Shown: one piece after another, positions 1 to 64,000 of the stretch
Layout: each line of letters starts with the position of its first letter
How positions within the stretch are numbered: position 1 is the first letter of the stretch
Virus record (IMG/VR): IMGVR_UViG_3300027969_000058
Location: 50,736 to 114,735 of that record
Strand: one strand, 5' to 3'
Length of the DNA stretch: 64,000 nucleotides
DNA from: a virus
Made by a program: the position numbers and the translations under genes
Notes under the pieces: generated by a model
Told to the model about the DNA's origin: nothing
The model's database searches: none
What the model saw: the letters and a program-made list of their open reading frames with translations, nothing else

Positions 1-713
1 ATAACTGCCAAAGGATCAAATACAACCACAATTAAAATAATTACCCATGTAACGGCTTTTTCAAGAAGATTAGCATCTGGGTTGTCACCGTAGACAAAAG
101 CCGCGATGTATTTGATTGGTCCTACTTCGGCTTCTACTTTACGTACCTCAGCGGCAATAGGCGCCCTCTCTTCAGATAGTTGACTAATAGTTTTCTGTTC
201 GGCAGTGATCTCAGATTGGAGACGAGTACGTTCTTTTTGCTGTCCTCTTCGAATCGAAACTGCTTTGTCGGCACCCTTTTCATCTTGGCTTCGGCCCATG
301 ACTTGGTCCACAGCCTCATCCATCTGTTTAAGCGCCTTACGGTTCGCATCTATATTATCCTTTGCTGTCTTAATCTTTTCGTCATAGATGGCAATCTTAC
401 TTGTTACGTCGCCGCCGACTAAAGTTTGATCGGTATGTGCCTTACTTAAGAATCCAAAGATACCCATGCTGGTTATAAACATTAGTACAATGATTGCAAC
501 CAACATGTAACTGCGTATAAAGTTAGGAGCTCGTTCCCAGTTAGCTTTAAGCCATGAAGCGCATACTAATTTTGCTATTTCTAAACTACCTCCCATAATA
601 TAGATAGGAATAGTTGCGGCTGCAAAAATAGCGGCCAAGCCAATAACACTATAATAGATGGCCACTCCGGAGATGACAAGGCCAGTAAGGAGTAATAAAG
701 ACGCCAGTATCAT
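1..713 (-). CDS. Membrane protein with N-terminal TM helices and coiled coil (DUF4407-like), runs off window edge
   Basis: Hand translation from ATG 713: MILASLLLLTGLVISGVAIYYSVIGLAAIF...GIFGFLSKAH...EVGPIKYIA...VVVFDPLAV; open to position 1; missing from ORF track. Confidence 0.75.
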   Translation of the reverse strand, partial: MILASLLLLTGLVISGVAIYYSVIGLAAIFAAATIPIYIMGGSLEIAKLVCASWLKANWERAPNFIRSYMLVAIIVLMFITSMGIFGFLSKAHTDQTLVGGDVTSKIAIYDEKIKTAKDNIDANRKALKQMDEAVDQVMGRSQDEKGADKAVSIRRGQQKERTRLQSEITAEQKTISQLSEERAPIAAEVRKVEAEVGPIKYIAAFVYGDNPDANLLEKAVTWVIILIVVVFDPLAV

Positions 714-716
714 TAA

Positions 717-1340
717 TTAAACAGTAGAAACTATTTCCGTTCCGTCTAAAATTTGAACAGAAACATCATCATATACATCGCCATCGGTATCAGGCCGTTG
801 AATTGTAATTGATGACAGTACGCCTGCTGTTCCTACAGTGTCGTATGTATTCCATTTACGTGTATAGCCTGAGGTGCCGCCACGTTGAATACCTTGTGCT
901 ACAAGATAACGTATTGCTTTTGCTGTAGTGTCGATTGTAACAGCGGCACCTGTAGTAGGTGCAAATGTTGTAGCAACTTTTTGAACTGCACCTAATACAA
1001 AATCATCTCTGTCATATTTTACAGTAAATGCAATGTTAGTAGGAACATTGTTAGCATCTGTTGCGCCGGCGCTGGTTACTTCTACATCAATAATTTGAGC
1101 ATCACTATGCTTAGATAACTCTTCAATAATTGCTTGCCAGCGCATATTGCCACGACTTAATCGTAGTGAGTTTACTTCAGATGAAGGTAATGTAGTGTAG
1201 CTATCCCAATTGTAGGGGTTTACTGCGCCATTAGCAGGTGCTGCCGCTGTCCATGTAGCAGTGCCACCGGTCATTGTAATTACCACACGATAAAAATCTG
1301 GTGATAGTTGGTTTGTGTCTTGTTGAAATCCTGAGGCCAT
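717..1340 (-). CDS. Probable virion structural protein
   Basis: 207 aa, T/A/G/V-rich; TAAATA motif upstream at 1366-1371. Confidence 0.55.
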   Translation of the reverse strand: MASGFQQDTNQLSPDFYRVVITMTGGTATWTAAAPANGAVNPYNWDSYTTLPSSEVNSLRLSRGNMRWQAIIEELSKHSDAQIIDVEVTSAGATDANNVPTNIAFTVKYDRDDFVLGAVQKVATTFAPTTGAAVTIDTTAKAIRYLVAQGIQRGGTSGYTRKWNTYDTVGTAGVLSSITIQRPDTDGDVYDDVSVQILDGTEIVSTV

Positions 1341-1361
1341 TTTTTAGCTTCCTATGTTATT

Positions 1362-1778
1362 CTAATATTTATCAACAAAAGTCCAAGTCCTTCTATTAGT
1401 ATTAAGACATGCGGTGTCTTGATAGCTATTAGCTTTGTCATTTATACGTATAAAACTATAAATTCTTCTACATACTGTGCCGCTGGCTGGCCACGTATAA
1501 ACAATTCTTACTTGTCCGTCTGCGTCGTCAATCATACTGCGCCATGTGACAGTTTCACCGTTGTCAAGATTATTTAGCGCATGATTAACGGCTTGTTTAT
1601 GATTATCTAAATCTTGTTTAGATAATGATGTACCAAACCATTTGTTCATTACCCATGCAATGCCTACAGTTTGTGATTCAAACGCAGGACTTTGTGCATA
1701 TACAGGATTAAGGACTAACAGTAGGCACAATTTCCCAAGTACCGTCCCATTTTTTACACGCATAAGTACGTCTTTCAA
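1362..1778 (-). CDS. Secreted protein with 17-kDa surface-antigen-like (RT0821/Lpp0805) domain; start uncertain
   Basis: ALNNLDNGETVTW...CRRIYSFI...TACL...WTFV pattern; signal-like LLLVLNPVYA. Confidence 0.6.
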   Translation of the reverse strand: MKDVLMRVKNGTVLGKLCLLLVLNPVYAQSPAFESQTVGIAWVMNKWFGTSLSKQDLDNHKQAVNHALNNLDNGETVTWRSMIDDADGQVRIVYTWPASGTVCRRIYSFIRINDKANSYQDTACLNTNRRTWTFVDKY

Positions 1779-2025
1779 CTGTTTGTCCCCTTAAATTAGT
1801 AAGGTATCTAAATTCTCCGCAATCTGACGAGATTCCAGTTCGTGCCATAACTATTCGATCAACTGGGTCGTCGGAGCAGATAACAGTAGTTTTACTTGAA
1901 ACATCACTGCCGTTATCTACTTCTACTATCTTCTTTGTATGACAAAATTGTCCTGCTACTTTTTTAGGTGATGAGCTACAGCCTGCGGCTGTAATTATCA
2001 CTGCAAGAACAATTAGCCATTTCAT
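1708..2025 (-). CDS. Lipoprotein
   Basis: Signal peptide with lipobox AAGC; C-terminal ACKKWDGTWEIV. Confidence 0.7.
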   Translation of the reverse strand: MKWLIVLAVIITAAGCSSSPKKVAGQFCHTKKIVEVDNGSDVSSKTTVICSDDPVDRIVMARTGISSDCGEFRYLTNLRGQTVERRTYACKKWDGTWEIVPTVSP

Positions 2026-2495
2026 TGCTTTCTCGCTTTAGATTCTGCAATAAGTTGATCAAATGTAGATTTAGGCATCTCAAGTCTAACAAATGTATAA
2101 TGTTTCCCGCCCATGGTAAAATGTGCAGTTTCAGTACGCAGATGTTCGCGGATAGTAGTATCTTTTACCACATACGAAATTCGAGTTCGTGTGGACTTTT
2201 TATCGTTTACAAAGTTAATCTCAGTTTCACTATTAACTTCACTGTTAATACGCTTGGCAAAGTTGTTCATCGCAATAGCGTACATCTGTTCTTCGGCAGC
2301 CTGTGCATAAACACTTTCTCCACCGCCGCAGGCATTGGCAAATTCTTTCTTCCACCAAAACCAACCTTTAACTGAACTCTGCTGGCATTCTGTATACCAA
2401 TCTGGCATTGCATAGGCTTTGCGTTCTTCTACGGTCTTCATGCCTGAGCAGGCAGTTAGTGCGGCTATGATAGGAATTAAAATAAACTTTTTCAT
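2022..2495 (-). CDS. LPP20-like lipoprotein
   Basis: Lipobox LTAC; PDWY motif; ATGA overlap with next gene. Confidence 0.65.
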   Translation of the reverse strand: MKKFILIPIIAALTACSGMKTVEERKAYAMPDWYTECQQSSVKGWFWWKKEFANACGGGESVYAQAAEEQMYAIAMNNFAKRINSEVNSETEINFVNDKKSTRTRISYVVKDTTIREHLRTETAHFTMGGKHYTFVRLEMPKSTFDQLIAESKARKQ

Positions 2496-2620
2496 TTTGC
2501 CATCTCCTGTGAGTGTGTTTTAATAGTGTCGACTCCTCGGTCAAGCATACGAGCAACGCCCGAGAATCCTACGGTAGCAAGTATTAGTCCAAAGACTGCG
2601 CCAATAACAAAGTTTTTCAT
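2492..2620 (-). CDS. 42-aa membrane microprotein
   Basis: MKNFVIGAVFGLILATVGFSGVARMLDRGVDTIKTHSQEMAK; AAAGG RBS; ATGA overlap with lipoprotein gene. Confidence 0.7.
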   Translation of the reverse strand: MKNFVIGAVFGLILATVGFSGVARMLDRGVDTIKTHSQEMAK

Positions 2621-2666
2621 ATTTGCCTTTCTGTGTGTGTGAAATTAAAAAGCCTCTGTAGCATGT

Positions 2667-2695
2667 ATTATACTATCAGAGGCATTGTTAGTCAA
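2667..2695 (-). promoter_or_regulatory. sigma70 promoter
   Basis: TTGACT-N17-TATAAT upstream of the lipoprotein operon. Confidence 0.8.
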
Positions 2696-2705
2696 TGATA
2701 TTTGG

Positions 2706-3008
2706 TTACTTAAAGAATATCAAAACCATCAATACGCTTTGGATGATAAATCCTACGCCAATTGTGATGACATTGAGCATATCCTTTTGGACTGCGGCTT
2801 TGACAAACATCAAAGTCAATCCTGTCCACATTAACAATATAATGTCTGCGCTGGGCATCTTATCAGTAAGCCCTGCCATCACAGCCAACAAACTTGGAAT
2901 GGTTGCTGAATGGATTACAATTACTGCTAACCAACCCAAAGTTTCGGCAGATACATGGGCGACTTTTTCTCGCACAAATGTTCTAACTGTTTCAACATTA
3001 AAATCCAT
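2706..3008 (-). CDS. Small 3-TM membrane protein (holin or SemiSWEET-like candidate)
   Basis: Three hydrophobic segments; directly downstream of cell wall hydrolase. Confidence 0.5.
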   Translation of the reverse strand: MDFNVETVRTFVREKVAHVSAETLGWLAVIVIHSATIPSLLAVMAGLTDKMPSADIILLMWTGLTLMFVKAAVQKDMLNVITIGVGFIIQSVLMVLIFFK

Positions 3009-3010
3009 GA

Positions 3011-3550
3011 TTATTCCTTATAAAAAATATGACGACCAATTTTACCAATTACTGGCTTACCCCAACCTGGATTAACGTAGTCGGCATGATAGAACATGGC
3101 CTTCTTCATTGTGTCCAAACGGAATCCTTCTAATAGAACTTTTTTAGCAACTTCATAACTTTCATTATATGCTGCCGTGTTCTTAATAATTGCTTTGCCA
3201 CCATTTAGGCAGTACCAGCTAAATTGGCAAACTACTTTTTCCATAAACACATTCTTTTGGTAAACAACGCCGCAGACATCGCTGGGAAATTTTCCAGATG
3301 CTGCTCGATTCATTGTTACCTGTGCTACTGCTACTTTACCTTCGAAGGACTCATATCCTGCTTCGTGGTAAATGTTTTTGGCTAAACAATCTAATTGTCT
3401 TTCTCTATCTTTGGCTGTTATAATTTCTGTCGAAGCCATAGCTTCTAAATTTTCCAGAGACGAAAATTTCCTGGCTGTCACGGTTTGTATCAAACCTGCT
3501 ATTAGAATGAAGCTAATAACAAAGATACTGAAACGTATCATTTTTTCCAT
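3011..3550 (-). CDS. Cell wall hydrolase (SleB/Hydrolase_2) with N-terminal TM
   Basis: CLAKNIYHEA, VAQVTMNR, CQFSW, FYHADYVNPGW, IGRHIFY. Confidence 0.9.
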   Translation of the reverse strand: MEKMIRFSIFVISFILIAGLIQTVTARKFSSLENLEAMASTEIITAKDRERQLDCLAKNIYHEAGYESFEGKVAVAQVTMNRAASGKFPSDVCGVVYQKNVFMEKVVCQFSWYCLNGGKAIIKNTAAYNESYEVAKKVLLEGFRLDTMKKAMFYHADYVNPGWGKPVIGKIGRHIFYKE

Positions 3551-3592
3551 AGTTTTCTCCTTAAGTAAGTAGTTATCTCGAATAGATTCGAG

Positions 3593-3988
3593 TTATCTAC
3601 GCATTTTGCTAATATCAATAGCTTCTTCGTCGCTAAACACCGGTACTGCATTGCTTTTATGCATTGTTGCAATACCTTTAACTTTAGTTCCGGTATAGAC
3701 CTTAGCTGGTGCTAATGTAGCAACACCATTATCCTGCCCTAAACTTTTAATATGGGTTGTTGTTCGGTTAGCAGGAATACTTAGCGAGTAATTCCCTGTT
3801 AAGGGTTCGGCGCACAATGCTCGCTTGCGCTTCTTTTCTTCAGCTTCTACTCCCCATCGTTTTTGAAGCTCTTTCCAATCTTTATCCAATTGCTCGCTTT
3901 TCCTTTTTGCTTCTGCGCTGGCAAATTTTACTTTACCTTTCTTCTTGCCTGTGGTACTGAGCCACGGGCCTTCTAAATGCATTGTCAT
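3593..3988 (-). CDS. Conserved basic phage hypothetical protein
   Basis: YTG...GIATMHKSNAVPV motif; own sigma70 promoter. Confidence 0.7.
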   Translation of the reverse strand: MTMHLEGPWLSTTGKKKGKVKFASAEAKRKSEQLDKDWKELQKRWGVEAEEKKRKRALCAEPLTGNYSLSIPANRTTTHIKSLGQDNGVATLAPAKVYTGTKVKGIATMHKSNAVPVFSDEEAIDISKMRR

Positions 3989-4018
3989 ATTTTCACCAAA
4001 AGTTAAAACACAAGCTAT

Positions 4019-4047
4019 AGTATATAGCCTTGTTCGACTTCTGTCAA
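4019..4047 (-). promoter_or_regulatory. sigma70 promoter
   Basis: TTGACA-N17-TATACT. Confidence 0.8.
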
Positions 4048-4368
4048 CTAAAACGAGTTAGCTACCATTTCGAGCAATTCTTCATGCTCGAAATATGCAT
4101 ATTCTGGATTAAATTCATAAATGCCATCTTCTATGCTTTGCCAGTTTTCTATGCCTAAGATTTCAAAAATCTCATGCTTGCTTAACGGTTCGTCTCGCAT
4201 ATGGCTAACCCAGGCAGCTGTCATCACAGCACAGGCAAATACAACACGATCGCTGTAGACATCATTGGCTTCACACCATTCAACTGTGCGTCGAAGATAA
4301 TACTCTATATCTTCAATTCTGTGTTCTAATTGAGAAATCCAAAGTTTAGTTTGATTTCTTGACCACAT
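4048..4368 (-). CDS. Hypothetical acidic protein
   Basis: Start MWSRNQ just after iscA stop, AGGA upstream. Confidence 0.65.
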   Translation of the reverse strand: MWSRNQTKLWISQLEHRIEDIEYYLRRTVEWCEANDVYSDRVVFACAVMTAAWVSHMRDEPLSKHEIFEILGIENWQSIEDGIYEFNPEYAYFEHEELLEMVANSF

Positions 4369-4369
4369 A

Positions 4370-4696
4370 TTATATCCTAAAAGATTCGCCGCACCCGCAA
4401 CGGTCACGCTCATTTGGGTTTGAAAAGTCGAATCCTTCGTTGAGTCCTTCACGGACCCAATCCATGGTTATTCCAGTTAAGTAAACTAAACTTTTAGCAT
4501 CTATTAATACTACAAAGTCTTTTTGAGCAAAGTTAGTAACACCTTCTTCATATTTGTACTCGTCAACATATTCTAAGGTATAGGCTAAGCCGCTACAGCC
4601 AGTAGTTCTTACACCGACACGGATGCCTACGCCTTTGCCACGGCGCTCTAACGTTTGCTTAATCTTTTTATACGCTGTGTCGGTTACGGTAATCAT
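4370..4696 (-). CDS. iscA: Fe-S cluster A-type carrier IscA
   Basis: TTGCSGLAY, FSNPN, CGCGESF. Confidence 0.95.
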   Translation of the reverse strand: MITVTDTAYKKIKQTLERRGKGVGIRVGVRTTGCSGLAYTLEYVDEYKYEEGVTNFAQKDFVVLIDAKSLVYLTGITMDWVREGLNEGFDFSNPNERDRCGCGESFRI

Positions 4697-5054
4697 TTAC
4701 GGCTGCTTTGATAGCATCTTCTGCTAAAATTGAACAATGTATCTTAACCGGCGGCAGGGCTAATTCTTCGGCAATTTCGGAGTTTTTAATTTCTCCGGCT
4801 TTATCGATGTGCATTCCTTTGACCCACTCTGTAATGAGGCTCGAACTCGCGATAGCCGATCCGCAGCCATACGTTTTAAATTTCGCATCTGTAATAATAC
4901 CTGTATCATGATCCACCTTTATCTGTAGCTTCATTACGTCGCCACAAGCAGGTGCGCCAACCATACCAGTACCAATATCAGGATCACCCTTGTCAAAAGA
5001 TCCGACATTACGAGGGTTTTCGTAGTGGTCTATCACCTTATTGCTGTATGCCAT
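4668..5054 (-). CDS. iscU: Fe-S scaffold IscU
   Basis: MAYSNKVIDHYENPRNVG, APACGD, GCGSAIAS, LPPVKIHCS. Confidence 0.97.
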   Translation of the reverse strand: MAYSNKVIDHYENPRNVGSFDKGDPDIGTGMVGAPACGDVMKLQIKVDHDTGIITDAKFKTYGCGSAIASSSLITEWVKGMHIDKAGEIKNSEIAEELALPPVKIHCSILAEDAIKAAVNDYRNRHSV

Positions 5055-5108
5055 TTTTGTTACTCACTAAATATAAAGTATTTATAACCCCGATTGCATA
5101 TATTCTTA

Positions 5109-5714
5109 TTAAACGTAAATAACGTAGTCTGGATATTTTTGTATACTATCTGTTAATACAGATGCTAAAGATTCTTTAATCAATCCTTGATACATAATTA
5201 ATTGTTTGCTGTGGCCTGGATTAAAGTCTGTAGCATGTTTTACTCTTAGATCATGATACCACCAAGTATTAGTCTCTTCCGGTAATTTTAGATAGTGCTT
5301 ATTACTATTACTATCTTCATACCACCAAGTTTGCGTTGGATTAGTATCAATTAGTATACTTCTTATTGAATTGAATTCAGTGCTCGCTGCAAAATCATGA
5401 TGAGCACCGACCGTATTAACACTTTGCAACACTCGAACTACATGAACTTCCATGGGAAGTTTATCTAAGTTATCAAATAACAACGGAAATAATTCAGGAC
5501 AGTTCACATTGTTACATGTGTACGGCATGATATCACCTGGATCTATACCTGTTTTAACGTAGATATCGAATCCTTTCCAATAAACTTGTCTTGCGTTTTT
5601 TGTCCGTGATGACTTGGTCACAAATTTTTTATTTTGATCCCATACTTTATTCCATACTTCCCAGTCTTTAGGCTGGACTTTGGGGAAAATTAATGGAACT
5701 GATACTGGAATCAT
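5109..5714 (-). CDS. Putative 2OG-Fe(II)/cupin-type oxygenase
   Basis: HxD (AHHD) and distal H (KHAT) with double-stranded beta-helix-like spacing. Confidence 0.45.
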   Translation of the reverse strand: MIPVSVPLIFPKVQPKDWEVWNKVWDQNKKFVTKSSRTKNARQVYWKGFDIYVKTGIDPGDIMPYTCNNVNCPELFPLLFDNLDKLPMEVHVVRVLQSVNTVGAHHDFAASTEFNSIRSILIDTNPTQTWWYEDSNSNKHYLKLPEETNTWWYHDLRVKHATDFNPGHSKQLIMYQGLIKESLASVLTDSIQKYPDYVIYV

Positions 5715-5747
5715 ATTCTACCCCTGTATTAGTAGGGGCCCTTTGAT

Positions 5748-5948
5748 TTATTTCTTGTCTGCAGGCTTACGTTCGTTTTTAACTGCGGTAACATCGTTAC
5801 GAGTTTCTTTGCACAACTTAGCCAAATCTTGGCAATGTTTACGAACACGGGTGCCGGCAGCGCCAACTTCCTTGTCATAGAACTTTTCGAAGTCTGCCTC
5901 CATGGCCTCTACGATTTTTGTGAACTCTTGATATTTGTTTGCTGACAT
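5748..5948 (-). CDS. Histone H1-like (Hc1-family) protein
   Basis: KFYDKEVGAAGTRVRK...LAKLCKETR. Confidence 0.75.
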   Translation of the reverse strand: MSANKYQEFTKIVEAMEADFEKFYDKEVGAAGTRVRKHCQDLAKLCKETRNDVTAVKNERKPADKK

Positions 5949-5975
5949 AATAGTCTCCTTTTGTTATATTAGTTA

Positions 5976-6167
5976 TTACCAGTGATGTAATGTGTTTGCA
6001 ATAATGAAACAACATGTTATCACATGTATGATCACCCAGAACGTCTTTAAAAACAACGCTATACGTGCTTCTCTTAAAGAAAGTATAGGTATATCCGGAC
6101 GATCTTCGTCTGTTTGGCCCATTAAATGACCTGTTGCTCTTGCCCAAACTTTCTCTAAACTATTCAT
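5976..6167 (-). CDS. Small membrane protein
   Basis: 63 aa with C-terminal TM; ATGA overlap. Confidence 0.7.
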   Translation of the reverse strand: MNSLEKVWARATGHLMGQTDEDRPDIPILSLREARIALFLKTFWVIIHVITCCFIIANTLHHW

Positions 6168-6661
6168 AGTATAGGAAATTGTCCGTCAAGCCAGGCTTTG
6201 CAGTCTGACCAATTTTTATAAATGTGTGATTTTCCACCAGCTTCGATCCATTCTCGACAATTAGAGTGTCTATCGTCAATTAGGATATCTTCAGGACTTT
6301 TGCAGTATCGCCACTTGTCGTGACTAAATGGTCCAAAGAACACTGGAATACCGGGAAAGTGAGAATTTGCCCACCACACTTTATCCTGTGCCGCAAATGG
6401 CATTGAGTAATCATGTGGTAATGCTGTTAAGAAATATAGTCCACATCCTGTCTTAGCATGATGTGTTCTACACCAATTAACTAATTCAGTAGCGCCGGCC
6501 ATCAACGGCAAGTTACGATAGAAACGCATGTCGTCTTTAACTTTATCCCATTGTTCTTGTGGAATACGATCACCATCTTTGTTCCATCGTAGTTTAAGAA
6601 CTTGTTGTGCGTGGGCATGCCAATCAGCAACAACATCGTCCATGTCTAAATAAATGTTCAT
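6164..6661 (-). CDS. 5'(3')-deoxyribonucleotidase (HAD, NT5C-like)
   Basis: YLDMDDVVAD, FLTA, ILIDD. Confidence 0.85.
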   Translation of the reverse strand: MNIYLDMDDVVADWHAHAQQVLKLRWNKDGDRIPQEQWDKVKDDMRFYRNLPLMAGATELVNWCRTHHAKTGCGLYFLTALPHDYSMPFAAQDKVWWANSHFPGIPVFFGPFSHDKWRYCKSPEDILIDDRHSNCREWIEAGGKSHIYKNWSDCKAWLDGQFPIL

Positions 6662-6667
6662 GTAAAC

Positions 6668-6696
6668 ATTATGCTTTCATCTGATAAAAAGATCAA
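6668..6696 (-). promoter_or_regulatory. sigma70-like promoter, near-leaderless
   Basis: TTGATC-N17-CATAAT, 6 nt before ATG 6661. Confidence 0.55.
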
Positions 6697-6697
6697 G

Positions 6698-7003
6698 TTA
6701 ATTGGCAAACACGTCCGGTGAACCAGCAGTAATTGCACCGCTGTCAGTTGAGTCGCCTACTCGTGCAACTGCAATGTTACCAACAAACACACTGCCTGAG
6801 CCAGCGTTAATTGCGGCAGAATGTGCAACACATCGTCTTCCACTTTTAATAGTATGAGCTGCTGTAGGATTTCCTACACATTCAACTGGAATACCATTGG
6901 CAAAGACATTAGCGCCTGCACCTGTTGGTCCTGTAACCGTAGTAGAACCGTCACAGCTATGTCCTGTAGTTGTTGGGTCTCCGTCTCTGGCTATTGCTGG
7001 CAT
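6698..7003 (-). CDS. PAAR baseplate spike-tip protein (T4 gp5.4-like)
   Basis: PAIARDGD, H/C metal ligands, AVARVGD, GSPDVF. Confidence 0.9.
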   Translation of the reverse strand: MPAIARDGDPTTTGHSCDGSTTVTGPTGAGANVFANGIPVECVGNPTAAHTIKSGRRCVAHSAAINAGSGSVFVGNIAVARVGDSTDSGAITAGSPDVFAN

Positions 7004-7008
7004 ATTGA

Positions 7009-7323
7009 TTAGGTAATTATACTGCCTGCTGATACTGGTTGAATACCAGTTGTTTGAAACAAGTACTGTTCAGCAATTTCTTTTACGGTTGTTCCACTTA
7101 GCATCACGGCTGCTTTATTTATAGTATAGTCAGCTTCCGGAGTAACTGTCATCATCACTGGTGCCATGGCCGGACCGTTTTTAGTCATAGCCAGCATAAC
7201 CGGCCTTGCTATAGTGAAACTGGTCATGTCTTCTTTGACATATTTTCCAATGAGTTCATCGCCGGTGATTATTTTTAAACTTACGATATCACCCGCATCA
7301 AATTTTGATTTTTCTAATAGCAT
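7009..7323 (-). CDS. Conserved phage protein, Sm/SH3-like fold
   Basis: GDIVSLKIITGDELIGK...YLFQTTGI. Confidence 0.65.
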   Translation of the reverse strand: MLLEKSKFDAGDIVSLKIITGDELIGKYVKEDMTSFTIARPVMLAMTKNGPAMAPVMMTVTPEADYTINKAAVMLSGTTVKEIAEQYLFQTTGIQPVSAGSIIT

Positions 7324-7324
7324 A

Positions 7325-7567
7325 TTAACCTTTAAGTGTGTTAAAAAATTCTTCGTCTTTATCAGCAAGGCCTTGAAAGCCTCCGGGCAATAGCACGCCG
7401 TCTTTAAAAATTTGTGGAACTGAGCGTAGTCCTTGATCTACTAAAAACTCTCGGGCACCAGGTTCATCTTCCATTTTAATTACAGTAAATGGAATTTCTT
7501 TGCTTTCTAATAGTGCTTTTGTTCTGTCGCAAAATGGACAGTTATTTTTTGAATATACAGTTATCAT
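7325..7567 (-). CDS. Glutaredoxin
   Basis: CPFC, SVPQIF, GGF; next to nrdB. Confidence 0.95.
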   Translation of the reverse strand: MITVYSKNNCPFCDRTKALLESKEIPFTVIKMEDEPGAREFLVDQGLRSVPQIFKDGVLLPGGFQGLADKDEEFFNTLKG

Positions 7568-7584
7568 ATGATCTCCTTGTTAGA

Positions 7585-8685
7585 TTATAACACAGGCAGT
7601 GCATCATAGTCAAGTGTTTCACTCATGATACCAATTACATAGTTTGTACTTTCGTTCTCTTGCAATGCTGTCTGCTTCTTGCTGGTATCGACGTGCTTGT
7701 TAAACCAGGGAATAGGAGTTGACTTAGGAGCACTGGTTTGATACTTGATACCAATATCTTTTAACGCACCGACTGCTGTGTAGTCAACAAAGTCACGTAA
7801 GATGTTTGCGTTGAGTCCAATAACTGGACCCATCTTAAACAAGTAAGTAGCCCATTCTTTTTCTTCACGGATAACATCTATGTACAATGCATACACTTCT
7901 GCTTCACATTCTTGTTTAGCTTCGGCAAAGCGAGGGTCTTCTTTGATTACTTGATTGATCAAATACGCTGTCCAGCCTTTGTGTAGCAATTCATCTTGTA
8001 GGATCAAGCTGATGATGTTACCGTTGCCCATGAATATCTTATTCTCTACCATGGCCAATGAAGTTGCAAATGATACCATAAAGCGGAATGCTTCCAGCGC
8101 ATAACTTGCATGTAACGCTAACCAGATTGCTTTGATATATTCCTTTTCAGGTATAACTTCGCCAAGTTCTTTACGACAGTTGATAACGTGTAGTTTGTCA
8201 TAGTAGTTGCCTACTGAACTGGCCATGTCTACAATTTCTTTAGTGTCGTGAATAGTGTTAAACACATCCTTAGGCACATTGTAGATATTTCTAATTATAT
8301 GACTGTAGCTTTTGCTGTGGATGTTGGTCTCGAAGAAACCCCAATTGTACATGAGTGCTTCTACTTCGGGGAGACTACACACAGGAGTGAATACCTGTGT
8401 TGGTCCACGACCTTGCAAACTATCAAGTGCTGTTTGACGTAGCAAGTTACTGGTGAAGATATGCTTGACTGCTTCACTTGCATCTTTAAAATCGTTTGAA
8501 TCTTTAGTAAGACTGATCTCTTCTGGTTGCCAAAAGAAACCACGTGCTGTGGCTTCAAAGTCAGCAATTTTTTTGTATTTGATTTCTTCAAAGCGTTGAA
8601 TGGTAACTGGGCCTGCTGGGTCCAAAAACATCTTACGATTTAAATAATCTGTTTTAGTTGTTAGATTATATTGTTGTTTACTCAT
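7585..8685 (-). CDS. nrdB: Class Ia ribonucleotide reductase beta subunit
   Basis: FFWQPEEI, LDSLQ, ETNIHSKSY, LEAFRF, DELLH, C-terminal QENE..Y. Confidence 0.97.
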   Translation of the reverse strand: MSKQQYNLTTKTDYLNRKMFLDPAGPVTIQRFEEIKYKKIADFEATARGFFWQPEEISLTKDSNDFKDASEAVKHIFTSNLLRQTALDSLQGRGPTQVFTPVCSLPEVEALMYNWGFFETNIHSKSYSHIIRNIYNVPKDVFNTIHDTKEIVDMASSVGNYYDKLHVINCRKELGEVIPEKEYIKAIWLALHASYALEAFRFMVSFATSLAMVENKIFMGNGNIISLILQDELLHKGWTAYLINQVIKEDPRFAEAKQECEAEVYALYIDVIREEKEWATYLFKMGPVIGLNANILRDFVDYTAVGALKDIGIKYQTSAPKSTPIPWFNKHVDTSKKQTALQENESTNYVIGIMSETLDYDALPVL

Positions 8686-8879
8686 TGATGTCCTCTGTGA
8701 ATTAATTGATTAACCATGTTGAGATCAAACTCCAACTTAGAGATTCGATCTCGTGCCTGTTGATATTCTTCACTGTGAACATCGCCGTTGTTTACCACAA
8801 TATCTAAATACATCTCTGCGGCACGGTCGTGTGCTGTTTTAATATCGTGTTCTAATAATACTCTTCTATCTTTTAACAT
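8682..8879 (-). CDS. Hypothetical helical protein between nrdA and nrdB
   Basis: 65 aa; AGGA RBS; ATGA overlap with nrdB. Confidence 0.65.
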   Translation of the reverse strand: MLKDRRVLLEHDIKTAHDRAAEMYLDIVVNNGDVHSEEYQQARDRISKLEFDLNMVNQLIHRGHQ

Positions 8880-8888
8880 GTCAATTCC

Positions 8889-11246
8889 TTATAGTTTACA
8901 ACTTTCGCAGTCCTCTTCGAATAGGTCTAATTCGCTAATAACGCCATTACGACCGTTAAGAGAGTGCCCATTAACATATGACTCAGCAATAGCATCTACT
9001 AAAACTTTGCTACCTGCTTTGTTAATTAAACTATAGTAAAACGTTTTCAATCCCCAGTAGTGACTTTGCATCAAGTTCTTAGCAATCAACGTAGTTGGTA
9101 CTTTACGATCTGGAAAATGTGCAGGATTATAGAATGTATTAGTTGAAATACTTTGATCAACGTAGGCAGCAATAACTGCGGCTGTTTTTAAATAGCCGTC
9201 GCAGTTTTTTTGTTCCCACATTAGTTGATACTTGTTCTTCAATTTGTGATACTCAGGAACAACTTGTGTAAATGATCCTGCTTTGCTTTCTTTTGTACTA
9301 ATCAAGCTCATAGGCATTTCAATACCATTAGTACTGTTGATAACAACACTACTTGATTCAACTGGAGCAACTGCCATTTGTGTAGCATTACGAACACCAT
9401 GTTCTTTCATGTTAACACGCAAGGTTTCCCAATCAAGTTCTGGAGTAAAGTCTGCAAGCTCATTAACACCTGTAGCACGTAGTTCCCAGGGAAAGGTGCC
9501 TTGACCATATCGTGTACGATCACTGCCTTCACAACGGCCGCGTTCTTTAGCCAGTTCAACCGATGCCTCAGTTAGGTAGTAGGATTGATGTTCCATCCAT
9601 GTTTTAACTTCAGCTAAAGAGTCTTGCTCTCCATACTTAAGACTTCGCTTGGCATGCCAGTAAGCAAGATTAGTGATACCAATTCCCAATGGGCGGATTT
9701 CATCATTGCTTAACTTCGACTGAATTGATAAGAAATCTTGATAGTCCAGTATATTATTGAGGCTTCTATGTAAAATGCGACAAGCCCTGCGCATATCTTC
9801 AGGATTACGGAAGGCTCCCCAATTAATGGAACCAAGAGTGCATAAAGCGATGCGGCCATCAGCATCATCGAGACGCTTAAAAGACTTAGTAGGTAATAAT
9901 ATTTCACAGCATAGGTTACTCTGGTAAATTGTATGATACTCAGGATCAAATGGTCCTTGTTTCATCACGTTGTCAATAAACACAAGATAGATACGTCCTG
10001 TGTCAGTGCGCTCTTTTAGTATGCCACTTTTGAATACTTCTTCAGCACTCATAGTCTTAGTACGCAGGCCCGGAGTACGTTCGTACTTTACATACAGCTC
10101 TTCAAAACGAGCCGTGTTTTGATAGAAGGCTTCGTACAAGTCAGGTACTTCGTTGGGATCAAAGAATGTTATTTGTTCTTTGTTTTTAAATCGTCTCCAG
10201 AAGAAAGCACTAAGCACAACCCCATAATCCATATGACGGACTCGGGTTTCTTCTGTTCCTTGGTTGTTCTTAAGCACAATAAGATCATCAAACTGGTGAT
10301 GCCAAATAGGATAAAATACAGTAGCACTTGCATTACGAATACCTCCTTGTGAACATGATCGTAAATCTCCGAACCATTTCTTTAAGAAAGGTATCATACC
10401 AGTATGCATGATTTCGCCACCTCTGATGGGACTACCCAGGGGACGTAGTCTGCCAATCTCTAAACCAATGCCCGCACGTTTACTGGCATACTTGGCCATC
10501 ATTTCACCAGAAGCGAAAATACTATCCAAGTCATCATCACTGCGAATAAGTACGCACGAACTGAATTGCTTAGTAGGGGTACCGAGACCAGCAAGGACAG
10601 GGGTAGCAAGAGTAAATAATCCATCAGATGCTGCATTGTAGTATTCCTTTATATATTTCATTCGAGCACTGTTAGGCTCTTCTTTGTGAAATACTGTTGC
10701 GGCAGCGATCATATATCTAATCTGAGGAGTCTCGTATGTTTGTTTAGTACTACGGTTTTTAACTAAGTATTTCTCTATTAATTGTTCAATAGCGGCATAA
10801 CCATACTGCTCATCTTTGCTATGATCCAGCATGTCATTCATCTTGTTCCAGTCTTCTTCACCATACCATTCCAGTAGCTCTGCTGTGTATAAGCCAGTGG
10901 CCACATTGGTCTTTACAATCTCGTAAAGGTGAGGAGGTTCGTAACTGCCATAAACATCCTTACGCAACATTGATACTCGTTGCTTGCCTGCTACGTATTG
11001 ATAGTTAACATGCCCAACATCTGGATTTGATTCTACGTCGATCAAATCAACGATTGCTCGCAGTGTAATTTCGTCAATTTCTTTAGTTGTAATACCGTCA
11101 TAAAAATGAGGCTGACTTTTAATTTCAATCATTGACTGACTAACATCTGCTATACTACTACATACTTTTGCAATTTGTGTTTGCCATTTTTCAATTGTCA
11201 GCGTTTCTTTTGCTCCGCTTCTCTTAATTACAGTTATGTTAGTCAT
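8889..11246 (-). CDS. nrdA: Class Ia ribonucleotide reductase alpha subunit
   Basis: ATP cone (VIKRSG), TPVLAG, SSC, SNLCCEI, LKTFYY, C-terminal CESCKL. Confidence 0.98.
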   Translation of the reverse strand: MTNITVIKRSGAKETLTIEKWQTQIAKVCSSIADVSQSMIEIKSQPHFYDGITTKEIDEITLRAIVDLIDVESNPDVGHVNYQYVAGKQRVSMLRKDVYGSYEPPHLYEIVKTNVATGLYTAELLEWYGEEDWNKMNDMLDHSKDEQYGYAAIEQLIEKYLVKNRSTKQTYETPQIRYMIAAATVFHKEEPNSARMKYIKEYYNAASDGLFTLATPVLAGLGTPTKQFSSCVLIRSDDDLDSIFASGEMMAKYASKRAGIGLEIGRLRPLGSPIRGGEIMHTGMIPFLKKWFGDLRSCSQGGIRNASATVFYPIWHHQFDDLIVLKNNQGTEETRVRHMDYGVVLSAFFWRRFKNKEQITFFDPNEVPDLYEAFYQNTARFEELYVKYERTPGLRTKTMSAEEVFKSGILKERTDTGRIYLVFIDNVMKQGPFDPEYHTIYQSNLCCEILLPTKSFKRLDDADGRIALCTLGSINWGAFRNPEDMRRACRILHRSLNNILDYQDFLSIQSKLSNDEIRPLGIGITNLAYWHAKRSLKYGEQDSLAEVKTWMEHQSYYLTEASVELAKERGRCEGSDRTRYGQGTFPWELRATGVNELADFTPELDWETLRVNMKEHGVRNATQMAVAPVESSSVVINSTNGIEMPMSLISTKESKAGSFTQVVPEYHKLKNKYQLMWEQKNCDGYLKTAAVIAAYVDQSISTNTFYNPAHFPDRKVPTTLIAKNLMQSHYWGLKTFYYSLINKAGSKVLVDAIAESYVNGHSLNGRNGVISELDLFEEDCESCKL

Positions 11247-11309
11247 ATTTTATTCTCAGTGTCTTTCTTACTGCTCATGCAGTACAATATTTTTAATTTA
11301 GAAAACTAT

Positions 11310-11744
11310 TTAGTGAAGAGGTGGCATCACATATATCTTTAAATTGGATAGCGTTTTTGGTAGGGTTTTAGCGGGAATCCAGCCGGTTTCGTCGAAGCCG
11401 TAGACCTTATCATTTATGTATAACAAATAATACACTGTTTTATTGATTATGTCAATAGATATTTTTATCAAAGGTTTAGCGTTTTCAAAGTGCGTAGTTA
11501 ATTGTAGAGTGTAACAGATTGCCAGTATAATATTGAATTGACAATATTCATTTTCATCTATGAGTTCCCACGGTGTGGGCCAACGACTTTGATCATATGG
11601 ATCGGTATAAACTTTTACGTGGGGTAATTTTTTAAAATATAAATGAACATCATCCAATGGAGTAGATGATGTTTCGAGTTGTTGCCTAAATGCAAACCAA
11701 TCTGCAAGACGCTGTGCTGTTTTTTGCTCGATTGGTTTGAACAT
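11310..11744 (-). CDS. Conserved phage hypothetical protein
   Basis: DPYDQSRWPTPWELI motif; TAATG coupling. Confidence 0.7.
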   Translation of the reverse strand: MFKPIEQKTAQRLADWFAFRQQLETSSTPLDDVHLYFKKLPHVKVYTDPYDQSRWPTPWELIDENEYCQFNIILAICYTLQLTTHFENAKPLIKISIDIINKTVYYLLYINDKVYGFDETGWIPAKTLPKTLSNLKIYVMPPLH

Positions 11745-13687
11745 TAACTAAGTGCAGAGTAGGCATAGGTGAATGTGCTGGTATTGTCACCTGTGTTGGC
11801 ATTGGTATAATAAATTACTATTGATTTAATACTTGAACTTGTAACTAAGGATGCTTGTAATAATAAATTACTGTCTTCACCATCTGCACCTACATACTCA
11901 TACTCGTCAACAAGTTGAACATTGTTATTAGTTTTGTCAACTGCAATATGTAACGTGCCTTTTTTCATCTGTGTGTATTCAGTACTTTGAAAAACATAGT
12001 CAATTTTAAAACCAGACGATGTGTTCAACGGAAAGCGTACAAGTATTGCAGGGGAGGTAGTTGGCAATAATGTAATTGTATTTGTTTTAGTTTCCTGAAA
12101 TAATACATGACCTTCAACTTCGGGTAAGTATGCTTCTGATAGATTATGTGTTGCTAAATCATTAATTACATTACCTTGGTCGGCTCGGTCAAAGCTGTCT
12201 TGGCTTGAGCTGTTGCCTGCTGACAAGAATGAAATTTGTGCGTACACATTATTGCTGTTACCGCCAAAGTTGTTACCTACGTTGACAAATGTATTCCCGA
12301 TAGATCGATTGCCATAGCCTGTTTCAACAATAATACCCTGTTGACAAACTTTGTCAAATAAGCTGTTTGAAATGATATTCTTTCTTGGGCCATAATCTGT
12401 AGAGCCTTCGCCAAATCCAATACCTTTGTATAGCGTTTTAAAAATACAGCCTTCAAACTGATTGTTAATAATATCGGTATTAGAGTATATTGCGTAAGTA
12501 AATCCTTCTGCTTGAAATCCAGTAAACTTATTACGTTCGCAAGTAACCAACGAGCTCTTAGCAGTCATTTCCAATGCCACGCTGTTGTCGATAGGGGTAC
12601 CAGGACTCCAAGGAGCAGCGTCTGGAAGTAAGTCAGGAGTCCATGGACCCAGAGCTTTAATATTAATAAATTCGCTATCCTTAACATTTTTAAAGTCGAA
12701 TGCTCTTACAGAAGTTAAGTTAGTTGCAACTGAAAAATCCTTAAACAAAATATTCTTAGGTTGATTATTAGCAGTAGTGGACCCATCAGTTCCTTTTGTT
12801 ACTTTAGTAGATGTGTCATTAATAAATGTAAATGCTGATACAGTGTTGAATACTGGATATGTTGCCGAAGTTGACGACAATGTAAATGTTAAATCGTTAG
12901 CAGGAGTACTGCCACCTAATGCGTTTCCTAAGATTTTAATTGTATCACCAACCGCATACCCGCTGCCGCTGTGTACTATAGAAAAATTCATAGATGCGGC
13001 TGCATAAGAAGTGCCTGTGCCAGTTTTAGTAACTGTGATAATTGCTCCGGAACCCGAGCCTGTAAGTGTTGTTGTAGCACAATTAGTATATGTACCTGCG
13101 GTTGTTACACTGGTACCTGCTCGAGTTAAAGTAGTTTCCGTATTGATACCACCTTTGATAAAATTAAACACAGTTTTGCCAATGCCACTGCCCACTAATC
13201 GAACATTGCTTGGAATGTACAATGTGCCAGTAATCTTATATGTACCAGGGTCGAATTCCAATGCAACTTTATTAGCAACTGGGGTAGTGTTTGCGTATAA
13301 ATTCCAGATTGCGTTTTGTATTAGTGCAGTTTGATCAGCATCTGCGTCGAGCCCGCTAACTCCAAAACTGCCTGCGTTAACTGCGCCTTCATCAAGTCTC
13401 TCTTGCAAAGTGCGCTCTATAATATTACCGTTAAGCCCTGTTAAGATTGAAGTATCATTAGGTTTATATTGATACTGTTCTAACAAGTCAAGAATGTTAT
13501 CGTGCTCTGTAAGCACTTTGGTATTTCCAACAGCTGGGGAGCCTTCCGATACAGCACCATTCCCAATGTAAAGTTCTTGGGTGTCGATTGCCCAAGCTAA
13601 TTCGCCGCTGGCAAGTTGAGGAAGCCCAGTCCCTTCATTCTTTTTTCCGCGTCTTAGCTGTATGCGACTTATCTGTACTACGGCCAT
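11744..13687 (-). CDS. Fibre/spike protein: Mtd-N-like anchor plus pectate-lyase-like beta-helix
   Basis: IQLRRG...LASGELAWAIDTQELYIG; FDPGTYKITGTLYIPSNVRLVGSG; N-rich beta-helix; late motif upstream. Confidence 0.75.
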   Translation of the reverse strand: MAVVQISRIQLRRGKKNEGTGLPQLASGELAWAIDTQELYIGNGAVSEGSPAVGNTKVLTEHDNILDLLEQYQYKPNDTSILTGLNGNIIERTLQERLDEGAVNAGSFGVSGLDADADQTALIQNAIWNLYANTTPVANKVALEFDPGTYKITGTLYIPSNVRLVGSGIGKTVFNFIKGGINTETTLTRAGTSVTTAGTYTNCATTTLTGSGSGAIITVTKTGTGTSYAAASMNFSIVHSGSGYAVGDTIKILGNALGGSTPANDLTFTLSSTSATYPVFNTVSAFTFINDTSTKVTKGTDGSTTANNQPKNILFKDFSVATNLTSVRAFDFKNVKDSEFINIKALGPWTPDLLPDAAPWSPGTPIDNSVALEMTAKSSLVTCERNKFTGFQAEGFTYAIYSNTDIINNQFEGCIFKTLYKGIGFGEGSTDYGPRKNIISNSLFDKVCQQGIIVETGYGNRSIGNTFVNVGNNFGGNSNNVYAQISFLSAGNSSSQDSFDRADQGNVINDLATHNLSEAYLPEVEGHVLFQETKTNTITLLPTTSPAILVRFPLNTSSGFKIDYVFQSTEYTQMKKGTLHIAVDKTNNNVQLVDEYEYVGADGEDSNLLLQASLVTSSSIKSIVIYYTNANTGDNTSTFTYAYSALS

Positions 13688-13713
13688 AAATATCCCCTAT
13701 ATTGGATATTTAT
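13686..13713 (-). promoter_or_regulatory. Late-type promoter inside an RBS-occluding inverted repeat
   Basis: ATAAATATCC-N8-GGATATTTAT; 3' arm covers part of SD and AT of ATG. Confidence 0.7.
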
Positions 13714-14402
13714 CCGTTTTCTTTGTAGTACTGATCTACTCTATTACACCACTGTTCTGTCCAGTAGTCAAAGTCTTTGGGTTCAAGTATAAATTCCTGA
13801 TACTGGAAATCTTTACTACACATTAGAATAACTCCTTTGCGTATGTTTGTACCGTAGACTTCGTTGTGCGCCAGTGCATAGGCTGTAAGCTGTAGAAAAT
13901 AGTCTCCAATCCACTCAAGTTTTTTAGGTTTATTTGTTTGTTTATAATCTAAAATACTTTGATCGCCTTCATGCACTCCTACACAGTCAGTAGTACCCGC
14001 ATATAGTTCCGGAAAGTATAACGGAACTTCGTTACCCCATACTTCGTTTACTCTATTGGTCATGCCCTGATCGACAATGATCTTAGCCATAGCATGACTT
14101 TGCTGGCTGAAGGGATTAGTACCTGGGTCAGTTAAGAAACCTTGAGTAACATAGTCTTCAAGATATTTGTGCATACGTGTTCCGCGATTGGCGGCTTCGG
14201 TTACAATCTCTTGAGCTTTAACTTCTCCTACGCTTTTTTTCCAACGTGCAAGTGCTTCACGTGCCTCTGCAGGCTTAGTTTTATCAAGTACTGTGGTAAC
14301 AGAAGGAACTCGATGTCCTTCTGGTGTAGAGTATAATCTACGTCCGTTTACTTGTTGTCTTTCTACTGGTTTATATTGGTAACGTTCTATTAATAATGTC
14401 AT
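13710..14402 (-). CDS. PD-(D/E)XK exonuclease
   Basis: PSVTTVL, RGTRMH, E..L, AGTTD, ILDYK, QLTAYALA. Confidence 0.9.
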   Translation of the reverse strand: MTLLIERYQYKPVERQQVNGRRLYSTPEGHRVPSVTTVLDKTKPAEAREALARWKKSVGEVKAQEIVTEAANRGTRMHKYLEDYVTQGFLTDPGTNPFSQQSHAMAKIIVDQGMTNRVNEVWGNEVPLYFPELYAGTTDCVGVHEGDQSILDYKQTNKPKKLEWIGDYFLQLTAYALAHNEVYGTNIRKGVILMCSKDFQYQEFILEPKDFDYWTEQWCNRVDQYYKENG

Positions 14403-14407
14403 AGTAC

Positions 14408-14436
14408 ATTATATAGCATTACCACAGTAAGGTCAA
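14408..14436 (-). promoter_or_regulatory. sigma70 promoter, leaderless transcript
   Basis: TTGACC-N17-TATAAT, 5 nt before ATG 14402. Confidence 0.8.
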
Positions 14437-14744
14437 CCTAATTTTTTTGCGGCTGCTCGTTTTGCTGAAGTATTAACAGCGTTTTTGGCTTTTTGCTTAT
14501 CACCAACTGTGCCGGGTTCTTGTTTCTTAGCTTTAGTTTTGATAGTTATACCATTTTCGTCAAAGTTATCAACAATATTTTTTAACTCGGGAGTGGAATC
14601 AAATTGAGCCTTAAAGGCATCATAGTCAACATCTTGACCTGTTACATTCTGCATCATTTTGGAAACTGCTGGCCAGGCGAACTGTGCTGTTACGCCCTTG
14701 CTATCGGCCCTGCTTTGTAAGTTAGTAAGGATGCGGATAATCAT
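14433..14744 (-). CDS. Hypothetical protein, probably made as -1 frameshift extension of upstream gene
   Basis: In -1 frame of 14759..15676; own ATG lies in a 10-bp hairpin. Confidence 0.7.
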   Translation of the reverse strand: MIIRILTNLQSRADSKGVTAQFAWPAVSKMMQNVTGQDVDYDAFKAQFDSTPELKNIVDNFDENGITIKTKAKKQEPGTVGDKQKAKNAVNTSAKRAAAKKLG

Positions 14745-14768
14745 ATCCGCATCTTCATTTACTTTTTT
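14730..14768 (-). other. Programmed -1 ribosomal frameshift signal
   Basis: A_AAA_AAG (14768-14762), 8-nt spacer, hairpin GATGCGGATA-TGAT-TATCCGCATC (14753-14730). Confidence 0.75.
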
Positions 14769-15676
14769 TTTGAACTAAGGATAGTGCCTAATCTACGGCT
14801 GTATTCAATACTTTCACGTTTTGCTCGGCCTGCTGCTTCTTCGCCGCCTGTTGCTGGTTCGCTTGCTGCAAATGCATCGCCTGCGCCTGTGTCTGGCTCG
14901 CCCATTGTTGAAGGCATCTCTCCGCCTAAGTCTGACATAGGAGCAGCGCCACCCGCACCCATTGGTGCTTCTTCGCCTGTTAGGATACTAACTGCCTGAG
15001 CCAACGTTGTACGATGGCTTTCTAAACTTGTATATAATTCTTCTAATGCTGGTTTAACTTTATCGCTAAATTGTTGGCTGATATCGCTACCTAATTCGTC
15101 TCTTATAGAGTCAACTAATTCTAACATTGATTCTGCTTTCATGCCGGACACATCTTCGAGCCAGCCTGTAATACGGTCGACCATATCACGAGCACTCATA
15201 ATTAGAGCTGCTTTTTCTTCTTCGCCTTCTGTTAATGTACGCTCACTTAGTACGCCACGTAACACTTCTAATGCCTCTTCGATACTTTCTTTCTTTGCCA
15301 TCTTAGTTGCTGTGACGTCTTTAACTTTCTCAGCATCTTTGCCAAACTTCTTTTTAAATGTACCGTCCGCTGCATCCATGCCTTTCTTAAACTTGGCCTT
15401 CTTGCTCTTCTCAGCTTCTGAAAGAGTACGCTCTTTAATTTCTTGGCGAACAACACCGAGCATAGCTCTGTGCTTTTGATATTCGTTGTTTTCTAAAACA
15501 CTGTCAAAACTATTAGTTTTTTCAAATGTTCCAAGTTTTTCTGAAAGTTGTAGTTGTACTTGGGAAAGTTGTGCATCGCTGAACTTGTTAAGTGTCAAGC
15601 GATAACCAAACTTATTGGCTAAACTTTCGTTAAGTGTATCACTGCTGATTTTATTCGATAATTCTCTGATTTGCAT
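14759..15676 (-). CDS. Probable prohead core/scaffold-like head protein
   Basis: Helical, E/K-rich, LxE sites (LNE, LSE, LTE); MQIREL N-terminus; TAAATA at 15705-15710. Confidence 0.55.
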   Translation of the reverse strand: MQIRELSNKISSDTLNESLANKFGYRLTLNKFSDAQLSQVQLQLSEKLGTFEKTNSFDSVLENNEYQKHRAMLGVVRQEIKERTLSEAEKSKKAKFKKGMDAADGTFKKKFGKDAEKVKDVTATKMAKKESIEEALEVLRGVLSERTLTEGEEEKAALIMSARDMVDRITGWLEDVSGMKAESMLELVDSIRDELGSDISQQFSDKVKPALEELYTSLESHRTTLAQAVSILTGEEAPMGAGGAAPMSDLGGEMPSTMGEPDTGAGDAFAASEPATGGEEAAGRAKRESIEYSRRLGTILSSKKK

Positions 15677-15712
15677 GTTAGCATCCTAAAAGACTTGTTA
15701 TTGTTATTTATG

Positions 15713-16144
15713 TCAAAACATAGATTTAAACTTAGCGGCAATTTTTGTTTTAGCTTGTCTTGCTCGGGAGTCTGTGAGTTCCCAGCGCCACAAGGCAAGG
15801 TCGCGTCTGTCTAAATCTTTAACTGTAATGTATCTATGTTTAAAAATAGTAGCATCTGTTGCGTTCTGCTGATAACTACTATCTAATTGTTTTATTTCAT
15901 TGTAGGCTGTTAATTTATTAATACTAAAATATTTAGCTGCCATTAATGCGCAGGCCTTAAGGTTAAACTTATCAACTAAGTAACCTCCAATCCTGAGTAA
16001 ATTCCAGGTTCCTTGGTTATTTCGCTTAATTCTAAATCCAGCGTAAACCAAACTACCATCATTTAGCAATGCCACTGGTAATTCTTTCTTAAATTCTTCT
16101 TCAAGAAAGTTCTCTAATTTTTCCGCTTGTTTTTTAAAATTCAT
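15713..16144 (-). CDS. Hypothetical phage protein
   Basis: MNFKKQ start overlapping upstream stop. Confidence 0.65.
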   Translation of the reverse strand: MNFKKQAEKLENFLEEEFKKELPVALLNDGSLVYAGFRIKRNNQGTWNLLRIGGYLVDKFNLKACALMAAKYFSINKLTAYNEIKQLDSSYQQNATDATIFKHRYITVKDLDRRDLALWRWELTDSRARQAKTKIAAKFKSMF

Positions 16145-16334
16145 TGGCAATTACCTTAGGATTACTGTCTCCTATCTTAATTACCAAACTTTTGCGTATG
16201 AGGCCTTCGATTATGAATTGATCATGCTCGTTAAAACTATTTAGGTAAGACACAGATTCAAGACGCCTAAGCATGGCATCTTCTTCTCGTGTAGTCCAAA
16301 TTACAAAATTGCCAATTAACTCGTTAATTTTCAT
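16134..16334 (-). CDS. Small hypothetical protein, head cluster
   Basis: MKINELI N-terminus; ATGA overlap. Confidence 0.7.
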   Translation of the reverse strand: MKINELIGNFVIWTTREEDAMLRRLESVSYLNSFNEHDQFIIEGLIRKSLVIKIGDSNPKVIANEF

Positions 16335-17155
16335 AATCCTGCCATCTTACGTATATGGGAAATATCTTCTACCGGTGAAGCTGATACTGCTACGTCTTTG
16401 CCTACAAAGTTAGGCTTAACGTCTGCACCGCCTGGACCACCTTGCCCTGGCATTTGTAATTGTAATTTGCCAGTTTCATCTTGCGAAATTTTTGGTGCGT
16501 TAGGATTGGTTTTATCAATCTGTGTTTGAACACCGGTTGTTGGATTTTGCAGGACGGTCTGCTTGTCATCATCCTTGGCTACTTTTAGCATGCCGCTTTC
16601 TTCGTCCACTGTGTCATCTGCCTTGCCAAAAGGATGCACTTCTGCCCACTGTGTGCCTTGCTTCTGTACCCATTTACCAGGTTTAAACTTACTGCGAATA
16701 ATGCCGTGTAACTTCAATGCTTGCTCTGGGGTATCTCTAAATCCTTGGGCGCGAGCTTCACGCTCAACTTGATTAGAAACCATTTTCTTTTTAAGTCTGC
16801 CATCGGCATAAATGTAAAGTAAATTAGATTCGTCACTCATGTCTCTTTCACGTCGACCAAACCCTGTTTCGCTGGATTGTTTATCTCTGTCATATGCAGA
16901 TGCACTGCCTTGACTGCGATATAGTGCTTCTTGTTCAGTGCTTTCGCGTTCCATACGATCGTTATAGTCGTTGGCCATTTGTTCTTTCTTGTCTAAATAA
17001 TTTTGATATCTCTGTTGATCACGCTCAGTTGCATCTGGTGCGTCTGCTTTGGCCTTTAGATAGGTAGCATGTGATTGATCTAATGATCGACGGTGTTGTG
17101 CAGCCACACTGTTTGGATTATATGCTTCCGCTGGTTTAATTTGATTTACTTTCAT
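16331..17155 (-). CDS. Probable head-internal protein
   Basis: Charged, low complexity; C-terminal IRKMAGL. Confidence 0.55.
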   Translation of the reverse strand: MKVNQIKPAEAYNPNSVAAQHRRSLDQSHATYLKAKADAPDATERDQQRYQNYLDKKEQMANDYNDRMERESTEQEALYRSQGSASAYDRDKQSSETGFGRRERDMSDESNLLYIYADGRLKKKMVSNQVEREARAQGFRDTPEQALKLHGIIRSKFKPGKWVQKQGTQWAEVHPFGKADDTVDEESGMLKVAKDDDKQTVLQNPTTGVQTQIDKTNPNAPKISQDETGKLQLQMPGQGGPGGADVKPNFVGKDVAVSASPVEDISHIRKMAGL

Positions 17156-17868
17156 TTGTGTTCTCCAAGGCTCAGTGCCTTATCTTGTAATTTATATAAG
17201 TGCTGTTGTAATTGTCCAATAAAGCCTTTAGCACGTAACACTTTAAATGCTACATTCTCTACACTGAACTCACCACCTTGTTCTAATCCTGACTGACGCA
17301 ATTTTTTAATTTCTTGTTGCACTTCTTTAGCTTCTTCAAAACTATCAGTAGTAAGTGCCTGCATTATTTTATTTAAGTAATTCTCAACTTTTGCAGTAAC
17401 GTCGCTGTCGCTGATTTTAATAGTGCTCATAGTTGGTTCACTAAGCCACTTGTTGTCAAGTATACTGTAGACTCCAAGACTGTGATGCTCTTGACTATCT
17501 GGTTGTACATATAACTCTACGTCAATGCCTTTGATTTTAATATCGTGTATATGATTATACTGATTTTTCTTTGCATCGTAAAGCGGTTTGAGTAATAGCT
17601 CTCGTTCAGCGGGTACTGTAACTATTAAGTGTAAATCTAAATCGCTTTGTGGAGTGTAGGAATATGCTGCGTTGGATCCTGATATTGTAACATCTTTGAG
17701 CAATAGTTCAGGGATATCTATGAATTCGATAAAATGTTTTGCTATTTGTAATAGCTTATATCTTATCTGGGGATGTAGTATACTACCTTGCCATAAGAGA
17801 GGATTCAGTTCTTTATGAAATTGAACAGCTGAGTCGACTATGCCTTCTGTGAATTCTCTTATATACAT
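17152..17868 (-). CDS. Pol-beta-superfamily nucleotidyltransferase
   Basis: ISGSNAAYSYTPQSDLDLHL (GS...DxD), VELYVQ; MYIREFTE N-terminus. Confidence 0.8.
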   Translation of the reverse strand: MYIREFTEGIVDSAVQFHKELNPLLWQGSILHPQIRYKLLQIAKHFIEFIDIPELLLKDVTISGSNAAYSYTPQSDLDLHLIVTVPAERELLLKPLYDAKKNQYNHIHDIKIKGIDVELYVQPDSQEHHSLGVYSILDNKWLSEPTMSTIKISDSDVTAKVENYLNKIMQALTTDSFEEAKEVQQEIKKLRQSGLEQGGEFSVENVAFKVLRAKGFIGQLQQHLYKLQDKALSLGEHK

Positions 17869-17887
17869 CGTGCATTATTTAACAGAA

Positions 17888-18235
17888 TTATAAGCCGAGG
17901 AACTTTAATACATGTGGGAAGTTAATAGCGTTGATCCAGCCTGCGCCTGCGGCAAACGCTAAACCTGCCATAGCATACAGTGTGACTTTGTTTTTGATTT
18001 TTTCTAAACCGTTGATCTTTTCAAAGATCTCGTCGTGTTGCTTGTTGCTGGCATCTGCCATCTCACACAGTTTCTTGTCCAGCAAGTCACGGGTGTTGTC
18101 CAAACAATCGTGCATGTCTTTGACGTCTGCCTTGAGTTCGTCAAGTTTACTTTCTATTTGGTGTACTTTGGTTTCAACTACCGCTACACGCTCTGGTAAC
18201 GTAGCCAATTGTGCTACTGCTTCTTTTGTGGCCAT
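17888..18235 (-). CDS. Coiled-coil protein with C-terminal TM (XhlA/holin-like)
   Basis: ERVAVVETKV coiled coil then LYAMAGLAFAAGAGW; GGAG RBS before ATG 18235. Confidence 0.55.
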   Translation of the reverse strand: MATKEAVAQLATLPERVAVVETKVHQIESKLDELKADVKDMHDCLDNTRDLLDKKLCEMADASNKQHDEIFEKINGLEKIKNKVTLYAMAGLAFAAGAGWINAINFPHVLKFLGL

Positions 18236-18335
18236 AATTAGGCATTCTCCAATGTTATAAGTCAGGGGTTCGCTCAGAACCATGTGCCTACTGTATGATT
18301 GAAATGCCTAATGTGTAAAATGCCTACTGTTATAT

Positions 18336-18743
18336 TTAGCTTCTTAAGTAAAAAACAATATTTCGAGATGCCCCATCGGTTACAAATACATTGTAGTTTT
18401 GTTCAATACTTTCGCTAAGTCCTGCGATATACGGTACTCCGTTAAAGTCAGTTATCATATAGCCTACAGGATTCTCGTTATGTTCAAATAATCGATCACG
18501 TTCTGTATAAAAGTCAAATGCCCATATTCTAATAATTTCGTTAGTATTAAATCCTAATGCAGTGCCAACGCTGTTGATTAACTGTGGCGGAGTAGTAAAC
18601 GATATATTTGCCCTAATACCAAGTGTTTGTATAACTGTTTGAAAGTTTTGTTCTTTCCAGCGTAATTCTTCTTTGCCCAGTTCGCTTCTATATTGCCCGG
18701 TATGTGTAATATCAACTGTGGTGTATAAACTGTAATTCATCAC
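18336..18743 (-). CDS. Conserved phage hypothetical protein
   Basis: TTVDITHTG, EQNFQT, GVPYIAGLSE; TAAATA just upstream. Confidence 0.7.
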   Translation of the reverse strand: MMNYSLYTTVDITHTGQYRSELGKEELRWKEQNFQTVIQTLGIRANISFTTPPQLINSVGTALGFNTNEIIRIWAFDFYTERDRLFEHNENPVGYMITDFNGVPYIAGLSESIEQNYNVFVTDGASRNIVFYLRS

Positions 18744-18758
18744 GTATTTAACAGAGGT

Positions 18759-18785
18759 AAAAAAGCCTGCTATAAAAGCAGGCTT
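18759..18785 (-). terminator. Intrinsic terminator
   Basis: AAGCCTGCT-N5-AGCAGGCTT followed by T-run on minus strand. Confidence 0.75.
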
Positions 18786-18814
18786 AGTCTTCCCATCCCG
18801 GGGTAAGTCGTTAA

Positions 18815-19183
18815 TTACTTAGCTGGTGTAAAGATTGCTTCGATACTAACAGTAACACCTGCAATAGCCATGTCAGCATCAGCAACTGTTAGGTCGCCTG
18901 TGCCTTGAACACGCAAGAATACATTGTCAGTTGTTCCGCTAACGAAAGCTGAACCGTCTGCTGTACCAACTGCTGCAACTGTGAATGCTGAATCACCTGT
19001 TCCACCAGAACCGTGTGCAGTTGTGATGTAACCAATGATTGAAGACAAGTCAGCGTCTGTTAAGTTTGTACCTGCAACCTTAACGATCAGCTCGCGGCCG
19101 ACGTCAGCTTGGTTGATTTGGTGCTTTAAATAATTTGCGCCAACTGTTGTTGCGCCTACTACTACTGAAATATTTGATGGCAT
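18815..19183 (-). CDS. Small virion protein (capsid-decoration-like)
   Basis: T/A/G/V-rich; GAGGAG RBS; own TAAATA promoter and terminator. Confidence 0.55.
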   Translation of the reverse strand: MPSNISVVVGATTVGANYLKHQINQADVGRELIVKVAGTNLTDADLSSIIGYITTAHGSGGTGDSAFTVAAVGTADGSAFVSGTTDNVFLRVQGTGDLTVADADMAIAGVTVSIEAIFTPAK

Positions 19184-19294
19184 AATAATTCTCCTCTGGA
19201 TATGCTATTCAACTACTCACACTCTGTGAGCCTTTGTAATAATATTTATCCAAACTCTGGAAAAATGTTCAGTAAGAGTACAGTTTTAGTGACT

Positions 19295-19948
19295 TTATTT
19301 TAATGGGTTTGACAGTACTTGATCAATATCTTGTAGTAGGTCAAATTGCGGCATATATGTTCTATATGCATTTAAAATGCGGGCGGCAGTGTTTGATACG
19401 TCACTATCCACTGGATTATTGTAGCTTAATAATCTGCGTATTTCTTTGTAAAGTGCTGTGTTAATTCCCAGAGCCTGTTCAAGCTGCATTAAAAAATAAA
19501 CATTGCGACTGCTTTCGCTGTTAATGGTGTATAACCATCCATTTAGTGCCATGGTAGGTAAATGTATGCGTTCACGAGCTTTACGTGCATCTGATGAATG
19601 GAATATTTGTTCAACTCGTCGAGGGTCTGCTTGTACAAAATATACTAAATTATGCAGGTCAGTTGCACCGGATCTAAACTCTGTATAGTTACTATACATA
19701 CAGGTAGTCTTAGCATATCTTTCTGCAATTTTTTTACCGTTCTTTAATCTTGATAAGAATTCAATGGTAAGCACAGTAAGGTACAATAATTCGCAGGCAC
19801 CACTGTAGGTTAATTTTAGATCGCTTTCACTGCGTAGCATTCGAGCTTCTTTTAATTCTTTGATAAAGCTCATCATGCCTGTAGGTTTTGATTCATAGTC
19901 TAAACTATGGCCGCCTGCCATTAACGCTCTTTCCATTTCTGTAAACAT
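19295..19948 (-). CDS. Conserved phage hypothetical protein
   Basis: MERALMAGGHSL, FIKELKEARM; TAATG coupling. Confidence 0.7.
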   Translation of the reverse strand: MFTEMERALMAGGHSLDYESKPTGMMSFIKELKEARMLRSESDLKLTYSGACELLYLTVLTIEFLSRLKNGKKIAERYAKTTCMYSNYTEFRSGATDLHNLVYFVQADPRRVEQIFHSSDARKARERIHLPTMALNGWLYTINSESSRNVYFLMQLEQALGINTALYKEIRRLLSYNNPVDSDVSNTAARILNAYRTYMPQFDLLQDIDQVLSNPLK

Positions 19949-21099
19949 TATGTAGGTGTCCAGCGTTTACGAGGTACAAGTTTAACGTTGCCAAATTGTT
20001 TGTTTTTATCGGCATAGCGTACACGCCCTTCACCTTCAGTATCCCAAATTTCTCCTTGGGCACCGCTTTCAATTTGTTGTATAACGTCGTCTTTAAGTTC
20101 CATTATCTGAGTAACAAGACTAAACACAGCTTCTAATGCATTTTGATTTAGCTGTGCTAACTCTTTAATCTTGGTCTGCTTATTAGTACTGACCTTGCTG
20201 GTAGTAAGCCAATTAAAGAAGGCATTAGCATTTAGATTAGCGAGCTGTTTGGCCTTAGCAGTTTGGTTAACAAAGGTATAGAGTATATTTTTAAGGTCGC
20301 CAAGTCCTGGAGTTTCTTGTAAAAAACTATCTATACCCTTAGCGTTCTGTTTAAGATATGCTTCAACTGCTGCGATTTTATCGCTGCCGACACTCACAGG
20401 TGAGGAATTATAAACTGGGCCTTGTACAATTAATTGTGCCGTGCCGTTAAACATGCTGAAGTCGTCTAATGGCTTTTGTTCATCGTCTGGCATGCCAAAC
20501 TGTGGAAAAAATGCATGTCCCACAACCATTACCTGTGCGTTGGCAATACGTTGCCCAAGTTCACTGTCTGCTCTTACGTGATAGCAAGTCTTTGATTTAG
20601 GATTAGGACAGAATGTATAAACACCTTGTTGATCTACTGCTGGTTGTTGTAAAAATAATCCGTCAGCGTAGACAAAGCCCACAAAGTCACGGGGTGTAGC
20701 TTTGTCAAATAACGGATATAGCGATGCAAATTGTTTGGCAAATTGATCACGTGCTCGCTTGTCTTCTGGGGTCTTAGGTGTACCGCTTTTGTTAGCAATA
20801 AAATCTTCTACTTCTTCTGGGCTTGTGGTCATTGCACCACGGCTCCAACCATTATGTCCAGCTAACACTAACGGGCCGCCTCGCGTTGCACGGCCCCAAT
20901 ATATTTGAGGATTACCGTCCCATTTCATACGTACAGTTTGACTGCCTTCTTCTGTGGCAATTTCTCTAACGTGTGCAAGAGCTTCAAGCGTTCCATTACT
21001 GCCATGGAAGAATACGAGATCTTCCAGATGGTTAAATGCACGGCCAAGTTTTTTCTTGGCAGCTACCTCTGCTTCTTTTAAGAATTCATTTGCTCTCAT
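19948..21099 (-). CDS. KxDG-motif protein (DUF6267-like; ligase/covalent nucleotidyltransferase-like)
   Basis: HLEDLVF, MKWDGNP, ADGLF, EGEGRV, KLVPR; MRANEFLKE N-terminus. Confidence 0.6.
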   Translation of the reverse strand: MRANEFLKEAEVAAKKKLGRAFNHLEDLVFFHGSNGTLEALAHVREIATEEGSQTVRMKWDGNPQIYWGRATRGGPLVLAGHNGWSRGAMTTSPEEVEDFIANKSGTPKTPEDKRARDQFAKQFASLYPLFDKATPRDFVGFVYADGLFLQQPAVDQQGVYTFCPNPKSKTCYHVRADSELGQRIANAQVMVVGHAFFPQFGMPDDEQKPLDDFSMFNGTAQLIVQGPVYNSSPVSVGSDKIAAVEAYLKQNAKGIDSFLQETPGLGDLKNILYTFVNQTAKAKQLANLNANAFFNWLTTSKVSTNKQTKIKELAQLNQNALEAVFSLVTQIMELKDDVIQQIESGAQGEIWDTEGEGRVRYADKNKQFGNVKLVPRKRWTPT

Positions 21100-21848
21100 A
21101 TTTTATTCAACACGTTACGGAACCATTCTTGTGGTCCTTCTTCGGCAACTTTATCTTGCTTTTTTGGACTCCAATTAGGATCCTCTTCGGCTCGGGCAAG
21201 TAATGCCTGTGCTTGCTCTTCAGGCAATGATTTCAATATAGCTTCTACACTACCAAGACTCTTTGATGTTGCCTTTGGACTAATAAGTCGCTGTGCTATT
21301 TCATCAAGGTCATCGCTGACAAATTCGCCTTTTTTACCTTCAGCGGTTCTACTGAACAAGCCTTGCCAAGCTGACCACATATAACCTTTTTGTTTGGCCA
21401 AGATGGCCATGACCAACTGTTTGTTTACACCTTTATATGGGCTTTTATCTGGAATATCATGTGTGTGAAATTTACTGATTCTGTCTGCCTTAGGAGTAAT
21501 CATTATATCTACTTGGTGGGCTTCGGTACCAACTGGCACACGAACATGTACGTTGATACCAGTTTGTGCAGTTTGTAAACCCTGAGCTGAAATAAAATCA
21601 CTTAACGCTCTACGTGCAGATTTGGCATCTTTTGATTTAAAAAAATTAACTACTTGTTCTTCGTCAGCAATAACATCCATGTCACCACTTTTCTTGCCAG
21701 CTTTTGGAGTAGCTGCTGATCCAACTGGGATCACAGAAAGGCCTGCGCCTGCTACTGCTCGTTGTACTTTATTTAAAATCTCTGGCACCAATGCGTGATC
21801 AAATGGTGTAACATCCGGAAATACATTTCCGCCTTCAAGCAGTATCAT
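21096..21848 (-). CDS. Pol-beta-superfamily nucleotidyltransferase
   Basis: VGSA...SGDMDV, QVDIM; LLEGGNVF N-terminus. Confidence 0.75.
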   Translation of the reverse strand: MILLEGGNVFPDVTPFDHALVPEILNKVQRAVAGAGLSVIPVGSAATPKAGKKSGDMDVIADEEQVVNFFKSKDAKSARRALSDFISAQGLQTAQTGINVHVRVPVGTEAHQVDIMITPKADRISKFHTHDIPDKSPYKGVNKQLVMAILAKQKGYMWSAWQGLFSRTAEGKKGEFVSDDLDEIAQRLISPKATSKSLGSVEAILKSLPEEQAQALLARAEEDPNWSPKKQDKVAEEGPQEWFRNVLNKI

Positions 21849-22095
21849 CTCTGTTTTCCTGTATTTTTTTAATGCCGCGCTTAAATTTCGCTGGCTCTGC
21901 TGTTCTAATAGCGTTTATAAATCGACGCTCAAGCTCGGCTGCTGTTTCAAGGTCGTAATTTTCTCTAATTAACGATAATAAGTTAATTGCACTTTCAATA
22001 AGGTTAGAACCGCGACTTTCGATTACTAAATCTTTGTTACGATTTACACCTAAATCACTCAATTCTTGTAGGATTGACCTTGTACTTTTTCTCAT
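21835..22095 (-). CDS. Conserved phage hypothetical protein
   Basis: TRSILQEL...IESRG...ELERRFINAIR; TAAATA at 22116-22121. Confidence 0.75.
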   Translation of the reverse strand: MRKSTRSILQELSDLGVNRNKDLVIESRGSNLIESAINLLSLIRENYDLETAAELERRFINAIRTAEPAKFKRGIKKIQENRDDTA

Positions 22096-22226
22096 GTTTC
22101 AGCATTCCTTTGCTATATTTACCGTTTTTGCAAAGTAAAATAAAAATGTTGCAATGCCAGGTAAAAAGACTAAATATATTAGTAGAAACCATGAGTCTCT
22201 ACACACACTTACACAAGGATTATAGC

Positions 22227-22406
22227 ATGAAATTCATATCAGAGCAAATGATTAGAGTAATGGAACGTTTATCAGAAATGTTTCCAGGATCTAATTATCA
22301 AAGCAGCTTAGACGCTTATCTAAGCACCAAAGGCATTACCGATGCCGCCCAGTTGGAAAACTATATCCAACAATACCACTATTCTCAAAAGGAAAAAAAT
22401 ATATGA
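22227..22406 (+). CDS. DUF3563-like small protein
   Basis: LDAYLS...DAAQLENYIQQY; AAGGA RBS. Confidence 0.55.
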   Translation: MKFISEQMIRVMERLSEMFPGSNYQSSLDAYLSTKGITDAAQLENYIQQYHYSQKEKNI

Positions 22407-22507
22407 AAAAAATTATCAACACAATTTACGAAGGTCTAATTAACTGGGCAGAAATGATCCATGAGTATCGTCAAAGCTCTGCAAGCAGATATCATTATTG
22501 GAAGTAA
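22403..22507 (+). CDS. 34-aa microprotein
   Basis: MKKIINTIYEGLINWAEMIHEYRQSSASRYHYWK; AAGGA RBS, ATGA overlap. Confidence 0.6.
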   Translation: MKKIINTIYEGLINWAEMIHEYRQSSASRYHYWK

Positions 22508-22509
22508 TC

Positions 22510-22593
22510 ATGGACATAGAATTAGTAGCAATTCAGATTATTGTGTTTGGCATAATAATTCTTGTATACATGACGCAGGAGTTTTTTAAATGA
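22510..22593 (+). CDS. 27-aa single-TM microprotein
   Basis: MDIELVAIQIIVFGIIILVYMTQEFFK. Confidence 0.55.
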   Translation: MDIELVAIQIIVFGIIILVYMTQEFFK

Positions 22594-22688
22594 ATTTTAT
22601 AGAAACTCTCATAATGTTACTACGCTGGAAACAAGAAGGATGGGAAGTACATCCTATTATCACTGGCGAGTTCGAAGGCTGGGTTTAA
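22590..22688 (+). CDS. 32-aa microprotein
   Basis: MNFIETLIMLLRWKQEGWEVHPIITGEFEGWV; AGGAG RBS, ATGA overlap. Confidence 0.6.
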   Translation: MNFIETLIMLLRWKQEGWEVHPIITGEFEGWV

Positions 22689-22701
22689 ATCACCATATCG
22701 C

Positions 22702-22730
22702 TTTACAGACACTACAGTTGTCTGTATAAT
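22702..22730 (+). promoter_or_regulatory. sigma70 promoter
   Basis: TTTACA-N17-TATAAT. Confidence 0.75.
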
Positions 22731-22765
22731 AAATACATTACACATATACACACAAGGAGAATAAT

Positions 22766-23041
22766 ATGTTCACACCAGATTTCTACATTGATTTATTTCA
22801 ATCATCAAAGCGTCAGTTAACCAACCAAGTTTACAAAGACGACACACTTAACAAAGCCTGCAATGCATTTATCGACGCTCAAACAGCGTTTGCTAAAATG
22901 ATGGTTAAAAATTACATTGATTTATCTGCACACAGTGCGGACGCTATCAGTAAAGTTTTGTTCCCTAAAAAGGAAGAAACAGTCAAGTCCAAGACTGCTA
23001 AAAAATCAGACAATACAGACATTAACACACAAGGAGAATAA
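22766..23041 (+). CDS. Phasin-like amphipathic protein
   Basis: YIDLFQSSKRQL...FIDAQTAFAKMM helices; AAGGAG RBS. Confidence 0.45.
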   Translation: MFTPDFYIDLFQSSKRQLTNQVYKDDTLNKACNAFIDAQTAFAKMMVKNYIDLSAHSADAISKVLFPKKEETVKSKTAKKSDNTDINTQGE

Positions 23042-23042
23042 T

Positions 23043-23306
23043 ATGTCATTTGAAACAAAATTACCAGAAGTTAAATTCAACAAGAACGGCTACGAAATCC
23101 GCACAGATATCTTGGGTATGGCCAAGGATTTAGTTAGCGATGACTTTCATGTCAAGTTCCAGGGTTGGGAAATGACTGCCGCTCGTGACGAAAAGACTGG
23201 TCAGATCGTTACCACAGTGGGCATGCCAAGCCACCCAGGTCTTGAGAAAGTTTTGGAAACAGCAGAGAAAATGTACGCCTTTGTCAATACTGGCGCTAAA
23301 AAATAA
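23043..23306 (+). CDS. Conserved phage hypothetical protein
   Basis: KNGYEIRTDILGMAKD...P..EKVLETAEKMYAFV; AAGGAG RBS. Confidence 0.75.
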   Translation: MSFETKLPEVKFNKNGYEIRTDILGMAKDLVSDDFHVKFQGWEMTAARDEKTGQIVTTVGMPSHPGLEKVLETAEKMYAFVNTGAKK

Positions 23307-23346
23307 TTATATACGCTTATAGAGCAAACTATATTATACTATAAAC

Positions 23347-23373
23347 AAAAAGGACTCTTCGGAGTCCTTTTTT
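23347..23373. terminator. Bidirectional intrinsic terminator
   Basis: AAAAAGGACTC-TTCG-GAGTCCTTTTT between convergent genes. Confidence 0.9.
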
Positions 23374-24007
23374 ATTGCCACGCTACCATTTTAAATCGTT
23401 CACGTGGAATATTGAAATAGTCACACTTCCAATGGCTCTGTTCAAAGAAGTCCAAGTGATGCCACTTGTCCTTATGTTCAAGTATTTGCTGTGCCGCATC
23501 ATCCCAGTCTATAGTAGCCAGTTTAGCCTGTACCTGTAGTTTGCGTACTTGCACTTCTTCATAGTCAAAGCCATCGTATTCCCAGTGTAGGACTTCAAAA
23601 GCGTTACCTGCTCTATCTACATAATCCATTGAAAAGTCTAAACCCCACTTGGGTCGCAGGGCTATTAACTTATTAACTAACGGAATAGTCTTGGCCCAGA
23701 ACCGTAACTCTGCCAATGCTTCACCTGCGTAGGCCTTGCGTTCAAACAGTAGGCTGTGATTTAATACAGCACCTTCAACACGATCTAACTGTGTAAACCA
23801 ATCTTGTTTGACTGCACGGATATGTTCTCTATGTTTCTTAGGTTTAACCCAGTTGCCGTAGGCAAAGTGTTGTTCAATAACAGTTAGATCATAACCGTTT
23901 TGATCAAACAGGGCAAGATCCTCTGGTGTTGGAAGATATACTAACTTGGCTATGGGCTTGTCCCAGTAACCGTTTGGATTTAACAGATTATCTGTTAAGT
24001 GAATCAT
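23372..24007 (-). CDS. Hypothetical phage protein
   Basis: FDQNGYDLT, NHSLLFERK, PKWGLDFSMDY. Confidence 0.7.
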   Translation of the reverse strand: MIHLTDNLLNPNGYWDKPIAKLVYLPTPEDLALFDQNGYDLTVIEQHFAYGNWVKPKKHREHIRAVKQDWFTQLDRVEGAVLNHSLLFERKAYAGEALAELRFWAKTIPLVNKLIALRPKWGLDFSMDYVDRAGNAFEVLHWEYDGFDYEEVQVRKLQVQAKLATIDWDDAAQQILEHKDKWHHLDFFEQSHWKCDYFNIPRERFKMVAWQ

Positions 24008-24012
24008 TTAAC

Positions 24013-24225
24013 TTAGGTAGTTGTAGTCCAAGGACGACCTTCAACAAGTCCACCGGTGTTGGCATTGTCTGTAACAGCATTGCCTGTGTATTGTGTGGGC
24101 AATTGTGTAATATTGTAGGTTGCTCGAGGATTGCCATCTGCCGCACGTTTGGTCGCTGCCAAATCAAGTTTAGCCTTTTGACGTAATTCTTTAGTTGATA
24201 ATGTTGATATGCCGTTAAGTGCCAT
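24013..24225 (-). CDS. Small late protein
   Basis: MALNGIS...GGLVEGRPW; GAGG RBS; TAAATA at 24243-24248. Confidence 0.7.
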   Translation of the reverse strand: MALNGISTLSTKELRQKAKLDLAATKRAADGNPRATYNITQLPTQYTGNAVTDNANTGGLVEGRPWTTTT

Positions 24226-24245
24226 GTTATACCTCTTCCTAATAT

Positions 24246-27200
24246 TTATCCTATCCAAATCTGCTTAGAAGATCCCGAACCTGCTATCACTCGTACTTCG
24301 CCAGACTCACCGCCCAACTTCAACGATGCAGGTTCATTCGAGTACTCTTGTTTGAACAGTGTATAGCCCTTGGTGAAACTGTAGCCCATAATATCACCAA
24401 CGTGATTTACAGGATAGTACATTCGAGTTACACCAAGATTGTCAATTAGATCAAGATCTACATATGAACTATTGATGTCACTTCTACTGCTCTGTGTTAG
24501 ATAATCAGCAGTAATGTTAATTGTAGGATCTTGAACTATGTTAGATACTATGGTGTTGCTGGCTTCAGCCATCAAGTCTGACACAGTGACATTGCTCACT
24601 GCCATAGTCATACTTGTTGCCACTTCTGCACCTAACTGATTGACTGAGAACACTTCAACAAAGTTGAATATCTGCTCAATGGCAGTGTCAATGTTGTAAG
24701 TAACAAACGGTATGTCATTGAAGTTGTACTTGACAGATGTACTGAAAATAGTAATCACTGCCAATACTGCATCATTGACATTGTTACTGATAATAGTATT
24801 AGATGCTACACTGCTCAGTTCGTTATCGCTTGTTGATGCAACTGAGATAATAACTGCCACTTGAACATCAGCATCGAACACCAACGCTGTGGTATCAACG
24901 AAGTTGAATATTTGGACAATGGCTTCTTCGGCAACTAACTCAACAAACTGTACAGTTTCAACGTTACTGGTTATCTCATTGCTGACAATGTCTACTACAG
25001 CCAAGTTAGTTGTGTCAGTGTATGAGTATACTACTGCTACTTGTACATCAGCGTCAACTTCATTATTTGAAACATCAACGACATTGAATGATTGTATGAC
25101 TATGTCTTCAGCAACTAACTCAACAAACTGTACAGTTTCAACATTGCTGGTTATTTCAGTGCTGACAATGTCAACCACAGCAAGGTTAGCACTATCGTCA
25201 TAGGCATATACTATTGATACTTGTACTTCGGCTGCTATTTCATTATCTGAAATATTAACAACATTGTATGATTGTATGACTATGTCTTCAGCAACTAACT
25301 CAACAAACTGTACAGTTTCAACATCGCTGGTTATTTCAGTGCTGACAATGTCTACTACAGCAAGGACGGCACTATCAACTACATTAACTGCTCTGCTGAT
25401 CAATACAGTAGCATCTATCTCACTGTCGGAAGTATCAACATAGTTGAATATCAGTTGAATTAGATCTTCTGCGGCAACTTCTACGTCAGCATCAGAAACA
25501 ACAAAACTTGTTATGGCGTTATCGCCTGTTGCACCAATGTCGGCAATGTATCCAAATTCTGCGCCGAGGTTGTGTATCTGTACAATGCCAAGGTCTGTTA
25601 CGTTGGTATTATCTAACAACAGGCCTGTACCAGTGACATATGGTCCATCAGTTGGGCCATTTAGTGCATCTGATACAGATATTGTTATTGTATAAGAACT
25701 GTCTGGCTGTTCTTCTACAACTATATCACTGATAGTTCCATAATAGACAAACGGTGAGCCGTCAATTAACAATCGCTGGCCACGGTTTGGAGCAAATACT
25801 TTATCTTCTATGGCTTTGAGCAGTGCGGCCACATCGCCAGGTTGTCCATCACTTCTGTCTTCACCTGCCAGCACAACGTCTGCCGTGTCACCAATCTTGG
25901 CATATTCGAACGGCACTTGTGGTACTGCCAACCGTACTTTGATGGCTTTGTCGTAGAGATCCAGATCAGCGGATTCTGGATAATTGAATATTCGTTTCTC
26001 AATTGCTGTTGCAGCCAACTCGAAGAACTGTATAGTTTCTACATTGCTGGTTATCTCATTGCTGACAATGTCTACTACAGCCAATACAGCAGTGTCATAA
26101 TATACATGTACTAATTTTACTACTACATCTGCATCTAATTCAACATCAACAGTGTTATCAACAACGAATATCTGCTGGATAGTATCTGTAGCAGCCAATT
26201 CAAAGAACTGTACAGTATCAACGTTGCTGGTTATCTCGTTACTGACAATATCTACCAAGGCCAATACAGCAGTGTCATCAATGCTGAATGACTTGCTGAT
26301 TACCACTGTGGCATCAATTTCTAAGGCTGTACTATCAACATAGTTAAATCGTTGTTCAATGGCTTCTGTAGCAGCAAGATCTAAGAATGAACTGTCTTGT
26401 ACATTGCTGGTTATCTCATTGCTGACAATATCTACTACAGCCAACACAGCATTGTCACTGAACGAGTAGGCATTTGATATAACAACAGTAGATTCAATTT
26501 CTAAATCAGTTGTGTCTACATAATTGAATCGCTGTTCAATTGCTTCATTGACACCCATGTCAAGTGCTATGGTATTGTCAAGTTCAGTTATGTACTCAAT
26601 GCTCTGTATGTCTACCAATGCCAACACAGCACTGTCGTCAACTGCATAGATTGCCGATGTAGTAAATGTTGATGTTATCTCAATGTCTGCTGAATCGGCA
26701 ATATTGGATACTTTTATAATGGCGTCAGTAGCAGTTAAGTCTAAGAATGAACTGTCTTGTACGTTACTTGTGTATTCAATGCTCTGTATGTCTACTAATG
26801 CCAACACAGCACTATCAGCAAATACATATGCTAATGATATTACAGTTGTTGCGGCTATTTCTGTGTTGGCACTGTCAACATAATTAAATCTCTGCTCAAC
26901 TGCTTCTGTAGCGGCAAGATCCAAGAATGAACTGTCTTGAACAGTGCTGGTTATCTCATTGCTGACAATATCTACTACAGCCAACACAGCACTATCTGCA
27001 AATACATATGCTAATGAAACTACCGTTGTGGCATCAATTTCTAATGCTGTACTATCAACATAGTTGAATCTCTGCTCAACTGCTTCTGTAGCGGCAAGAT
27101 CCAAGAATGAACTGTCTTGTACATTGCTTGTGTATTCAATACTCTGTATATCTACCAGGGCCAATACAGCACTGTCAACATATATGAACAACTGGCTAAT

Positions 27201-30200
27201 TACCACTGTAGATTCAATCTCTACAGCAGCATTGTCAACATAGTTGAATCTCTGTTCAATAGCAGTAGTAGCAGCCAACTCTATGAATGAACTATCTTGA
27301 ACGTTACTTGTGTATTCAATGCTCTGTATGTCTACCAGTGCCAACACAGCACTATCAGCAAATACATACGCTAATGATATTACAGTTGTGGCTGCTATTT
27401 CAACAGCAATTGTATCAGCATAACTAACTTTCTGTTCAATAACAGTAGTGGCAGTTAAGTCTAAGAATGAACTGTCTTCAATGTTACTGATGTATTCGAT
27501 ACTGTGAATATCTACAACAGCAAGGGTAGCACTATCAGCAAATACATATGCCAATGATATAACAGTTGTTGCGTCTATCTCTACCGCAGTTGTATCAGCA
27601 TAATTGAATCGCTGTTCAATAGCAGTGGTAGCGGCAAGTTCAAGTCCTACAGTATTATCAAGTTCAGTTATGTACTCAATTGATTGTATATCTACAACAG
27701 CAAGATTGGCGCTGTCAACATAGTTGAATCTTTGTTTGACTGTGTCAGTGGCTGTGATCTCTACAGCAGTAGTATCAATATAACTAATCTTCTGTTCAAT
27801 AGCAGTGGTAGCGGCGAGATCTAAGAATGAACTATCTTGAACGTTACTCGAGTAGGCAATACTCTGTATATCTACCAAGGCCAATACAGCACTGCTGTTA
27901 ATTGTAACTATTCGTGTTACTACATCAGTAGCGGCAAATTCACAGAACTCTATATCATCAAAATTACGTTTAGATGATGTAGATACAATATCAACTAATG
28001 CCAATACAGCACTGTCTGCAATAGTAACTACTCGCTTGACTGCGGCAGTGGCTGTGATCTCAAGTGCTAACGTATTGGCAATCACACTGGCTAACGAAGT
28101 AGCATCACTATCAGCAATCACCACTGTGGCCGTGCTATCAAAGACAAAACGTTGTTCAACAACAGTTGTTGCTGTTAACTCAAGTGCTACGTTATTATTA
28201 ACGTTGCTGGCTATCTCAACACTTTGTATATCAACAATGGCTAAGTTGGCTGTGTTAACAACTCCACGTGTTGAACTTGTTACAGAACTATCAGATACTG
28301 CTAATGCAGCTTCTGTAGCATAGACTCTTATTTTACTTACTACATCAGTAGCCGCAAGTTCAATTGCTACATCATTATCAACGTTGCTGGCTATTTCATT
28401 GCTGACAATATCTACCAGAGCCAACACAGCAGTGCTATTAATAGCACGGATGCGTTTAACAGTGGTTGTTGCCGCAATCTCAAGTTCTACTGTGTTGTCA
28501 ATATTTCTCTTTACTTCAGTGCTTTGAATATCAACTACAGCCAATACCGCAGTTTCATCCAGTACAACAATCTGTTTGACTGTTGAGGTTGCGTTAAGTT
28601 CAAGATCAGTTACGCTGACTAATACAAATAGTTTAATTACTACAGCCGATGCCGCAATTTCAATAGCAACTGTATCATCAATGACAGTTACATATTTGAC
28701 TACGTCAGTAACACCCATTTCAAGTGCTATGGTATTATCAAGTTCAGTGATGTACTCAATTGATTGTATGTCAACAACAGCCAATACCGCAGTGCTGTTA
28801 ATTGCATAAACGTGTTTGATTACATCTGTAACTACAAATTCACTGAACTCTACATCATTGATATTATGTTTAGATGACGTAGATACAATATCAACTAATG
28901 CCAATGTGACAGAGTCGTCAAGTACAACAATTTGTTTAACCGCTGAAGTAATACCAAGTTCTATTGATCCAACTGTGATACGTGACAGCGATCGTTTCTC
29001 AACTGCTGTTGCTGTAATTTCTACAGCAATCGTATCATCAATAACAGTTACGTACTTGACTACGTCAGTGACACCTATTTCAAGTGCTACGGTGTTGTCA
29101 AGTTCAGTGATGTACTCGATACTTTGTATATCAACTACAGCCAATACAGCAGTGCTATTGATTACTGATACTTGTTTGATTACATCAGTGATTATGAATT
29201 CACAGAATTCTACATCATTAATGTTGTGTTTAGATGACGTAGATACAATGTCTACCAATGCTAACTCAGCATCGTCATCAACAATGAATATCTGTTGAAT
29301 TGCTGAAGTAATACCAAGTTCTATTGATCCAACTGTGATACGTGACAGCGATCGTTTCTCAACTGCTGATGCTGTAACCTCAAGTGCTGTTGTTTCAACT
29401 GACGTAACCACATGGGCAATAACATCAGTTACAGCAACTTCCAGTGCTATGGTATTGTCAATCTCTGTTGAGTATTCAATGCTCTGTATATCTACCAGGG
29501 CCAACACGGCAGTGGCAATACGTGCAAATACTCGTTTCTCAACTGCGGTTGCTGTAATCTCAAGTGCTGTTGTTTCAACTGATGTAACCACATAGGCAAC
29601 GGCATCAGTAACACCCATTTCAAGTGCTATGGTATTATCAAGTTCAGTGATGTACTCAATTGATTGTACGTCAACAACAGCCAATACCGCAGTGCTGACA
29701 ATTGCGTAAGCATGTTTGATTACATCAGTAACTTCGAATTCAAAGAATTCTACATCGGCAAAGTTGCGTTTAGATGACGTAGATACAATATCAACTAATG
29801 CCAATACAGCATCGTCGTCAACAATGAATCTCTGCTGTATTAATGAAGTTGCAGTAATTTCAAGTGGTGCTGTGGCAATACGTGCAAATACTCGTTTCTC
29901 AACTGTGGTTGCCGCAATCTCAAGTGCTGTTGTTTCAACTGATTTGAATACTGCGGTTACCACATCAGTAACAGCAAGTTCAAGTGCTATGGTATTATCA
30001 AGTTCAGTGATGTACTCAATTGATTGTATATCAACCAGAGCCAATACCGCAGTATCGTCAAATACTCTAACATACTTAACTACTTCGTTTCTATTAACTT
30101 CTAAAGGTATTGTAGCAACATTGTTACTGACTATGCTGTTAGATGTTACACCAAATATCTTGTACGGACGCGGTGTTATTACAACACTATTAGAAACTAT

Positions 30201-33116
30201 GCTGTTTGATGCCGTAGCGCCAAGTTCAACACTGCCTGTTGAACTACGTGCAAATACACGTTTCTCAACTGCTGTTGCCGCTAACTCAATGAATACCGCA
30301 TTACCAGTGAATACTATAGTTCTGCTAATTACAGATGTTACACCAAAGGCCAATGCCACTGTGTTATTAACATTGCTGGCTATCTCAACTGATTGTATAT
30401 CAACAACAGCAAGGTTGGCAGTGGTTACAACAGCAAATGATCTCTTAACAACTGATGTTGCTTCAATTTCAAGCGCAACGGTATTCTCTTTAACAAATCT
30501 AACCTTGGTAGCATCAATGTCTACTACTGCCAAGTTGGCAGTGCTTACAACATTGACTATCTGCTTGACAGTGGTTGTGGCAGCAATCTCATTATTGAAA
30601 GTGCTGGACAACGTAAACGACTTACTTACTTGAGTTGTTGCCGATAGGTTAACTGCTGCCGTAGCAGTGTTCTCACTTCTTATGGTATTGGCAGTTGTGC
30701 CGGCAACATTCAGTGCAGTTGTTGTGATACGTTCATAGCCACGTGTTACTACCGATGTGGCAGCAACTTCAATTGCACCAACAGTGATGCGAGACATTGA
30801 ACGTCTTTCAAGTGCGGTGGCTGCAATCTCAAGTGCTAATGTATTCTCTCTAACAAATCTAACTTTAGTAGCATCAATATCTACCACTGCCAAGTTGGCT
30901 GTACTTGCAACATTAACTATGCGTTTGAATGTAGTTGTGGCAGCAATCTCATTGTTAACTGTGCTTGATACTACATATGGTTTAATTACAATAGCACTGG
31001 CTGATACTACCAATGCTGTTGTAGTCGAAACAACGACTTTTCTTTGAACTGCGGTAGTAGCACTGATTGCCAACGCCGCTGTAGAAGCAACTTTGACTAT
31101 ACGCTTGTTTGTAGAAGTGGCAGCAATTTCCAACGGCAATACTGTGATACGTGATAGCGATCGTCTTTCAACTGAACTGGCTGCGATTTCAATAGGTGCT
31201 GTTGAACTACGTGCAAATGCTCGTTTTACTACAGAAGTTGCTGCTACTTGCAATGCGGTTGTAGTGACAAATGCTGTTGTTTTCTTAATTGTGAACGTGG
31301 CAGCAATTTCAATTGGTGCTGTTGCACTACGTGCATATACTCGTTTTATTACAGAAGTGGCTGCAATTTCAAGTGCTAACGTATTTGCTCTTGCAAGTAT
31401 AACTTTGGTAGCATCAATATCTACTACAGCAAGATTGGCTGCGCTTACAACGTTGACTATCTGTTTAAACTCACTTGCGGCAGTGATTTCTAACGGGCAA
31501 ACAGTAGCATTTAAGAAGATTGGACTTGGCAGTATGTCTACTGATTCTGCTGTGATAAACAACTTTGCTTTTGTTACAAGGGCAAAGAATGGTTGAGGAT
31601 ATTCTGAGGCTGTGTAATGTAACTCTGTAATGGCCGCAGTTGATATAGGACCAACTGGAATTGGCACACCACGTTCAGGGTCTGCACTTGGGAACGCATA
31701 GTGTACTTCATCACATCTAATGGTCAGTACTGCTGGATCTGTTACATTTAGCCTTACTGCATCACGTTTAACTACAACATCTACACTGTCAATAACATAC
31801 TGTAGTGTTAGGTCAACTGGAACAATAAATCTTCTGCGCTCAACAAATACAGCATCAATGTTTAATGGAGCAGGGTCTCTGTTCCAATGATTGAACTGAT
31901 GGCCAATGAACTGCTCTTGGGCAATTGAGTTAACTGATATAGGACCAACAGGAACGCCTGGACTTCGTTGTGCATCCGAACCTTGGAACAAGTAATGTAA
32001 TTCAGTAACTGCTACATTGAGAGTAATTGTATCAACAACATTTAATCTTACTGCTTCACGATAGACTGCTGTGCCCGTTAATCCAAGTTGTAAAGGTGCC
32101 AGTTCACTATTGAATCCTCTTATACTCTCTTGAACAGTTGCATCACCAATAATGAACGGAGCAGGATCTCTATTCCAATGGACGTTTTGATAGCCAATGA
32201 ACTGCTCTTGGGCAATTGAGTTAACTGATATAGGACCAAATGGTATACCTGGACTTATTGTTCTGTCTGGGTCAGCAAAGAAATAGTTTAGTTCATTGAC
32301 TACCAGATCAAGAGCAATTGTATCGATAACATTTAATCTAATGGCATCTCGTTTATAGGCAAAGAAAGTTACACCAATTTGTAAAGGTGCTACTTCGTAA
32401 TTGAATCCTCTTACACGTTTTTCAACCGCAGAGCCGCCTATTTCTAATTCTGCAGGTTCTCTATTCCAACGAACATTTTGATATCCAATGAACTGTTCTT
32501 GTGCAATAGAGTTAATTGATACGGGACCAAATGGTATACCTGGACTGATTGTTCTATCTGGATCAGCAAAGAAGTAATGTAATTCAGTAAATTGAACATT
32601 GAGAGCAATGGTATCATTGACTCTTAATCTAATGGCTTCACGATAAACAGCAGTGCCAGTTAGATTAATTTGTAAAGGTGCAACTTCGTAATTGTATCCT
32701 TTTACACGTTTTTCAACAGCAGATGCGCCAATAACGAATTCTGCAGGATCTCTATTCCAATGTGTGTTCTGATATCCAATGAATTGCTCATCACCGAGAG
32801 TGTTAACTGATATTGGTCCGAGAGGAATACCTGGAGCAACTGTTATTTGCTCCGGAGTTAGTTTATTAAACTCGTAGGCAACGCCGGACTCGCCAGCATA
32901 CATTACTGCTGGAGAGATATAAACGTGTCTATTGGAAGTTGTAGCAGTAACGTTTACTACAAGAGGCGCGGATTCTGTAAAGAACTCACGTAGTGCGTAA
33001 CGGACTGTAACTACGTCCGTGCCGCCTATTTCTAATTCTGCAAAATAAACAGTAAAGGCATCTGGTTCTGTAGCTAAAGGAGATTCAGCAACTGTGCTTT
33101 GTGATATCGCTGACAC
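24246..33116 (-). CDS. Giant repetitive fibre-like protein (2956 aa)
   Basis: GTG start with AGGAGG; ~70-aa N-terminal repeats, then ~20-aa V/I/A/T/S/D repeats; C-terminal QIWIG. Confidence 0.85.
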   Translation of the reverse strand: MSAISQSTVAESPLATEPDAFTVYFAELEIGGTDVVTVRYALREFFTESAPLVVNVTATTSNRHVYISPAVMYAGESGVAYEFNKLTPEQITVAPGIPLGPISVNTLGDEQFIGYQNTHWNRDPAEFVIGASAVEKRVKGYNYEVAPLQINLTGTAVYREAIRLRVNDTIALNVQFTELHYFFADPDRTISPGIPFGPVSINSIAQEQFIGYQNVRWNREPAELEIGGSAVEKRVRGFNYEVAPLQIGVTFFAYKRDAIRLNVIDTIALDLVVNELNYFFADPDRTISPGIPFGPISVNSIAQEQFIGYQNVHWNRDPAPFIIGDATVQESIRGFNSELAPLQLGLTGTAVYREAVRLNVVDTITLNVAVTELHYLFQGSDAQRSPGVPVGPISVNSIAQEQFIGHQFNHWNRDPAPLNIDAVFVERRRFIVPVDLTLQYVIDSVDVVVKRDAVRLNVTDPAVLTIRCDEVHYAFPSADPERGVPIPVGPISTAAITELHYTASEYPQPFFALVTKAKLFITAESVDILPSPIFLNATVCPLEITAASEFKQIVNVVSAANLAVVDIDATKVILARANTLALEIAATSVIKRVYARSATAPIEIAATFTIKKTTAFVTTTALQVAATSVVKRAFARSSTAPIEIAASSVERRSLSRITVLPLEIAATSTNKRIVKVASTAALAISATTAVQRKVVVSTTTALVVSASAIVIKPYVVSSTVNNEIAATTTFKRIVNVASTANLAVVDIDATKVRFVRENTLALEIAATALERRSMSRITVGAIEVAATSVVTRGYERITTTALNVAGTTANTIRSENTATAAVNLSATTQVSKSFTLSSTFNNEIAATTTVKQIVNVVSTANLAVVDIDATKVRFVKENTVALEIEATSVVKRSFAVVTTANLAVVDIQSVEIASNVNNTVALAFGVTSVISRTIVFTGNAVFIELAATAVEKRVFARSSTGSVELGATASNSIVSNSVVITPRPYKIFGVTSNSIVSNNVATIPLEVNRNEVVKYVRVFDDTAVLALVDIQSIEYITELDNTIALELAVTDVVTAVFKSVETTALEIAATTVEKRVFARIATAPLEITATSLIQQRFIVDDDAVLALVDIVSTSSKRNFADVEFFEFEVTDVIKHAYAIVSTAVLAVVDVQSIEYITELDNTIALEMGVTDAVAYVVTSVETTALEITATAVEKRVFARIATAVLALVDIQSIEYSTEIDNTIALEVAVTDVIAHVVTSVETTALEVTASAVEKRSLSRITVGSIELGITSAIQQIFIVDDDAELALVDIVSTSSKHNINDVEFCEFIITDVIKQVSVINSTAVLAVVDIQSIEYITELDNTVALEIGVTDVVKYVTVIDDTIAVEITATAVEKRSLSRITVGSIELGITSAVKQIVVLDDSVTLALVDIVSTSSKHNINDVEFSEFVVTDVIKHVYAINSTAVLAVVDIQSIEYITELDNTIALEMGVTDVVKYVTVIDDTVAIEIAASAVVIKLFVLVSVTDLELNATSTVKQIVVLDETAVLAVVDIQSTEVKRNIDNTVELEIAATTTVKRIRAINSTAVLALVDIVSNEIASNVDNDVAIELAATDVVSKIRVYATEAALAVSDSSVTSSTRGVVNTANLAIVDIQSVEIASNVNNNVALELTATTVVEQRFVFDSTATVVIADSDATSLASVIANTLALEITATAAVKRVVTIADSAVLALVDIVSTSSKRNFDDIEFCEFAATDVVTRIVTINSSAVLALVDIQSIAYSSNVQDSSFLDLAATTAIEQKISYIDTTAVEITATDTVKQRFNYVDSANLAVVDIQSIEYITELDNTVGLELAATTAIEQRFNYADTTAVEIDATTVISLAYVFADSATLAVVDIHSIEYISNIEDSSFLDLTATTVIEQKVSYADTIAVEIAATTVISLAYVFADSAVLALVDIQSIEYTSNVQDSSFIELAATTAIEQRFNYVDNAAVEIESTVVISQLFIYVDSAVLALVDIQSIEYTSNVQDSSFLDLAATEAVEQRFNYVDSTALEIDATTVVSLAYVFADSAVLAVVDIVSNEITSTVQDSSFLDLAATEAVEQRFNYVDSANTEIAATTVISLAYVFADSAVLALVDIQSIEYTSNVQDSSFLDLTATDAIIKVSNIADSADIEITSTFTTSAIYAVDDSAVLALVDIQSIEYITELDNTIALDMGVNEAIEQRFNYVDTTDLEIESTVVISNAYSFSDNAVLAVVDIVSNEITSNVQDSSFLDLAATEAIEQRFNYVDSTALEIDATVVISKSFSIDDTAVLALVDIVSNEITSNVDTVQFFELAATDTIQQIFVVDNTVDVELDADVVVKLVHVYYDTAVLAVVDIVSNEITSNVETIQFFELAATAIEKRIFNYPESADLDLYDKAIKVRLAVPQVPFEYAKIGDTADVVLAGEDRSDGQPGDVAALLKAIEDKVFAPNRGQRLLIDGSPFVYYGTISDIVVEEQPDSSYTITISVSDALNGPTDGPYVTGTGLLLDNTNVTDLGIVQIHNLGAEFGYIADIGATGDNAITSFVVSDADVEVAAEDLIQLIFNYVDTSDSEIDATVLISRAVNVVDSAVLAVVDIVSTEITSDVETVQFVELVAEDIVIQSYNVVNISDNEIAAEVQVSIVYAYDDSANLAVVDIVSTEITSNVETVQFVELVAEDIVIQSFNVVDVSNNEVDADVQVAVVYSYTDTTNLAVVDIVSNEITSNVETVQFVELVAEEAIVQIFNFVDTTALVFDADVQVAVIISVASTSDNELSSVASNTIISNNVNDAVLAVITIFSTSVKYNFNDIPFVTYNIDTAIEQIFNFVEVFSVNQLGAEVATSMTMAVSNVTVSDLMAEASNTIVSNIVQDPTINITADYLTQSSRSDINSSYVDLDLIDNLGVTRMYYPVNHVGDIMGYSFTKGYTLFKQEYSNEPASLKLGGESGEVRVIAGSGSSKQIWIG
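24931..25365. repeat. 180-bp intragenic tandem repeat
   Basis: gcaactaactcaacaaactgtacagtttca at 24931, 25111, 25291. Confidence 0.9.
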
Positions 33117-33131
33117 AGCAGCCTACCTCCT

Positions 33132-36100
33132 TTATGCTTGTGATTCAGACCATGTAATACGAGCCGAACAGTTAAATGGTACTGTAGCGTTAACCTCTGA
33201 AGTGTTAATAACTTTAATTGCCAGTGTTAGTACGTCAGGTCCATTTGGAAACACTCCGTCGCCGCCTAAGATACAATTACCCATGTCAGTAATCTGGCTT
33301 AGATCCACGTTGGTAACATTGTTCAAACGTTTAGTACCAACACCACCAGATTGTCCACCACCTTGTGCTCTAAAACTGAATATCTTAGTACCACCAACTA
33401 CAGTGTCTCCCACTGTGTGGTTAACCAAGTTACTCAATGAAGGTGATGTAACTTTCTGCCAGTTAATATTACTTAAACTCGGATTTAGAATCAAGTTAAT
33501 TTCACAATCATGTGTCAACACCATACCAGCCTGCTGTAACTGCAATTGCATACGGTTGATAATATCGCGTTCACCAATGTTACCAGTAACACCGTTGTCA
33601 ACTGACGGAGACAATCGAATACTAATCAATGGAATATCACTAAACAATAGACCGGCTGTGTCACCAGCGGCCGGTGTACCAATGTTAACCACTACACCAC
33701 TGCCAACAACTGGATAGCCTGTTGGGAACGAGTTCTGCGTTGCATAGTATATGCGCACAAGATAGTTACTGCCTGAATACTGCGCTTGGTTAACCGTCTG
33801 TCCTTTCAGTTGATTGTCAGCCGTGTATAGCGGAGTACCAGTACTAAACTTGGCAGCATCACTTGTGGCAAAACTTAACTGTACAAACCAATCATAATTA
33901 CGCTTGGTTTGATTGTAAACATAAATCAACGAACTGGCTTGGTTAGTTGTTGCTGTGGCAGTCTGTCCATTGGTAAATGTCAATGTATCGCTGGCAGCAG
34001 TAAACAAGTAGGCCTTGTCATCGTCAAATCTACCATCCATAATAACTGAAGTACCCCAGTGGAATAGTTTAGGTTGATATGTTGCTACGCCTGTGTTTTC
34101 AACTTCGTAACGTGCAGGAATGTTACCAGAACGCATATAAGCCTCTGTTTCCTTGTTGTTATGAATAAACTCATGTACATAGATCACGTGACCGTATGTG
34201 TCTTTAAATCCAAAGCGGATCTTACCAGCACCGTACCATGAATAGTCCATATAGGCCATCTGAATCTTGGTCTTGTCAAGCAAGAAATTACTTGGTCCGT
34301 TGCCGTCGCAAATGTCAATGTTCCATTGACTTTGTGGTATTTTAAGATCGAAAGTCTTAGTAACAATAACACCACTTGCTGATGCACCTTTGTACTTAGG
34401 CTGAATGATCATGTTGTCTTTACCAGTAATAGCAATGACCTTGTAAGTCTGTCCTCGTAGTACAACTCTGTCGCCCGCCGCCACCTGTCCAACGAAGTTG
34501 GTGTTAGTGCCAAGAACTATGTTGCTATCCTTGCTGCAGGTAACCGTACCGCTTAACTGATTTGTACTGTTTCTTCTTACTGCATACAGAACTTGTCCGT
34601 CAAAGGCAAAATAAAAACCGTTTTGGAAGTCAAACATACCGCAACGTGTTTCAGCGTTCTGCCATCCGTCAATAGTGAATTGTATTGTGCCACCTGGGGA
34701 AATAGTTGTAGGAATATTGGCCAATGAATACTGGAAGGAGAATGCATCAAACACTTGACAAACAGTTTGGGAACCATTGTACTCGCCGGCTGATGAACCA
34801 CTAACTGTAATTCTTGATCCTGCTGGTATACCATGTGGATATTTGGTAGTAATCAGTGCTGCCTTAGTTACTGACAATGCAGTCTTGGCTGCACCAATTG
34901 CTGTGGCAGCGGCCTGGATGCCGGCAGTGGCCCAAGCGTAAGTTGGTGCTGTCCGTGTGTAACTGGCAAGTCCTGCTGTAACACCCAGATTAACCACGTC
35001 TGTGGTAAGTTGTACAAGATTCTGTACAATGGTAGCATCACCGGAACTTGCATTATTACCAGTAGTTACCTGCGCTGTAACGTTACCAGCACTCCGTGTT
35101 ACTGATGCACCTTGTACAATCTGTCCTACAATAACTTTCAGTCTGTTATAAGCAGCCACTGTGGCAACTTTGTGTGATGCGGCAATACCTGTAGTAGAAC
35201 CATCGCCGTTACCCAGCGCATAGTCAAAGAATTTTGCCTGTGTATAGTTGGCAAAGTTTCCGCCATACAATATGTCAAAGCAAAGAGCACGTACAGCATA
35301 CTTAATGTCACGTGTACATTTTGCCACGTTGTGGTCTGCACTTGGATAAGTCACAGCAACATAGGCATTGATTTCATCTTCAATAAACGTCAAGTTGGCC
35401 AGCAATTTATCCTTGGCAGCAATTTGACTGGTAGTTGCTGTGCTGGGATTAGCAAATGTAGGATTGCTGGCCGCAGTTCTACCATTGGTCAAGCAGGTTG
35501 TTATCTCTGTGAAATAAGCATTGATTCTTGAGATAGCAGTGGCATCTGCAGCCACTTGCGTCAATGCTAATATTTCTGCCTTGGCTCTTAGAATACGAGC
35601 AGTAACTACAGGACTCAAAAACTTTGAATTGGTTTCTGCAATACCATTAAACACACCAAAGTATGTTGAACCAGTGGCTATGTCATATTGAGCACCGTCA
35701 ACAATGTAGCCAATGTCACGTTCGCACTTGACGTCTGTAATGGCTGCCATTGTTTCCACTGGAATAGGTGGATTAAAGTTAATGGCCAAACTGATCTGAA
35801 TACCTTTACCAGACTGGTAACGGAAATACTTACGTGTTTGACGCACAATTTGACTGTTTGGCGCTGTTCCTGCTTGTATTTCAACACCACCGTCGAATGG
35901 TCGGTGATTAGTAGCACCGTCAGGTCTTACGTAGACCTTAGTTGGAATTAAGTGTGTTGTAGTGGCCGCGGTAAATGTACAAGGCGTTGTCAATGCCAAT
36001 GAAGTATCACTGACCACACTGCTGATTGTAAATGGTAACAATGAGCCTGGTGTTGAGTTATTGTTCTTGACATAGAAGATATCGCCTGGCTTGTAATAAG

Positions 36101-39100
36101 TCAGGAACAGACTGTCATCAGATCCTTTAACAACTGCACTACCGTTGGTAACTGCAACAGTACCAATAGATGTGATCATACCATTTACTGTACTGCTGGT
36201 AAAGATGTGTGTACTTGTTGCCTGCGCACTCCAAGTTATGTCAATACCTGTACCGTTATTATAATTGGCTATACTGCTGGCCAGTTTAATATAAGTTTCG
36301 TCTGCTAAGATTACATAGTATGTACTACCATTAGAGAAACCAGTAAAATCAGCGTTTCCGTTGTTACTGTAAACAATTGGAGTACCAGCCGCCAAATAAT
36401 GGCCGCCTGGAAACTTGAAAAAGTTGTTGGTATCTTGACTGAGTTTGACCAGCGATAGTGATTTCTTACCGGCTTTGAAAGCAAGGCCAAAGTCAAACGT
36501 ATTTGAACTGGTTATTGCTGTCGCAGTATACACTCCGTCTAACGCACCAAACTGGTTGGTAACGTCCAACATTGCTATTGCGGCAGGGTCAGTATTGGTG
36601 TCAATTGTGCCGGCCATTGCACCTGCATGATTTGCACACACATAGTATAGTATATCAGGCGCATTAGTAGGAACTGCAAAAATCACTGTGCCACCTTGAG
36701 TACCGTTGTTGGTCACACCTGTAGCATAGGCGTCTGCTGTGCCTGATGTCTTTAGTGTTTTAATATAGAATGGGTGGCCTGTTGCTGCCACTGTAAATGA
36801 ATAGGTATAACCTTTCTTCAAATACAGTGTGGGATTAACCGTAGTTCCATGATTGATTACCCAGTTAGTACTTCCGTTGTTAGTAACCGTAAATGCTGAC
36901 TGTCCTTGTGGGCCAGAAGTGCCTGTATCAGTAATGTCAATTTCAACGCCGGCTGTGGAATTTAAACTAAATCTGTTTTCATCAACAACTTTTGCTTTAT
37001 AATTCTGTCCAGATACCAATGATGGCAATGTCCAACCTGTGGCCAATGTGTCCATAATTTTCTTATCTAAGTTTAATAGATACGTTGCATTGACTGTGAT
37101 TGATGATGGAACACGAATCAAGAAACTCACAGTGATCATGTTGTAGCTAAAGTTGTACAAAAACGCATAGTATGTACTGTATGATGAAGTTTGACTATAG
37201 TATCCATATGGATCCCATGACTCTTTTCGTATCTTCATCTGTACATAGATAATTTGATCACGGCCGGCCTGTTGCCAGTATTGTGCAATACGTGTGTATC
37301 TCCAATCAGTTAACGTAGCAGTAGTAGTTGTATAGAACGGAGGTGTAGTGTTAATGTTGACCTGATCAATACTATAACTGTACGATGAACTGTGGTTCAT
37401 GTAGAAATACGTTTCAGCATATCTGTTTAAAGGATGCGCATGTAGTACAAGATAGTAGTCAATTTGTTTATCTTTTACATAGGTAGGCATGATAATGATA
37501 TGACCTGAACTGGCCACGGATGTACCTCTACCAAAATCTTCTGCCTGCCCAGTATCCCATGGATGTCCTGGTGCATAACTTGGGTACCAGTAACCGTACT
37601 GATTATCATAAACACGACTGTAAAAACTCCAACCACCTTGGAAGTTGGTAATATCACTGGCAGCACCGTATAAGAATGGCTGGCTGTTATTTGGTCCGTC
37701 CATGAACAGTTTGGCCGTTGAGCCTTGTGTGCTCAACCATGCGGCAATGCCTGACCCTATGATCTTATAGAATGTTTCAAAGTTAGTATTGCTACCAGTA
37801 AAACTAATTGCGCCCGAGGTAGTTGTTGGCAATACCGCACCGTTGTCTGCGGTAACGGTCAATTGATTATCATCTACCAAGCCGTGTTTAGAAACATAGA
37901 AAGTGTTTCTTGTCAATCTATTTCTTGAACCAGCAAATGTGTAACTGCCGTTGGCAGCAGAAATTCTAACAGGAGTAGTGCCAGTTCTAATTCTAAATCT
38001 GGAGGCACTTACACGTTCAATGGTATAAGTTCCACCGGCCAATGTACTTGGTGTAAAGGAAGTAGAAAAATCACCTGCACCGTGTGTATAATAATAAATT
38101 GGTAATCCACTTGTGCTTAATGTTATGCTTTGTCCTGTGATAAATCCATGATTGGCGGCATAAAAACTGTCATTTTCTGGATCGTCGTTCAATGGTACAA
38201 AGAACATCTCACCTCTGGAGAAGTACCAACTTGAGTTGAATGTATAGTAGTAGTGGTTGTTATAGTGAAGGATCTGCGTTTGGTTCCAAATCAACACGTT
38301 GTTTGATGCTGGTGACTTAAAGTTGTTGTTAGATGAATAACGTGTCCAATCTTCAACAAAGTTATGACTCTTTGGATATGTAGTATGCGGATCAGTACCC
38401 ATGTTACCACTGTAGGTAGTTGAGTAATAGACACCATAGTTGTAGAATAGGTAGTTATAGGCATTAACGAAGCCGTTGTTTGTGCCTTTAAAGTAGGGAA
38501 CAAAATAATCTGGTGCACGGCCCATCAAACCAACATAGCCGCCTGAACCTGAGTAGGCGCTTTTATAGAATGCTTGAGTCTGTAAGTCCCAACCTGAACC
38601 TGAACCATAGGCAGCAGAAGCAAAGGTAAAGTAGGCAGTGTTATCCCAGAATGGAGAGTAACTACTGTAGATTTCATAGGCAATCATAAACTCGCCACGA
38701 CCGCCGTTGTAGGTGCCTGCGTTTGAGAATACTATGGGTATGCCGGAGGTGGAACTTTTCAACTGGAACGTGTTGGCAGTGGGGTTAGTAACAAAGTAAA
38801 ATTCTAAGTTGACTAACGGAGTGATTGGGCCATCAACGCCGGCTGGTTTGCTGTACAACAGTACATCGTTTTCTCTCAGTTGGTGATTAACCCAAGTAAT
38901 GGTACTGGAAGCCACTGACACTGCACTGGCATTGAATTTTAAATAATAGGCACCTTGAACTGCTCTGGTTTCTGTCAGTGTTAGATCAGGACTGATTGTG
39001 GCACTTTCAGTGTCTGTAAAATCTACATAAGGAAAGCCGTCAGGTGCAGTAGTGCCACCAGTTACAGTGATAGTCAACTGTTTCGGTGACACACTGTTGA

Positions 39101-39914
39101 TCAAATAGAAGTTTGATCCTACTGAAAATCCGTGATCTGTAGGAGTCGACACTGTCAATGTACTTGGATTAAGCGCATTGGTACTAATACCGTTTGTGCT
39201 TACATAGGTAACATCACTACCTGCATAGAACTGTCCAGGTAAAATGGTCGTATATGGTGTTTTAACGTTGGCTGAGGTGGATTGTACTGCACGAGCCTTA
39301 TAGGTAAAAGTCAATGTATCTAACACACTGTTGACCAGGTATTTGCCTTCTGCTGTCAACGTACTTAGTCCACCTACGTCAATAGGGCTACCCTTGGCCA
39401 ATCTGTGAGGATCAGATACTACCACAGTAATCAAGTTACTGTTGGCCAGTGTAGTGACTCGAGTAATACCAATCAGTGTACTGTCTGCACTTTTGCCAAA
39501 GAAACTGGGGATGTTATTTGAAAGTTCAACTGTTTCCCACTTGGCAGTTTGTAAGCCATATTCAAAGTCAGTGTCAATCAAGTTCTCTGGAGCACTGATA
39601 CGATATTTATTTACAGGATCAACAAATGATTCTTCTGGTCTGGTAGTGCCGTGGTCTTCTTCATAGAACGCTTGAATCTTATCCGTAGCACTCATCAAAG
39701 CACAATCATAGTCAAGAACGATTGTGGTCTTTCTTGTTTGTGTGTTTATCGAATGAGACAGGATACCATTTACCGTGTCGTTAAAGGTAAACATGGTAAC
39801 ACCCGCTGTTACATTGGTTATCAATAACAATCGCTCTTGGTCGACTATACCATCTAACACTATGGTGTCAGTGCTGGGTGTAAATACGTAATTATGTGCT
39901 AATTTTTTTGACAT
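33132..39914 (-). CDS. Large multidomain tail/baseplate fibre protein (2260 aa)
   Basis: LIDTDFEYGLQ..KWE, repeated (P/N)HGFxxG beta modules, RQTRKYFRYQSGKG, YSWYGAG lectin-like region, cupredoxin-like and CxRD inserts. Confidence 0.85.
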   Translation of the reverse strand: MSKKLAHNYVFTPSTDTIVLDGIVDQERLLLITNVTAGVTMFTFNDTVNGILSHSINTQTRKTTIVLDYDCALMSATDKIQAFYEEDHGTTRPEESFVDPVNKYRISAPENLIDTDFEYGLQTAKWETVELSNNIPSFFGKSADSTLIGITRVTTLANSNLITVVVSDPHRLAKGSPIDVGGLSTLTAEGKYLVNSVLDTLTFTYKARAVQSTSANVKTPYTTILPGQFYAGSDVTYVSTNGISTNALNPSTLTVSTPTDHGFSVGSNFYLINSVSPKQLTITVTGGTTAPDGFPYVDFTDTESATISPDLTLTETRAVQGAYYLKFNASAVSVASSTITWVNHQLRENDVLLYSKPAGVDGPITPLVNLEFYFVTNPTANTFQLKSSTSGIPIVFSNAGTYNGGRGEFMIAYEIYSSYSPFWDNTAYFTFASAAYGSGSGWDLQTQAFYKSAYSGSGGYVGLMGRAPDYFVPYFKGTNNGFVNAYNYLFYNYGVYYSTTYSGNMGTDPHTTYPKSHNFVEDWTRYSSNNNFKSPASNNVLIWNQTQILHYNNHYYYTFNSSWYFSRGEMFFVPLNDDPENDSFYAANHGFITGQSITLSTSGLPIYYYTHGAGDFSTSFTPSTLAGGTYTIERVSASRFRIRTGTTPVRISAANGSYTFAGSRNRLTRNTFYVSKHGLVDDNQLTVTADNGAVLPTTTSGAISFTGSNTNFETFYKIIGSGIAAWLSTQGSTAKLFMDGPNNSQPFLYGAASDITNFQGGWSFYSRVYDNQYGYWYPSYAPGHPWDTGQAEDFGRGTSVASSGHIIIMPTYVKDKQIDYYLVLHAHPLNRYAETYFYMNHSSSYSYSIDQVNINTTPPFYTTTTATLTDWRYTRIAQYWQQAGRDQIIYVQMKIRKESWDPYGYYSQTSSYSTYYAFLYNFSYNMITVSFLIRVPSSITVNATYLLNLDKKIMDTLATGWTLPSLVSGQNYKAKVVDENRFSLNSTAGVEIDITDTGTSGPQGQSAFTVTNNGSTNWVINHGTTVNPTLYLKKGYTYSFTVAATGHPFYIKTLKTSGTADAYATGVTNNGTQGGTVIFAVPTNAPDILYYVCANHAGAMAGTIDTNTDPAAIAMLDVTNQFGALDGVYTATAITSSNTFDFGLAFKAGKKSLSLVKLSQDTNNFFKFPGGHYLAAGTPIVYSNNGNADFTGFSNGSTYYVILADETYIKLASSIANYNNGTGIDITWSAQATSTHIFTSSTVNGMITSIGTVAVTNGSAVVKGSDDSLFLTYYKPGDIFYVKNNNSTPGSLLPFTISSVVSDTSLALTTPCTFTAATTTHLIPTKVYVRPDGATNHRPFDGGVEIQAGTAPNSQIVRQTRKYFRYQSGKGIQISLAINFNPPIPVETMAAITDVKCERDIGYIVDGAQYDIATGSTYFGVFNGIAETNSKFLSPVVTARILRAKAEILALTQVAADATAISRINAYFTEITTCLTNGRTAASNPTFANPSTATTSQIAAKDKLLANLTFIEDEINAYVAVTYPSADHNVAKCTRDIKYAVRALCFDILYGGNFANYTQAKFFDYALGNGDGSTTGIAASHKVATVAAYNRLKVIVGQIVQGASVTRSAGNVTAQVTTGNNASSGDATIVQNLVQLTTDVVNLGVTAGLASYTRTAPTYAWATAGIQAAATAIGAAKTALSVTKAALITTKYPHGIPAGSRITVSGSSAGEYNGSQTVCQVFDAFSFQYSLANIPTTISPGGTIQFTIDGWQNAETRCGMFDFQNGFYFAFDGQVLYAVRRNSTNQLSGTVTCSKDSNIVLGTNTNFVGQVAAGDRVVLRGQTYKVIAITGKDNMIIQPKYKGASASGVIVTKTFDLKIPQSQWNIDICDGNGPSNFLLDKTKIQMAYMDYSWYGAGKIRFGFKDTYGHVIYVHEFIHNNKETEAYMRSGNIPARYEVENTGVATYQPKLFHWGTSVIMDGRFDDDKAYLFTAASDTLTFTNGQTATATTNQASSLIYVYNQTKRNYDWFVQLSFATSDAAKFSTGTPLYTADNQLKGQTVNQAQYSGSNYLVRIYYATQNSFPTGYPVVGSGVVVNIGTPAAGDTAGLLFSDIPLISIRLSPSVDNGVTGNIGERDIINRMQLQLQQAGMVLTHDCEINLILNPSLSNINWQKVTSPSLSNLVNHTVGDTVVGGTKIFSFRAQGGGQSGGVGTKRLNNVTNVDLSQITDMGNCILGGDGVFPNGPDVLTLAIKVINTSEVNATVPFNCSARITWSESQA

Positions 39915-39920
39915 TGTTGT

Positions 39921-40286
39921 TTAACCTCCGAGGGCGATAGCAAGGGCAGTGGCTGCCGTTGAACCTCTATCGTACTCGATTAAAGACTCGCTGTTGATTG
40001 TGATAAAAATTTGTTTGTTGCCTGCGCCAAAGTTAGTCAATTGATTACTGTTGGAACTTGCAACGACCTTGAGCCTCACTATAGAATTGGTAGCGGTGAC
40101 ATAGTAGCCGACACCAGTTTCCCATTCGGTAGTTCCTGGATTGGTTATAGCATAGTCGAATTGACTGCCATTGACGCATACTGCTGAAAATGGAAGGAAT
40201 CCACTACCGGATCCGACTAATGCCACTGTTCCCGTGCCTGTGGTTAAGAAAACTTCCTTAACCCTATCTGAGCGAAGTTTTGCCAT
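39921..40286 (-). CDS. Tail-associated structural protein
   Basis: DRVKE..TTGTGT, EWETGVG, FGAGNKQIFIT, AIALG. Confidence 0.7.
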   Translation of the reverse strand: MAKLRSDRVKEVFLTTGTGTVALVGSGSGFLPFSAVCVNGSQFDYAITNPGTTEWETGVGYYVTATNSIVRLKVVASSNSNQLTNFGAGNKQIFITINSESLIEYDRGSTAATALAIALGG

Positions 40287-40302
40287 TTCATTGACTCCTT
40301 AA

Positions 40303-40707
40303 TTAAGGATTGTTCAATGTAATTGTCAAAGTGATTCTTATCTCGTCACCGTTGTTAGCAATGTTAATTGGAGCATTACTGAATCTATTGGCAAACATCA
40401 ACGCACCTGTGGTCTTCTGTGTTACGTAGTAACCATAAATGTTACCAGCGGCACCACTGAAACCAAATGTCTGTTGTGGGTAAGCGGCAGTTGATGGGTC
40501 ACCATCTGTGAATACGAAGGTTGCTGGTAACAGTTCAATTGAAGCGTAACCATTACCTGATACTTCAGTATAGTCGCCTGCGATGTCTGTCTTAGCAGGT
40601 GTTTGGTCATCGCTATAAAGACGCAACACCAAATTCTCACCTGCGGTCTTGTTTAAAAATGCTTTTAGTGCAACTGTTTCAGCTGCGTTTGTGAATACTA
40701 CGGCCAT
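40303..40707 (-). CDS. Tail-associated structural protein
   Basis: LRLYS, EVSGNGYA, IYGYYV; TATAAATA upstream. Confidence 0.7.
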   Translation of the reverse strand: MAVVFTNAAETVALKAFLNKTAGENLVLRLYSDDQTPAKTDIAGDYTEVSGNGYASIELLPATFVFTDGDPSTAAYPQQTFGFSGAAGNIYGYYVTQKTTGALMFANRFSNAPINIANNGDEIRITLTITLNNP

Positions 40708-40747
40708 GTTTTTGTTCCTTTAATGAAAGAGAATTCTCTATTCTTAT

Positions 40748-41629
40748 TTATACAAAAGAGTAGGTAAATTCCACTGACAGTCCCGAACCTCTGTTCTGGG
40801 CTCCAACTGTATTTATGTCCACAGTCAAGTAGTCGTCCGAAACCATAGAAATATCCACAACTTCAACTTTCTTAACTGTGTTTTGGGCTATTAAAATAGT
40901 TTTAACAGCCACTCCTGTTTTTCTAATAACCACTGTAACTGTGTCATCAGCAACACTTGCGAGCCTTGTTATAATTTTATTAACTTTGATATTTGCGGGA
41001 TTATGCCATCGTATTTGGCCTGTGGTTAGGGATAATTCCCCATCTTGATAGAGTATTACTGATTTATCTTCTGCTGTTATTTTGATAGATTTTGGATCAG
41101 AACTTATATCTGTTGTGATCTTAATTCCCGAACCTGCTACAAATCGAATAGTATCCAGTCCGTTGGCAACAAGGTCTTGCTGGCCATCTACTTTCCAGTA
41201 TTTGAAAGTAGAATTCATTCCCACTTTAACTGCGCCGTCACCCAGGTCAGTGATGTCAAAGCCGGCTTCGGTGTCAAACCTAATGGCTGTGATGTTATTA
41301 ATAGTTCCGCTTACAATGTTGGCGCCGTCAATTACACTGACAGATAGTGGGTTTGCCACCACACCCGAAAGGTCTGCACTGATAACTCCGTTGACAATCT
41401 TAATGGTAGAGCCATCAATCTTAACACCACCCTTAGTGGTTGTACTGGCAGTGGGCAGTATGTAACCGCCTGTGCCACCAGAACCTAAATGGATACCTCC
41501 AGGAGTTACACCATCACTTAGTCTAAAGTCTCCAGTTTCTATATCAAAGAATAAATTGCCTGATTGTCCGACAAATTCTTCAATGTCAATCTTGGTTAAA
41601 CCCGCTTGTATTTTACGTAAAAATGCCAT
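40748..41629 (-). CDS. Fibre-type structural protein
   Basis: LSDGVTPGG, YILPTASTTTKGGVKI, DTIRFVAGSGI. Confidence 0.7.
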   Translation of the reverse strand: MAFLRKIQAGLTKIDIEEFVGQSGNLFFDIETGDFRLSDGVTPGGIHLGSGGTGGYILPTASTTTKGGVKIDGSTIKIVNGVISADLSGVVANPLSVSVIDGANIVSGTINNITAIRFDTEAGFDITDLGDGAVKVGMNSTFKYWKVDGQQDLVANGLDTIRFVAGSGIKITTDISSDPKSIKITAEDKSVILYQDGELSLTTGQIRWHNPANIKVNKIITRLASVADDTVTVVIRKTGVAVKTILIAQNTVKKVEVVDISMVSDDYLTVDINTVGAQNRGSGLSVEFTYSFV

Positions 41630-41648
41630 TATCGCTCCTGGCTTTTAA

Positions 41649-41906
41649 TTATCTAAACATAGGGTTTTGTTTTTCTTCAGGTTCAGTTTCGTCTTGTGTT
41701 AAATTGTTAATAACAGGACTTACTTTGCCTGCTTCTGCTTTTTTAAGCTCTACATCTTGTTGTAGCGGAGGAACCATTACAGGATCAGGGTCTAACTCTG
41801 ACGGATCTTTTGGATCATCTGCGCCTGGCATGTCGATTTCTGGATCGCCATCTCCATTGATTTTAATTGTAATTGGTACGTTGATTGTAAATTCACGGGC
41901 TCGCAT
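41649..41906 (-). CDS. Small acidic/Pro-rich head-type protein
   Basis: MRAREF N-terminus; MVPPLQQDVELKK. Confidence 0.65.
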   Translation of the reverse strand: MRAREFTINVPITIKINGDGDPEIDMPGADDPKDPSELDPDPVMVPPLQQDVELKKAEAGKVSPVINNLTQDETEPEEKQNPMFR

Positions 41907-41925
41907 ATATTTTATCCTCTACCAA

Positions 41926-41940
41926 TATTTATCTTAAATA
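41926..41940. promoter_or_regulatory. Back-to-back TAAATA late-type promoters
   Basis: Minus 41926-41931 toward fibre operon; plus 41935-41940, 7 nt before hemA ATG. Confidence 0.65.
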
Positions 41941-41947
41941 ACAGACT

Positions 41948-43147
41948 ATGATAGATAAACAACCATTCGAAGCATTACTAAAAAACCTTAAAGATTCTGG
42001 CAAGTATCGTGTGTTTAACGATATTATGCGTGAAAACGGCAAGTTCCCCCAGGCCATATGGTATGGGCCATACGCTATAAAGAACATTGTAAACTGGTGC
42101 TCAAACGATTACTTGGGCATGGGTCAGCATAAGGTTGTTATAGATGCTATGCGTACAGCATTGGACATGACAGGTGCTGGCTCAGGCGGTACTCGCAACA
42201 TTGCAGGTACCAGTCACTATCACGTTGCGTTAGAACACGAGCTTGCAACACTGCATAAGAAAGAACGGGCATTGTTATTCTCAAGTGCTTATGTGGCCAA
42301 CGAGTGGACACTGATAGCACTGGCTAAGATCATTCCCAATATAGAATATATCAGCGACAGTAATAATCACAACTCAATCATTGTGGGCATACAGCACAGT
42401 CGTGCAAAGAAAAGTATATTCAAACATAACGATATGCAGATGTTAGAGGAACTGTTGGAAGTCAGTGTGGCTGCAGGTAATAAACCCTGCATTGTATTTG
42501 AGTCAGTATACTCAATGGATGGCGATGTGGGCATGATCAAAGAGATATGTGACCTTGCTGATAAGTATGGTGCTATGACCTACATTGATGAAGTACATGC
42601 TGTGGGCCTGTATGGGGCAACAGGTGCAGGCAAAGTTGAGGAGTACGGGCTACAGGATCGTGTTGACATAGTTAACGGTACACTTGGTAAAGCATTTGGA
42701 GTACAGGGCGGATACATTGCCTGTGACAGTATCGTAGCTGATGCTATCCGTAGTATTGCCGCTGGCTTTATCTTTACAACATCTATGAGTCCTGTAACCT
42801 GTGCTGGCGCACTGGCTGCTGTTAAGTACTTAAAAAGTCATGGTGAGCTACGTGAGCAACATCAAGACCGTGCCCGCAAGTTAAAATATAGATTGATCAA
42901 AGCTGGCATACCCGTTATGGCGTGTAGTACTACACACATTGTACCTGTGCTGGTTGGGGATGCTAAACGTGCCAAAGCAATGAGCGATGCATTGATTAAC
43001 GATCACAACATCTATGTGCAGGCCATCAACTATCCCACAGTGGATGTGGGAACGGAGAGGTTGCGATTTGCTCCCACTCCGTTTCACGATGATGGTATGA
43101 TCGAAGACTTGGTTCAAGCCCTCGTCAAAGTGTTTAACACATACTGA
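41948..43147 (+). CDS. hemA: 5-aminolevulinate synthase (PLP, C4/Shemin pathway)
   Basis: [66 protein letters not shown]. Confidence 0.93.
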
Positions 43148-43367
43148 GAACTTGTGTAACACCAAATACTAATGCAGCTCGTAACTGCAAGTCAGCGCCA
43201 GCAGATTCTAACTTCTCAGTGTTGATCAAGTCTTCAAGCAGGGCACGAGCTTCGTCTTGTGAAACTTGTCCGTTCTGTAGAGCTTCTGCTATTTGTAGAG
43301 CATATTGAGCACGTTCAGCTGCCCAAGGTTGCCCACTGTTAATCACTTCATGCAGTACTGAGCTCAT
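43134..43367 (-). CDS. Small helical hypothetical protein
   Basis: MSSVLHE; ATGA overlap. Confidence 0.65.
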
Positions 43368-44251
43368 AGTCCGCTCGCGCCCATTGTTGCCCACTCACGT
43401 GCGCCATTTGGTAATGTCTGCTCACAAGCCAACTGTGCTACCATTGTTGTAACAATACCTGCTACAACCGCTGCACAACTTTGTGGGACGATCATAGCAC
43501 CAGCCGCTACATCAAACGATTTTGCCAACGAGAATGCAATGGCAAACGTTAGAATTTGTTTATTAGATTCACCGATTGCTTTACGCACATCTGGAGCCAT
43601 CCAAATCAATTCAACAAATGCTGCTGCTGTTAAATCACAGGCTGCACCTAATGCTACTGCACCTACAGTTTCTTTAGCTGCCAAATACATAATAGCAGTA
43701 GCACTTAGTGGTGCTGTTGCTGCCACTGTAGTTGCTTGACTGCTTGGCTCTGGACGATATAACAACGCGGCAAATACTGTACCTAATGCAATGCTAACAC
43801 CGATCTGGCAGTAGTTGGCTTGCACCCACTCAGCCATCAACTCACCACCACGTGCGACACCATATACACCTGCACGAGCACCTTGCTCCATGGCTCTAAT
43901 AGCCAACTTGCTACCTGCATCAATATCACCAAGAGCGGCATCAGCTACTTTAGCAGACCACATACCATGACGGGTGTAACCAATTTTTGCTTGTCCGGCG
44001 GCACTAACTCCGATACCGTGAACTGAGTTGATCGAGTTTCTCGCAAACTGTTCAGCTTGACCAGTAAGATTACCAGCCCCATCAGTGATCTGTTGACCTG
44101 CAACATTAATTGCTTTAGGTGTTTCTCTGATTACAGTATTGATTACATTAGTAGTAGGTGCTACTACTGCGTTGTTAACTGTGTTTACTGCGCTGTTAAA
44201 TGTATTTGTCACAGCCGTGTAGCTACTTTTCTTAAACGGATTCCATCCCAT
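43364..44251 (-). CDS. Ala-rich protein with hydrophobic C-terminal half
   Basis: MGWNPFKK; AGGAG RBS; several hydrophobic helices. Confidence 0.7.
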   Translation of the reverse strand: MGWNPFKKSSYTAVTNTFNSAVNTVNNAVVAPTTNVINTVIRETPKAINVAGQQITDGAGNLTGQAEQFARNSINSVHGIGVSAAGQAKIGYTRHGMWSAKVADAALGDIDAGSKLAIRAMEQGARAGVYGVARGGELMAEWVQANYCQIGVSIALGTVFAALLYRPEPSSQATTVAATAPLSATAIMYLAAKETVGAVALGAACDLTAAAFVELIWMAPDVRKAIGESNKQILTFAIAFSLAKSFDVAAGAMIVPQSCAAVVAGIVTTMVAQLACEQTLPNGAREWATMGASGL

Positions 44252-44269
44252 AATTTAACTCCTTAATAA

Positions 44270-44989
44270 TTATTTGGATTTTTCTAACTTAGCAATGTAG
44301 TTGGCCATCATGTGATCAAACACACCAATATACTTTTGCCCTTTTGATCTGGCTCTCAATCTACTGCGAACCATATCTTTCACACGCTGCCACGGAGTTA
44401 GGTCTCTAAACTCTCCATGGAAGTTCATGTACTTGTGTGTGCCATGATGATCAAATCCCATTAGTCTAAATGGAACTTTGGTTACATCATCACAGTTGTT
44501 TTGTACTCTGTAATGCTCTATTGTTAAGCTCTTAACAAACTCTGCATTGCCAACTCTTGGCGAACCAAATGTTACCAATGCTGTTACACGATCCTGCATA
44601 CGACTGGCAGCGATTGTGGCCATGGCAGCACCAAGACTGTGTCCAGTTACATATACATTACCTGGATTGTCTGCAAGTGCGGCAGTGATGCTGGGCCATA
44701 GTTTGTTTATTTCGCCTTTGAATCCTACGTGTACTTTGCCGCCACAGGCTTCAATGTTCTTACCTGACTTTAGGTCTGCCAACACATCTGACTTCTCAGT
44801 TACTTCAGTACCTCTAAATGACAGCACTGTAATAGTACCATTGGTTAACAAGTATGCCTGTGCTCCGTCTATGTCAAAGAACTCTACAATGGTATAGCCT
44901 AAGGCTTTAAACTTACTTTTAGAATCTTTGGGATTGTCATAGGTAGTTTGCGCTATGTTAGCAAACTCTAATAGTAGTTCTGTTTTCAT
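44270..44989 (-). CDS. Lipase class 3
   Basis: SFRGT, VHVGF, TGHSLGAA, TFGSPRVG, DDVTKVP, DH. Confidence 0.92.
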   Translation of the reverse strand: MKTELLLEFANIAQTTYDNPKDSKSKFKALGYTIVEFFDIDGAQAYLLTNGTITVLSFRGTEVTEKSDVLADLKSGKNIEACGGKVHVGFKGEINKLWPSITAALADNPGNVYVTGHSLGAAMATIAASRMQDRVTALVTFGSPRVGNAEFVKSLTIEHYRVQNNCDDVTKVPFRLMGFDHHGTHKYMNFHGEFRDLTPWQRVKDMVRSRLRARSKGQKYIGVFDHMMANYIAKLEKSK

Positions 44990-45372
44990 TAGAATCTTCC
45001 TTGTGTTGTTTTAGCCAGCACGTCAGCTTGCTGTTTAATAATCTTGATCTTTATATCGCAATACATAGGACTAACTGGTCCTGTCTTTAGGCGATCCTGA
45101 TACTCGTTAACAGTGTTTGTTATTGTACCAGTTAGCTTGGCAATATCCTTAGTGGGTTTAGTCTTAGCATAGGTATCAAACCACTCTACATTCAATGCTA
45201 ATGATTTAAGCTGTTGGGCTTGATCACCTCGACAATCAAAGTGATTAGTCTGTACCTGGATGTCTGTTATGACTTTGGCTTGATTGGCATCCCACTTGCT
45301 GGGAATCATATCAACTATGCTGGCACAACCAGTTAGTCCTACTACTGCTAACATAACTATGAGTCTTTTCAT
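44989..45372 (-). CDS. Lipoprotein
   Basis: Lipobox LTGC; TAATG coupling to lipase. Confidence 0.75.
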   Translation of the reverse strand: MKRLIVMLAVVGLTGCASIVDMIPSKWDANQAKVITDIQVQTNHFDCRGDQAQQLKSLALNVEWFDTYAKTKPTKDIAKLTGTITNTVNEYQDRLKTGPVSPMYCDIKIKIIKQQADVLAKTTQGRF

Positions 45373-45382
45373 ATTCTAATCC

Positions 45383-46195
45383 TTAGTCTGCTTTACCGCA
45401 CTTAGCACGTTTTGCATTTGTCAATGCGCCATAGTCCATAGGCCACTCTTGTCCTGGGGTAATCTCTTTTGCGTTAGCAGGGAATTTATATGCTACACCT
45501 GCTTGTTTCATAATCTCTGCTACCGGCTTACGGAATACTGTTAGATCGTTACCTAAATTAACATATGGTTTAGTATGGGGGAATACCCAACCTGCAATCT
45601 GTTTTGTATCGTTATTAATTACTATCTTGTAGTAACCGTGTGGAACAATAACGCCAGCACCGATAGTAGGATCGCCAGCACCATAGAATGCGCCAACATA
45701 GATGGTAAATGACTGTTTCTGTTGTACTGCCCAACCTCGGATGTTAGTTTCAAGTAGTTTCCATATGCCACGATTTAAACTGCCATGCTGTGGATACATA
45801 TTAGTCATTAGGAATGATTCGTATTCAACAATCTCACTCCAAGATAAGTCGCCATCCGGAGCGGCATGTCCTTTGTCATAGCCTGTGCCAGCGTAGTCAT
45901 CTGGGCGGGCACCGTTTGGTATGCTCTTGTCTGCTACAAAAGCATTAGTACGTGGCCAGCAGCCTAATGCATTTTGTGGCAGTAGCGTGTAGGCAACATA
46001 AACAGGAATCTTTACAGGAGCATCATAAGCAACCAAATACGCTTCACGGCAGATTGGTTGTGATGGACGCAGGGTGGCTGCAAAGCCATATGGGCTATGA
46101 ACAGCGCAGGCTTGTGGTGGTAGTGGAGCACGTTGCTCCCAGGCTTGTGCTAATCCTGCTGTGATCAGCAAGACTAAGGCTAATAATCGTTTCAT
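45383..46195 (-). CDS. Secreted non-specific DNA/RNA endonuclease (NucA/EndoG family)
   Basis: Signal peptide; GYDKGH, FLMTNMYPQ..LNRGIW..LE, VPHGYYK. Confidence 0.92.
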   Translation of the reverse strand: MKRLLALVLLITAGLAQAWEQRAPLPPQACAVHSPYGFAATLRPSQPICREAYLVAYDAPVKIPVYVAYTLLPQNALGCWPRTNAFVADKSIPNGARPDDYAGTGYDKGHAAPDGDLSWSEIVEYESFLMTNMYPQHGSLNRGIWKLLETNIRGWAVQQKQSFTIYVGAFYGAGDPTIGAGVIVPHGYYKIVINNDTKQIAGWVFPHTKPYVNLGNDLTVFRKPVAEIMKQAGVAYKFPANAKEITPGQEWPMDYGALTNAKRAKCGKAD

Positions 46196-46196
46196 G

Positions 46197-46223
46197 TAGT
46201 ACCTCGTTAAGTACTACTATTTA
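46197..46223 (-). promoter_or_regulatory. Late-type promoter with RBS-flanking hairpin
   Basis: TAAATA-GTAGTAC-ttaacgag-GTACTAC-ATG. Confidence 0.55.
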
Positions 46224-46225
46224 CC

Positions 46226-46642
46226 TTAGAAGCTGTTGTTGAACCATCCAACCTTTTTACCGTCGGCTATTCGTTTGTCATAAGCTTCTACACTACCCGG
46301 AAAACGCCAAGCCCATACTGCTACAATGCACATGAATATGCCCGTGTACACTACGCCCTTAACAGGCACAGTAAAGCTCATAATAACCAAACTGGTACTC
46401 ATCATGGCCAGCATAAAGTATTTCATCTTCTGTGGGAACACACGTTTTTCACCCCAGTTGGTTAGGAACGGTCCAAAGATCTTATGGTTGTATAACCAAC
46501 GATGCATACGTTCATTGCCCTTGCTAAAGCAATAGGCAGCAAACACTACAAAACAACTATAAGGGATGCCCGGAGTTATTAATCCGATATAAGCCATACC
46601 CAAACTTAAAAATCCCAATACATTCCAAAATAACTTTTTCAT
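46226..46642 (-). CDS. ybaN: YbaN/DUF454 inner-membrane protein
   Basis: LGMAYIG..PGIP..F...AAYCF, RMHRWL..HKIFGP, K..AM. Confidence 0.85.
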   Translation of the reverse strand: MKKLFWNVLGFLSLGMAYIGLITPGIPYSCFVVFAAYCFSKGNERMHRWLYNHKIFGPFLTNWGEKRVFPQKMKYFMLAMMSTSLVIMSFTVPVKGVVYTGIFMCIVAVWAWRFPGSVEAYDKRIADGKKVGWFNNSF

Positions 46643-47151
46643 GTAAGGTACTCCAGCCACTCTTGATAACGAACTTGGTAAGGCAATCGTTTACGTTTGT
46701 TAACCAGTTCATAGAACTCTGGCTTATAAGGTTTGTACTTAGGTTTATATTTGGTACTTGCACCTTTGTTTGCATTGCATGTGCCGCAGGCTGTAACACA
46801 GTTTTCAAAGCTGGTCTTGCCGCCTTTGCTCACAGGCATAACGTGGTCAAGAGTACATTCTTTTTTCTGCAACACCTTTTCGCAGTACAAGCAAGTGTAC
46901 AAGTCTCGAAGGTATACATTGCTTCTTGAGAATCGAACGTTGCTTTTAGTCTTCATATATTCTTTTAATATGATAACACTGGGAACCTTAGTTTCCCATA
47001 CTGCACTATGTACAATCCATTCTTCGTGCCATGTAAGTACGTGGCACTTTTCAAGTACCATATACTTTATAGCTTCTTGCCAATCAATAGTAGAAACTGG
47101 CAGAAAGCTAACTGGTGCTCCGTCGGCATTGAGTACGAGCGTGTCTGACAT
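46639..47151 (-). CDS. HNH endonuclease
   Basis: LVLNAD, RDLYTCLYC, TLDHVMPVSKGG, CGTCNANK. Confidence 0.9.
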   Translation of the reverse strand: MSDTLVLNADGAPVSFLPVSTIDWQEAIKYMVLEKCHVLTWHEEWIVHSAVWETKVPSVIILKEYMKTKSNVRFSRSNVYLRDLYTCLYCEKVLQKKECTLDHVMPVSKGGKTSFENCVTACGTCNANKGASTKYKPKYKPYKPEFYELVNKRKRLPYQVRYQEWLEYLT

Positions 47152-47181
47152 GTTAGATTTCCGTGTTAGGTTGAATACTAT

Positions 47182-47210
47182 ATTATATAGTAAAATTGCT
47201 ACTTGAACAA
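47182..47210 (-). promoter_or_regulatory. sigma70-like promoter
   Basis: TTGTTC-N17-TATAAT. Confidence 0.55.
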
Positions 47211-47224
47211 GCAGTTTTGGTGTG

Positions 47225-47773
47225 TTAAGCTAATATAGATCGAGCAAACTCGTTGCCAGAATGATCGATAGCTTTAGTCCATTGGCTTTGATTATCGAGA
47301 TCAAACACTAAATCTTGATCTGCTGTGGCCACTAACCAACTATGGTTATGTTTAAACGGTGGGTTACCTTGTATCTCATTCTCGAGTTGACCGGGAGTCC
47401 ACCCACACAATCCTACAAACAATCTCCATCGAGCAGGACAGTTGCCCATGGCTAAGTTTGTTAGTATATCTGCACTTGAACTAATAGAAAACGTATCATT
47501 AATTCTCATAGTGTTACTACACTTCCATTCGGCGCTGTGCAACATAGTAAATGCTTTAACATTTACAGGGCCACCAATATGTACAAATCCCGCAACATCT
47601 AAACTTACATTATGTTGTAGTGCAAACTCTTTAATAGTCATTTGACTGCGTTTATTCAACACAAGACCCACAGCGCCTTTGGTATGCTGCTCTGTTAGAA
47701 AAATTGTAGATTTTTCCCAGAAGTTACCTCTTACACTTGGAGGCGCAATGATTAAGTTACCTGTAAAATTCAT
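47225..47773 (-). CDS. yqgE: YqgE/AlgH (UPF0301) protein
   Basis: LIIAPP, GAVGLVLNK, GGPV, G..GWTPGQLENEI, SWL. Confidence 0.9.
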   Translation of the reverse strand: MNFTGNLIIAPPSVRGNFWEKSTIFLTEQHTKGAVGLVLNKRSQMTIKEFALQHNVSLDVAGFVHIGGPVNVKAFTMLHSAEWKCSNTMRINDTFSISSSADILTNLAMGNCPARWRLFVGLCGWTPGQLENEIQGNPPFKHNHSWLVATADQDLVFDLDNQSQWTKAIDHSGNEFARSILA

Positions 47774-49188
47774 TATGCAAATATCGTTCCGCCGACTTGC
47801 TGGCCGCCGGCTGCTTTAAGTTTATGTAAGTATCCAATGTTGGTACCAGGACCATAAGCTGCCGGATTGGCAGCAGTGAATCGTTGAATATCCTTTGGAG
47901 CATTAGGTAAGTGCTCTTTGATACCAGTTAGTATCGAAGTTAACTGTCGTTGTGTTGGGCCTCGAGTAAAATTAGGACTGGCTGCATGTCCGTCGGCACT
48001 GGTTCCAGTAACTGCTTGGAATTGGTTAGGAGCCATTAGCACACTGACAACACTGTTGCCCCACTTACCGGATCTCGTTCTATTTAAGATAACTGCCATG
48101 ACCAGGGCCTGCTCTTCTGAGTTGTTACTTGCTTCTGCAGAAACTGCTCTTAATAGGTAGTTCCATTCTTTCTCGTCCATGTCTCTACCTAAGAACTTGT
48201 CGGCAGTTGCTTTGCCTTCTTTGACTGTTTCGTCTGATGCTAATGCGGCTAAGTCGGCAGCGCCTTTACTATAGTCTGTGCTCTTAACATCCTTGTCTGT
48301 ACTCTTAGTAATTGTAATACCTTTAGTAGCAATCAATTTATTAAGTGCGGCTACAGTTTCTGTGCCCGGATCACCATCTACAGTAAGACTATTTGCCTGT
48401 TGGAATGCTTTAACAGCCTCAACAGTTTCAGGGCCACGTATCCCATCTGGACCATGCTTTGGTAATTTATATCCTAACGCTATCAATGCCTGCTGAACAT
48501 CACGCACAGCAGGGCCTCTACGTCCGGTCGGAACATCAAGGGTGGGTGCAGAAGGCGAGCCGCCTTGGCCTGCTTTGTCTTTGGTGCGAGGTGCGCCTGG
48601 TGCGCCTGTACTGTTTCCTAAGGAAACACCGCTACCAGATTGAGCTGTAACTTTATTGGCTACTTCTTTATAAACAGCCATAGTGGCATGCACGCCATCT
48701 GTTAATGGCTTGCCGTCGATATCGATAATAGGAACATCGATTGCACCTTTGATAGCATTGCGAACTTCTTCTTGATAATCGCCGCCGTAGTATTGAGCAA
48801 GGCCTGCGCCACTGCCTGGGCCATTAGGAAATAGCATAAAATATACTTTGGCGGGCTGTTGTGCTTGAACTTTAGCAACTACATTGGCCACGTTAGATGC
48901 AATAGTAGCTGCCGGAACTGGCTTACGCTGTCCTTTACTATCTATAACTGATCTCGATGCATTAGCAGTGTCGTTGGCACCCTGAGAAACTACTACAATC
49001 GCGCCTGCTGGTAGCTTACTGATATTAGCCAGCATTTGACTGTCTGTACTACTGCGGCCACCGATAGCTAAGTTAACCCAATCTTTGCCTCCAGCGTGTG
49101 CGATAGCCACTGCATGGCTATCGCCTATCGTATAGAATTTTGGGGTTTCACCAGCTTCTTTTACAATTTTAAATTCGTTGAATCTCAT
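47773..49188 (-). CDS. SGNH esterase + PG-binding + SleB-like hydrolase fusion
   Basis: IGDSH, GAND, DGVH; VRDVQQAL..LGY..DGIRG; VSAEA, VILNR, APNQFQAV; start MRFNEF at ATGA overlap. Confidence 0.85.
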   Translation of the reverse strand: MRFNEFKIVKEAGETPKFYTIGDSHAVAIAHAGGKDWVNLAIGGRSSTDSQMLANISKLPAGAIVVVSQGANDTANASRSVIDSKGQRKPVPAATIASNVANVVAKVQAQQPAKVYFMLFPNGPGSGAGLAQYYGGDYQEEVRNAIKGAIDVPIIDIDGKPLTDGVHATMAVYKEVANKVTAQSGSGVSLGNSTGAPGAPRTKDKAGQGGSPSAPTLDVPTGRRGPAVRDVQQALIALGYKLPKHGPDGIRGPETVEAVKAFQQANSLTVDGDPGTETVAALNKLIATKGITITKSTDKDVKSTDYSKGAADLAALASDETVKEGKATADKFLGRDMDEKEWNYLLRAVSAEASNNSEEQALVMAVILNRTRSGKWGNSVVSVLMAPNQFQAVTGTSADGHAASPNFTRGPTQRQLTSILTGIKEHLPNAPKDIQRFTAANPAAYGPGTNIGYLHKLKAAGGQQVGGTIFA

Positions 49189-49433
49189 TGGCCTTTCCTT
49201 GTACCCCAATCAGGAATCTTGCCGCCATACTTTTTGCCTTTGACTTTGTGTCCGCCCATGACCATACGGCTCTTTGGACTCTTACCCATCTTATGGCTTT
49301 TGTCACCTTCGCGGGCACGTAGACCTTGACTCTTACAGGATGCAAGGTTACTTGCGCCTAAATCACTGTTAGACTTAGTGCTGATGCAAAGAGCTCGGGA
49401 TGCTTTTTCTGTGATAATTTCGCTGACTTTCAT
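49185..49433 (-). CDS. Small basic protein
   Basis: MKVSEIITE; SCKSQGLR; YGGKIPDW; TAAATA 5 nt upstream. Confidence 0.75.
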   Translation of the reverse strand: MKVSEIITEKASRALCISTKSNSDLGASNLASCKSQGLRAREGDKSHKMGKSPKSRMVMGGHKVKGKKYGGKIPDWGTRKGQ

Positions 49434-49444
49434 GTATGTATTTA

Positions 49445-50266
49445 TTAGCTTTCAGTATCCAGCCATTCATATACATTTAGCCACTGTTGCTTACCCACAG
49501 TTTCTTTTAAGTGCTTTAAGTTTGCCTTAGTATTGCTACGAAAACGTTGTAGTTCTTGTTGCGAAACTGGTTCATATTCTATTTCTACACCTTCTTGGTC
49601 AGCAATATATTCAGCAATATCTAAGAAGCTATGGGCAAGGCCTGCACCCACGTTCCAAATGCCTGAACCGTTAACAGTGGTCATGAAATCAGTATGTATA
49701 CGGCAAACATCGCCTACCCATGTCCAATCTCTGTATACATGCTCGGCCGTTTCCCACACTGTGATCTTGCCTTCTTTGCGGGCCTGTTGACGCCATTTGT
49801 AAATGGCATTGGCTCGTTTACCTCTAAGATGCATCCACTTGCCGTAGACGTTAAAGTAACGAAACCCTTGTACCATGATAGTAGGCTCTTGCTGGAATAC
49901 CCAGCGATCAAATAGATACTTTGACCACGCATAAGGAGTCTGCGGATAGCAGGGAGCAAACTCACTGAAGTCTTTAGTTTGTCCGTAGACTGTGCTACTG
50001 CTGGCATACTGTAAGTTTACACCATTGTACTGACAGGCAGTGAATATCTCTTGACTGAATTCGAAGTTTTGTTTTAATACAGTGTCAACATCTGTATTGG
50101 CAACATCTGCTATTGCTCCGAGGTGTATAACCCAGTTGTAGGGCTTTACATTAGGGAAGTCTTTAGGATCCCACTCCCAACCTTCAACTTCATGTCCTTG
50201 TTGGTTTAACCAACTCATCATATTGCGACCAATAAACCCTTGGTGCCCGGTTACAAGAATCTTCAT
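49445..50266 (-). CDS. hldD: ADP-L-glycero-D-manno-heptose 6-epimerase-like SDR
   Basis: TGHQGFIG, HLGA, YASS, YAWSKYLFD, FRYFNVYG, RDWTWVGDV, SGIWNVG. Confidence 0.8.
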   Translation of the reverse strand: MKILVTGHQGFIGRNMMSWLNQQGHEVEGWEWDPKDFPNVKPYNWVIHLGAIADVANTDVDTVLKQNFEFSQEIFTACQYNGVNLQYASSSTVYGQTKDFSEFAPCYPQTPYAWSKYLFDRWVFQQEPTIMVQGFRYFNVYGKWMHLRGKRANAIYKWRQQARKEGKITVWETAEHVYRDWTWVGDVCRIHTDFMTTVNGSGIWNVGAGLAHSFLDIAEYIADQEGVEIEYEPVSQQELQRFRSNTKANLKHLKETVGKQQWLNVYEWLDTES

Positions 50267-50309
50267 AGTTACCTCTCACTGAATATTTATAGGGTTGTTA
50301 AGAAGACAT

Positions 50310-50336
50310 AAAAAAAGCAGCCCTGAGGCTGCTTTT
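50310..50336. terminator. Intrinsic terminator
   Basis: AAAAGCAGCC-CTGA-GGCTGCTTTT. Confidence 0.85.
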
Positions 50337-50354
50337 AATTTAAGCAATAAGAGC

Positions 50355-50627
50355 TTAGACTAAGCCAGCTGCCAATGCTTTGTAACCTGCGGCTACAACC
50401 TTACGGCTTGGCTTGCCAATTACATACTCAGTAACAGCAACACCATTGCCCGCGACACGCTTGTTTGCGTATACAGCATAACCGTTTTGACGGATGCGGC
50501 TAACTTCAGCACTGATGTTCTTAATGCCAAAACGCTTAGTGGCTTGTGCTGGAGTAACAACTTCGCCGTTGTACAATGCGTTAAAAAGTTTGAAAGTCTT
50601 AGTTTCTGGATTGAAATGTTTAATCAT
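50355..50627 (-). CDS. Winged-HTH DNA-binding protein
   Basis: TPAQATKRFGIKNISAEVSRIRQNGY...Y.IGKPSR. Confidence 0.7.
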   Translation of the reverse strand: MIKHFNPETKTFKLFNALYNGEVVTPAQATKRFGIKNISAEVSRIRQNGYAVYANKRVAGNGVAVTEYVIGKPSRKVVAAGYKALAAGLV

Positions 50628-50673
50628 AATAGTTTTCCTTGTTAGTGTTAGCTTTAATTGCTAACGTTCTATA

Positions 50674-50702
50674 AGTATAAGCGAAATGCGATGCAAGGTC
50701 AA
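50674..50702 (-). promoter_or_regulatory. sigma70 promoter
   Basis: TTGACC-N17-TATACT. Confidence 0.75.
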
Positions 50703-50721
50703 GATAAACGGTAAAACACGT

Positions 50722-51069
50722 TTAAATTTTAATGCCCAATGTATCCACTTCTTCTTTTGATAATACGCCTTTAAAGGTCTTGCCGGGAAAACGCTGTCCA
50801 ACCAAATCTAATGCTTCTTGAAGTGTAGCACCTTGTGCAAGGAATTCTTTAGTAGTATCGTTGTATAGATAAATCACGTCATCATGTCGCTCTACTCTAA
50901 GAGGATCTGAGCTGTCAGTTTCAGCATCATCGGGTTGTTTAAATTTTTCTAAAATTGTAATTAGAGAACCGGGATCCTCTAATAATTTATTCATTATTCG
51001 TTGAGTCCAGCGACTATGTAGCCACCAGCCGTAGATGAATCCCAATACAAAAGTTATTAAAATTTCCAT
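50722..51069 (-). CDS. Membrane-anchored hypothetical protein
   Basis: N-terminal TM; YLY..EFLAQG. Confidence 0.7.
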   Translation of the reverse strand: MEILITFVLGFIYGWWLHSRWTQRIMNKLLEDPGSLITILEKFKQPDDAETDSSDPLRVERHDDVIYLYNDTTKEFLAQGATLQEALDLVGQRFPGKTFKGVLSKEEVDTLGIKI

Positions 51070-51070
51070 G

Positions 51071-51253
51071 TTATGAATTTACCGTTTCTGTGAATCGTTG
51101 TAAAAAAGCATCAACTAAGCAATTGTAAGTATTGCCAGTGTTAATGTTATCATAGTGAATCCAAGTTTCTTGATCATTGTTAATTACGTTCGAGACTTTG
51201 AACACAATCGATGCAGATGTTGTCCACCGTGATCCTATTTTGATTTGTTTCAT
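51071..51253 (-). CDS. Small hypothetical protein
   Basis: MKQIKIGSRW...CLVDAFLQRF. Confidence 0.65.
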   Translation of the reverse strand: MKQIKIGSRWTTSASIVFKVSNVINNDQETWIHYDNINTGNTYNCLVDAFLQRFTETVNS

Positions 51254-51267
51254 ATCTTTATTTAATG

Positions 51268-51555
51268 TTAACTGCCCCATTTTAGTATCCAATATGTATA
51301 ATCTTTAGCAGTTAGTTTAGCCGTTACGATGTAACTATATCCGTAAGTTAAGTGATCCGTTTGCCTATGCCATTCGGGTTGATCCACAGCATGATTCATA
51401 ACCCATTGGCCCATTTCACTTTGCTGCCATTCCCAAAGTGGTTGTGCGGCATAGAGATCTGGATCATCAACATCACCCATCTGAAAGCGATGCACTACCG
51501 CAGTTTTAATTTCAACTACTTGATCGTTAATGACATTAAACTGATTGAGATACAT
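51268..51555 (-). CDS. FxLRW-family paralog
   Basis: DVDDPDLYAAQP; ends YWILKWGS; GAGG RBS. Confidence 0.7.
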   Translation of the reverse strand: MYLNQFNVINDQVVEIKTAVVHRFQMGDVDDPDLYAAQPLWEWQQSEMGQWVMNHAVDQPEWHRQTDHLTYGYSYIVTAKLTAKDYTYWILKWGS

Positions 51556-51889
51556 TTTCCTCAGCGATGACCAATCTCTTGAAAGTTTCGAAGTTTCCCC
51601 GTGCTCTATCAAGTCCGGGGTATTTTCCACATAGCTCATCTAACTGCTTTTCCTCTGCTTGTTTTTTGCTTGCCCAATCTAATATAGATTCTGCTTCGGG
51701 TGTTAGGCTTACTGTAGGATAGAATACGCTAAATTGTTTCCACATGTTGCCATCATTAACTTCCATACAGTTCATATTAGAGTTCCATCGAAGCATGCCG
51801 GCGCCTACTGATCCTGGGCTAATATATGGATCACTTACACCGCTGTTTGAAATAGTAATATACTTACTGCCATTGATGTTTTTAATCAT
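51536..51889 (-). CDS. Hypothetical protein
   Basis: GMLRWN..MEVNDG..W; KYPGL. Confidence 0.7.
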   Translation of the reverse strand: MIKNINGSKYITISNSGVSDPYISPGSVGAGMLRWNSNMNCMEVNDGNMWKQFSVFYPTVSLTPEAESILDWASKKQAEEKQLDELCGKYPGLDRARGNFETFKRLVIAEENVSQSV

Positions 51890-52113
51890 TCGTTACCACT
51901 CCATCTTAATATAAACCAGTCTCGTTGGCTTTCTTTACGGAAGCTGAACAATCTATCAGTCATCCGCATGCCTTTACCAAACTCGCTGTTACACCAATCT
52001 TCCATTTCTTTAAGTTGAATTTCAGAAACTGGTATCGCATCTTCGTTATCATCGTCTTCAATAACTATGCCAGGTAGTCTAAACATACCCACTTCACAGG
52101 TCTTAAGTTTCAT
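51886..52113 (-). CDS. FxLRW-family paralog
   Basis: DWC; ends RDWFILRWSGNE. Confidence 0.7.
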   Translation of the reverse strand: MKLKTCEVGMFRLPGIVIEDDDNEDAIPVSEIQLKEMEDWCNSEFGKGMRMTDRLFSFRKESQRDWFILRWSGNE

Positions 52114-52262
52114 AATGATTTAATCCGTTCAATAATCTGTTTTGCATCTAACATGTTGCTGGTTTCTAATAGTTTTTCAATAATACTATCTTGTTGATTA
52201 TACACGGGTTGACACATATAGTCAAGACTGTACGGTTGTGTCCATTTAATTGAGTATTTCAT
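52110..52262 (-). CDS. 50-aa hypothetical protein
   Basis: MKYSIKWTQPYSLDYMCQPV...IERIKSL; ATGA overlaps at both ends. Confidence 0.65.
   Translation of the reverse strand: MKYSIKWTQPYSLDYMCQPVYNQQDSIIEKLLETSNMLDAKQIIERIKSL
52197..52225 (-). promoter_or_regulatory. Intragenic sigma70 promoter
   Basis: TTGACT-N17-TATAAT. Confidence 0.65.
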
Positions 52263-52540
52263 GAGCTCCACCTTAATAAGAACATGGTTATTTGTTTGTC
52301 GTTAGTAAATTGAAACATGTCGAAACTGATACGCTTTCCACATTTACTATCCTGGCACCACTTTTGGATTGGATCCATGTCTGATTCTTTCAAACCCAAT
52401 TCAAATCCTCTTTGTTGAGGCAACCATGTGGCTTTGAGTTTTCGTCCGGGCAGTTGATGCCAAATGATCTTAGGTGGATTAGGCAACATGCGCATGAATG
52501 CCTGCGCAGACATTGCTCGTTTACTGTTAAACCCTGTCAT
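52259..52540 (-). CDS. FxLRW-family paralog
   Basis: KWC; ends TMFLLRWSS. Confidence 0.7.
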   Translation of the reverse strand: MTGFNSKRAMSAQAFMRMLPNPPKIIWHQLPGRKLKATWLPQQRGFELGLKESDMDPIQKWCQDSKCGKRISFDMFQFTNDKQITMFLLRWSS

Positions 52541-52863
52541 GACCACCTCAATATAAACCAATCACGATCTTTGGCATTACGGAACCAAAACTTGGCATTG
52601 TTCACATACCAACGTTGATCAGCTGTCCGTACACCGTCTTTATGTGTAGGACCAAATGAGTTAACCATCCATTCCATCATATCGCTCCACTTACCTTCTG
52701 CATTCATAGGAGCCACTGTGAGATACTCGTGACCAAACACTGTACCCTTGCTGTACTCTAAGTAGTAATCAAATACATAGCCCATACCTTTAAGAACCTG
52801 CTTATCAATATCGTCAGACATGCGTTGTCCGGCAGCATCTAAGATTGCTTGTTCTAATGTCAT
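52537..52863 (-). CDS. FxLRW-family paralog
   Basis: EWM..FGP..RWY; ends RDWFILRWS. Confidence 0.7.
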   Translation of the reverse strand: MTLEQAILDAAGQRMSDDIDKQVLKGMGYVFDYYLEYSKGTVFGHEYLTVAPMNAEGKWSDMMEWMVNSFGPTHKDGVRTADQRWYVNNAKFWFRNAKDRDWFILRWS

Positions 52864-53225
52864 TTACGTGCTAACTCCAACAGCATCACATACTTTTGAT
52901 AGGCTTTTTCCACTGCGGGATTGTTCAGCCTAACATTCCTATCTTGTTCATAACGTGCCATCAGTTGTCGTTCTGAGTCAAGTCTTTTGTAATGTCCTTC
53001 TGCATCTGTAACAAAACCTATAAGGCTGTCTAATCTATCTTTGGGCATTAGGATGTCAACACAGTCTACTTCTTCAATTTGCATTGCTGTCTGATAGAAA
53101 GTATTATCGCTAACAGCATAATTCCAAGCATTTGTCTTGTGCCACATGTTAGGAATCCTGCGTAGCTTGCGACGGCTTTGCTCCACACGCATATCAAACT
53201 TGTTAAAAAATTCTTCTTCCTTCAT
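52860..53225 (-). CDS. Hypothetical protein
   Basis: C-terminal NPAVEKAYQKYVMLLEL, similar to end of 55214..55672. Confidence 0.7.
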   Translation of the reverse strand: MKEEEFFNKFDMRVEQSRRKLRRIPNMWHKTNAWNYAVSDNTFYQTAMQIEEVDCVDILMPKDRLDSLIGFVTDAEGHYKRLDSERQLMARYEQDRNVRLNNPAVEKAYQKYVMLLELARK

Positions 53226-53440
53226 GATAGATACTTTAATGCAAATAGTGTTGAATACTTTTCTTCATAGAAGGTAAAATTAGTAAAGCCCTTGACATCA
53301 CCAATCATTGGATCCCAACGGCTTTGATTGTAGGCAAAGTCAAAATGCACACCCTGTACCAATCCGCTGGCACGTAGTTCTTTAACTATCTCAATTACAG
53401 CTACTGGATTTTTATCTTTGACAACAACGGTTATAGCCAT
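53222..53440 (-). CDS. FxLRW-family paralog
   Basis: GLVQGVHFDFAY; ends TLFALKYLS. Confidence 0.7.
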   Translation of the reverse strand: MAITVVVKDKNPVAVIEIVKELRASGLVQGVHFDFAYNQSRWDPMIGDVKGFTNFTFYEEKYSTLFALKYLS

Positions 53441-53751
53441 TTAAGTTTGAACCAATTGGCTTCCTTGTCTGAGCGCAAATAGATCTTAGTGTCATAGAAC
53501 TCAGTGTGCCAACACCAATGTGTGTTAACATTGAACTCGTCAGATAACATCTGCAGATAGTGTTCACGCTCACAGCTCATGCCCCACGTCTGTATGCACC
53601 AATCTCGGACCTCTTGAAACTTTGTAATCTTTTGACTCTTGTTTAGCTTGGTATGGATTATAGCAAACGAAGTGTTCTTAATGTCAACTACATAGGCAAA
53701 CACATCTGAGCCAGTGTATCGCTTGTCTGTTTTCTTAACAGTGATCTTCAT
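53431..53751 (-). CDS. FxLRW-family paralog
   Basis: DWCIQTWG; ends NWFKLKWL. Confidence 0.7.
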   Translation of the reverse strand: MKITVKKTDKRYTGSDVFAYVVDIKNTSFAIIHTKLNKSQKITKFQEVRDWCIQTWGMSCEREHYLQMLSDEFNVNTHWCWHTEFYDTKIYLRSDKEANWFKLKWL

Positions 53752-53954
53752 TTGTCTTCAAAACCAAAGAGTACTTTTAAATCGGCGCCGAGCAGATGCC
53801 CGTGTTCCCAAGTGCTACGAGCATACCGATCGCACTCCAATATAACCATTTTAGTATATTGCTCCACTGCGGCTTCCCACTTGACTCGATCCTTGCCCAG
53901 GCCGTAGACATCAATATGTGATTCTCTAACAAGTTCTCTAATTCGTTCGTTCAT
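53748..53954 (-). CDS. MNERI-family small protein
   Basis: MNERIREL...ILEC...FGFE. Confidence 0.7.
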   Translation of the reverse strand: MNERIRELVRESHIDVYGLGKDRVKWEAAVEQYTKMVILECDRYARSTWEHGHLLGADLKVLFGFEDK

Positions 53955-54187
53955 TCTTCAACTCCAAAATGTTGTTTAATCTGTTCACCTATCATACGGC
54001 CTGTCCAAGCAGGATGATCCTCACAAGTCTGTAACATTTCTTTTACAATCAACTCGGCGAACTTTTCTAATCCCATTCCGTTAGTATAAACAATCTTTTC
54101 AAGACCTATTGCTGATGGGATATACCATTCGCCATCCATAACTTTACATCCAGCCTGTTCAGCAAGTTGTCGAATTCGTTCGTTCAT
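53951..54187 (-). CDS. MNERI-family small protein
   Basis: MNERIRQLAEQA...EKFAELIVKE...HFGVEE. Confidence 0.75.
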   Translation of the reverse strand: MNERIRQLAEQAGCKVMDGEWYIPSAIGLEKIVYTNGMGLEKFAELIVKEMLQTCEDHPAWTGRMIGEQIKQHFGVEE

Positions 54188-54552
54188 TCTTCAACTCCTT
54201 CTGCAGGTTGATTGGGTATGTTGTCGGTATCGCCATCCTGTGCAACTACAAACCCCAAGTCCAACATGGTTTTCTGTTCGTCCCAGACACAGTGAGGACG
54301 AAATACAAACAGCCGTAAAGTAAGATTATCTCGGCTGTAGTAAATCCTGTATCGTACCGGATCCTCACCCAGGGCCGTGGCAAGTTCTTGCAATGTAAAA
54401 CTTTCCGGCCAATCTTCATTCACACTGGTGCGAGTCTGCTCAAAGTAGAAATCCTGCATACGCTGTATGGCACTACCTTTGCCCCACAATGTGTTTTGCT
54501 CACACCATTGAATGGTGCGGTCCAGCATCGCTGTTGTAATTTCATTGTTCAT
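54184..54552 (-). CDS. Hypothetical protein with GVEE junction
   Basis: Unrelated core flanked by shared junction sequence. Confidence 0.7.
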   Translation of the reverse strand: MNNEITTAMLDRTIQWCEQNTLWGKGSAIQRMQDFYFEQTRTSVNEDWPESFTLQELATALGEDPVRYRIYYSRDNLTLRLFVFRPHCVWDEQKTMLDLGFVVAQDGDTDNIPNQPAEGVEE

Positions 54553-54761
54553 TCTTCAACTCCGAAATGTTCTGCCAATGCATTATATGCTGTAGGACTT
54601 GCACACTTTTTAGCAACAACTTCCATACATTCCTTAACAATCAACTCAGCGAACTTTTCGTGATACACTTTTGCCCAGTTTTCTATATCAAGATTGTTTG
54701 GATGCAACTCGTCAGCATGTTGTCTTGCCAGTAGCGCAAGGTATTCGATTCTTTCGTTCAT
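54549..54761 (-). CDS. MNERI-family small protein
   Basis: MNERIEYLA...EKFAELIVKEC...HFGVEE. Confidence 0.75.
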   Translation of the reverse strand: MNERIEYLALLARQHADELHPNNLDIENWAKVYHEKFAELIVKECMEVVAKKCASPTAYNALAEHFGVEE

Positions 54762-55000
54762 TTGCGTAGTCCTTTGATATCTTTATATTTGACACGAATA
54801 ATAGTGTGCCATTCTTTACCAATCTTCATAGGCAAGTCCAGACTGACACTGACCATAGGCCCTTCTGGCTCATTACGCATATTGTCTGTATAGGCAGTGC
54901 CCACAAAAGGTATCTTCATATATGTGCCTTCAACCCTATCGCCAAACTTGTATTTGGGCTTAGGTCGATTGGCTTCAAAGTATTCAGCAAGACTTGCCAT
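54758..55000 (-). CDS. Small SH3/KOW-like protein
   Basis: YKFGDRVEG..IPFVG..LDLP. Confidence 0.65.
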   Translation of the reverse strand: MASLAEYFEANRPKPKYKFGDRVEGTYMKIPFVGTAYTDNMRNEPEGPMVSVSLDLPMKIGKEWHTIIRVKYKDIKGLRK

Positions 55001-55221
55001 TAGATAACCCTGCCTAATCCTAACCAGATAAGTTGTTCAAGCTCAGTTTGATAGTCCTGTCCTAATCTACGTTTTTCGTAAATAGTCTGCAGGATCTCTT
55101 TGCCATCGCTGAAGCTGCCTGTGCCTGCACCGCGGCTTTCTAATTCTTCAATCAGGTCGTCTGTATCAAACTCTGATAAGTCAACATCTACCTCTACCTC
55201 GGTGTAAATTGTTTTATACAT
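55000..55221 (-). CDS. Small acidic protein
   Basis: VDVDLSEFDTDDLIEELESRG. Confidence 0.7.
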   Translation of the reverse strand: MYKTIYTEVEVDVDLSEFDTDDLIEELESRGAGTGSFSDGKEILQTIYEKRRLGQDYQTELEQLIWLGLGRVI

Positions 55222-55672
55222 TATGTTCCTTTGTTAGTTCTACTACAAATAAAAACTTCTCATAAGCCTTGCGAACGATTGGGTTAGCCAATAGTTTGTC
55301 TGCTTCTTCTTGCATAGCTTTAACTCCTGCTTCGGCACAGTCGTGTACACTCAACCCGTGTAATGTACACAGGTCGTCACCAAACTCTTTGGCTAACTTT
55401 TCCCAAGCTCGCTTCTGCCCTACTGTGATAGGAGTACTCTTTGGACGCAGTTCGCTGGCTTTTGATATAGCCCGACAAATAGCATCTTCAGCTACACGGC
55501 CTGCGGCAATCATGGCAGCATAGTCAGGGTCGATGTTATAGCGAGTACTTTTACCGCCAGGGTAGCTCATGACCAAATGTGTGCCTTTGGTAAAGCTGTC
55601 AAGGAAATTGTTGTCGTACTCGCTCACAGGCACATACTTGCGGCCTATCTTTTCGTAGTAAATCTTTTTCAT
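55214..55672 (-). CDS. Hypothetical protein
   Basis: MKKIYYEKIGRKYVPV...NPIVRKAYEKF. Confidence 0.7.
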   Translation of the reverse strand: MKKIYYEKIGRKYVPVSEYDNNFLDSFTKGTHLVMSYPGGKSTRYNIDPDYAAMIAAGRVAEDAICRAISKASELRPKSTPITVGQKRAWEKLAKEFGDDLCTLHGLSVHDCAEAGVKAMQEEADKLLANPIVRKAYEKFLFVVELTKEHNV

Positions 55673-55682
55673 TGTACGAATC

Positions 55683-56453
55683 TCAAAATTGTTTATCAAC
55701 AATATGATTATACATGATATCTTTAACTTTGTCAAACCTTTCTTGTTTATTCTTTGCGCCAAGAATAACTATGTAAAAGATTTGGCTATTCTGTTCAACT
55801 ACTAAACCAACACACCAACCGGCCGGATTTGTAAATCCAGTTTTGGTAACAACAATATTGTCAAATTCAAATAACACCGGTGCATTGGTGTTTGGCAATA
55901 CTATCTTTCGAATTTGTTTTTTAGCCTGAGTTTCAAATATTGCCTGTTTCTTAATACTGGTTGCTCGAATAAACTCGTTCTCTGAACTGGCTTTGAGTAG
56001 TTTAGCAACATCTCGAGCAGTACTTACATTGAACACACTTAGTCCCGAAGGATCAATAAACTTAGTGTCAGTCATACCAAGTAGGTGAGCTTTTTGATTC
56101 ATTGCTTTTAGAAAGCCTACGCGACCATTTGGGTAGTCTTCTGCTAATGTTTCAGCGGCTGCATTGTCACTGCGAACTAACATAGCAGTTAATAATTCTT
56201 CACGTGTATAACGATTTCTTGGTAATAGACTTCCAAACCTACTATGCAATGGTAACAGTGCATAGGGCGCATTACCGCTGTCCAATGCAACAAGGGCAGT
56301 CATTAACTTAGTAAGGCTGGCAAAAGGTCGCACCCGATCAGGCGCCTGTGCAATTATAGTTTTATTAGTAGTTTGATTAAACAACAAGATGCTGGGCTCG
56401 GTGGCCCAGCATGTGTTCGATACAACGATAATAACTGCCGCTATAAATCGCAT
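55683..56453 (-). CDS. Peptidase S11 D-Ala-D-Ala endo/carboxypeptidase (PBP7-like)
   Basis: ASLTK (SxxK), SDN, KTG; signal peptide. Confidence 0.9.
   Translation of the reverse strand: MRFIAAVIIVVSNTCWATEPSILLFNQTTNKTIIAQAPDRVRPFASLTKLMTALVALDSGNAPYALLPLHSRFGSLLPRNRYTREELLTAMLVRSDNAAAETLAEDYPNGRVGFLKAMNQKAHLLGMTDTKFIDPSGLSVFNVSTARDVAKLLKASSENEFIRATSIKKQAIFETQAKKQIRKIVLPNTNAPVLFEFDNIVVTKTGFTNPAGWCVGLVVEQNSQIFYIVILGAKNKQERFDKVKDIMYNHIVDKQF
55707..55735 (-). promoter_or_regulatory. Consensus sigma70 promoter in 3' end of S11 gene
   Basis: TTGACA-N17-TATAAT. Confidence 0.85.
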
Positions 56454-56465
56454 ACATCGACAATA

Positions 56466-57026
56466 TTACAACTGAGTTTCTTTCCACCGATCTGCACGGG
56501 CACGTGAGCCTTCTGGATCAATGTGATACTCATCAATAGCATGACGTAACGCTTGTTCTACAAACTGATTAAAAGTTATATCTTTTTCATGTGCCATTTT
56601 CATATATTGAAGGAGCTCATGATCCGGGATATCAATTGGTAAACTTACACGAGTATCATAGTCTTCACCTTCTTTAATGGCCAAACACTTTTGGAAGAAG
56701 TCATCGTCGACTTCTAAATCTATATAGTCTACTTCGTCCCACGCTTGGTCTTTGTTGATGCCACGATGGTCAGCTTCATCCTGCATGTCTGCACTGAAGT
56801 CTGAATTGATCATTCGGTATGCACGGTTGTGTACATAGTCATGTGCTTGAACTTCGTAGACTGTTTGATTGTCAGTATCAAAAATAATACTAAAACTATA
56901 TCCGTCTTGCTCTCCATTCCAACTGTCCAATTGATAGACATCGGTGCCATAACATTGCCAGCCGTAATTGCTGCCTTCTGTAATGCGATAATCTACAAGT
57001 TCCATCCATTCTTTAATAGTGATCAT
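56466..57026 (-). CDS. Acidic hypothetical protein, C-terminal HicB/RHH-like end
   Basis: YRITEGS..W..YG; AHEKDITFNQFVEQAL. Confidence 0.65.
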   Translation of the reverse strand: MITIKEWMELVDYRITEGSNYGWQCYGTDVYQLDSWNGEQDGYSFSIIFDTDNQTVYEVQAHDYVHNRAYRMINSDFSADMQDEADHRGINKDQAWDEVDYIDLEVDDDFFQKCLAIKEGEDYDTRVSLPIDIPDHELLQYMKMAHEKDITFNQFVEQALRHAIDEYHIDPEGSRARADRWKETQL

Positions 57027-57346
57027 TTTATAACTTCCTTTGATTTGTGGGTAACGAAAACTGACTTGCCTTTTTCTCTAATTAAGTCTGCTAACTCTTG
57101 CGGACTGTCCTTACTGTACTCGATTACAGTTTCTATATCAACACTGCTCCAAAAGGTCCATATCTCTGGGAACCTTTGCGGGTTTGCTTTGGCCCGCATG
57201 ATCAATGCTCCTATGGGGAACTTACTCGTTGCGGGCTTGTCTGTTAGGGCGGCCCACATTGCTTTTTTATCTAACTCTGTGAGATCAACTACACACTCAA
57301 AGCCCAGAGTATCAAAATAGGCAAGTAATAGATTATCCTGTTGCAT
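57023..57346 (-). CDS. Hypothetical protein
   Basis: FDTLGFECVVD...RAKANPQR..EIW. Confidence 0.7.
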   Translation of the reverse strand: MQQDNLLLAYFDTLGFECVVDLTELDKKAMWAALTDKPATSKFPIGALIMRAKANPQRFPEIWTFWSSVDIETVIEYSKDSPQELADLIREKGKSVFVTHKSKEVIK

Positions 57347-57348
57347 AA

Positions 57349-58023
57349 TTAACCTTGTACTGTTACGGCCTGTTCAAATAGCCATTCGTCGTTAAGTGTA
57401 GCATCGCTGATAAACTCTGGATTGTGTACGAAACAACGATCCTTCTTAGACTCGTAAGTGATTACCAAAGTCTTGTCAGTGTCTGCATGATTACGCACAT
57501 GATGCTTCTTAACTGAGTCTGCTGGTTTAACCTGTACAGGATAGTCTCCAATCCAAGCATCAATGCCCTGTGTTTCTTCTTCGGCTGTACTCCAACGATG
57601 TTCAAGGTCAAAGTATTTGGCCACTGCCAGTACACTGTGATACTCACCGCTCATGCCATAATGGGTTTTGTTAATTACCAAGTCTGTGATGTAGGCTTCG
57701 GCAACTGCTTTGGTGAACACAGTTCTATCTAACGGCATCTTTGACAGCATGTCCCAGAGCTTGTCTGCGGCACTGGCTATCTTTGCTTGTCCTTTATGCT
57801 GAGTAAAGTAGAACTCCTGCCATGCTTCAACAGAATGTCCTGTTGTCTGCTTTGTGGCTAAAAACTCTGTAAACAGCTCTTTCATACTGCCCACAGTCTT
57901 TACCTGTGTGGCTTTGCTGTTTTGAGTAGCAATGTTCAACACAGGCTTTGAGTACTTAGGAAAGTCAAAGTCACTGTTGCGTTTAGTCAACGATTGAAAG
58001 TGTTTGGCAGTAAGTGTTAGCAT
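57349..58023 (-). CDS. MjaI-family restriction endonuclease-like protein
   Basis: FPKYS..LNIATQNSKAT...VGSMKELF; EEETQGIDAWIGDYPVQVKP (PD...QxK-type core). Confidence 0.7.
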   Translation of the reverse strand: MLTLTAKHFQSLTKRNSDFDFPKYSKPVLNIATQNSKATQVKTVGSMKELFTEFLATKQTTGHSVEAWQEFYFTQHKGQAKIASAADKLWDMLSKMPLDRTVFTKAVAEAYITDLVINKTHYGMSGEYHSVLAVAKYFDLEHRWSTAEEETQGIDAWIGDYPVQVKPADSVKKHHVRNHADTDKTLVITYESKKDRCFVHNPEFISDATLNDEWLFEQAVTVQG

Positions 58024-58049
58024 ATGAGTAGTTCTTAAACAATACAGTA

Positions 58050-58078
58050 ATTATACAACGGATCTTGATCCCTGTCAA
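58050..58078 (-). promoter_or_regulatory. Consensus sigma70 promoter
   Basis: TTGACA-N17-TATAAT. Confidence 0.85.
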
Positions 58079-58099
58079 CAATTATCTCAGCCAAACAGC

Positions 58100-58930
58100 T
58101 TAATCTACTGCGGGAATTGGGCAACGTAGATCTATTTGACTAACCCTATTGGCTATACGAACTTCATCAAAATAAGCAACCTGTGTGGGCATTGGCGCAC
58201 CGTGTCTACTGACAAAACTGCGATAGATACCATATTTAAAGTAAAAGTAATCAGGATCCCAAGTTACCACAGGCGATGCTATGTCTGCTTTGACTTGGCC
58301 ATTAACCCATACTTTGAGCTTGCCAGTACGGCTGTTAGTGTCAATTTCAAACTGTACATCTGTCCACTTGCCCTGCATGTCTGCCAGCTTGGCCAAGGGC
58401 CAATATTCGCACTTGTCCACTACATTGTTAATGTCACCTGTGAGTCTGTGTATGCACATTTGATACTGCCCGTTCCACAGTTCAAATTGCAGTAAGGGGC
58501 CATTCTTAAACCAGGCCTTTTGGTGCAGTTGACCCAGGGTGGTCTTTACTATGGGGCTGTCTTGGAACCCTGGCTCAAGATACACACTCCAGCTGATGGC
58601 TGTTTGGCTGGCTGGACGTATTTGTGCATCAGTGACCCATTCACTGCGTTCTCGATCTTGCTGGCAATCACTCCATGTGGCGTCAGCTGAACAGTCACCT
58701 GGGCGTACTTCGTAGCGTTGGGCTCGGGTACCCATGCGTACAGGTGTAGTGACTTGAGCCCACCCCCATGCTGTGTCACTGAGACTACGGCGCCCGGGAG
58801 CGGCCCAGCTTTGGCTGGTAGGCTCGCATACTGCTTTTGCTTCGGCCTCGCTGATAGCTGAACCCCCACCACCCCCACAGGCCTGCAGGGCTATGGCCAG
58901 GGCCACAATGGTAAACTTAGGCTTTAACAT
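58100..58930 (-). CDS. Lipoprotein polysaccharide lyase (heparin lyase I/PL-like jelly roll)
   Basis: Lipobox LQAC; EVRPGD, DRERSE, LGQLH, YFKYGIYR, YFDEV. Confidence 0.8.
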   Translation of the reverse strand: MLKPKFTIVALAIALQACGGGGGSAISEAEAKAVCEPTSQSWAAPGRRSLSDTAWGWAQVTTPVRMGTRAQRYEVRPGDCSADATWSDCQQDRERSEWVTDAQIRPASQTAISWSVYLEPGFQDSPIVKTTLGQLHQKAWFKNGPLLQFELWNGQYQMCIHRLTGDINNVVDKCEYWPLAKLADMQGKWTDVQFEIDTNSRTGKLKVWVNGQVKADIASPVVTWDPDYFYFKYGIYRSFVSRHGAPMPTQVAYFDEVRIANRVSQIDLRCPIPAVD

Positions 58931-59255
58931 GTTTACAGTCTCCTCTGTATGTGTACCCTGGGCAGGTACAGGTTTTCTCTGTTGTGTTGACAAAATACAC
59001 TTGGCCCTTTGAGCCCTGTACTTCTACTACGTCACTGGGTGTGAGCACATTGAATGACCCTGTGAACTGGGCTGAGTCCACGGGTTCAAACTTACGTCCC
59101 GAGCGGCTGATGGTGATGGGCTTCTTAAACCAAAAGGGCTCTGTGGTACCCAGACGTATATAAGCCAGCATCTTGTCGCCACTGAGCAGGTAGGTGTGGT
59201 TCACTTGGGTAGCACCATCGGTCCATTGGGTTATTTCTTTGAAGGCCTGTTCCAT
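58917..59255 (-). CDS. SWIM zinc-finger protein
   Basis: GSKGQVY.V, CTCPGYTYRGDCKH. Confidence 0.8.
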   Translation of the reverse strand: MEQAFKEITQWTDGATQVNHTYLLSGDKMLAYIRLGTTEPFWFKKPITISRSGRKFEPVDSAQFTGSFNVLTPSDVVEVQGSKGQVYFVNTTEKTCTCPGYTYRGDCKHVKA

Positions 59256-59449
59256 TACCACTGCTCCCCACGTTGGCGGCGAATGATGGCCTCGTTCTGC
59301 ATGTTGGGTAACTGTTGCCAAGTCTCACCACAGCGTATGCAGGGGTCATAGGGTTTGTAGCCCATACTTTGCTTTTTTACTGCATAGTAGAACTCAGGGC
59401 TGGCACAGCCTGTGAGCAGGGTCACGATGATTAAGTATATAATACGCAT
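59255..59449 (-). CDS. Small lipoprotein
   Basis: Lipobox LTGC; CIRCGE. Confidence 0.7.
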   Translation of the reverse strand: MRIIYLIIVTLLTGCASPEFYYAVKKQSMGYKPYDPCIRCGETWQQLPNMQNEAIIRRQRGEQW

Positions 59450-59453
59450 GATA

Positions 59454-60041
59454 TTAATGGCGTGTTATGCCCAGAGTGATTCTGCCCGGTGTTCGACCGT
59501 GCTCTTTAACAAACTGATTGCCTTTGTAAGCATGACAGCACTTGCAGAGGGTTTGAAAATTGCTGGGCTTATCGTTACTGGGGTTTTCATCTATGTGATC
59601 CACATCTAACATACCGCTCCAAGCTATGGTAGTGGTACATACAAAACCCAGTCTGCCGTCCTGATTCTCGCAATGGTCTTTGCGATATTGCCGATAAGGA
59701 TGTCGACTGTTAACATAGTCAGCATGGGAGGTGAATCCTGCTTTGTGTGCCACTACGTCGTCGATGTTTCTAATCCAATCTGCGCCTGTTTTCTCTGCGT
59801 AGCGTTTGGCTGTGCGCTGATGATGACACTGACTGCAGACTGTTCTATACACAGGCTCTCCTGAAGTCCAGTGCCAATCCTGTACCGCTCGTTCGTTTGA
59901 ACAGCCTTCTTCAGAGCAACGGGGGTGAACCATACTGCTATAAACCCTGTGTGGCTTCCTGGGTGTGCCCTGTGCAAGAGCAATTTCTCGGGCTGTGTTG
60001 TGCCCAAATTGATTGAGTTCTCTAATAGTATAGCGAGCCAT
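59454..60041 (-). CDS. HNH endonuclease with Zn-binding motifs
   Basis: CSQCH, LDVDHIDENPSN..SNFQTLCKCCH. Confidence 0.85.
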   Translation of the reverse strand: MARYTIRELNQFGHNTAREIALAQGTPRKPHRVYSSMVHPRCSEEGCSNERAVQDWHWTSGEPVYRTVCSQCHHQRTAKRYAEKTGADWIRNIDDVVAHKAGFTSHADYVNSRHPYRQYRKDHCENQDGRLGFVCTTTIAWSGMLDVDHIDENPSNDKPSNFQTLCKCCHAYKGNQFVKEHGRTPGRITLGITRH

Positions 60042-60071
60042 AAAGTCCCTTTGTGTGTTAGTGTAGTGTTT

Positions 60072-60109
60072 ATTATAACAGTTATCCCGAACTCAGTCAA
60101 CTATAAATA
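60072..60109. promoter_or_regulatory. Divergent promoters: sigma70 (minus) and TATAAATA (plus)
   Basis: TTGACT-N17-TATAAT at 60100-60072; TATAAATA at 60102-60109. Confidence 0.75.
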
Positions 60110-60150
60110 ACCCATATGACAACCAAAATTAACCCGATATTCAAAACAAC

Positions 60151-61005
60151 ATGATACATGCTTTTGGCTGCAGTTTTACACGCTATCAATGGCCCACATG
60201 GGCAGACTTACTCAATCAAATAGAACCCTGTGTTAACTACGGCAGCCCGGGCACGGGCAACAAGGCCATATATACCCGAATGGCCAATGCTCTGTTCACG
60301 GGTAAGATCACACAGGGAGTAGATCGAGTTATCATACAGTGGACAGGCCATACACGCTATGATCTTTGGCTGGGTCCAAAACAGTGGCAGCAGTTGGGCA
60401 ATGTGTGGAATCAAACAGGAGACAGCCCTGTGACCAGTGCGTTTCTACAGCATTTGTGGAGTGACCAAGACGCACTGATACAGACTCTGATATTGGTACA
60501 GTCAGCGGCTCTGCTACTTAACTATCACAAAATAGCCTATCACTTTGTGTTTATGAATAACCTGCGCAGTTTCACTTTGGAAACGGGTAATCACAGCCTT
60601 GGACCCTATCCTGATCTCTTAGATCCACACTGGCAGAACTTTGACAAGTTAAATCGCAGTGAACTCAGCATGACAGACTGGGTCAAGCAGAGCAGAAAAA
60701 CACGGAAACCCTGTTTGTGGCAGTGGGACAAACACCGTCCTGCAAGCGATGATCTACACCCAGAACCCTGGGAAGCCTACACTTATGCAAAGAAAGAGTT
60801 GGGCTCTGTGCTGAGATGGCAACCTGAGCAATGGCAGCAACTGGCCACTATAGCAGAGCAATGTCAACAGGAACTACGGGAGTACAATGCTGAGAATCCT
60901 CAGTGCTTGATGTACGTAAACAAGAATAACCTTAACTACTATCCCGGAGCTCCTATATATAAAGAAGGTCATATCAAATATCTACGTGATCAAGAGCTGA
61001 TCTAA
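60151..61005 (+). CDS. SGNH-hydrolase-like protein
   Basis: FGCSFT, NYGSPGTGN, IIQWT..R, DLHP. Confidence 0.7.
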   Translation: MIHAFGCSFTRYQWPTWADLLNQIEPCVNYGSPGTGNKAIYTRMANALFTGKITQGVDRVIIQWTGHTRYDLWLGPKQWQQLGNVWNQTGDSPVTSAFLQHLWSDQDALIQTLILVQSAALLLNYHKIAYHFVFMNNLRSFTLETGNHSLGPYPDLLDPHWQNFDKLNRSELSMTDWVKQSRKTRKPCLWQWDKHRPASDDLHPEPWEAYTYAKKELGSVLRWQPEQWQQLATIAEQCQQELREYNAENPQCLMYVNKNNLNYYPGAPIYKEGHIKYLRDQELI

Positions 61006-61205
61006 AACACAGTTAGATAATCCGCATAACATAACAGCAGCCAAGTAATGTGCTTATTGGGCTCTGCTTCAATACGCCAACACCAATATGAATCTCCTAC
61101 ATGTATATAGGGACCGGGATACATCACTATGTCATTGAGTTGACAATAGCGATAGATGCTGTCAATAACGGGACTGTGGCTGTCAAGAGTAACGCATATA
61201 CGCAT
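61002..61205 (-). CDS. Small protein, possible distant FxLRW paralog
   Basis: MRICVTL...ITWLLLCY; TAAATA at 61214-61219. Confidence 0.55.
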   Translation of the reverse strand: MRICVTLDSHSPVIDSIYRYCQLNDIVMYPGPYIHVGDSYWCWRIEAEPNKHITWLLLCYADYLTVF

Positions 61206-61243
61206 AGTATGATTATTTACTGTATATACAGCATATTGAGCAT

Positions 61244-61326
61244 AGGCCCCGCTGTGTGTATATAGACTACAGTAGAGCAAGGCCCCGCTGCGCGGTCTGC
61301 ACAGTTTGGGCCCACAGGCCCCGCTG
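61244..61326 (+). repeat. Three 11-bp direct repeats with exact 36-bp period
   Basis: AGGCCCCGCTG at 61244, 61280, 61316. Confidence 0.9.
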
Positions 61327-61610
61327 CGAGTGTCCGTAGCCACGAAGTGGACAGCGCAAAAAAGTTTTTTAGGTGGCCCCTGATAGAGTATTCACTGTAT
61401 ATACAGTATAGAACCAGAGTGGCGCCAGGATTGAGAGGGGATTACTATAAGCGTGTGTGTTTTTTTGGCTGTGTTGTGCGGGGTTTTAAGATGGGTTTTG
61501 ACTATTTGAACTATGCCTCTCTGCCCCAGCCGTCTCAAAAATTTTTTACTCTAAGCCACGCCATCCTGATCTTATGATTTGACTCTAAATCAAGGATTCG
61601 TTGCACAATT

Positions 61611-61731
61611 TTGCACTTTGTCACACTTTTCCACAGAATCTTGACTCATCAACCGCACTCGTTCACGCTACAGCGTAGGCCATGGGATCTAAATTGCACT
61701 TTTGGCCATTCTACTTGCACTTTGTCACACT
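61611..61731 (+). repeat. 17-bp direct repeat with partial copies
   Basis: TTGCACTTTGTCACACT at 61611 and 61715; TTGCAC also at 61601 and 61694. Confidence 0.85.
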
Positions 61732-61837
61732 GTGTCTAATATAGTAGACATTGCCGTCACTGTGTATGGTATACTGTACATTCACGGCGGTCTCTGTGCT
61801 TGGTCTGCTATATACAGTATATGGACCGGGAGTCATA

Positions 61838-62062
61838 ATGATCAATAACCTTGCACACATCCGCTATGGTCAACACAGTGTACACTTAGCTAAGAACACT
61901 GAGACTGGCAGTATAGTCTGTTTTAAGTATAATGATCGACGCTGTGACTTACGTGTATTTGACCGAGACCAAAGTGATCAATGTGCTGAGTACATGCTAC
62001 AGTCAATACCTGCTTTTGGATGGGGTTTTGTTGAGGATTCCGAAGCAGAAAACACAGAATAG
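61838..62062 (+). CDS. Hypothetical protein (74 aa)
   Basis: GGAG RBS before ATG 61838. Confidence 0.55.
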   Translation: MINNLAHIRYGQHSVHLAKNTETGSIVCFKYNDRRCDLRVFDRDQSDQCAEYMLQSIPAFGWGFVEDSEAENTE

Positions 62063-62109
62063 GGGCCGGCGGTAATACTATCGTTTGCAATTTTTTCGGC
62101 TGTTTTCTA

Positions 62110-62240
62110 TGTGGATAACTCTGTGGATAACTTTTCGCTGTTGTTTTTTCGCCACAGTGGATAACCTGTGGATAAGTTCTGAGATTTAAAGTTATCCACA
62201 GCCAAAATGTTGTCCACAGGTTATACATCAGTTATCCACA
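62110..62240. promoter_or_regulatory. DnaA-box cluster
   Basis: Perfect TTATCCACA/TGTGGATAA at 62110, 62122, 62167, 62192, 62232; one mismatch at 62156, 62210. Confidence 0.88.
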
Positions 62241-62294
62241 GCTGAAAACACAGGCGCTGTCGCCGTCCACCCCCACCTTGTTCGAACAGTCTTT

Positions 62295-62323
62295 ATTATA
62301 CTGTCTTTTGGGCGAACCGTCAA
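62295..62323 (-). promoter_or_regulatory. sigma70 promoter firing toward the DnaA boxes
   Basis: TTGACG-N17-TATAAT. Confidence 0.8.
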
Positions 62324-62370
62324 CCGATTCAGAGAGACCCTACACAGAGAGTGTGTTCTTTTAGCCACAG

Positions 62371-62399
62371 TTGACGAAAGTGTGTTTTGGCTGTAAAAT
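62371..62399 (+). promoter_or_regulatory. sigma70 early promoter
   Basis: TTGACG-N17-TAAAAT. Confidence 0.75.
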
Positions 62400-62421
62400 T
62401 AGGGCTTAAAACAAGGAAACT

Positions 62422-62571
62422 ATGTACGCAATCGTTAACATTAATACTAAAGCTATTAACTATTATACAACCGAAAATGCCGCTTCAGAAGCGTGTCGCG
62501 TATACAATGTATTACCGGGCCATAAAGTTTATATTATAGACTTTACATTATCATTAATCGAACAGTTATAA
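62422..62571 (+). CDS. 49-aa early protein
   Basis: MYAIVNINTKAINYY...; AAGGA RBS. Confidence 0.65.
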   Translation: MYAIVNINTKAINYYTTENAASEACRVYNVLPGHKVYIIDFTLSLIEQL

Positions 62572-62582
62572 AAAGGATTATC

Positions 62583-62732
62583 ATGTCAGAAACTATTACT
62601 ACAAAAGATAAACTCACCAGTTTAATGTTGCAAATGCAAGACATTATCATGGAGGATTATGAAGATAATGAAGATATTCAAAATGCATTTAATGCGCTTG
62701 CAAGTGCATTTGATTATTATATAGAAGATTAA
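62583..62732 (+). CDS. 49-aa acidic early protein
   Basis: MSETITTKDKL...MEDYEDNEDIQNAF...YYIED; AAGGA RBS. Confidence 0.65.
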   Translation: MSETITTKDKLTSLMLQMQDIIMEDYEDNEDIQNAFNALASAFDYYIED

Positions 62733-62787
62733 TATTATCTAATAATACTGTGTGGCGTTAAAGCCACACAGCGAGTGCGGTCTGGGG

Positions 62788-62816
62788 TTGACGTTTTGGG
62801 CCCGTAGTGCTATAAT
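62788..62816 (+). promoter_or_regulatory. sigma70 early promoter
   Basis: TTGACG-N17-TATAAT with extended TG. Confidence 0.85.
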
Positions 62817-62839
62817 AGACACATAGTAAGGAGAGAGCG

Positions 62840-63163
62840 ATGACAAGACGTACACCCAGATCAGATTGCAACTACATCATCTACGCTATGACCAGCGAGC
62901 GGGGTGATTCGTACATTGGCTTGACACGTAAGGCTTTGCCAAACGCAGACAAGGTTGTAGCAGAGCGTTGGCGCAAGCACAAGAGCCGTGCTCGTAACGA
63001 GAACCGCTTGTGGGCCTTGTACATCTACTTGAAGAGCGGCGGGCTTGACATGAACTGGACACACGAGATCATTGCCATTGTGCGTGGTCGTGCTGAAGCT
63101 TATGCTTACGAGCGTGAGCTGGTCAAGTTGATCAAGCCCGAATTGAACGATCAGTACTTATAA
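62840..63163 (+). CDS. GIY-YIG nuclease-family protein
   Basis: IIY...YIGLT, RWRKH, ERELV, PELN. Confidence 0.8.
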   Translation: MTRRTPRSDCNYIIYAMTSERGDSYIGLTRKALPNADKVVAERWRKHKSRARNENRLWALYIYLKSGGLDMNWTHEIIAIVRGRAEAYAYERELVKLIKPELNDQYL

Positions 63164-63171
63164 CCCTACGG

Positions 63172-63200
63172 TTGACTGGGTTATAGGTTTCTGCTATAAT
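63172..63200 (+). promoter_or_regulatory. sigma70 early promoter
   Basis: TTGACT-N17-TATAAT with extended TG. Confidence 0.85.
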
Positions 63201-63228
63201 TGACACATAGACACACAAAGGAGCTGAA

Positions 63229-63510
63229 ATGAAACAAGATTACACCATGTACATTTGGAAGGCAGACAAGCGCACCAAGTCGGGCGAGCGTTTGATCTCT
63301 ACTACAGTATGGACAGACCGTACTGCAGAAGGCATGAAGCGGGAGATCAACGGCCTGTATTGGCTCTATTTGCCTAAGGATGGCTACCGCTTTGAGTGTG
63401 TGCCCACAATGAAGACTGTGACCAACTTGATGTCGGGTGCGCAGATCCAAATCCCACATGACACACCACGTGCATGTGATCCATCAAGCGAACTCTACTG
63501 GAGCATGTGA
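63229..63510 (+). CDS. Conserved early protein
   Basis: KADKRTKSGER, NLMSG, TPRACDPSSELYWSM. Confidence 0.75.
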   Translation: MKQDYTMYIWKADKRTKSGERLISTTVWTDRTAEGMKREINGLYWLYLPKDGYRFECVPTMKTVTNLMSGAQIQIPHDTPRACDPSSELYWSM

Positions 63511-63746
63511 TGTACCGTTATGTATGCCAGATGTATTACAAAGACAAACTGTATTCCGGACACTATTGGGGTGAGGAGTACAGTCGGGCCCGTGCCTGTA
63601 AAGAGATGATAGAACTATGCCGCTACAGTCCAGGCATGCGGTTTGTGTTGACAGACTATGCAACTGGTGCTATAATTAAGGCTATAGAACACGTTAAGAC
63701 TGACGTTACAAAATACACTAAGGAGCGACACTATGCGGTATTATGA
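63507..63746 (+). CDS. Hypothetical early protein
   Basis: GGAG RBS, overlaps upstream stop; contains internal promoter. Confidence 0.5.
   Translation: MMYRYVCQMYYKDKLYSGHYWGEEYSRARACKEMIELCRYSPGMRFVLTDYATGAIIKAIEHVKTDVTKYTKERHYAVL
63648..63676 (+). promoter_or_regulatory. Consensus sigma70 early promoter
   Basis: TTGACA-N17-TATAAT with extended TG. Confidence 0.85.
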
Positions 63747-64000
63747 TGAACTGGCTGTTTACGAACGCAACGGCTTTGATATTATTGTGGACAAGAGCTA
63801 TGAAGACATGGACCCAAAAGACTGTTTCGATGACGAGTGCTTCAACATTAAAGAAATGTATAGCGACATCGAGTGCGGGAACTTGGACTGGTTCATGCTC
63901 CGTGTCCGAGTTATGGTTGAGAACATCGAACTCAGCTCGGAGTTCCTGGGCGGATGCTTATACAAAGACCCCCGAGAAGTACTTACTGACGGAACAGCAG
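63733..64000 (+). CDS. Acidic early protein, truncated by window edge
   Basis: AAGGAG RBS; MRYYDELAVYERNGFDIIVDKSYED...WFMLRVRV...FLGGCLY. Confidence 0.75.
   Translation, partial: MRYYDELAVYERNGFDIIVDKSYEDMDPKDCFDDECFNIKEMYSDIECGNLDWFMLRVRVMVENIELSSEFLGGCLYKDPREVLTDGTA

What the first reader, a model, noticed from the sequence alone, without database searches (positions are those of the whole stretch)
14433..15676. Programmed -1 frameshift fusing a head-core gene to the downstream ORF
Seen: the 305-aa ORF ends TCA AAA AAA AAG TAA, so the slippery heptamer A_AAA_AAG sits right before the stop. After 8 nt comes a perfect 10-bp hairpin (GATGCGGATA-TGAT-TATCCGCATC). The -1 frame reads KK-VNEDAD-MIIRIL straight into the 103-aa ORF, whose ATG is buried in that hairpin. 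Known: A_AAA_AAG plus a 3' stem-loop is the dnaX/IS-type signal. Inference: 305-aa and ~414-aa forms are made at a fixed ratio. Phage frameshifts are best known from tail chaperone and capsid/tail-tube genes, so one in a putative prohead-core gene is notable. The junction VNE resembles a prohead-protease site.
Basis: partly seen in the sequence, partly recalled or inferred. Interest (0 to 1): 0.8.

Follow-up and report, generated by a model that had tools for sequence, protein, structure and literature searches.

The report
Conserved -1 recoding site, jumbo phage
A run of nine A's at the end of a late gene of an uncultured freshwater jumbo phage almost certainly lets about 109 extra residues from the next reading frame be added to a share of the protein, and every relative examined keeps this arrangement, so it is a well-supported new example of a known kind of gene-expression trick rather than a new mechanism.

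Summary
The 305-aa ORF A (14759-15676) ends TCA AAA AAA AAG TAA. A perfect 10-bp hairpin follows after 8 nt. The -1 frame reads KK-VNEDADMIIRIL into ORF B (14433-14744).

All 81 related IMG/VR loci (ORF A identity 79-38%) keep an A8-A11 run, a TAA stop and an open -1 frame of 100-120 codons. In 29 of 52 distinct junctions ORF B has no ATG/GTG/TTG in its first 20 codons, and the peptide right after the shift ([V/I]-x-E, helix 1) is conserved. ORF B must therefore be made as a C-terminal extension, giving 305-aa and 414-aa products.

The nine A's are conserved at synonymous positions. The phage encodes tRNA-Lys(CUU). A second conserved A9G site in the same genome has no hairpin. These three points favour RNA-polymerase slippage. 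The hairpin (covariation in the near clade, canonical spacing) and the adjacent stop favour ribosomal -1 frameshifting. I think both contribute.

"Head-core gene" is not supported by synteny. In a complete 383-kb relative the scaffold-position gene lies elsewhere. A conserved T4-type late promoter, a leader-like N-terminus and a T4-type prohead protease in relatives fit a virion-internal protein. This is a new member of a known kind.

The parts
15705..15710 (-). TAAATA box (CATAAATA here, gTATAAATA in distant relatives), resembling a T4-type late promoter, 29-34 nt upstream of the ORF A start
   Evidence: Present at -28 to -36 in 52 of 52 distinct related loci. The likeness to the T4 late-promoter consensus TATAAATA rests on established knowledge, not on a test here.
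15684..15687 (-). Shine-Dalgarno AGGA of ORF A
   Evidence: An AGGA/AGGG is seen upstream of the start, mostly 6-10 nt away, in the related loci listed (read by eye, not tallied). ORF B has no equivalent.
14759..15676 (-). ORF A, 305 aa (P0001). It is all-helical with a disordered Gly/Pro/Met-rich stretch (236-287) and a C-terminal helix KRESIEYSRRLGTILSSKKK. This is the zero-frame product.
   Evidence: 2949 metagenome homologues at E <= 0.001; the 120 listed are almost all about 300-310 aa and nearly all end in a SSKKK-type tail. AF2 model pLDDT 70.7. phrog_14154 'virion structural protein' E 3.4e-8 over residues 116-237.
14762..14773 (-). Slippery tract TCA AAA AAA AAG: an A9 run (14763-14771) plus G14762. 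It contains the in-phase heptamers A_AAA_AAA and A_AAA_AAG.
   Evidence: Among 52 distinct junctions the run is A9 in 41, A10 in 9, A8 in 1 and A11 in 1. The codon before the first AAA (before the run in L032) ends in A in 51 of 52 (TCA 47, CCA 3, CAA 1), while the neighbouring codon varies freely.
14759..14761 (-). Zero-frame stop TAA directly after the slippery tract
   Evidence: TAA in 52 of 52 junctions, always within two codons of the run.
14730..14753 (-). 10-bp stem-loop GATGCGGATA-TGAT-TATCCGCATC, 8 nt after the heptamer (12 bp if a G-U and an A-U pair are added)
   Evidence: In the near clade 9 of 12 pairs show changes on both sides, and 0 of 500 shuffles reach the observed score. Downstream stability is enriched in 42 of 52 junctions.
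14436..14762 (-). The -1 frame extension, 109 codons (VNEDAD... to ...AAKKLG). It comprises the [V/I]-x-E junction motif, a small winged-helix-like alpha/beta domain (residues 1-78), a disordered linker and a basic C-terminal helix. It includes the annotated 103-aa ORF B (14433-14744 with its stop).
   Evidence: E3 is invariant and L8, L12, W30, Y47, F50, F67, G71 are conserved from the first residues after the shift. AF2 pLDDT 74.5. The top VIA matches are winged-helix domains at Z <= 6.2.

Best explanation
The A9G tract at the end of ORF A is a conserved programmed -1 recoding signal. Most expression events stop at TAA and give the 305-aa helical protein. A set fraction continue in the -1 frame and give a 414-aa protein carrying an extra winged-helix-like domain and a basic tail. 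ORF B is not an independent gene.

I think slippage occurs at two levels, and both give the same protein (...SSKKK-VNEDAD...). First, RNA polymerase slips on the nine A's and adds one A to part of the transcripts. This is inferred from the selected run length and from a hairpin-less sister site. Second, ribosomes shift -1 on A_AAA_AAA/A_AAA_AAG, helped by the stem-loop 8 nt downstream and by the adjacent stop. This is inferred from hairpin covariation and spacing.

Shown here: the sequence features and their conservation, the lack of a start codon for ORF B in most relatives, and coding conservation across the junction. Inferred: that slippage occurs, its level, and the share of each mechanism.

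The gene is a late gene. Its products are probably virion-internal, but its function is unknown.
For: Recoding is real:
- 81 of 81 IMG/VR loci (ORF A identity 79-38%) keep the run, the TAA and an open -1 frame of 100-120 codons.
- 29 of 52 distinct junctions have no ATG/GTG/TTG in the first 60 nt of the ORF B frame, 37 of 52 have no ATG there, and one has no start codon at all.
- Residues encoded between the stop and the window's ATG are conserved (E3 invariant, L8 and L12 at 90% or more).
- ORF A has a conserved SD and ORF B has none.

RNA-polymerase component:
- The run is 9 or longer in 51 of 52 junctions, conserved at synonymous positions outside the heptamer.
- Four other in-phase A_AAA_AAG heptamers sit in ordinary genes of the same record.
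- The only two runs of 9 or more in 115 kb are both A9G sites followed by long -1 ORFs.
- The second site is conserved in about 40 distinct junctions and has no downstream structure.
- The phage encodes tRNA-Lys(CUU) as well as tRNA-Lys(UUU). The review PMC5009743 links two lysine tRNAs with use of polymerase slippage in Thermus dnaX.
- That review describes high-efficiency bacterial RNA-polymerase slippage in vivo at runs of 9 A/T. Separately, a 9-A cassette gave 40% frameshifted product in reporter cassettes in PMC3711429, by an unassigned mechanism.

Ribosomal component:
- The stem-loop shows compensatory changes in the near clade.
- The spacer in the window is 8 nt. In most near-clade relatives the predicted stem, with its weaker outer pairs, starts 4-10 nt after the A-run.
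- Stable structure is enriched after the run.
- The direction is always -1, which is the PRF criterion of PMC3711429.
- The stop is adjacent in 52 of 52 junctions.
Against: - No expression data exist, so neither the fusion protein nor heterogeneous transcripts have been seen.
- In the distant clade the hairpin sits 10-24 nt from the run, a single-structure model is not significant, and a few loci have no structure (L042, L051, L032).
- No in-frame A-B fusion was found among 184 ORF B relatives, so independent proof that the fused protein is functional is lacking.
- On the opposite strand the hairpin plus T9 scores weakly as a terminator.
- The host and its tRNA-Lys set are unknown.
Confidence: 0.55

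Rival explanations
1. Purely ribosomal -1 programmed frameshifting of the dnaX/IS type. Tandem tRNA-Lys slippage on A_AAA_AAG is stimulated by the 3' stem-loop and the adjacent stop, and transcripts are faithful.
For: An in-phase heptamer, an 8-nt spacer and a 10-bp stem with covariation in the near clade. The direction is -1 in all orthologues. TAA is adjacent in 52 of 52 junctions.
Against: - It does not explain why the two A's and the codon upstream of the heptamer are fixed.
- It does not explain why the last base may be A or C, both far less shifty in E. coli (PMC5009743).
- The sister site needs no structure.
- No upstream SD-like element is present.
- A phage tRNA-Lys(CUU) should hold AAG firmly.
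Confidence: 0.2
2. Purely transcriptional slippage (programmed transcriptional realignment), as in Thermus thermophilus dnaX or Shigella mxiE. The polymerase adds one A on the A9 template run and normal translation of A10 mRNAs gives the fusion. The hairpin has an unrelated role.
For: The run length of 9 or more is conserved at two independent sites. The second site has no structure. Both lysine tRNAs are encoded. A T4-type late promoter implies a host-type multisubunit polymerase (inference). Literature on 9-A/T runs.
Against: A downstream RNA structure cannot act on a polymerase that has not yet transcribed it, yet the hairpin is conserved with compensatory changes at frameshift-typical spacing. 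Orthologues never switch to the +1 direction.
Confidence: 0.18
3. There is no recoding. ORF A and ORF B are separate genes (ORF B starting at the ATG in the hairpin loop), or the frame break is a homopolymer sequencing or assembly error in a single gene.
For: The window itself has an ATG at 14742-14744. Homopolymers are error-prone in sequencing.
Against: Most relatives lack any start codon near the beginning of the conserved ORF B frame, and there is no SD. The peptide upstream of the ATG is conserved. The same frame relation appears in 81 independent IMG/VR assemblies, and where the run is A10 the change is a G-to-A substitution, not an insertion. Three further metagenome contigs carry the same tract followed by TAA. 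The homologous proteins listed are almost all about 300-310 aa and nearly all end in a SSKKK-type tail.
Confidence: 0.05

Closest known systems
Escherichia coli dnaX tau/gamma -1 ribosomal frameshift
   Same: An A_AAA_AAG heptamer in phase, a 3' stem-loop a few nucleotides downstream, and two products sharing an N-terminus at a set ratio.
   Different: In dnaX the shift gives the shorter product and uses an upstream SD-like stimulator. Here the shift gives the longer product, there is no SD-like element, the run is nine A's, and a cognate tRNA-Lys(CUU) is encoded by the phage.
Thermus thermophilus dnaX (and Shigella mxiE, Citrobacter rodentium tssM) transcriptional slippage on A/T runs
   Same: A run of nine A's in the mRNA sense, the length at which bacterial RNA polymerase slips efficiently (PMC5009743). 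Two lysine tRNAs are present. The extended product depends on an added base.
   Different: In the accounts read here no 3' RNA structure is named for the T. thermophilus dnaX, Shigella or chlorobial dnaX slippage sites; the tssM paper was not opened. Here a hairpin with covariation follows at frameshift-typical spacing, and the direction is fixed at -1 in every orthologue.
Phage structural-gene frameshifts (lambda G/GT tail chaperone, T7 gene 10A/10B, Lactobacillus phage A2 major head protein)
   Same: A late phage gene gives a minor C-terminally extended form through a -1 shift near its stop.
   Different: This is a different, uncharacterised gene family in uncultured jumbo phages, with a different slippery sequence (A9G). 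The downstream ORF is a separate folded domain that exists as a free-standing, leader-bearing protein in more distant relatives.
T4 internal proteins with a capsid targeting sequence, cleaved by the gp21 prohead protease
   Same: Relatives encode a gp21-type protease (PF03420). ORF A and several other proteins start with an M-[KR]-x-x-E-[FL]-like leader. A [V/I]-x-E motif is kept at the junction in every peptide read. T4-family proteases cleave after Glu (PMC5694885).
   Different: No sequence homology to T4 internal proteins or to gp22 was found. Packaging and cleavage are untested. Delivery of a domain by frameshift fusion is not known for T4.

Membership tests
-1 programmed ribosomal frameshift signal (dnaX / IS3 type) | In-phase X_XXY_YYZ slippery heptamer | tested here: met
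   A_AAA_AAG at 14762-14768, with A_AAA_AAA one codon upstream. An in-phase A-rich heptamer is present in all 52 junctions.
-1 programmed ribosomal frameshift signal (dnaX / IS3 type) | -1 frame open and under protein-coding selection from the shift site onward | tested here: met
   100-120 open codons in 81 of 81 loci. Residues are conserved from position 3 after the shift.
-1 programmed ribosomal frameshift signal (dnaX / IS3 type) | Stimulatory RNA structure about 5-9 nt 3' of the heptamer, supported by covariation | tested here: inconclusive
   Met in the near clade, which includes the window: 9 of 12 pairs have changes on both sides and 0 of 500 shuffles reach the score. In the distant clade the hairpin lies 10-24 nt away and the single-structure model is not significant. 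Three or four loci lack structure.
-1 programmed ribosomal frameshift signal (dnaX / IS3 type) | Upstream Shine-Dalgarno-like stimulator (dnaX and several IS elements; not universal) | tested here: not met
   An SD-like tetramer lies 3-22 nt upstream of the run in only 1 of 52 junctions.
-1 programmed ribosomal frameshift signal (dnaX / IS3 type) | A single tRNA-Lys(UUU) reading AAG weakly, the basis of the high shiftiness of A_AAA_AAG | tested here: inconclusive
   The phage record encodes both tRNA-Lys(UUU) and tRNA-Lys(CUU). The host set and expression levels are unknown.
Programmed transcriptional realignment (RNA-polymerase slippage) | Homopolymeric A or T run of 8-9 or more under selection | tested here: met
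   A9 in the window. The run is 9 or longer in 51 of 52 junctions and is fixed at synonymous positions. The same holds at the second site.
Programmed transcriptional realignment (RNA-polymerase slippage) | Orthologues do not keep one shift direction (criterion of PMC3711429) | tested here: not met
   The direction is -1 in every site-1 locus and in every run-bearing site-2 locus.
Programmed transcriptional realignment (RNA-polymerase slippage) | Transcripts heterogeneous in run length | not testable with these tools
   No transcript data were available.
T4-type prohead core / scaffolding protein (gp22-like) | Gene sits in the head module next to the prohead protease and major capsid gene | tested here: not met
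   In the complete 383-kb relative G001 the order portal, 298 aa, protease, 364 aa (phrog_10922), major head protein lies at about 164-171 kb. The ORF A homologue lies at about 27 kb.
T4-type prohead core / scaffolding protein (gp22-like) | Sequence or profile similarity to the scaffold-position protein | tested here: not met
   hhalign probability 0.2% against the 364-aa protein and 2.7% against the 298-aa protein. No Pfam or PDB sequence match.
Capsid-targeted internal protein processed by a gp21-type protease | N-terminal targeting leader, cleavage after Glu, protease present | tested here: inconclusive
   A leader-like start occurs on 8 of 151 genes against 0.9% at internal Met positions. 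[V/I]-x-E is kept at the junction in every peptide read (Glu invariant in 50 of 50 aligned). PF03420 protease is present in 5 of 5 relatives. Packaging and cleavage are not testable here.
Winged-helix fold (ORF B domain) | H1-S1-H2-H3-S2-S3 topology with a clear structural match | tested here: inconclusive
   The predicted order H-E-H-H-H-E-E fits. The top VIA matches are winged-helix domains, but Z is 6.2 or less, and the best Foldseek E-value against PDB is 0.12.

The most novel reading that the evidence does not exclude
The frameshift may act as a cargo-loading device. In distant relatives the winged-helix-like ORF B domain is a free-standing protein with its own capsid-targeting-like leader (MRFAEF..., MKLFEV...). 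In this lineage it has lost its start and leader. It would instead be carried into the prohead as a C-terminal extension of the leader-bearing late protein ORF A, at a ratio set by slippage on A9G, and then released by the T4-type prohead protease at the conserved [V/I]-x-E junction. In addition, the lineage uses A9G as a reusable recoding cassette at two or more genes, combining RNA-polymerase and ribosome slippage.
Probability: 0.15. Interest if true: 0.75.

Novelty: new member of a known kind. Interest (0 to 1): 0.52.

Why it matters
- It adds a very well conserved recoding case, supported by thousands of metagenome homologues. It occurs in a group (uncultured freshwater jumbo phages with a T4-type head module) and a gene family where none was known to me or found in the literature searches.
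- Gene callers systematically mis-annotate ORF B as a separate or truncated gene.
- The pair of A9G sites in one genome, one with a hairpin and one without, is a natural test bed for separating polymerase slippage from ribosomal frameshifting.
- If the protease-release idea holds, it would show a new way to dose and deliver an internal virion protein.

Tried and rejected
- blastn and tblastn of the region, ORF A, ORF B, a distant ORF A (L006) and a distant ORF B-like protein (P0138) against 50,697 phage records gave no match. No cultured relative could be examined.
- Pfam gave nothing for ORF A or ORF B. PHROGs gave nothing for ORF B. PDB sequence profiles gave nothing. Rfam gave nothing relevant.
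- The ESM Atlas returned only unnamed viral clusters.
- In-frame A-B fusions were sought with an exhaustive HMMER search of ORF B (184 hits, none at the C-terminus of a protein of about 410 aa) and with a 'longer' word search (none).
- ORF B-like repeats in the window's 2956-aa and 2260-aa proteins were sought and not found.
- Hits of ORF B to giant proteins look like low-complexity matches.
- Termination-reinitiation at TAAATG was rejected because most relatives have no start codon there.
- A sense-strand terminator was rejected because no U-tract follows the hairpin.
- A link between hairpin strength and the last base of the run was looked for by eye, and no clear trend was seen.
Full report
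**Observation.** The feature lies on the minus strand and is exactly as described.
- ORF A (14759-15676, 305 aa, P0001) ends TCA AAA AAA AAG TAA. The A9 run is 14763-14771, the G is 14762 and the stop is 14759-14761.
- Eight nucleotides later a perfect 10-bp stem with a 4-nt loop occupies 14730-14753. The ATG of the 103-aa ORF B (14433-14744, P0002) straddles stem and loop.
- From G14762 the -1 frame reads VNEDADMIIRIL... for 109 codons, so a -1 event gives a 414-aa protein.

**Source.** The window is part of a 114,735-bp IMG/VR virus record. The record has 40% GC and is estimated 33% complete, so it is a fragment of a jumbo phage.

**Is it more than chance?** A9 runs are not improbable by composition; about three T9 runs would be expected in the record. 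Conservation decides the matter.
- ORF A has 2949 metagenome homologues at E <= 0.001. The 120 best are almost all about 300-310 aa, and nearly all end in a SSKKK-type tail.
- A profile-guided scan of IMG/VR returned 81 loci with ORF A identity from 79% down to 38%, on contigs of up to 383 kb.
- All 81 keep an A-run, a TAA and an open -1 frame of 100-120 codons. Three further metagenome contigs carry the same tract (A9G or A10) followed by TAA.
- Among 52 distinct junctions the tract is TCA AAA AAA AAG TAA in 35. The last base is A in 9 or 10 and C in 2. The run is A9 in 41, A10 in 9, A8 in 1 and A11 in 1. The stop is TAA in all 52.
- Where the run is A10, a G-to-A substitution caused it, so the frame relation never changes. 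This rules out homopolymer error.

**ORF B is not an independent gene.**
- In 29 of 52 junctions no ATG, GTG or TTG occurs in the first 60 nt of the conserved frame, and in 37 of 52 no ATG does. In several the first start lies 220-308 nt in, and one has no start codon at all.
- The peptide encoded between the ORF A stop and the window's ATG is conserved. The Glu of [V/I]-x-E is invariant in all 50 aligned sequences, and L8 and L12 are nearly so.
- The AlphaFold model starts its first helix at residue 3 of the extension.
- ORF A has an SD in the related loci listed (read by eye). ORF B has none.
- Public gene callers often start ORF B at an internal Met, giving products of about 70 aa, or at a spurious upstream codon, which shows how often it is mis-annotated.

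**The hairpin.**
- The 50 nt after the run fall in the most stable 5% of local windows in 34 of 52 junctions and in the top 10% in 42 of 52.
- In the near clade (19 sequences including the window), 9 of 12 pairs of the 12-bp stem change on both sides. Pairing is 87.7% against 37-47% when partners are slid, and 0 of 500 shuffles reach the observed values.
- In the window the perfect stem begins 8 nt after the heptamer. In most near-clade relatives the predicted stem, with its weaker outer pairs, starts 4-10 nt after the A-run.
- In the distant clade most loci carry a different stem (GTAGACCCCTTAG...CTAAGGGCTCTAC) or other hairpins 10-24 nt from the run. A single model is not significant there. 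A few loci have no structure (L042, which has A11, and L051, L032).

1. The conserved element is nine A's, not the heptamer.
   - The codon before the first AAA ends in A in 51 of 52 junctions, and the Lys codons are always AAA. The codon one step further upstream varies freely (AGT, AGC, TCT, AAC, AAT, GCA...), and genome-wide Lys usage is 65% AAA.
   - Four ordinary genes of the record carry an in-phase A_AAA_AAG without a long run.
2. The only other run of 9 or more in the 115-kb record is also an A9G in the coding sense. It lies just outside the window (G000 50337-50345), in a 389-aa membrane/coiled-coil protein, and is followed by a 105-codon -1 ORF.
   - About 40 distinct junctions among the relatives keep this second site, almost always again as TCA AAA AAA AAG (CTA in this genome and its nearest relative).
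   - It has no downstream structure: the median percentile is 0.79, and none of 42 junctions falls in the top 10%.
   - Two contigs carry A10 there, which puts the two frames in register.
3. The record encodes 33 tRNAs, including both tRNA-Lys(UUU) and tRNA-Lys(CUU).

The review PMC5009743 is relevant in four ways.
- It attributes the shiftiness of A_AAA_AAG in E. coli to weak pairing of a sole tRNA-Lys.
- It notes that Thermus, with two lysine tRNAs, uses polymerase slippage on a 9-base run.
- It describes high-efficiency RNA-polymerase slippage in vivo at runs of 9 A/T.

PMC3711429 adds three points.
- Programmed transcriptional realignment typically uses homopolymers of 8 or more.
- A 9-A cassette gave 40% frameshifting.
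- A shift direction conserved among orthologues is its criterion for ribosomal frameshifting.

The evidence therefore splits.
- For a polymerase component: the selected run length, the tolerated last base, the hairpin-less sister site and the second lysine tRNA.
- For a ribosomal component: the covarying hairpin at canonical spacing, which cannot influence a polymerase that has not yet transcribed it. The adjacent stop and the invariant -1 direction point the same way.

Each pure model leaves one strong observation unexplained. I therefore favour slippage at both levels (0.55), with pure ribosomal at 0.2, pure transcriptional at 0.18 and no recoding at 0.05. Both routes give the same protein, so only RNA-level data or run-breaking and hairpin mutants can separate them.

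**What the proteins are.**
- ORF A is predicted all-helical, with a disordered Gly/Pro/Met-rich stretch and a conserved C-terminal helix (pLDDT 70.7).
- Its only annotated relative is phrog_14154, 'virion structural protein' (E 3.4e-8). Structure matches are to unnamed proteins of uncultured phages and, weakly, to proteins of the jumbo phages Atu_ph07, RaK2 and PaBG.
- ORF B folds as a small alpha/beta domain whose best matches are winged-helix domains (Z <= 6.2; Foldseek E >= 0.12). A disordered linker and a basic helix follow. The fold assignment is tentative.

**Head-core or not.**
- Five large relatives all encode a T4 gp21-type prohead protease (PF03420).
- In the complete 383-kb genome the head module (portal, 298 aa, protease, a 364-aa protein in the scaffold position, major head protein) lies about 140 kb from the ORF A homologue.
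- ORF A shows no profile similarity to either non-enzymatic protein of that module. The 'head-core gene' label is therefore unsupported.
- Several findings still fit a late, possibly packaged protein.
  - A TAAATA box (gTATAAATA in the distant clade, like the T4 late promoter) lies 28-36 nt upstream of ORF A in 52 of 52 loci.
  - ORF A starts MQIRELS. Eight of 151 genes of the record start M-[KRQ]-x(1-3)-[ED]-[FLIVM], against 0.9% at internal Met positions.
  - More distant ORF B-like proteins are free-standing and carry such leaders (MRFAEF, MRLVEF, MKLFEV).
- T4 uses 10-20-residue capsid targeting sequences, and T4-family proteases cut after Glu (PMC3012670, PMC5694885).
- The conserved [V/I]-x-E at the junction could therefore be a release site. 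This is inference only.

**Comparison with known systems, and novelty.** The site works like dnaX or IS-type frameshifting, like Thermus dnaX-type polymerase slippage, or like both. Functionally it resembles phage structural-gene frameshifts that make a minor extended form. It is a new member of a known kind. The gene family, the phage group and the pairing of two A9G sites in one genome are new as far as the held literature shows. The principle is not new.

**Limits.**
- There are no expression data and no cultured relative.
- The host is unknown.

Noticed in passing
L082:1838-1846 (G000 50337-50345, about 390 nt before window position 1; minus strand): A second A9G site (CTA AAA AAA AAG ACA) lies in a 389-aa membrane/coiled-coil protein, followed by a 105-codon -1 ORF. 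About 40 distinct IMG/VR junctions keep it, almost always as TCA AAA AAA AAG, with a -1 ORF of 103-115 codons (about 40 in some). It has no downstream RNA structure. L150 and L153 carry A10, which puts the frames in register.
   Followed up: yes
G000 17151-34446 (outside the window): An array of 33 tRNA genes, including both tRNA-Lys(UUU) and tRNA-Lys(CUU). This bears on how slippery AAG is during infection.
   Followed up: partly
window 14408-14436 (-): A near-consensus sigma-70-type promoter (TTGACC, 17 nt, TATAAT; 11 of 12 matches) lies directly after the ORF B stop and upstream of the PD-(D/E)XK exonuclease gene (13710-14402). ORF A/B, with its late-type promoter, and the exonuclease probably belong to different temporal classes.
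   Followed up: no
window 15705-15710 (-), and 28-36 nt upstream of ORF A in L001-L081: A T4-late-promoter-like TAAATA box is conserved in 52 of 52 distinct loci.
   Followed up: partly
window 19948-21099, 47773-49188, 16134-16334, 49185-49433, 44270-44989, 52860-53225 (all minus strand); G000 43025-44698: Eight of 151 genes start with an M-[KRQ]-x(1-3)-[ED]-[FLIVM] leader (MRANEF, MRFNEF, MRYSEF, MQIREL, MKINEL...). Among them are an endolysin-like 471-aa protein and a DUF6267 protein. The rate at internal Met positions is 0.9%. The leader resembles the T4 capsid targeting sequence.
   Followed up: partly
P0134, P0138, P0181, P0232, P0233 (metagenome proteins): The ORF B-like domain also occurs at the N-terminus of larger proteins of 261-771 aa, behind the same kind of leader. 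P0181 ends with KESMEYMR, reminiscent of the C-terminal RESIEYSR motif of ORF A.
   Followed up: partly
window 14728-14771 (+): Read on the plus strand, the same hairpin followed after 7 nt by T9 scores as a weak intrinsic-terminator-like site against antisense transcription.
   Followed up: no
L168 (G001 158000-177000): The complete 383-kb relative has a T4-ordered head module: portal, 298-aa protein with GGDDMG repeats, gp21-like protease, 364-aa phrog_10922 protein and major head protein. This places the lineage among distant T4-like jumbo phages.
   Followed up: partly

Follow-up and report, generated by a model that had tools for sequence, protein, structure and literature searches.

A phased array of DnaA boxes as an optional module of a predicted short leftward early unit in T4-like jumbo phages

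Introduction

T4-type phages are the textbook example of replication that ignores the host initiator, and T4 itself replicates independently of DnaA. To our knowledge, origins outside T4 itself are essentially unmapped among T4-type phages. Phage and plasmid DNA with DnaA boxes has been described for lambda, P1, T5, and ColE1-type plasmids. In E. coli, the Messer and Drabble laboratories reportedly described transcription blocks by DnaA on DnaA boxes at asnC-mioC and in the gua operon.

The closest described systems are found in lambda, T4, and T5-like phages. In lambda, a short antisense RNA, oop, is made next to ori-lambda from the promoter pO. Two boxes downstream of pO are protected by DnaA, and the activity of pO influences lambda replication (PMC3985674); boxes past the promoter are also a feature of lambda pR (PMC3985674 and Szalewska-Palasz/Wegrzyn papers cited therein). 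In T4, oriE combines an antisense primer RNA from an early promoter with evenly spaced 12-nt repeats, and oriF and oriG have a promoter, a downstream unwinding element, and an R-loop (PMC3016281). The iss (injection-stop) region of T5-like phages has eight boxes, in pairs 3 bp apart inside inverted repeats, within a large untranslated region at the pre-early edge (bioRxiv 10.1101/866236). Titration of DnaA by the chromosome is established in E. coli (PMC12371093).

Here we describe an array of DnaA boxes in a metagenomic virus and compare it with these systems. The window, which is the whole stretch of DNA analysed, comprises the final 64 kb of a 114,735-bp IMG/VR virus contig (CheckV completeness 33%).

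Results

A family of T4-like jumbo phages

The contig carries a ribonucleotide reductase, a DnaK homologue, and large virion proteins. The dnaK (Hsp70) gene is full-length (L129:10777-12696; G000 46776-48695) and located ~2-4 kb before the window start. Its product is 64-68% identical to DnaK in records labelled Pseudomonas, Salmonella, Acinetobacter, and Escherichia, a similarity that hints at a proteobacterial host.

Relatives were recruited with a 93-aa early protein (65 loci) and a 186-aa protein (48 loci), and they include contigs of 320-385 kb rated as complete by CheckV. They encode a T4 Gp23-type capsid protein, a B-family DNA polymerase, and a gp41/DnaB-type helicase, which bears out the T4-type label given to this phage in an earlier note made from the sequence alone. 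The family is a T4-like jumbo family with genomes of ~320-385 kb and its own replisome genes, and judging by the IMG sample numbers, we take it to come largely from freshwater metagenomes. Neither megablast nor blastn of the region revealed a cultured relative among 50,697 phage records. The matches of a 156-bp query were confined to strings of boxes in unrelated phages, and the 284-aa neighbour gene, as a route to relatives, led only to distant kin without a nearby array.

The box array, the leftward promoter, and their surroundings

The locus has the following features, in window positions:

61838-62062, plus strand: conserved small gene of 74 aa, without Pfam or PHROG match, 29-46% identical to homologues in L151, L152, and G021
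62110-62118 and 62122-62130, minus strand: DnaA-box pair 1, two perfect boxes, gap of 3 bp
62156-62164 (TTATCCACT, one mismatch, position 9) and 62167-62175 (perfect), minus strand: DnaA-box pair 2, gap of 2 bp
62192-62200 (perfect), 62210-62218 (TTGTCCACA), and 62232-62240 (perfect), plus strand: three inverted DnaA boxes
62287-62264, minus strand: invariant leader element, made of GTTCGAAC, a spacer of 1-12 variable nt, and TGGGGRTGGACG
62323-62295, minus strand: leftward early-class sigma70 promoter from a promoter scan, TTGACG, 17 bp, TATAAT, 11 of 12 positions
62371-62399, plus strand: first of the rightward early promoters, divergent from the leftward one, TTGACG, 17 bp, TAAAAT

Within 131 bp (62110-62240) there are seven DnaA boxes, and five of these are perfect copies of TTATCCACA. 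The exact positions agree with the earlier description of four boxes in one orientation followed by three inverted ones. The three plus-strand boxes are separated by gaps of 9 and 13 bp, with start spacings of 18 and 22 bp, and TTGTCCACA has its mismatch at position 3, which is among the tolerated positions. All five perfect boxes of the window are inside the array, and the whole contig has one further. The 28 other boxes with at most one mismatch are spread across ~64 kb, corresponding to ~0.06 expected per 131 bp; seven boxes in this space are far beyond chance. Nested inverted repeats (I4 and I16) were found at the array, and as a single strand the inverted boxes form a long hairpin with the boxes in its stem (-33 kcal/mol, z = -7.1). 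A near-box at 62361-62369 (TTAGCCACA) is probably not a DnaA site, as suggested by its mismatch at position 4, which is never variable in arrays. This near-box is conserved within the upstream flank of the rightward promoter.

The spacer of the leftward promoter carries a CCAAAAG-CAG motif common to the other early promoters of the phage. Further rightward early-type promoters are found at 62788, 63172, and 63648, each promoter of the series being ahead of small genes, and the back-to-back layout recurs in G021, a complete 383-kb relative. The early promoters at 62295-62323, 62788-62816, and 63172-63200, together with L323 (G021 87018-89336), share an extended spacer motif ending in CCAAAAGGCAG directly before TATAAT, and thereby form a recognizable class, like the T4 early promoters. 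Downstream of the leftward promoter, no conserved ORF was found inside the array, in agreement with the earlier note, which had seen no convincing one.

Reading towards the leftward unit, the small gene stops 48 bp short of the array. The boxes themselves had been placed at the point where coding flips from minus to plus, and this placement has to be corrected: the flip occurs at ~60,050-60,150, ~2 kb to the left. Between the flip and the boxes there are two plus-strand genes, 60151-61005 (284 aa) and the small gene, as well as an ORF-poor, repeat-rich stretch. In L151 and L152, the genes upstream of the array site are on the plus strand, therefore the strand switch is not a conserved part of the feature. 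The comparison of relatives indicates a mosaic early region that rearranges around the conserved leftward unit.

The ORF-poor stretch (61005-61838) contains three AGGCCCCGCTG repeats with an exact 36-bp period (61244-61328), bracketed by two CTGTATATACAG palindromes (61211-61244, 61386-61416). These repeats are ~780 bp from the array, several -35-type TTGCAC motifs are scattered through the stretch, and only 61069-61226 of it aligns with the relative L151. Homologues of an MjaI-family restriction endonuclease, an HNH endonuclease, and a GIY-YIG endonuclease are encoded near the control region (57349-58023, 59454-60041, and 62840-63163), and the GIY-YIG gene is retained in L152. A gene block to the left of the array (55000-57030) is inverted relative to the early genes when compared with L151:200-1900.

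An invariant leader element

The leader element is ~20 bases long, has 21 invariant columns in our alignment A1, and occurs in a single copy in this contig. An exact-pattern scan retrieved it from 71 IMG/VR contigs, which reduce to 60 distinct copies, the window's included (for example L250:3760-3783 and L323:6913-6936). There is usually one copy per ~350-kb genome; the exceptions, with two copies each, are L305 and the 322-kb contig from which L271 and L299 derive. A sigma70-type promoter ends 7-50 nt upstream of the element in 54 of the 60 copies, so that the promoter pointing into the boxes, first noticed in the window and found here by scan, is a conserved companion of the element.

The element has no known RNA family, as a search of Rfam gave a chance-level match only, and ARAGORN found no tRNA. 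No convincing covarying fold was obtained for the leader or the short unit (2 of 13 pairs, covariation term -0.59 kcal/mol), and the sole five-pair stem in the leader is invariant, hence uninformative for covariation. Judged by eye, a small ORF was rejected, because the ATG frame differs between alleles, and so was a tRNA fragment, because the T-arm pairing fails. The leader element is probably a protein-recognition site, on either DNA or RNA.

Selection for DnaA binding

To characterize the boxes, 27 related arrays were pooled and compared with 244 kb of flanking DNA. In the arrays, perfect boxes are more numerous than boxes with one mismatch (102 vs 44), the reverse of the flanks (8 vs 76). 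Nearly all array mismatches (43 of 44) are at positions 1, 3, 5, or 9, and the remaining one is at position 6. Positions 2, 4, 7, and 8 have none, although they are freely mismatched in the background. This pattern agrees with the classical DnaA-box consensus TT(A/T)TNCACA (bioRxiv 10.1101/866236), with extra tolerance at both ends.

The spacing of the boxes is equally regular. Co-oriented neighbours are separated by 2 bp (35 cases), 3 bp (13), or 13 bp (23), and therefore box starts are one or two helical turns apart, with a phasing at 11-12 and 22-23 bp in the pooled arrays. In vivo, E. coli DnaA prefers box pairs 2-3 bp apart (PMC11317965). Pair 1 of the window is retained in the relatives L133, L146, and L149, and the second box of pair 2 is invariant in a five-sequence alignment (A2).

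Together, these patterns indicate that the boxes are genuine DnaA sites under selection for DnaA binding, and as far as sequence can tell, binding of DnaA to the array is near certain. The family members tested have no DnaA DNA-binding domain, and gave only sub-threshold P-loop matches; therefore, the ligand of the boxes must be the host DnaA.

An optional array at a fixed place

Arrays were found at the same place in L133, L146, L149, L150, L151, L171, L176, and L200, and in closer relatives the identity across array and promoter is 74-76%. G021 has one array, at 86.8 kb, plus one stray box, and its order is identical: small gene, array, leader element, leftward promoter, early promoters. The presence of the same array between the same phage genes in many independent assemblies led us to reject a chimeric join with a host oriC, which the earlier note had named as a possible artefact.

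The survey of related phages that had been proposed as a check thus found a shared array, but also revealed that about half of the family is box-free. For 56 leader copies there was enough sequence to decide: 27 have at least two boxes within 450 nt downstream, and 28 are without boxes. The 450 nt upstream of the element are box-free in 53 of the 60 copies. The complete relatives G001, G022, G025, and G026 have no array anywhere, only 0-5 scattered perfect boxes each, and therefore DnaA is not essential for replication in this T4-like family. Identical leader alleles occur both with and without arrays, which implies recent and repeated gain or loss of the array.

What stands in place of the boxes can be seen in L152, which keeps the promoter, the element, and the flanking genes, and has hairpins where the boxes would be. 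By one criterion, terminator-like hairpins at most 330 nt downstream are found in 14 of 29 box-free units vs 6 of 27 box-bearing ones (Fisher p = 0.054, with kinship ignored). The window's own unit has no intrinsic terminator; those of the relatives follow the element at a distance of 100-170 nt. The site of the hairpin of other relatives is occupied by a box pair in L277, and both L264 and L277 have boxes together with a clear terminator. The box-free unit is thus predicted to give a short RNA of ~120-170 nt, ending at intrinsic, often two-way terminators.

In L250, L251, L263, L302, L260, and L277, the terminators 100-170 nt past the element are TTGACA-loop hairpins flanked by A- and T-runs (two-way). 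They are often trailed by a second terminator, and a second conserved hairpin, GTTAGT...ACTAAC, lies between leader and terminator in these relatives.

Tests for an origin

The earlier note had proposed either a host-DnaA-assisted, transcription-activated origin or a datA-like sink. What stands of this proposal includes the boxes, which are genuine and selected, and the conserved promoter that points into them; a build like that of oriC or datA is absent. By 40-bp duplex stability, the array and its flanks are at the 26th-88th percentile of the window, and no easily melted element was detected there. In duplex stability the leader element ranks within the top 1% of the window, and the least stable DNA is 190-500 bp from the array, inside two small genes missing from L133 and L146. 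Across 49 relatives, the 250 nt downstream melt no more easily than random stretches. There is no run of three or more DnaA-trios on either strand, and no GATC cluster (one GATC in 500 bp); 13-mers are not matched with fewer than three mismatches. An exact IHF site (WATCAANNNNTTR) was not found in 61950-62450, where the sole one-mismatch match overlaps a box. Scanning of the neighbour genes gave an HNH nuclease, a GIY-YIG nuclease, and genes without matches, and no Rep family that could go with iterons. Whole-genome GC skew, suggested earlier as a check, carries no origin information: in the complete G021 it declines steadily and turns only with the gene strand. The array is not a copy of oriC.

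These results bear on the idea of a DnaA-assisted origin, in which the leftward transcript would provide an R-loop or primer, and DnaA on the phased boxes would help with opening or helicase loading. Such an origin would be transcription-primed in the manner of T4, with host boxes as an optional helper, comparable to ColE1/pBR322, P1, F, and RK2. Hairpin DnaA-box sites are the assembly place of the ABC primosome, and the inverted-box hairpin resembles such a site, yet it is not conserved, since the boxes of L171, L176, and L289 are all or nearly all co-oriented. The phasing at one and two turns resembles a DnaA oligomerisation region, and the non-coding unit is typically single-copy, with a strong early promoter. 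Over its initial 50 nt the RNA-like strand is rich in G in every relative (mean GC skew +0.34, without a negative value), and T4 origins are promoter-driven as well, with oriE using an early promoter (PMC3016281). On the other hand, none of the elements of an origin listed above was found, half of the family, complete genomes included, does without boxes, and the family has its own gp41-type helicase. We consider this kind of origin unlikely.

A broader variant is possible, if still rather doubtful, namely that the leftward unit, promoter and leader, is the primary replication start of the 320-385-kb T4-like family. The array would then be a plug-in present in about half of its members, tying the firing of this start to the host initiator. 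If true, a lytic T4-type virus with its own replisome would still read the replication licence of its host.

Box clusters in other phages

More than 112 unrelated viral contigs (IMG/VR loci L007-L118) contain an exact match to the 22-mer TGTGGATAACTCTGTGGATAAC, which consists of two boxes with 3 bp between them, and many of these contigs have 5-10 boxes within 250 bp. Kinship of these contigs with the jumbo phage was rejected, as only the boxes are shared. Among cultured lytic phages, the podophage vB_Kpn_003_Koku of Klebsiella (Gansuvirus; PV625052, ~17488-17647; L132:2950-3109) carries eight boxes, all in one orientation, in a 160-bp stretch surrounded by very small early ORFs; six of the eight are perfect. 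The part of the query matched by Koku is also matched by Kp7, PmP19, and further phages of Klebsiella and Proteus. In the literature on DnaA boxes in T4-like and other lytic phages, we found only the T5 preprint and passing mentions. Given the many viral contigs and the cultured Klebsiella phages, DnaA arrays in lytic phages seem to be under-described.

The spread of clusters over unrelated viral contigs and cultured lytic phages such as Koku would suit a role in titration, whereby the multiplying phage genome soaks up host DnaA, new host rounds stop, and DnaA-controlled host genes shift. A single array with seven boxes, five of which match the high-affinity consensus perfectly, would also fit. 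However, titration needs no fixed place, and it gives no reason why 27 of 27 arrays are downstream of the same promoter and leader, which weakens the datA-like sink of the earlier note. Each 350-kb genome has just one array, with 6-9 sites, a single infecting genome would contribute few sites compared with the host chromosome, a datA-type IHF site is lacking, and half of the family lives without an array. Titration is therefore quite improbable as the main function.

Discussion

The array resembles several known systems, each in part. With oriC, datA/DARS of E. coli, and the B. subtilis clusters it shares several high-affinity boxes, helical phasing, and pairs 2-3 bp apart. Unlike these, it has no unwinding element, DnaA-trios, IHF site, GATC cluster, or dnaA/dnaN linkage, and the virus encodes no DnaA. 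As at asnC-mioC and gua, the boxes are in a transcribed region downstream of a sigma70 promoter, although one or two boxes are found there, compared with seven to nine in the phage arrays.

T4 belongs to the same virus class, and like its origins, the unit described here is promoter-driven, non-coding, antisense, dispensable, and variable among relatives, with evenly phased short repeats. The iterons of oriE, GTTGAAGGTAAT-type repeats located in gene 5, do not correspond to DnaA boxes, and 7.5 kb contain only one box with one mismatch. Like oriF and oriG, our unit has a promoter; unlike in those origins, the DNA past it starts G+C-rich, continues at average stability, and contains no unwinding element.

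DnaA is largely membrane-bound, and in T5-like phages paired boxes border the pre-early genes (bioRxiv 10.1101/866236; PMC13250531). Another conceivable role, proposed for the box pairs of the T5 injection-stop region, is that DnaA would keep the stretch at the membrane or nucleoid during or just after DNA entry and so bound the first-expressed region. Our phage, a lytic one like T5, likewise has box pairs (with gaps of 3 and 2 bp) inside inverted repeats, in an ORF-poor stretch at the edge of the first-expressed, early genes. In T5, though, the boxes are in the terminal repeat, are linked to two-step injection, and are half degenerate. Here they are mostly perfect and tied to a promoter and leader, and the array of G021 is internal in the assembled sequence (at 86.8 kb out of 383 kb). 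For T5, too, the model is putative. No terminal repeat was found on the 114,735-bp contig, a 33%-complete fragment, and the array is optional in the family. Moreover, T4-type phages are circularly permuted, without a fixed entering end (PMC3016281), and a fixed stop signal makes little sense for them. We regard a role in tethering or in an entry pause as very unlikely.

The closest likeness is to pO/oop of lambda. In both, a host-sigma70 promoter has boxes downstream, an order kept in 27 of 27 arrays, and a short non-coding RNA, in our case a predicted one, runs against a neighbouring gene, here the small gene. In lambda, the activity of the promoter feeds phage replication control, a link that we only infer for the jumbo phage. 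The differences are considerable as well. Lambda has two weak consensus-like boxes instead of seven phased ones of which five are perfect, its origin and its O and P proteins are known, the leader element has no lambda counterpart, and the family is T4-like, not lambdoid.

We tentatively favour, with somewhat less than even confidence, an action of DnaA in cis on the short leftward early transcript, as at pO/oop. The array itself is best described from the sequence comparison as an optional module of a leftward early unit that is short, non-coding, and conserved, and it occupies the region of this unit predicted to be transcribed. On one side the unit is bordered by the conserved small gene, on the other by the start of the rightward series of early genes. 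The model, read from the sequence for DnaA occupancy, transcription start, transcript effect, and replication link alike, would run as follows. Host RNA polymerase would fire the promoter at 62323-62295 right after infection, and the transcript, from a putative start near 62288, would open with the leader element and reach the boxes ~48 to 178 nt downstream. DnaA dimers or oligomers would occupy the box pairs, phased by one and two helical turns. Bound DnaA could then block or modulate both the leftward transcript and the transcription converging from the small gene. In box-free relatives, an intrinsic, often two-way terminator would fill the place of the array. With the array, the output of the unit would be set by the host DnaA level. 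By analogy with lambda pO/oop, with pR, and with T4 oriE, the unit's own role would most likely be the activation or priming of phage replication.

Although the array was gained or lost repeatedly, promoter, leader, and boxes have stayed in one order, which points to such an action in cis and which a free-standing sponge would not require. Several observations weigh against the gating of the transcript. Seven to nine phased high-affinity boxes exceed the needs of a roadblock, and look more like an oligomerisation region. The contrast between terminators and arrays is borderline (p = 0.054), and two relatives, L264 and L277, have both. In addition, the non-coding gap may be among the few sites of a densely packed genome that tolerate an insertion, in which case the case for action in cis would be weaker.

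This study provides, as new elements, a family-level picture of an optional, single, phased array, a strong DnaA-specific mismatch signature, and the fixed place of the array behind an invariant leader element. The leader element is a candidate cis-acting site, and may mark a control point or the replication start of these genomes. The array is a clonable piece for asking what host DnaA does, be it to gate a transcript, to help an origin, or to be soaked up, and a natural set of relatives with and without the array is available for comparison. In this family of very large T4-like phages, gain or loss of a canonical, phased DnaA array has thus occurred repeatedly, and always at a single position.
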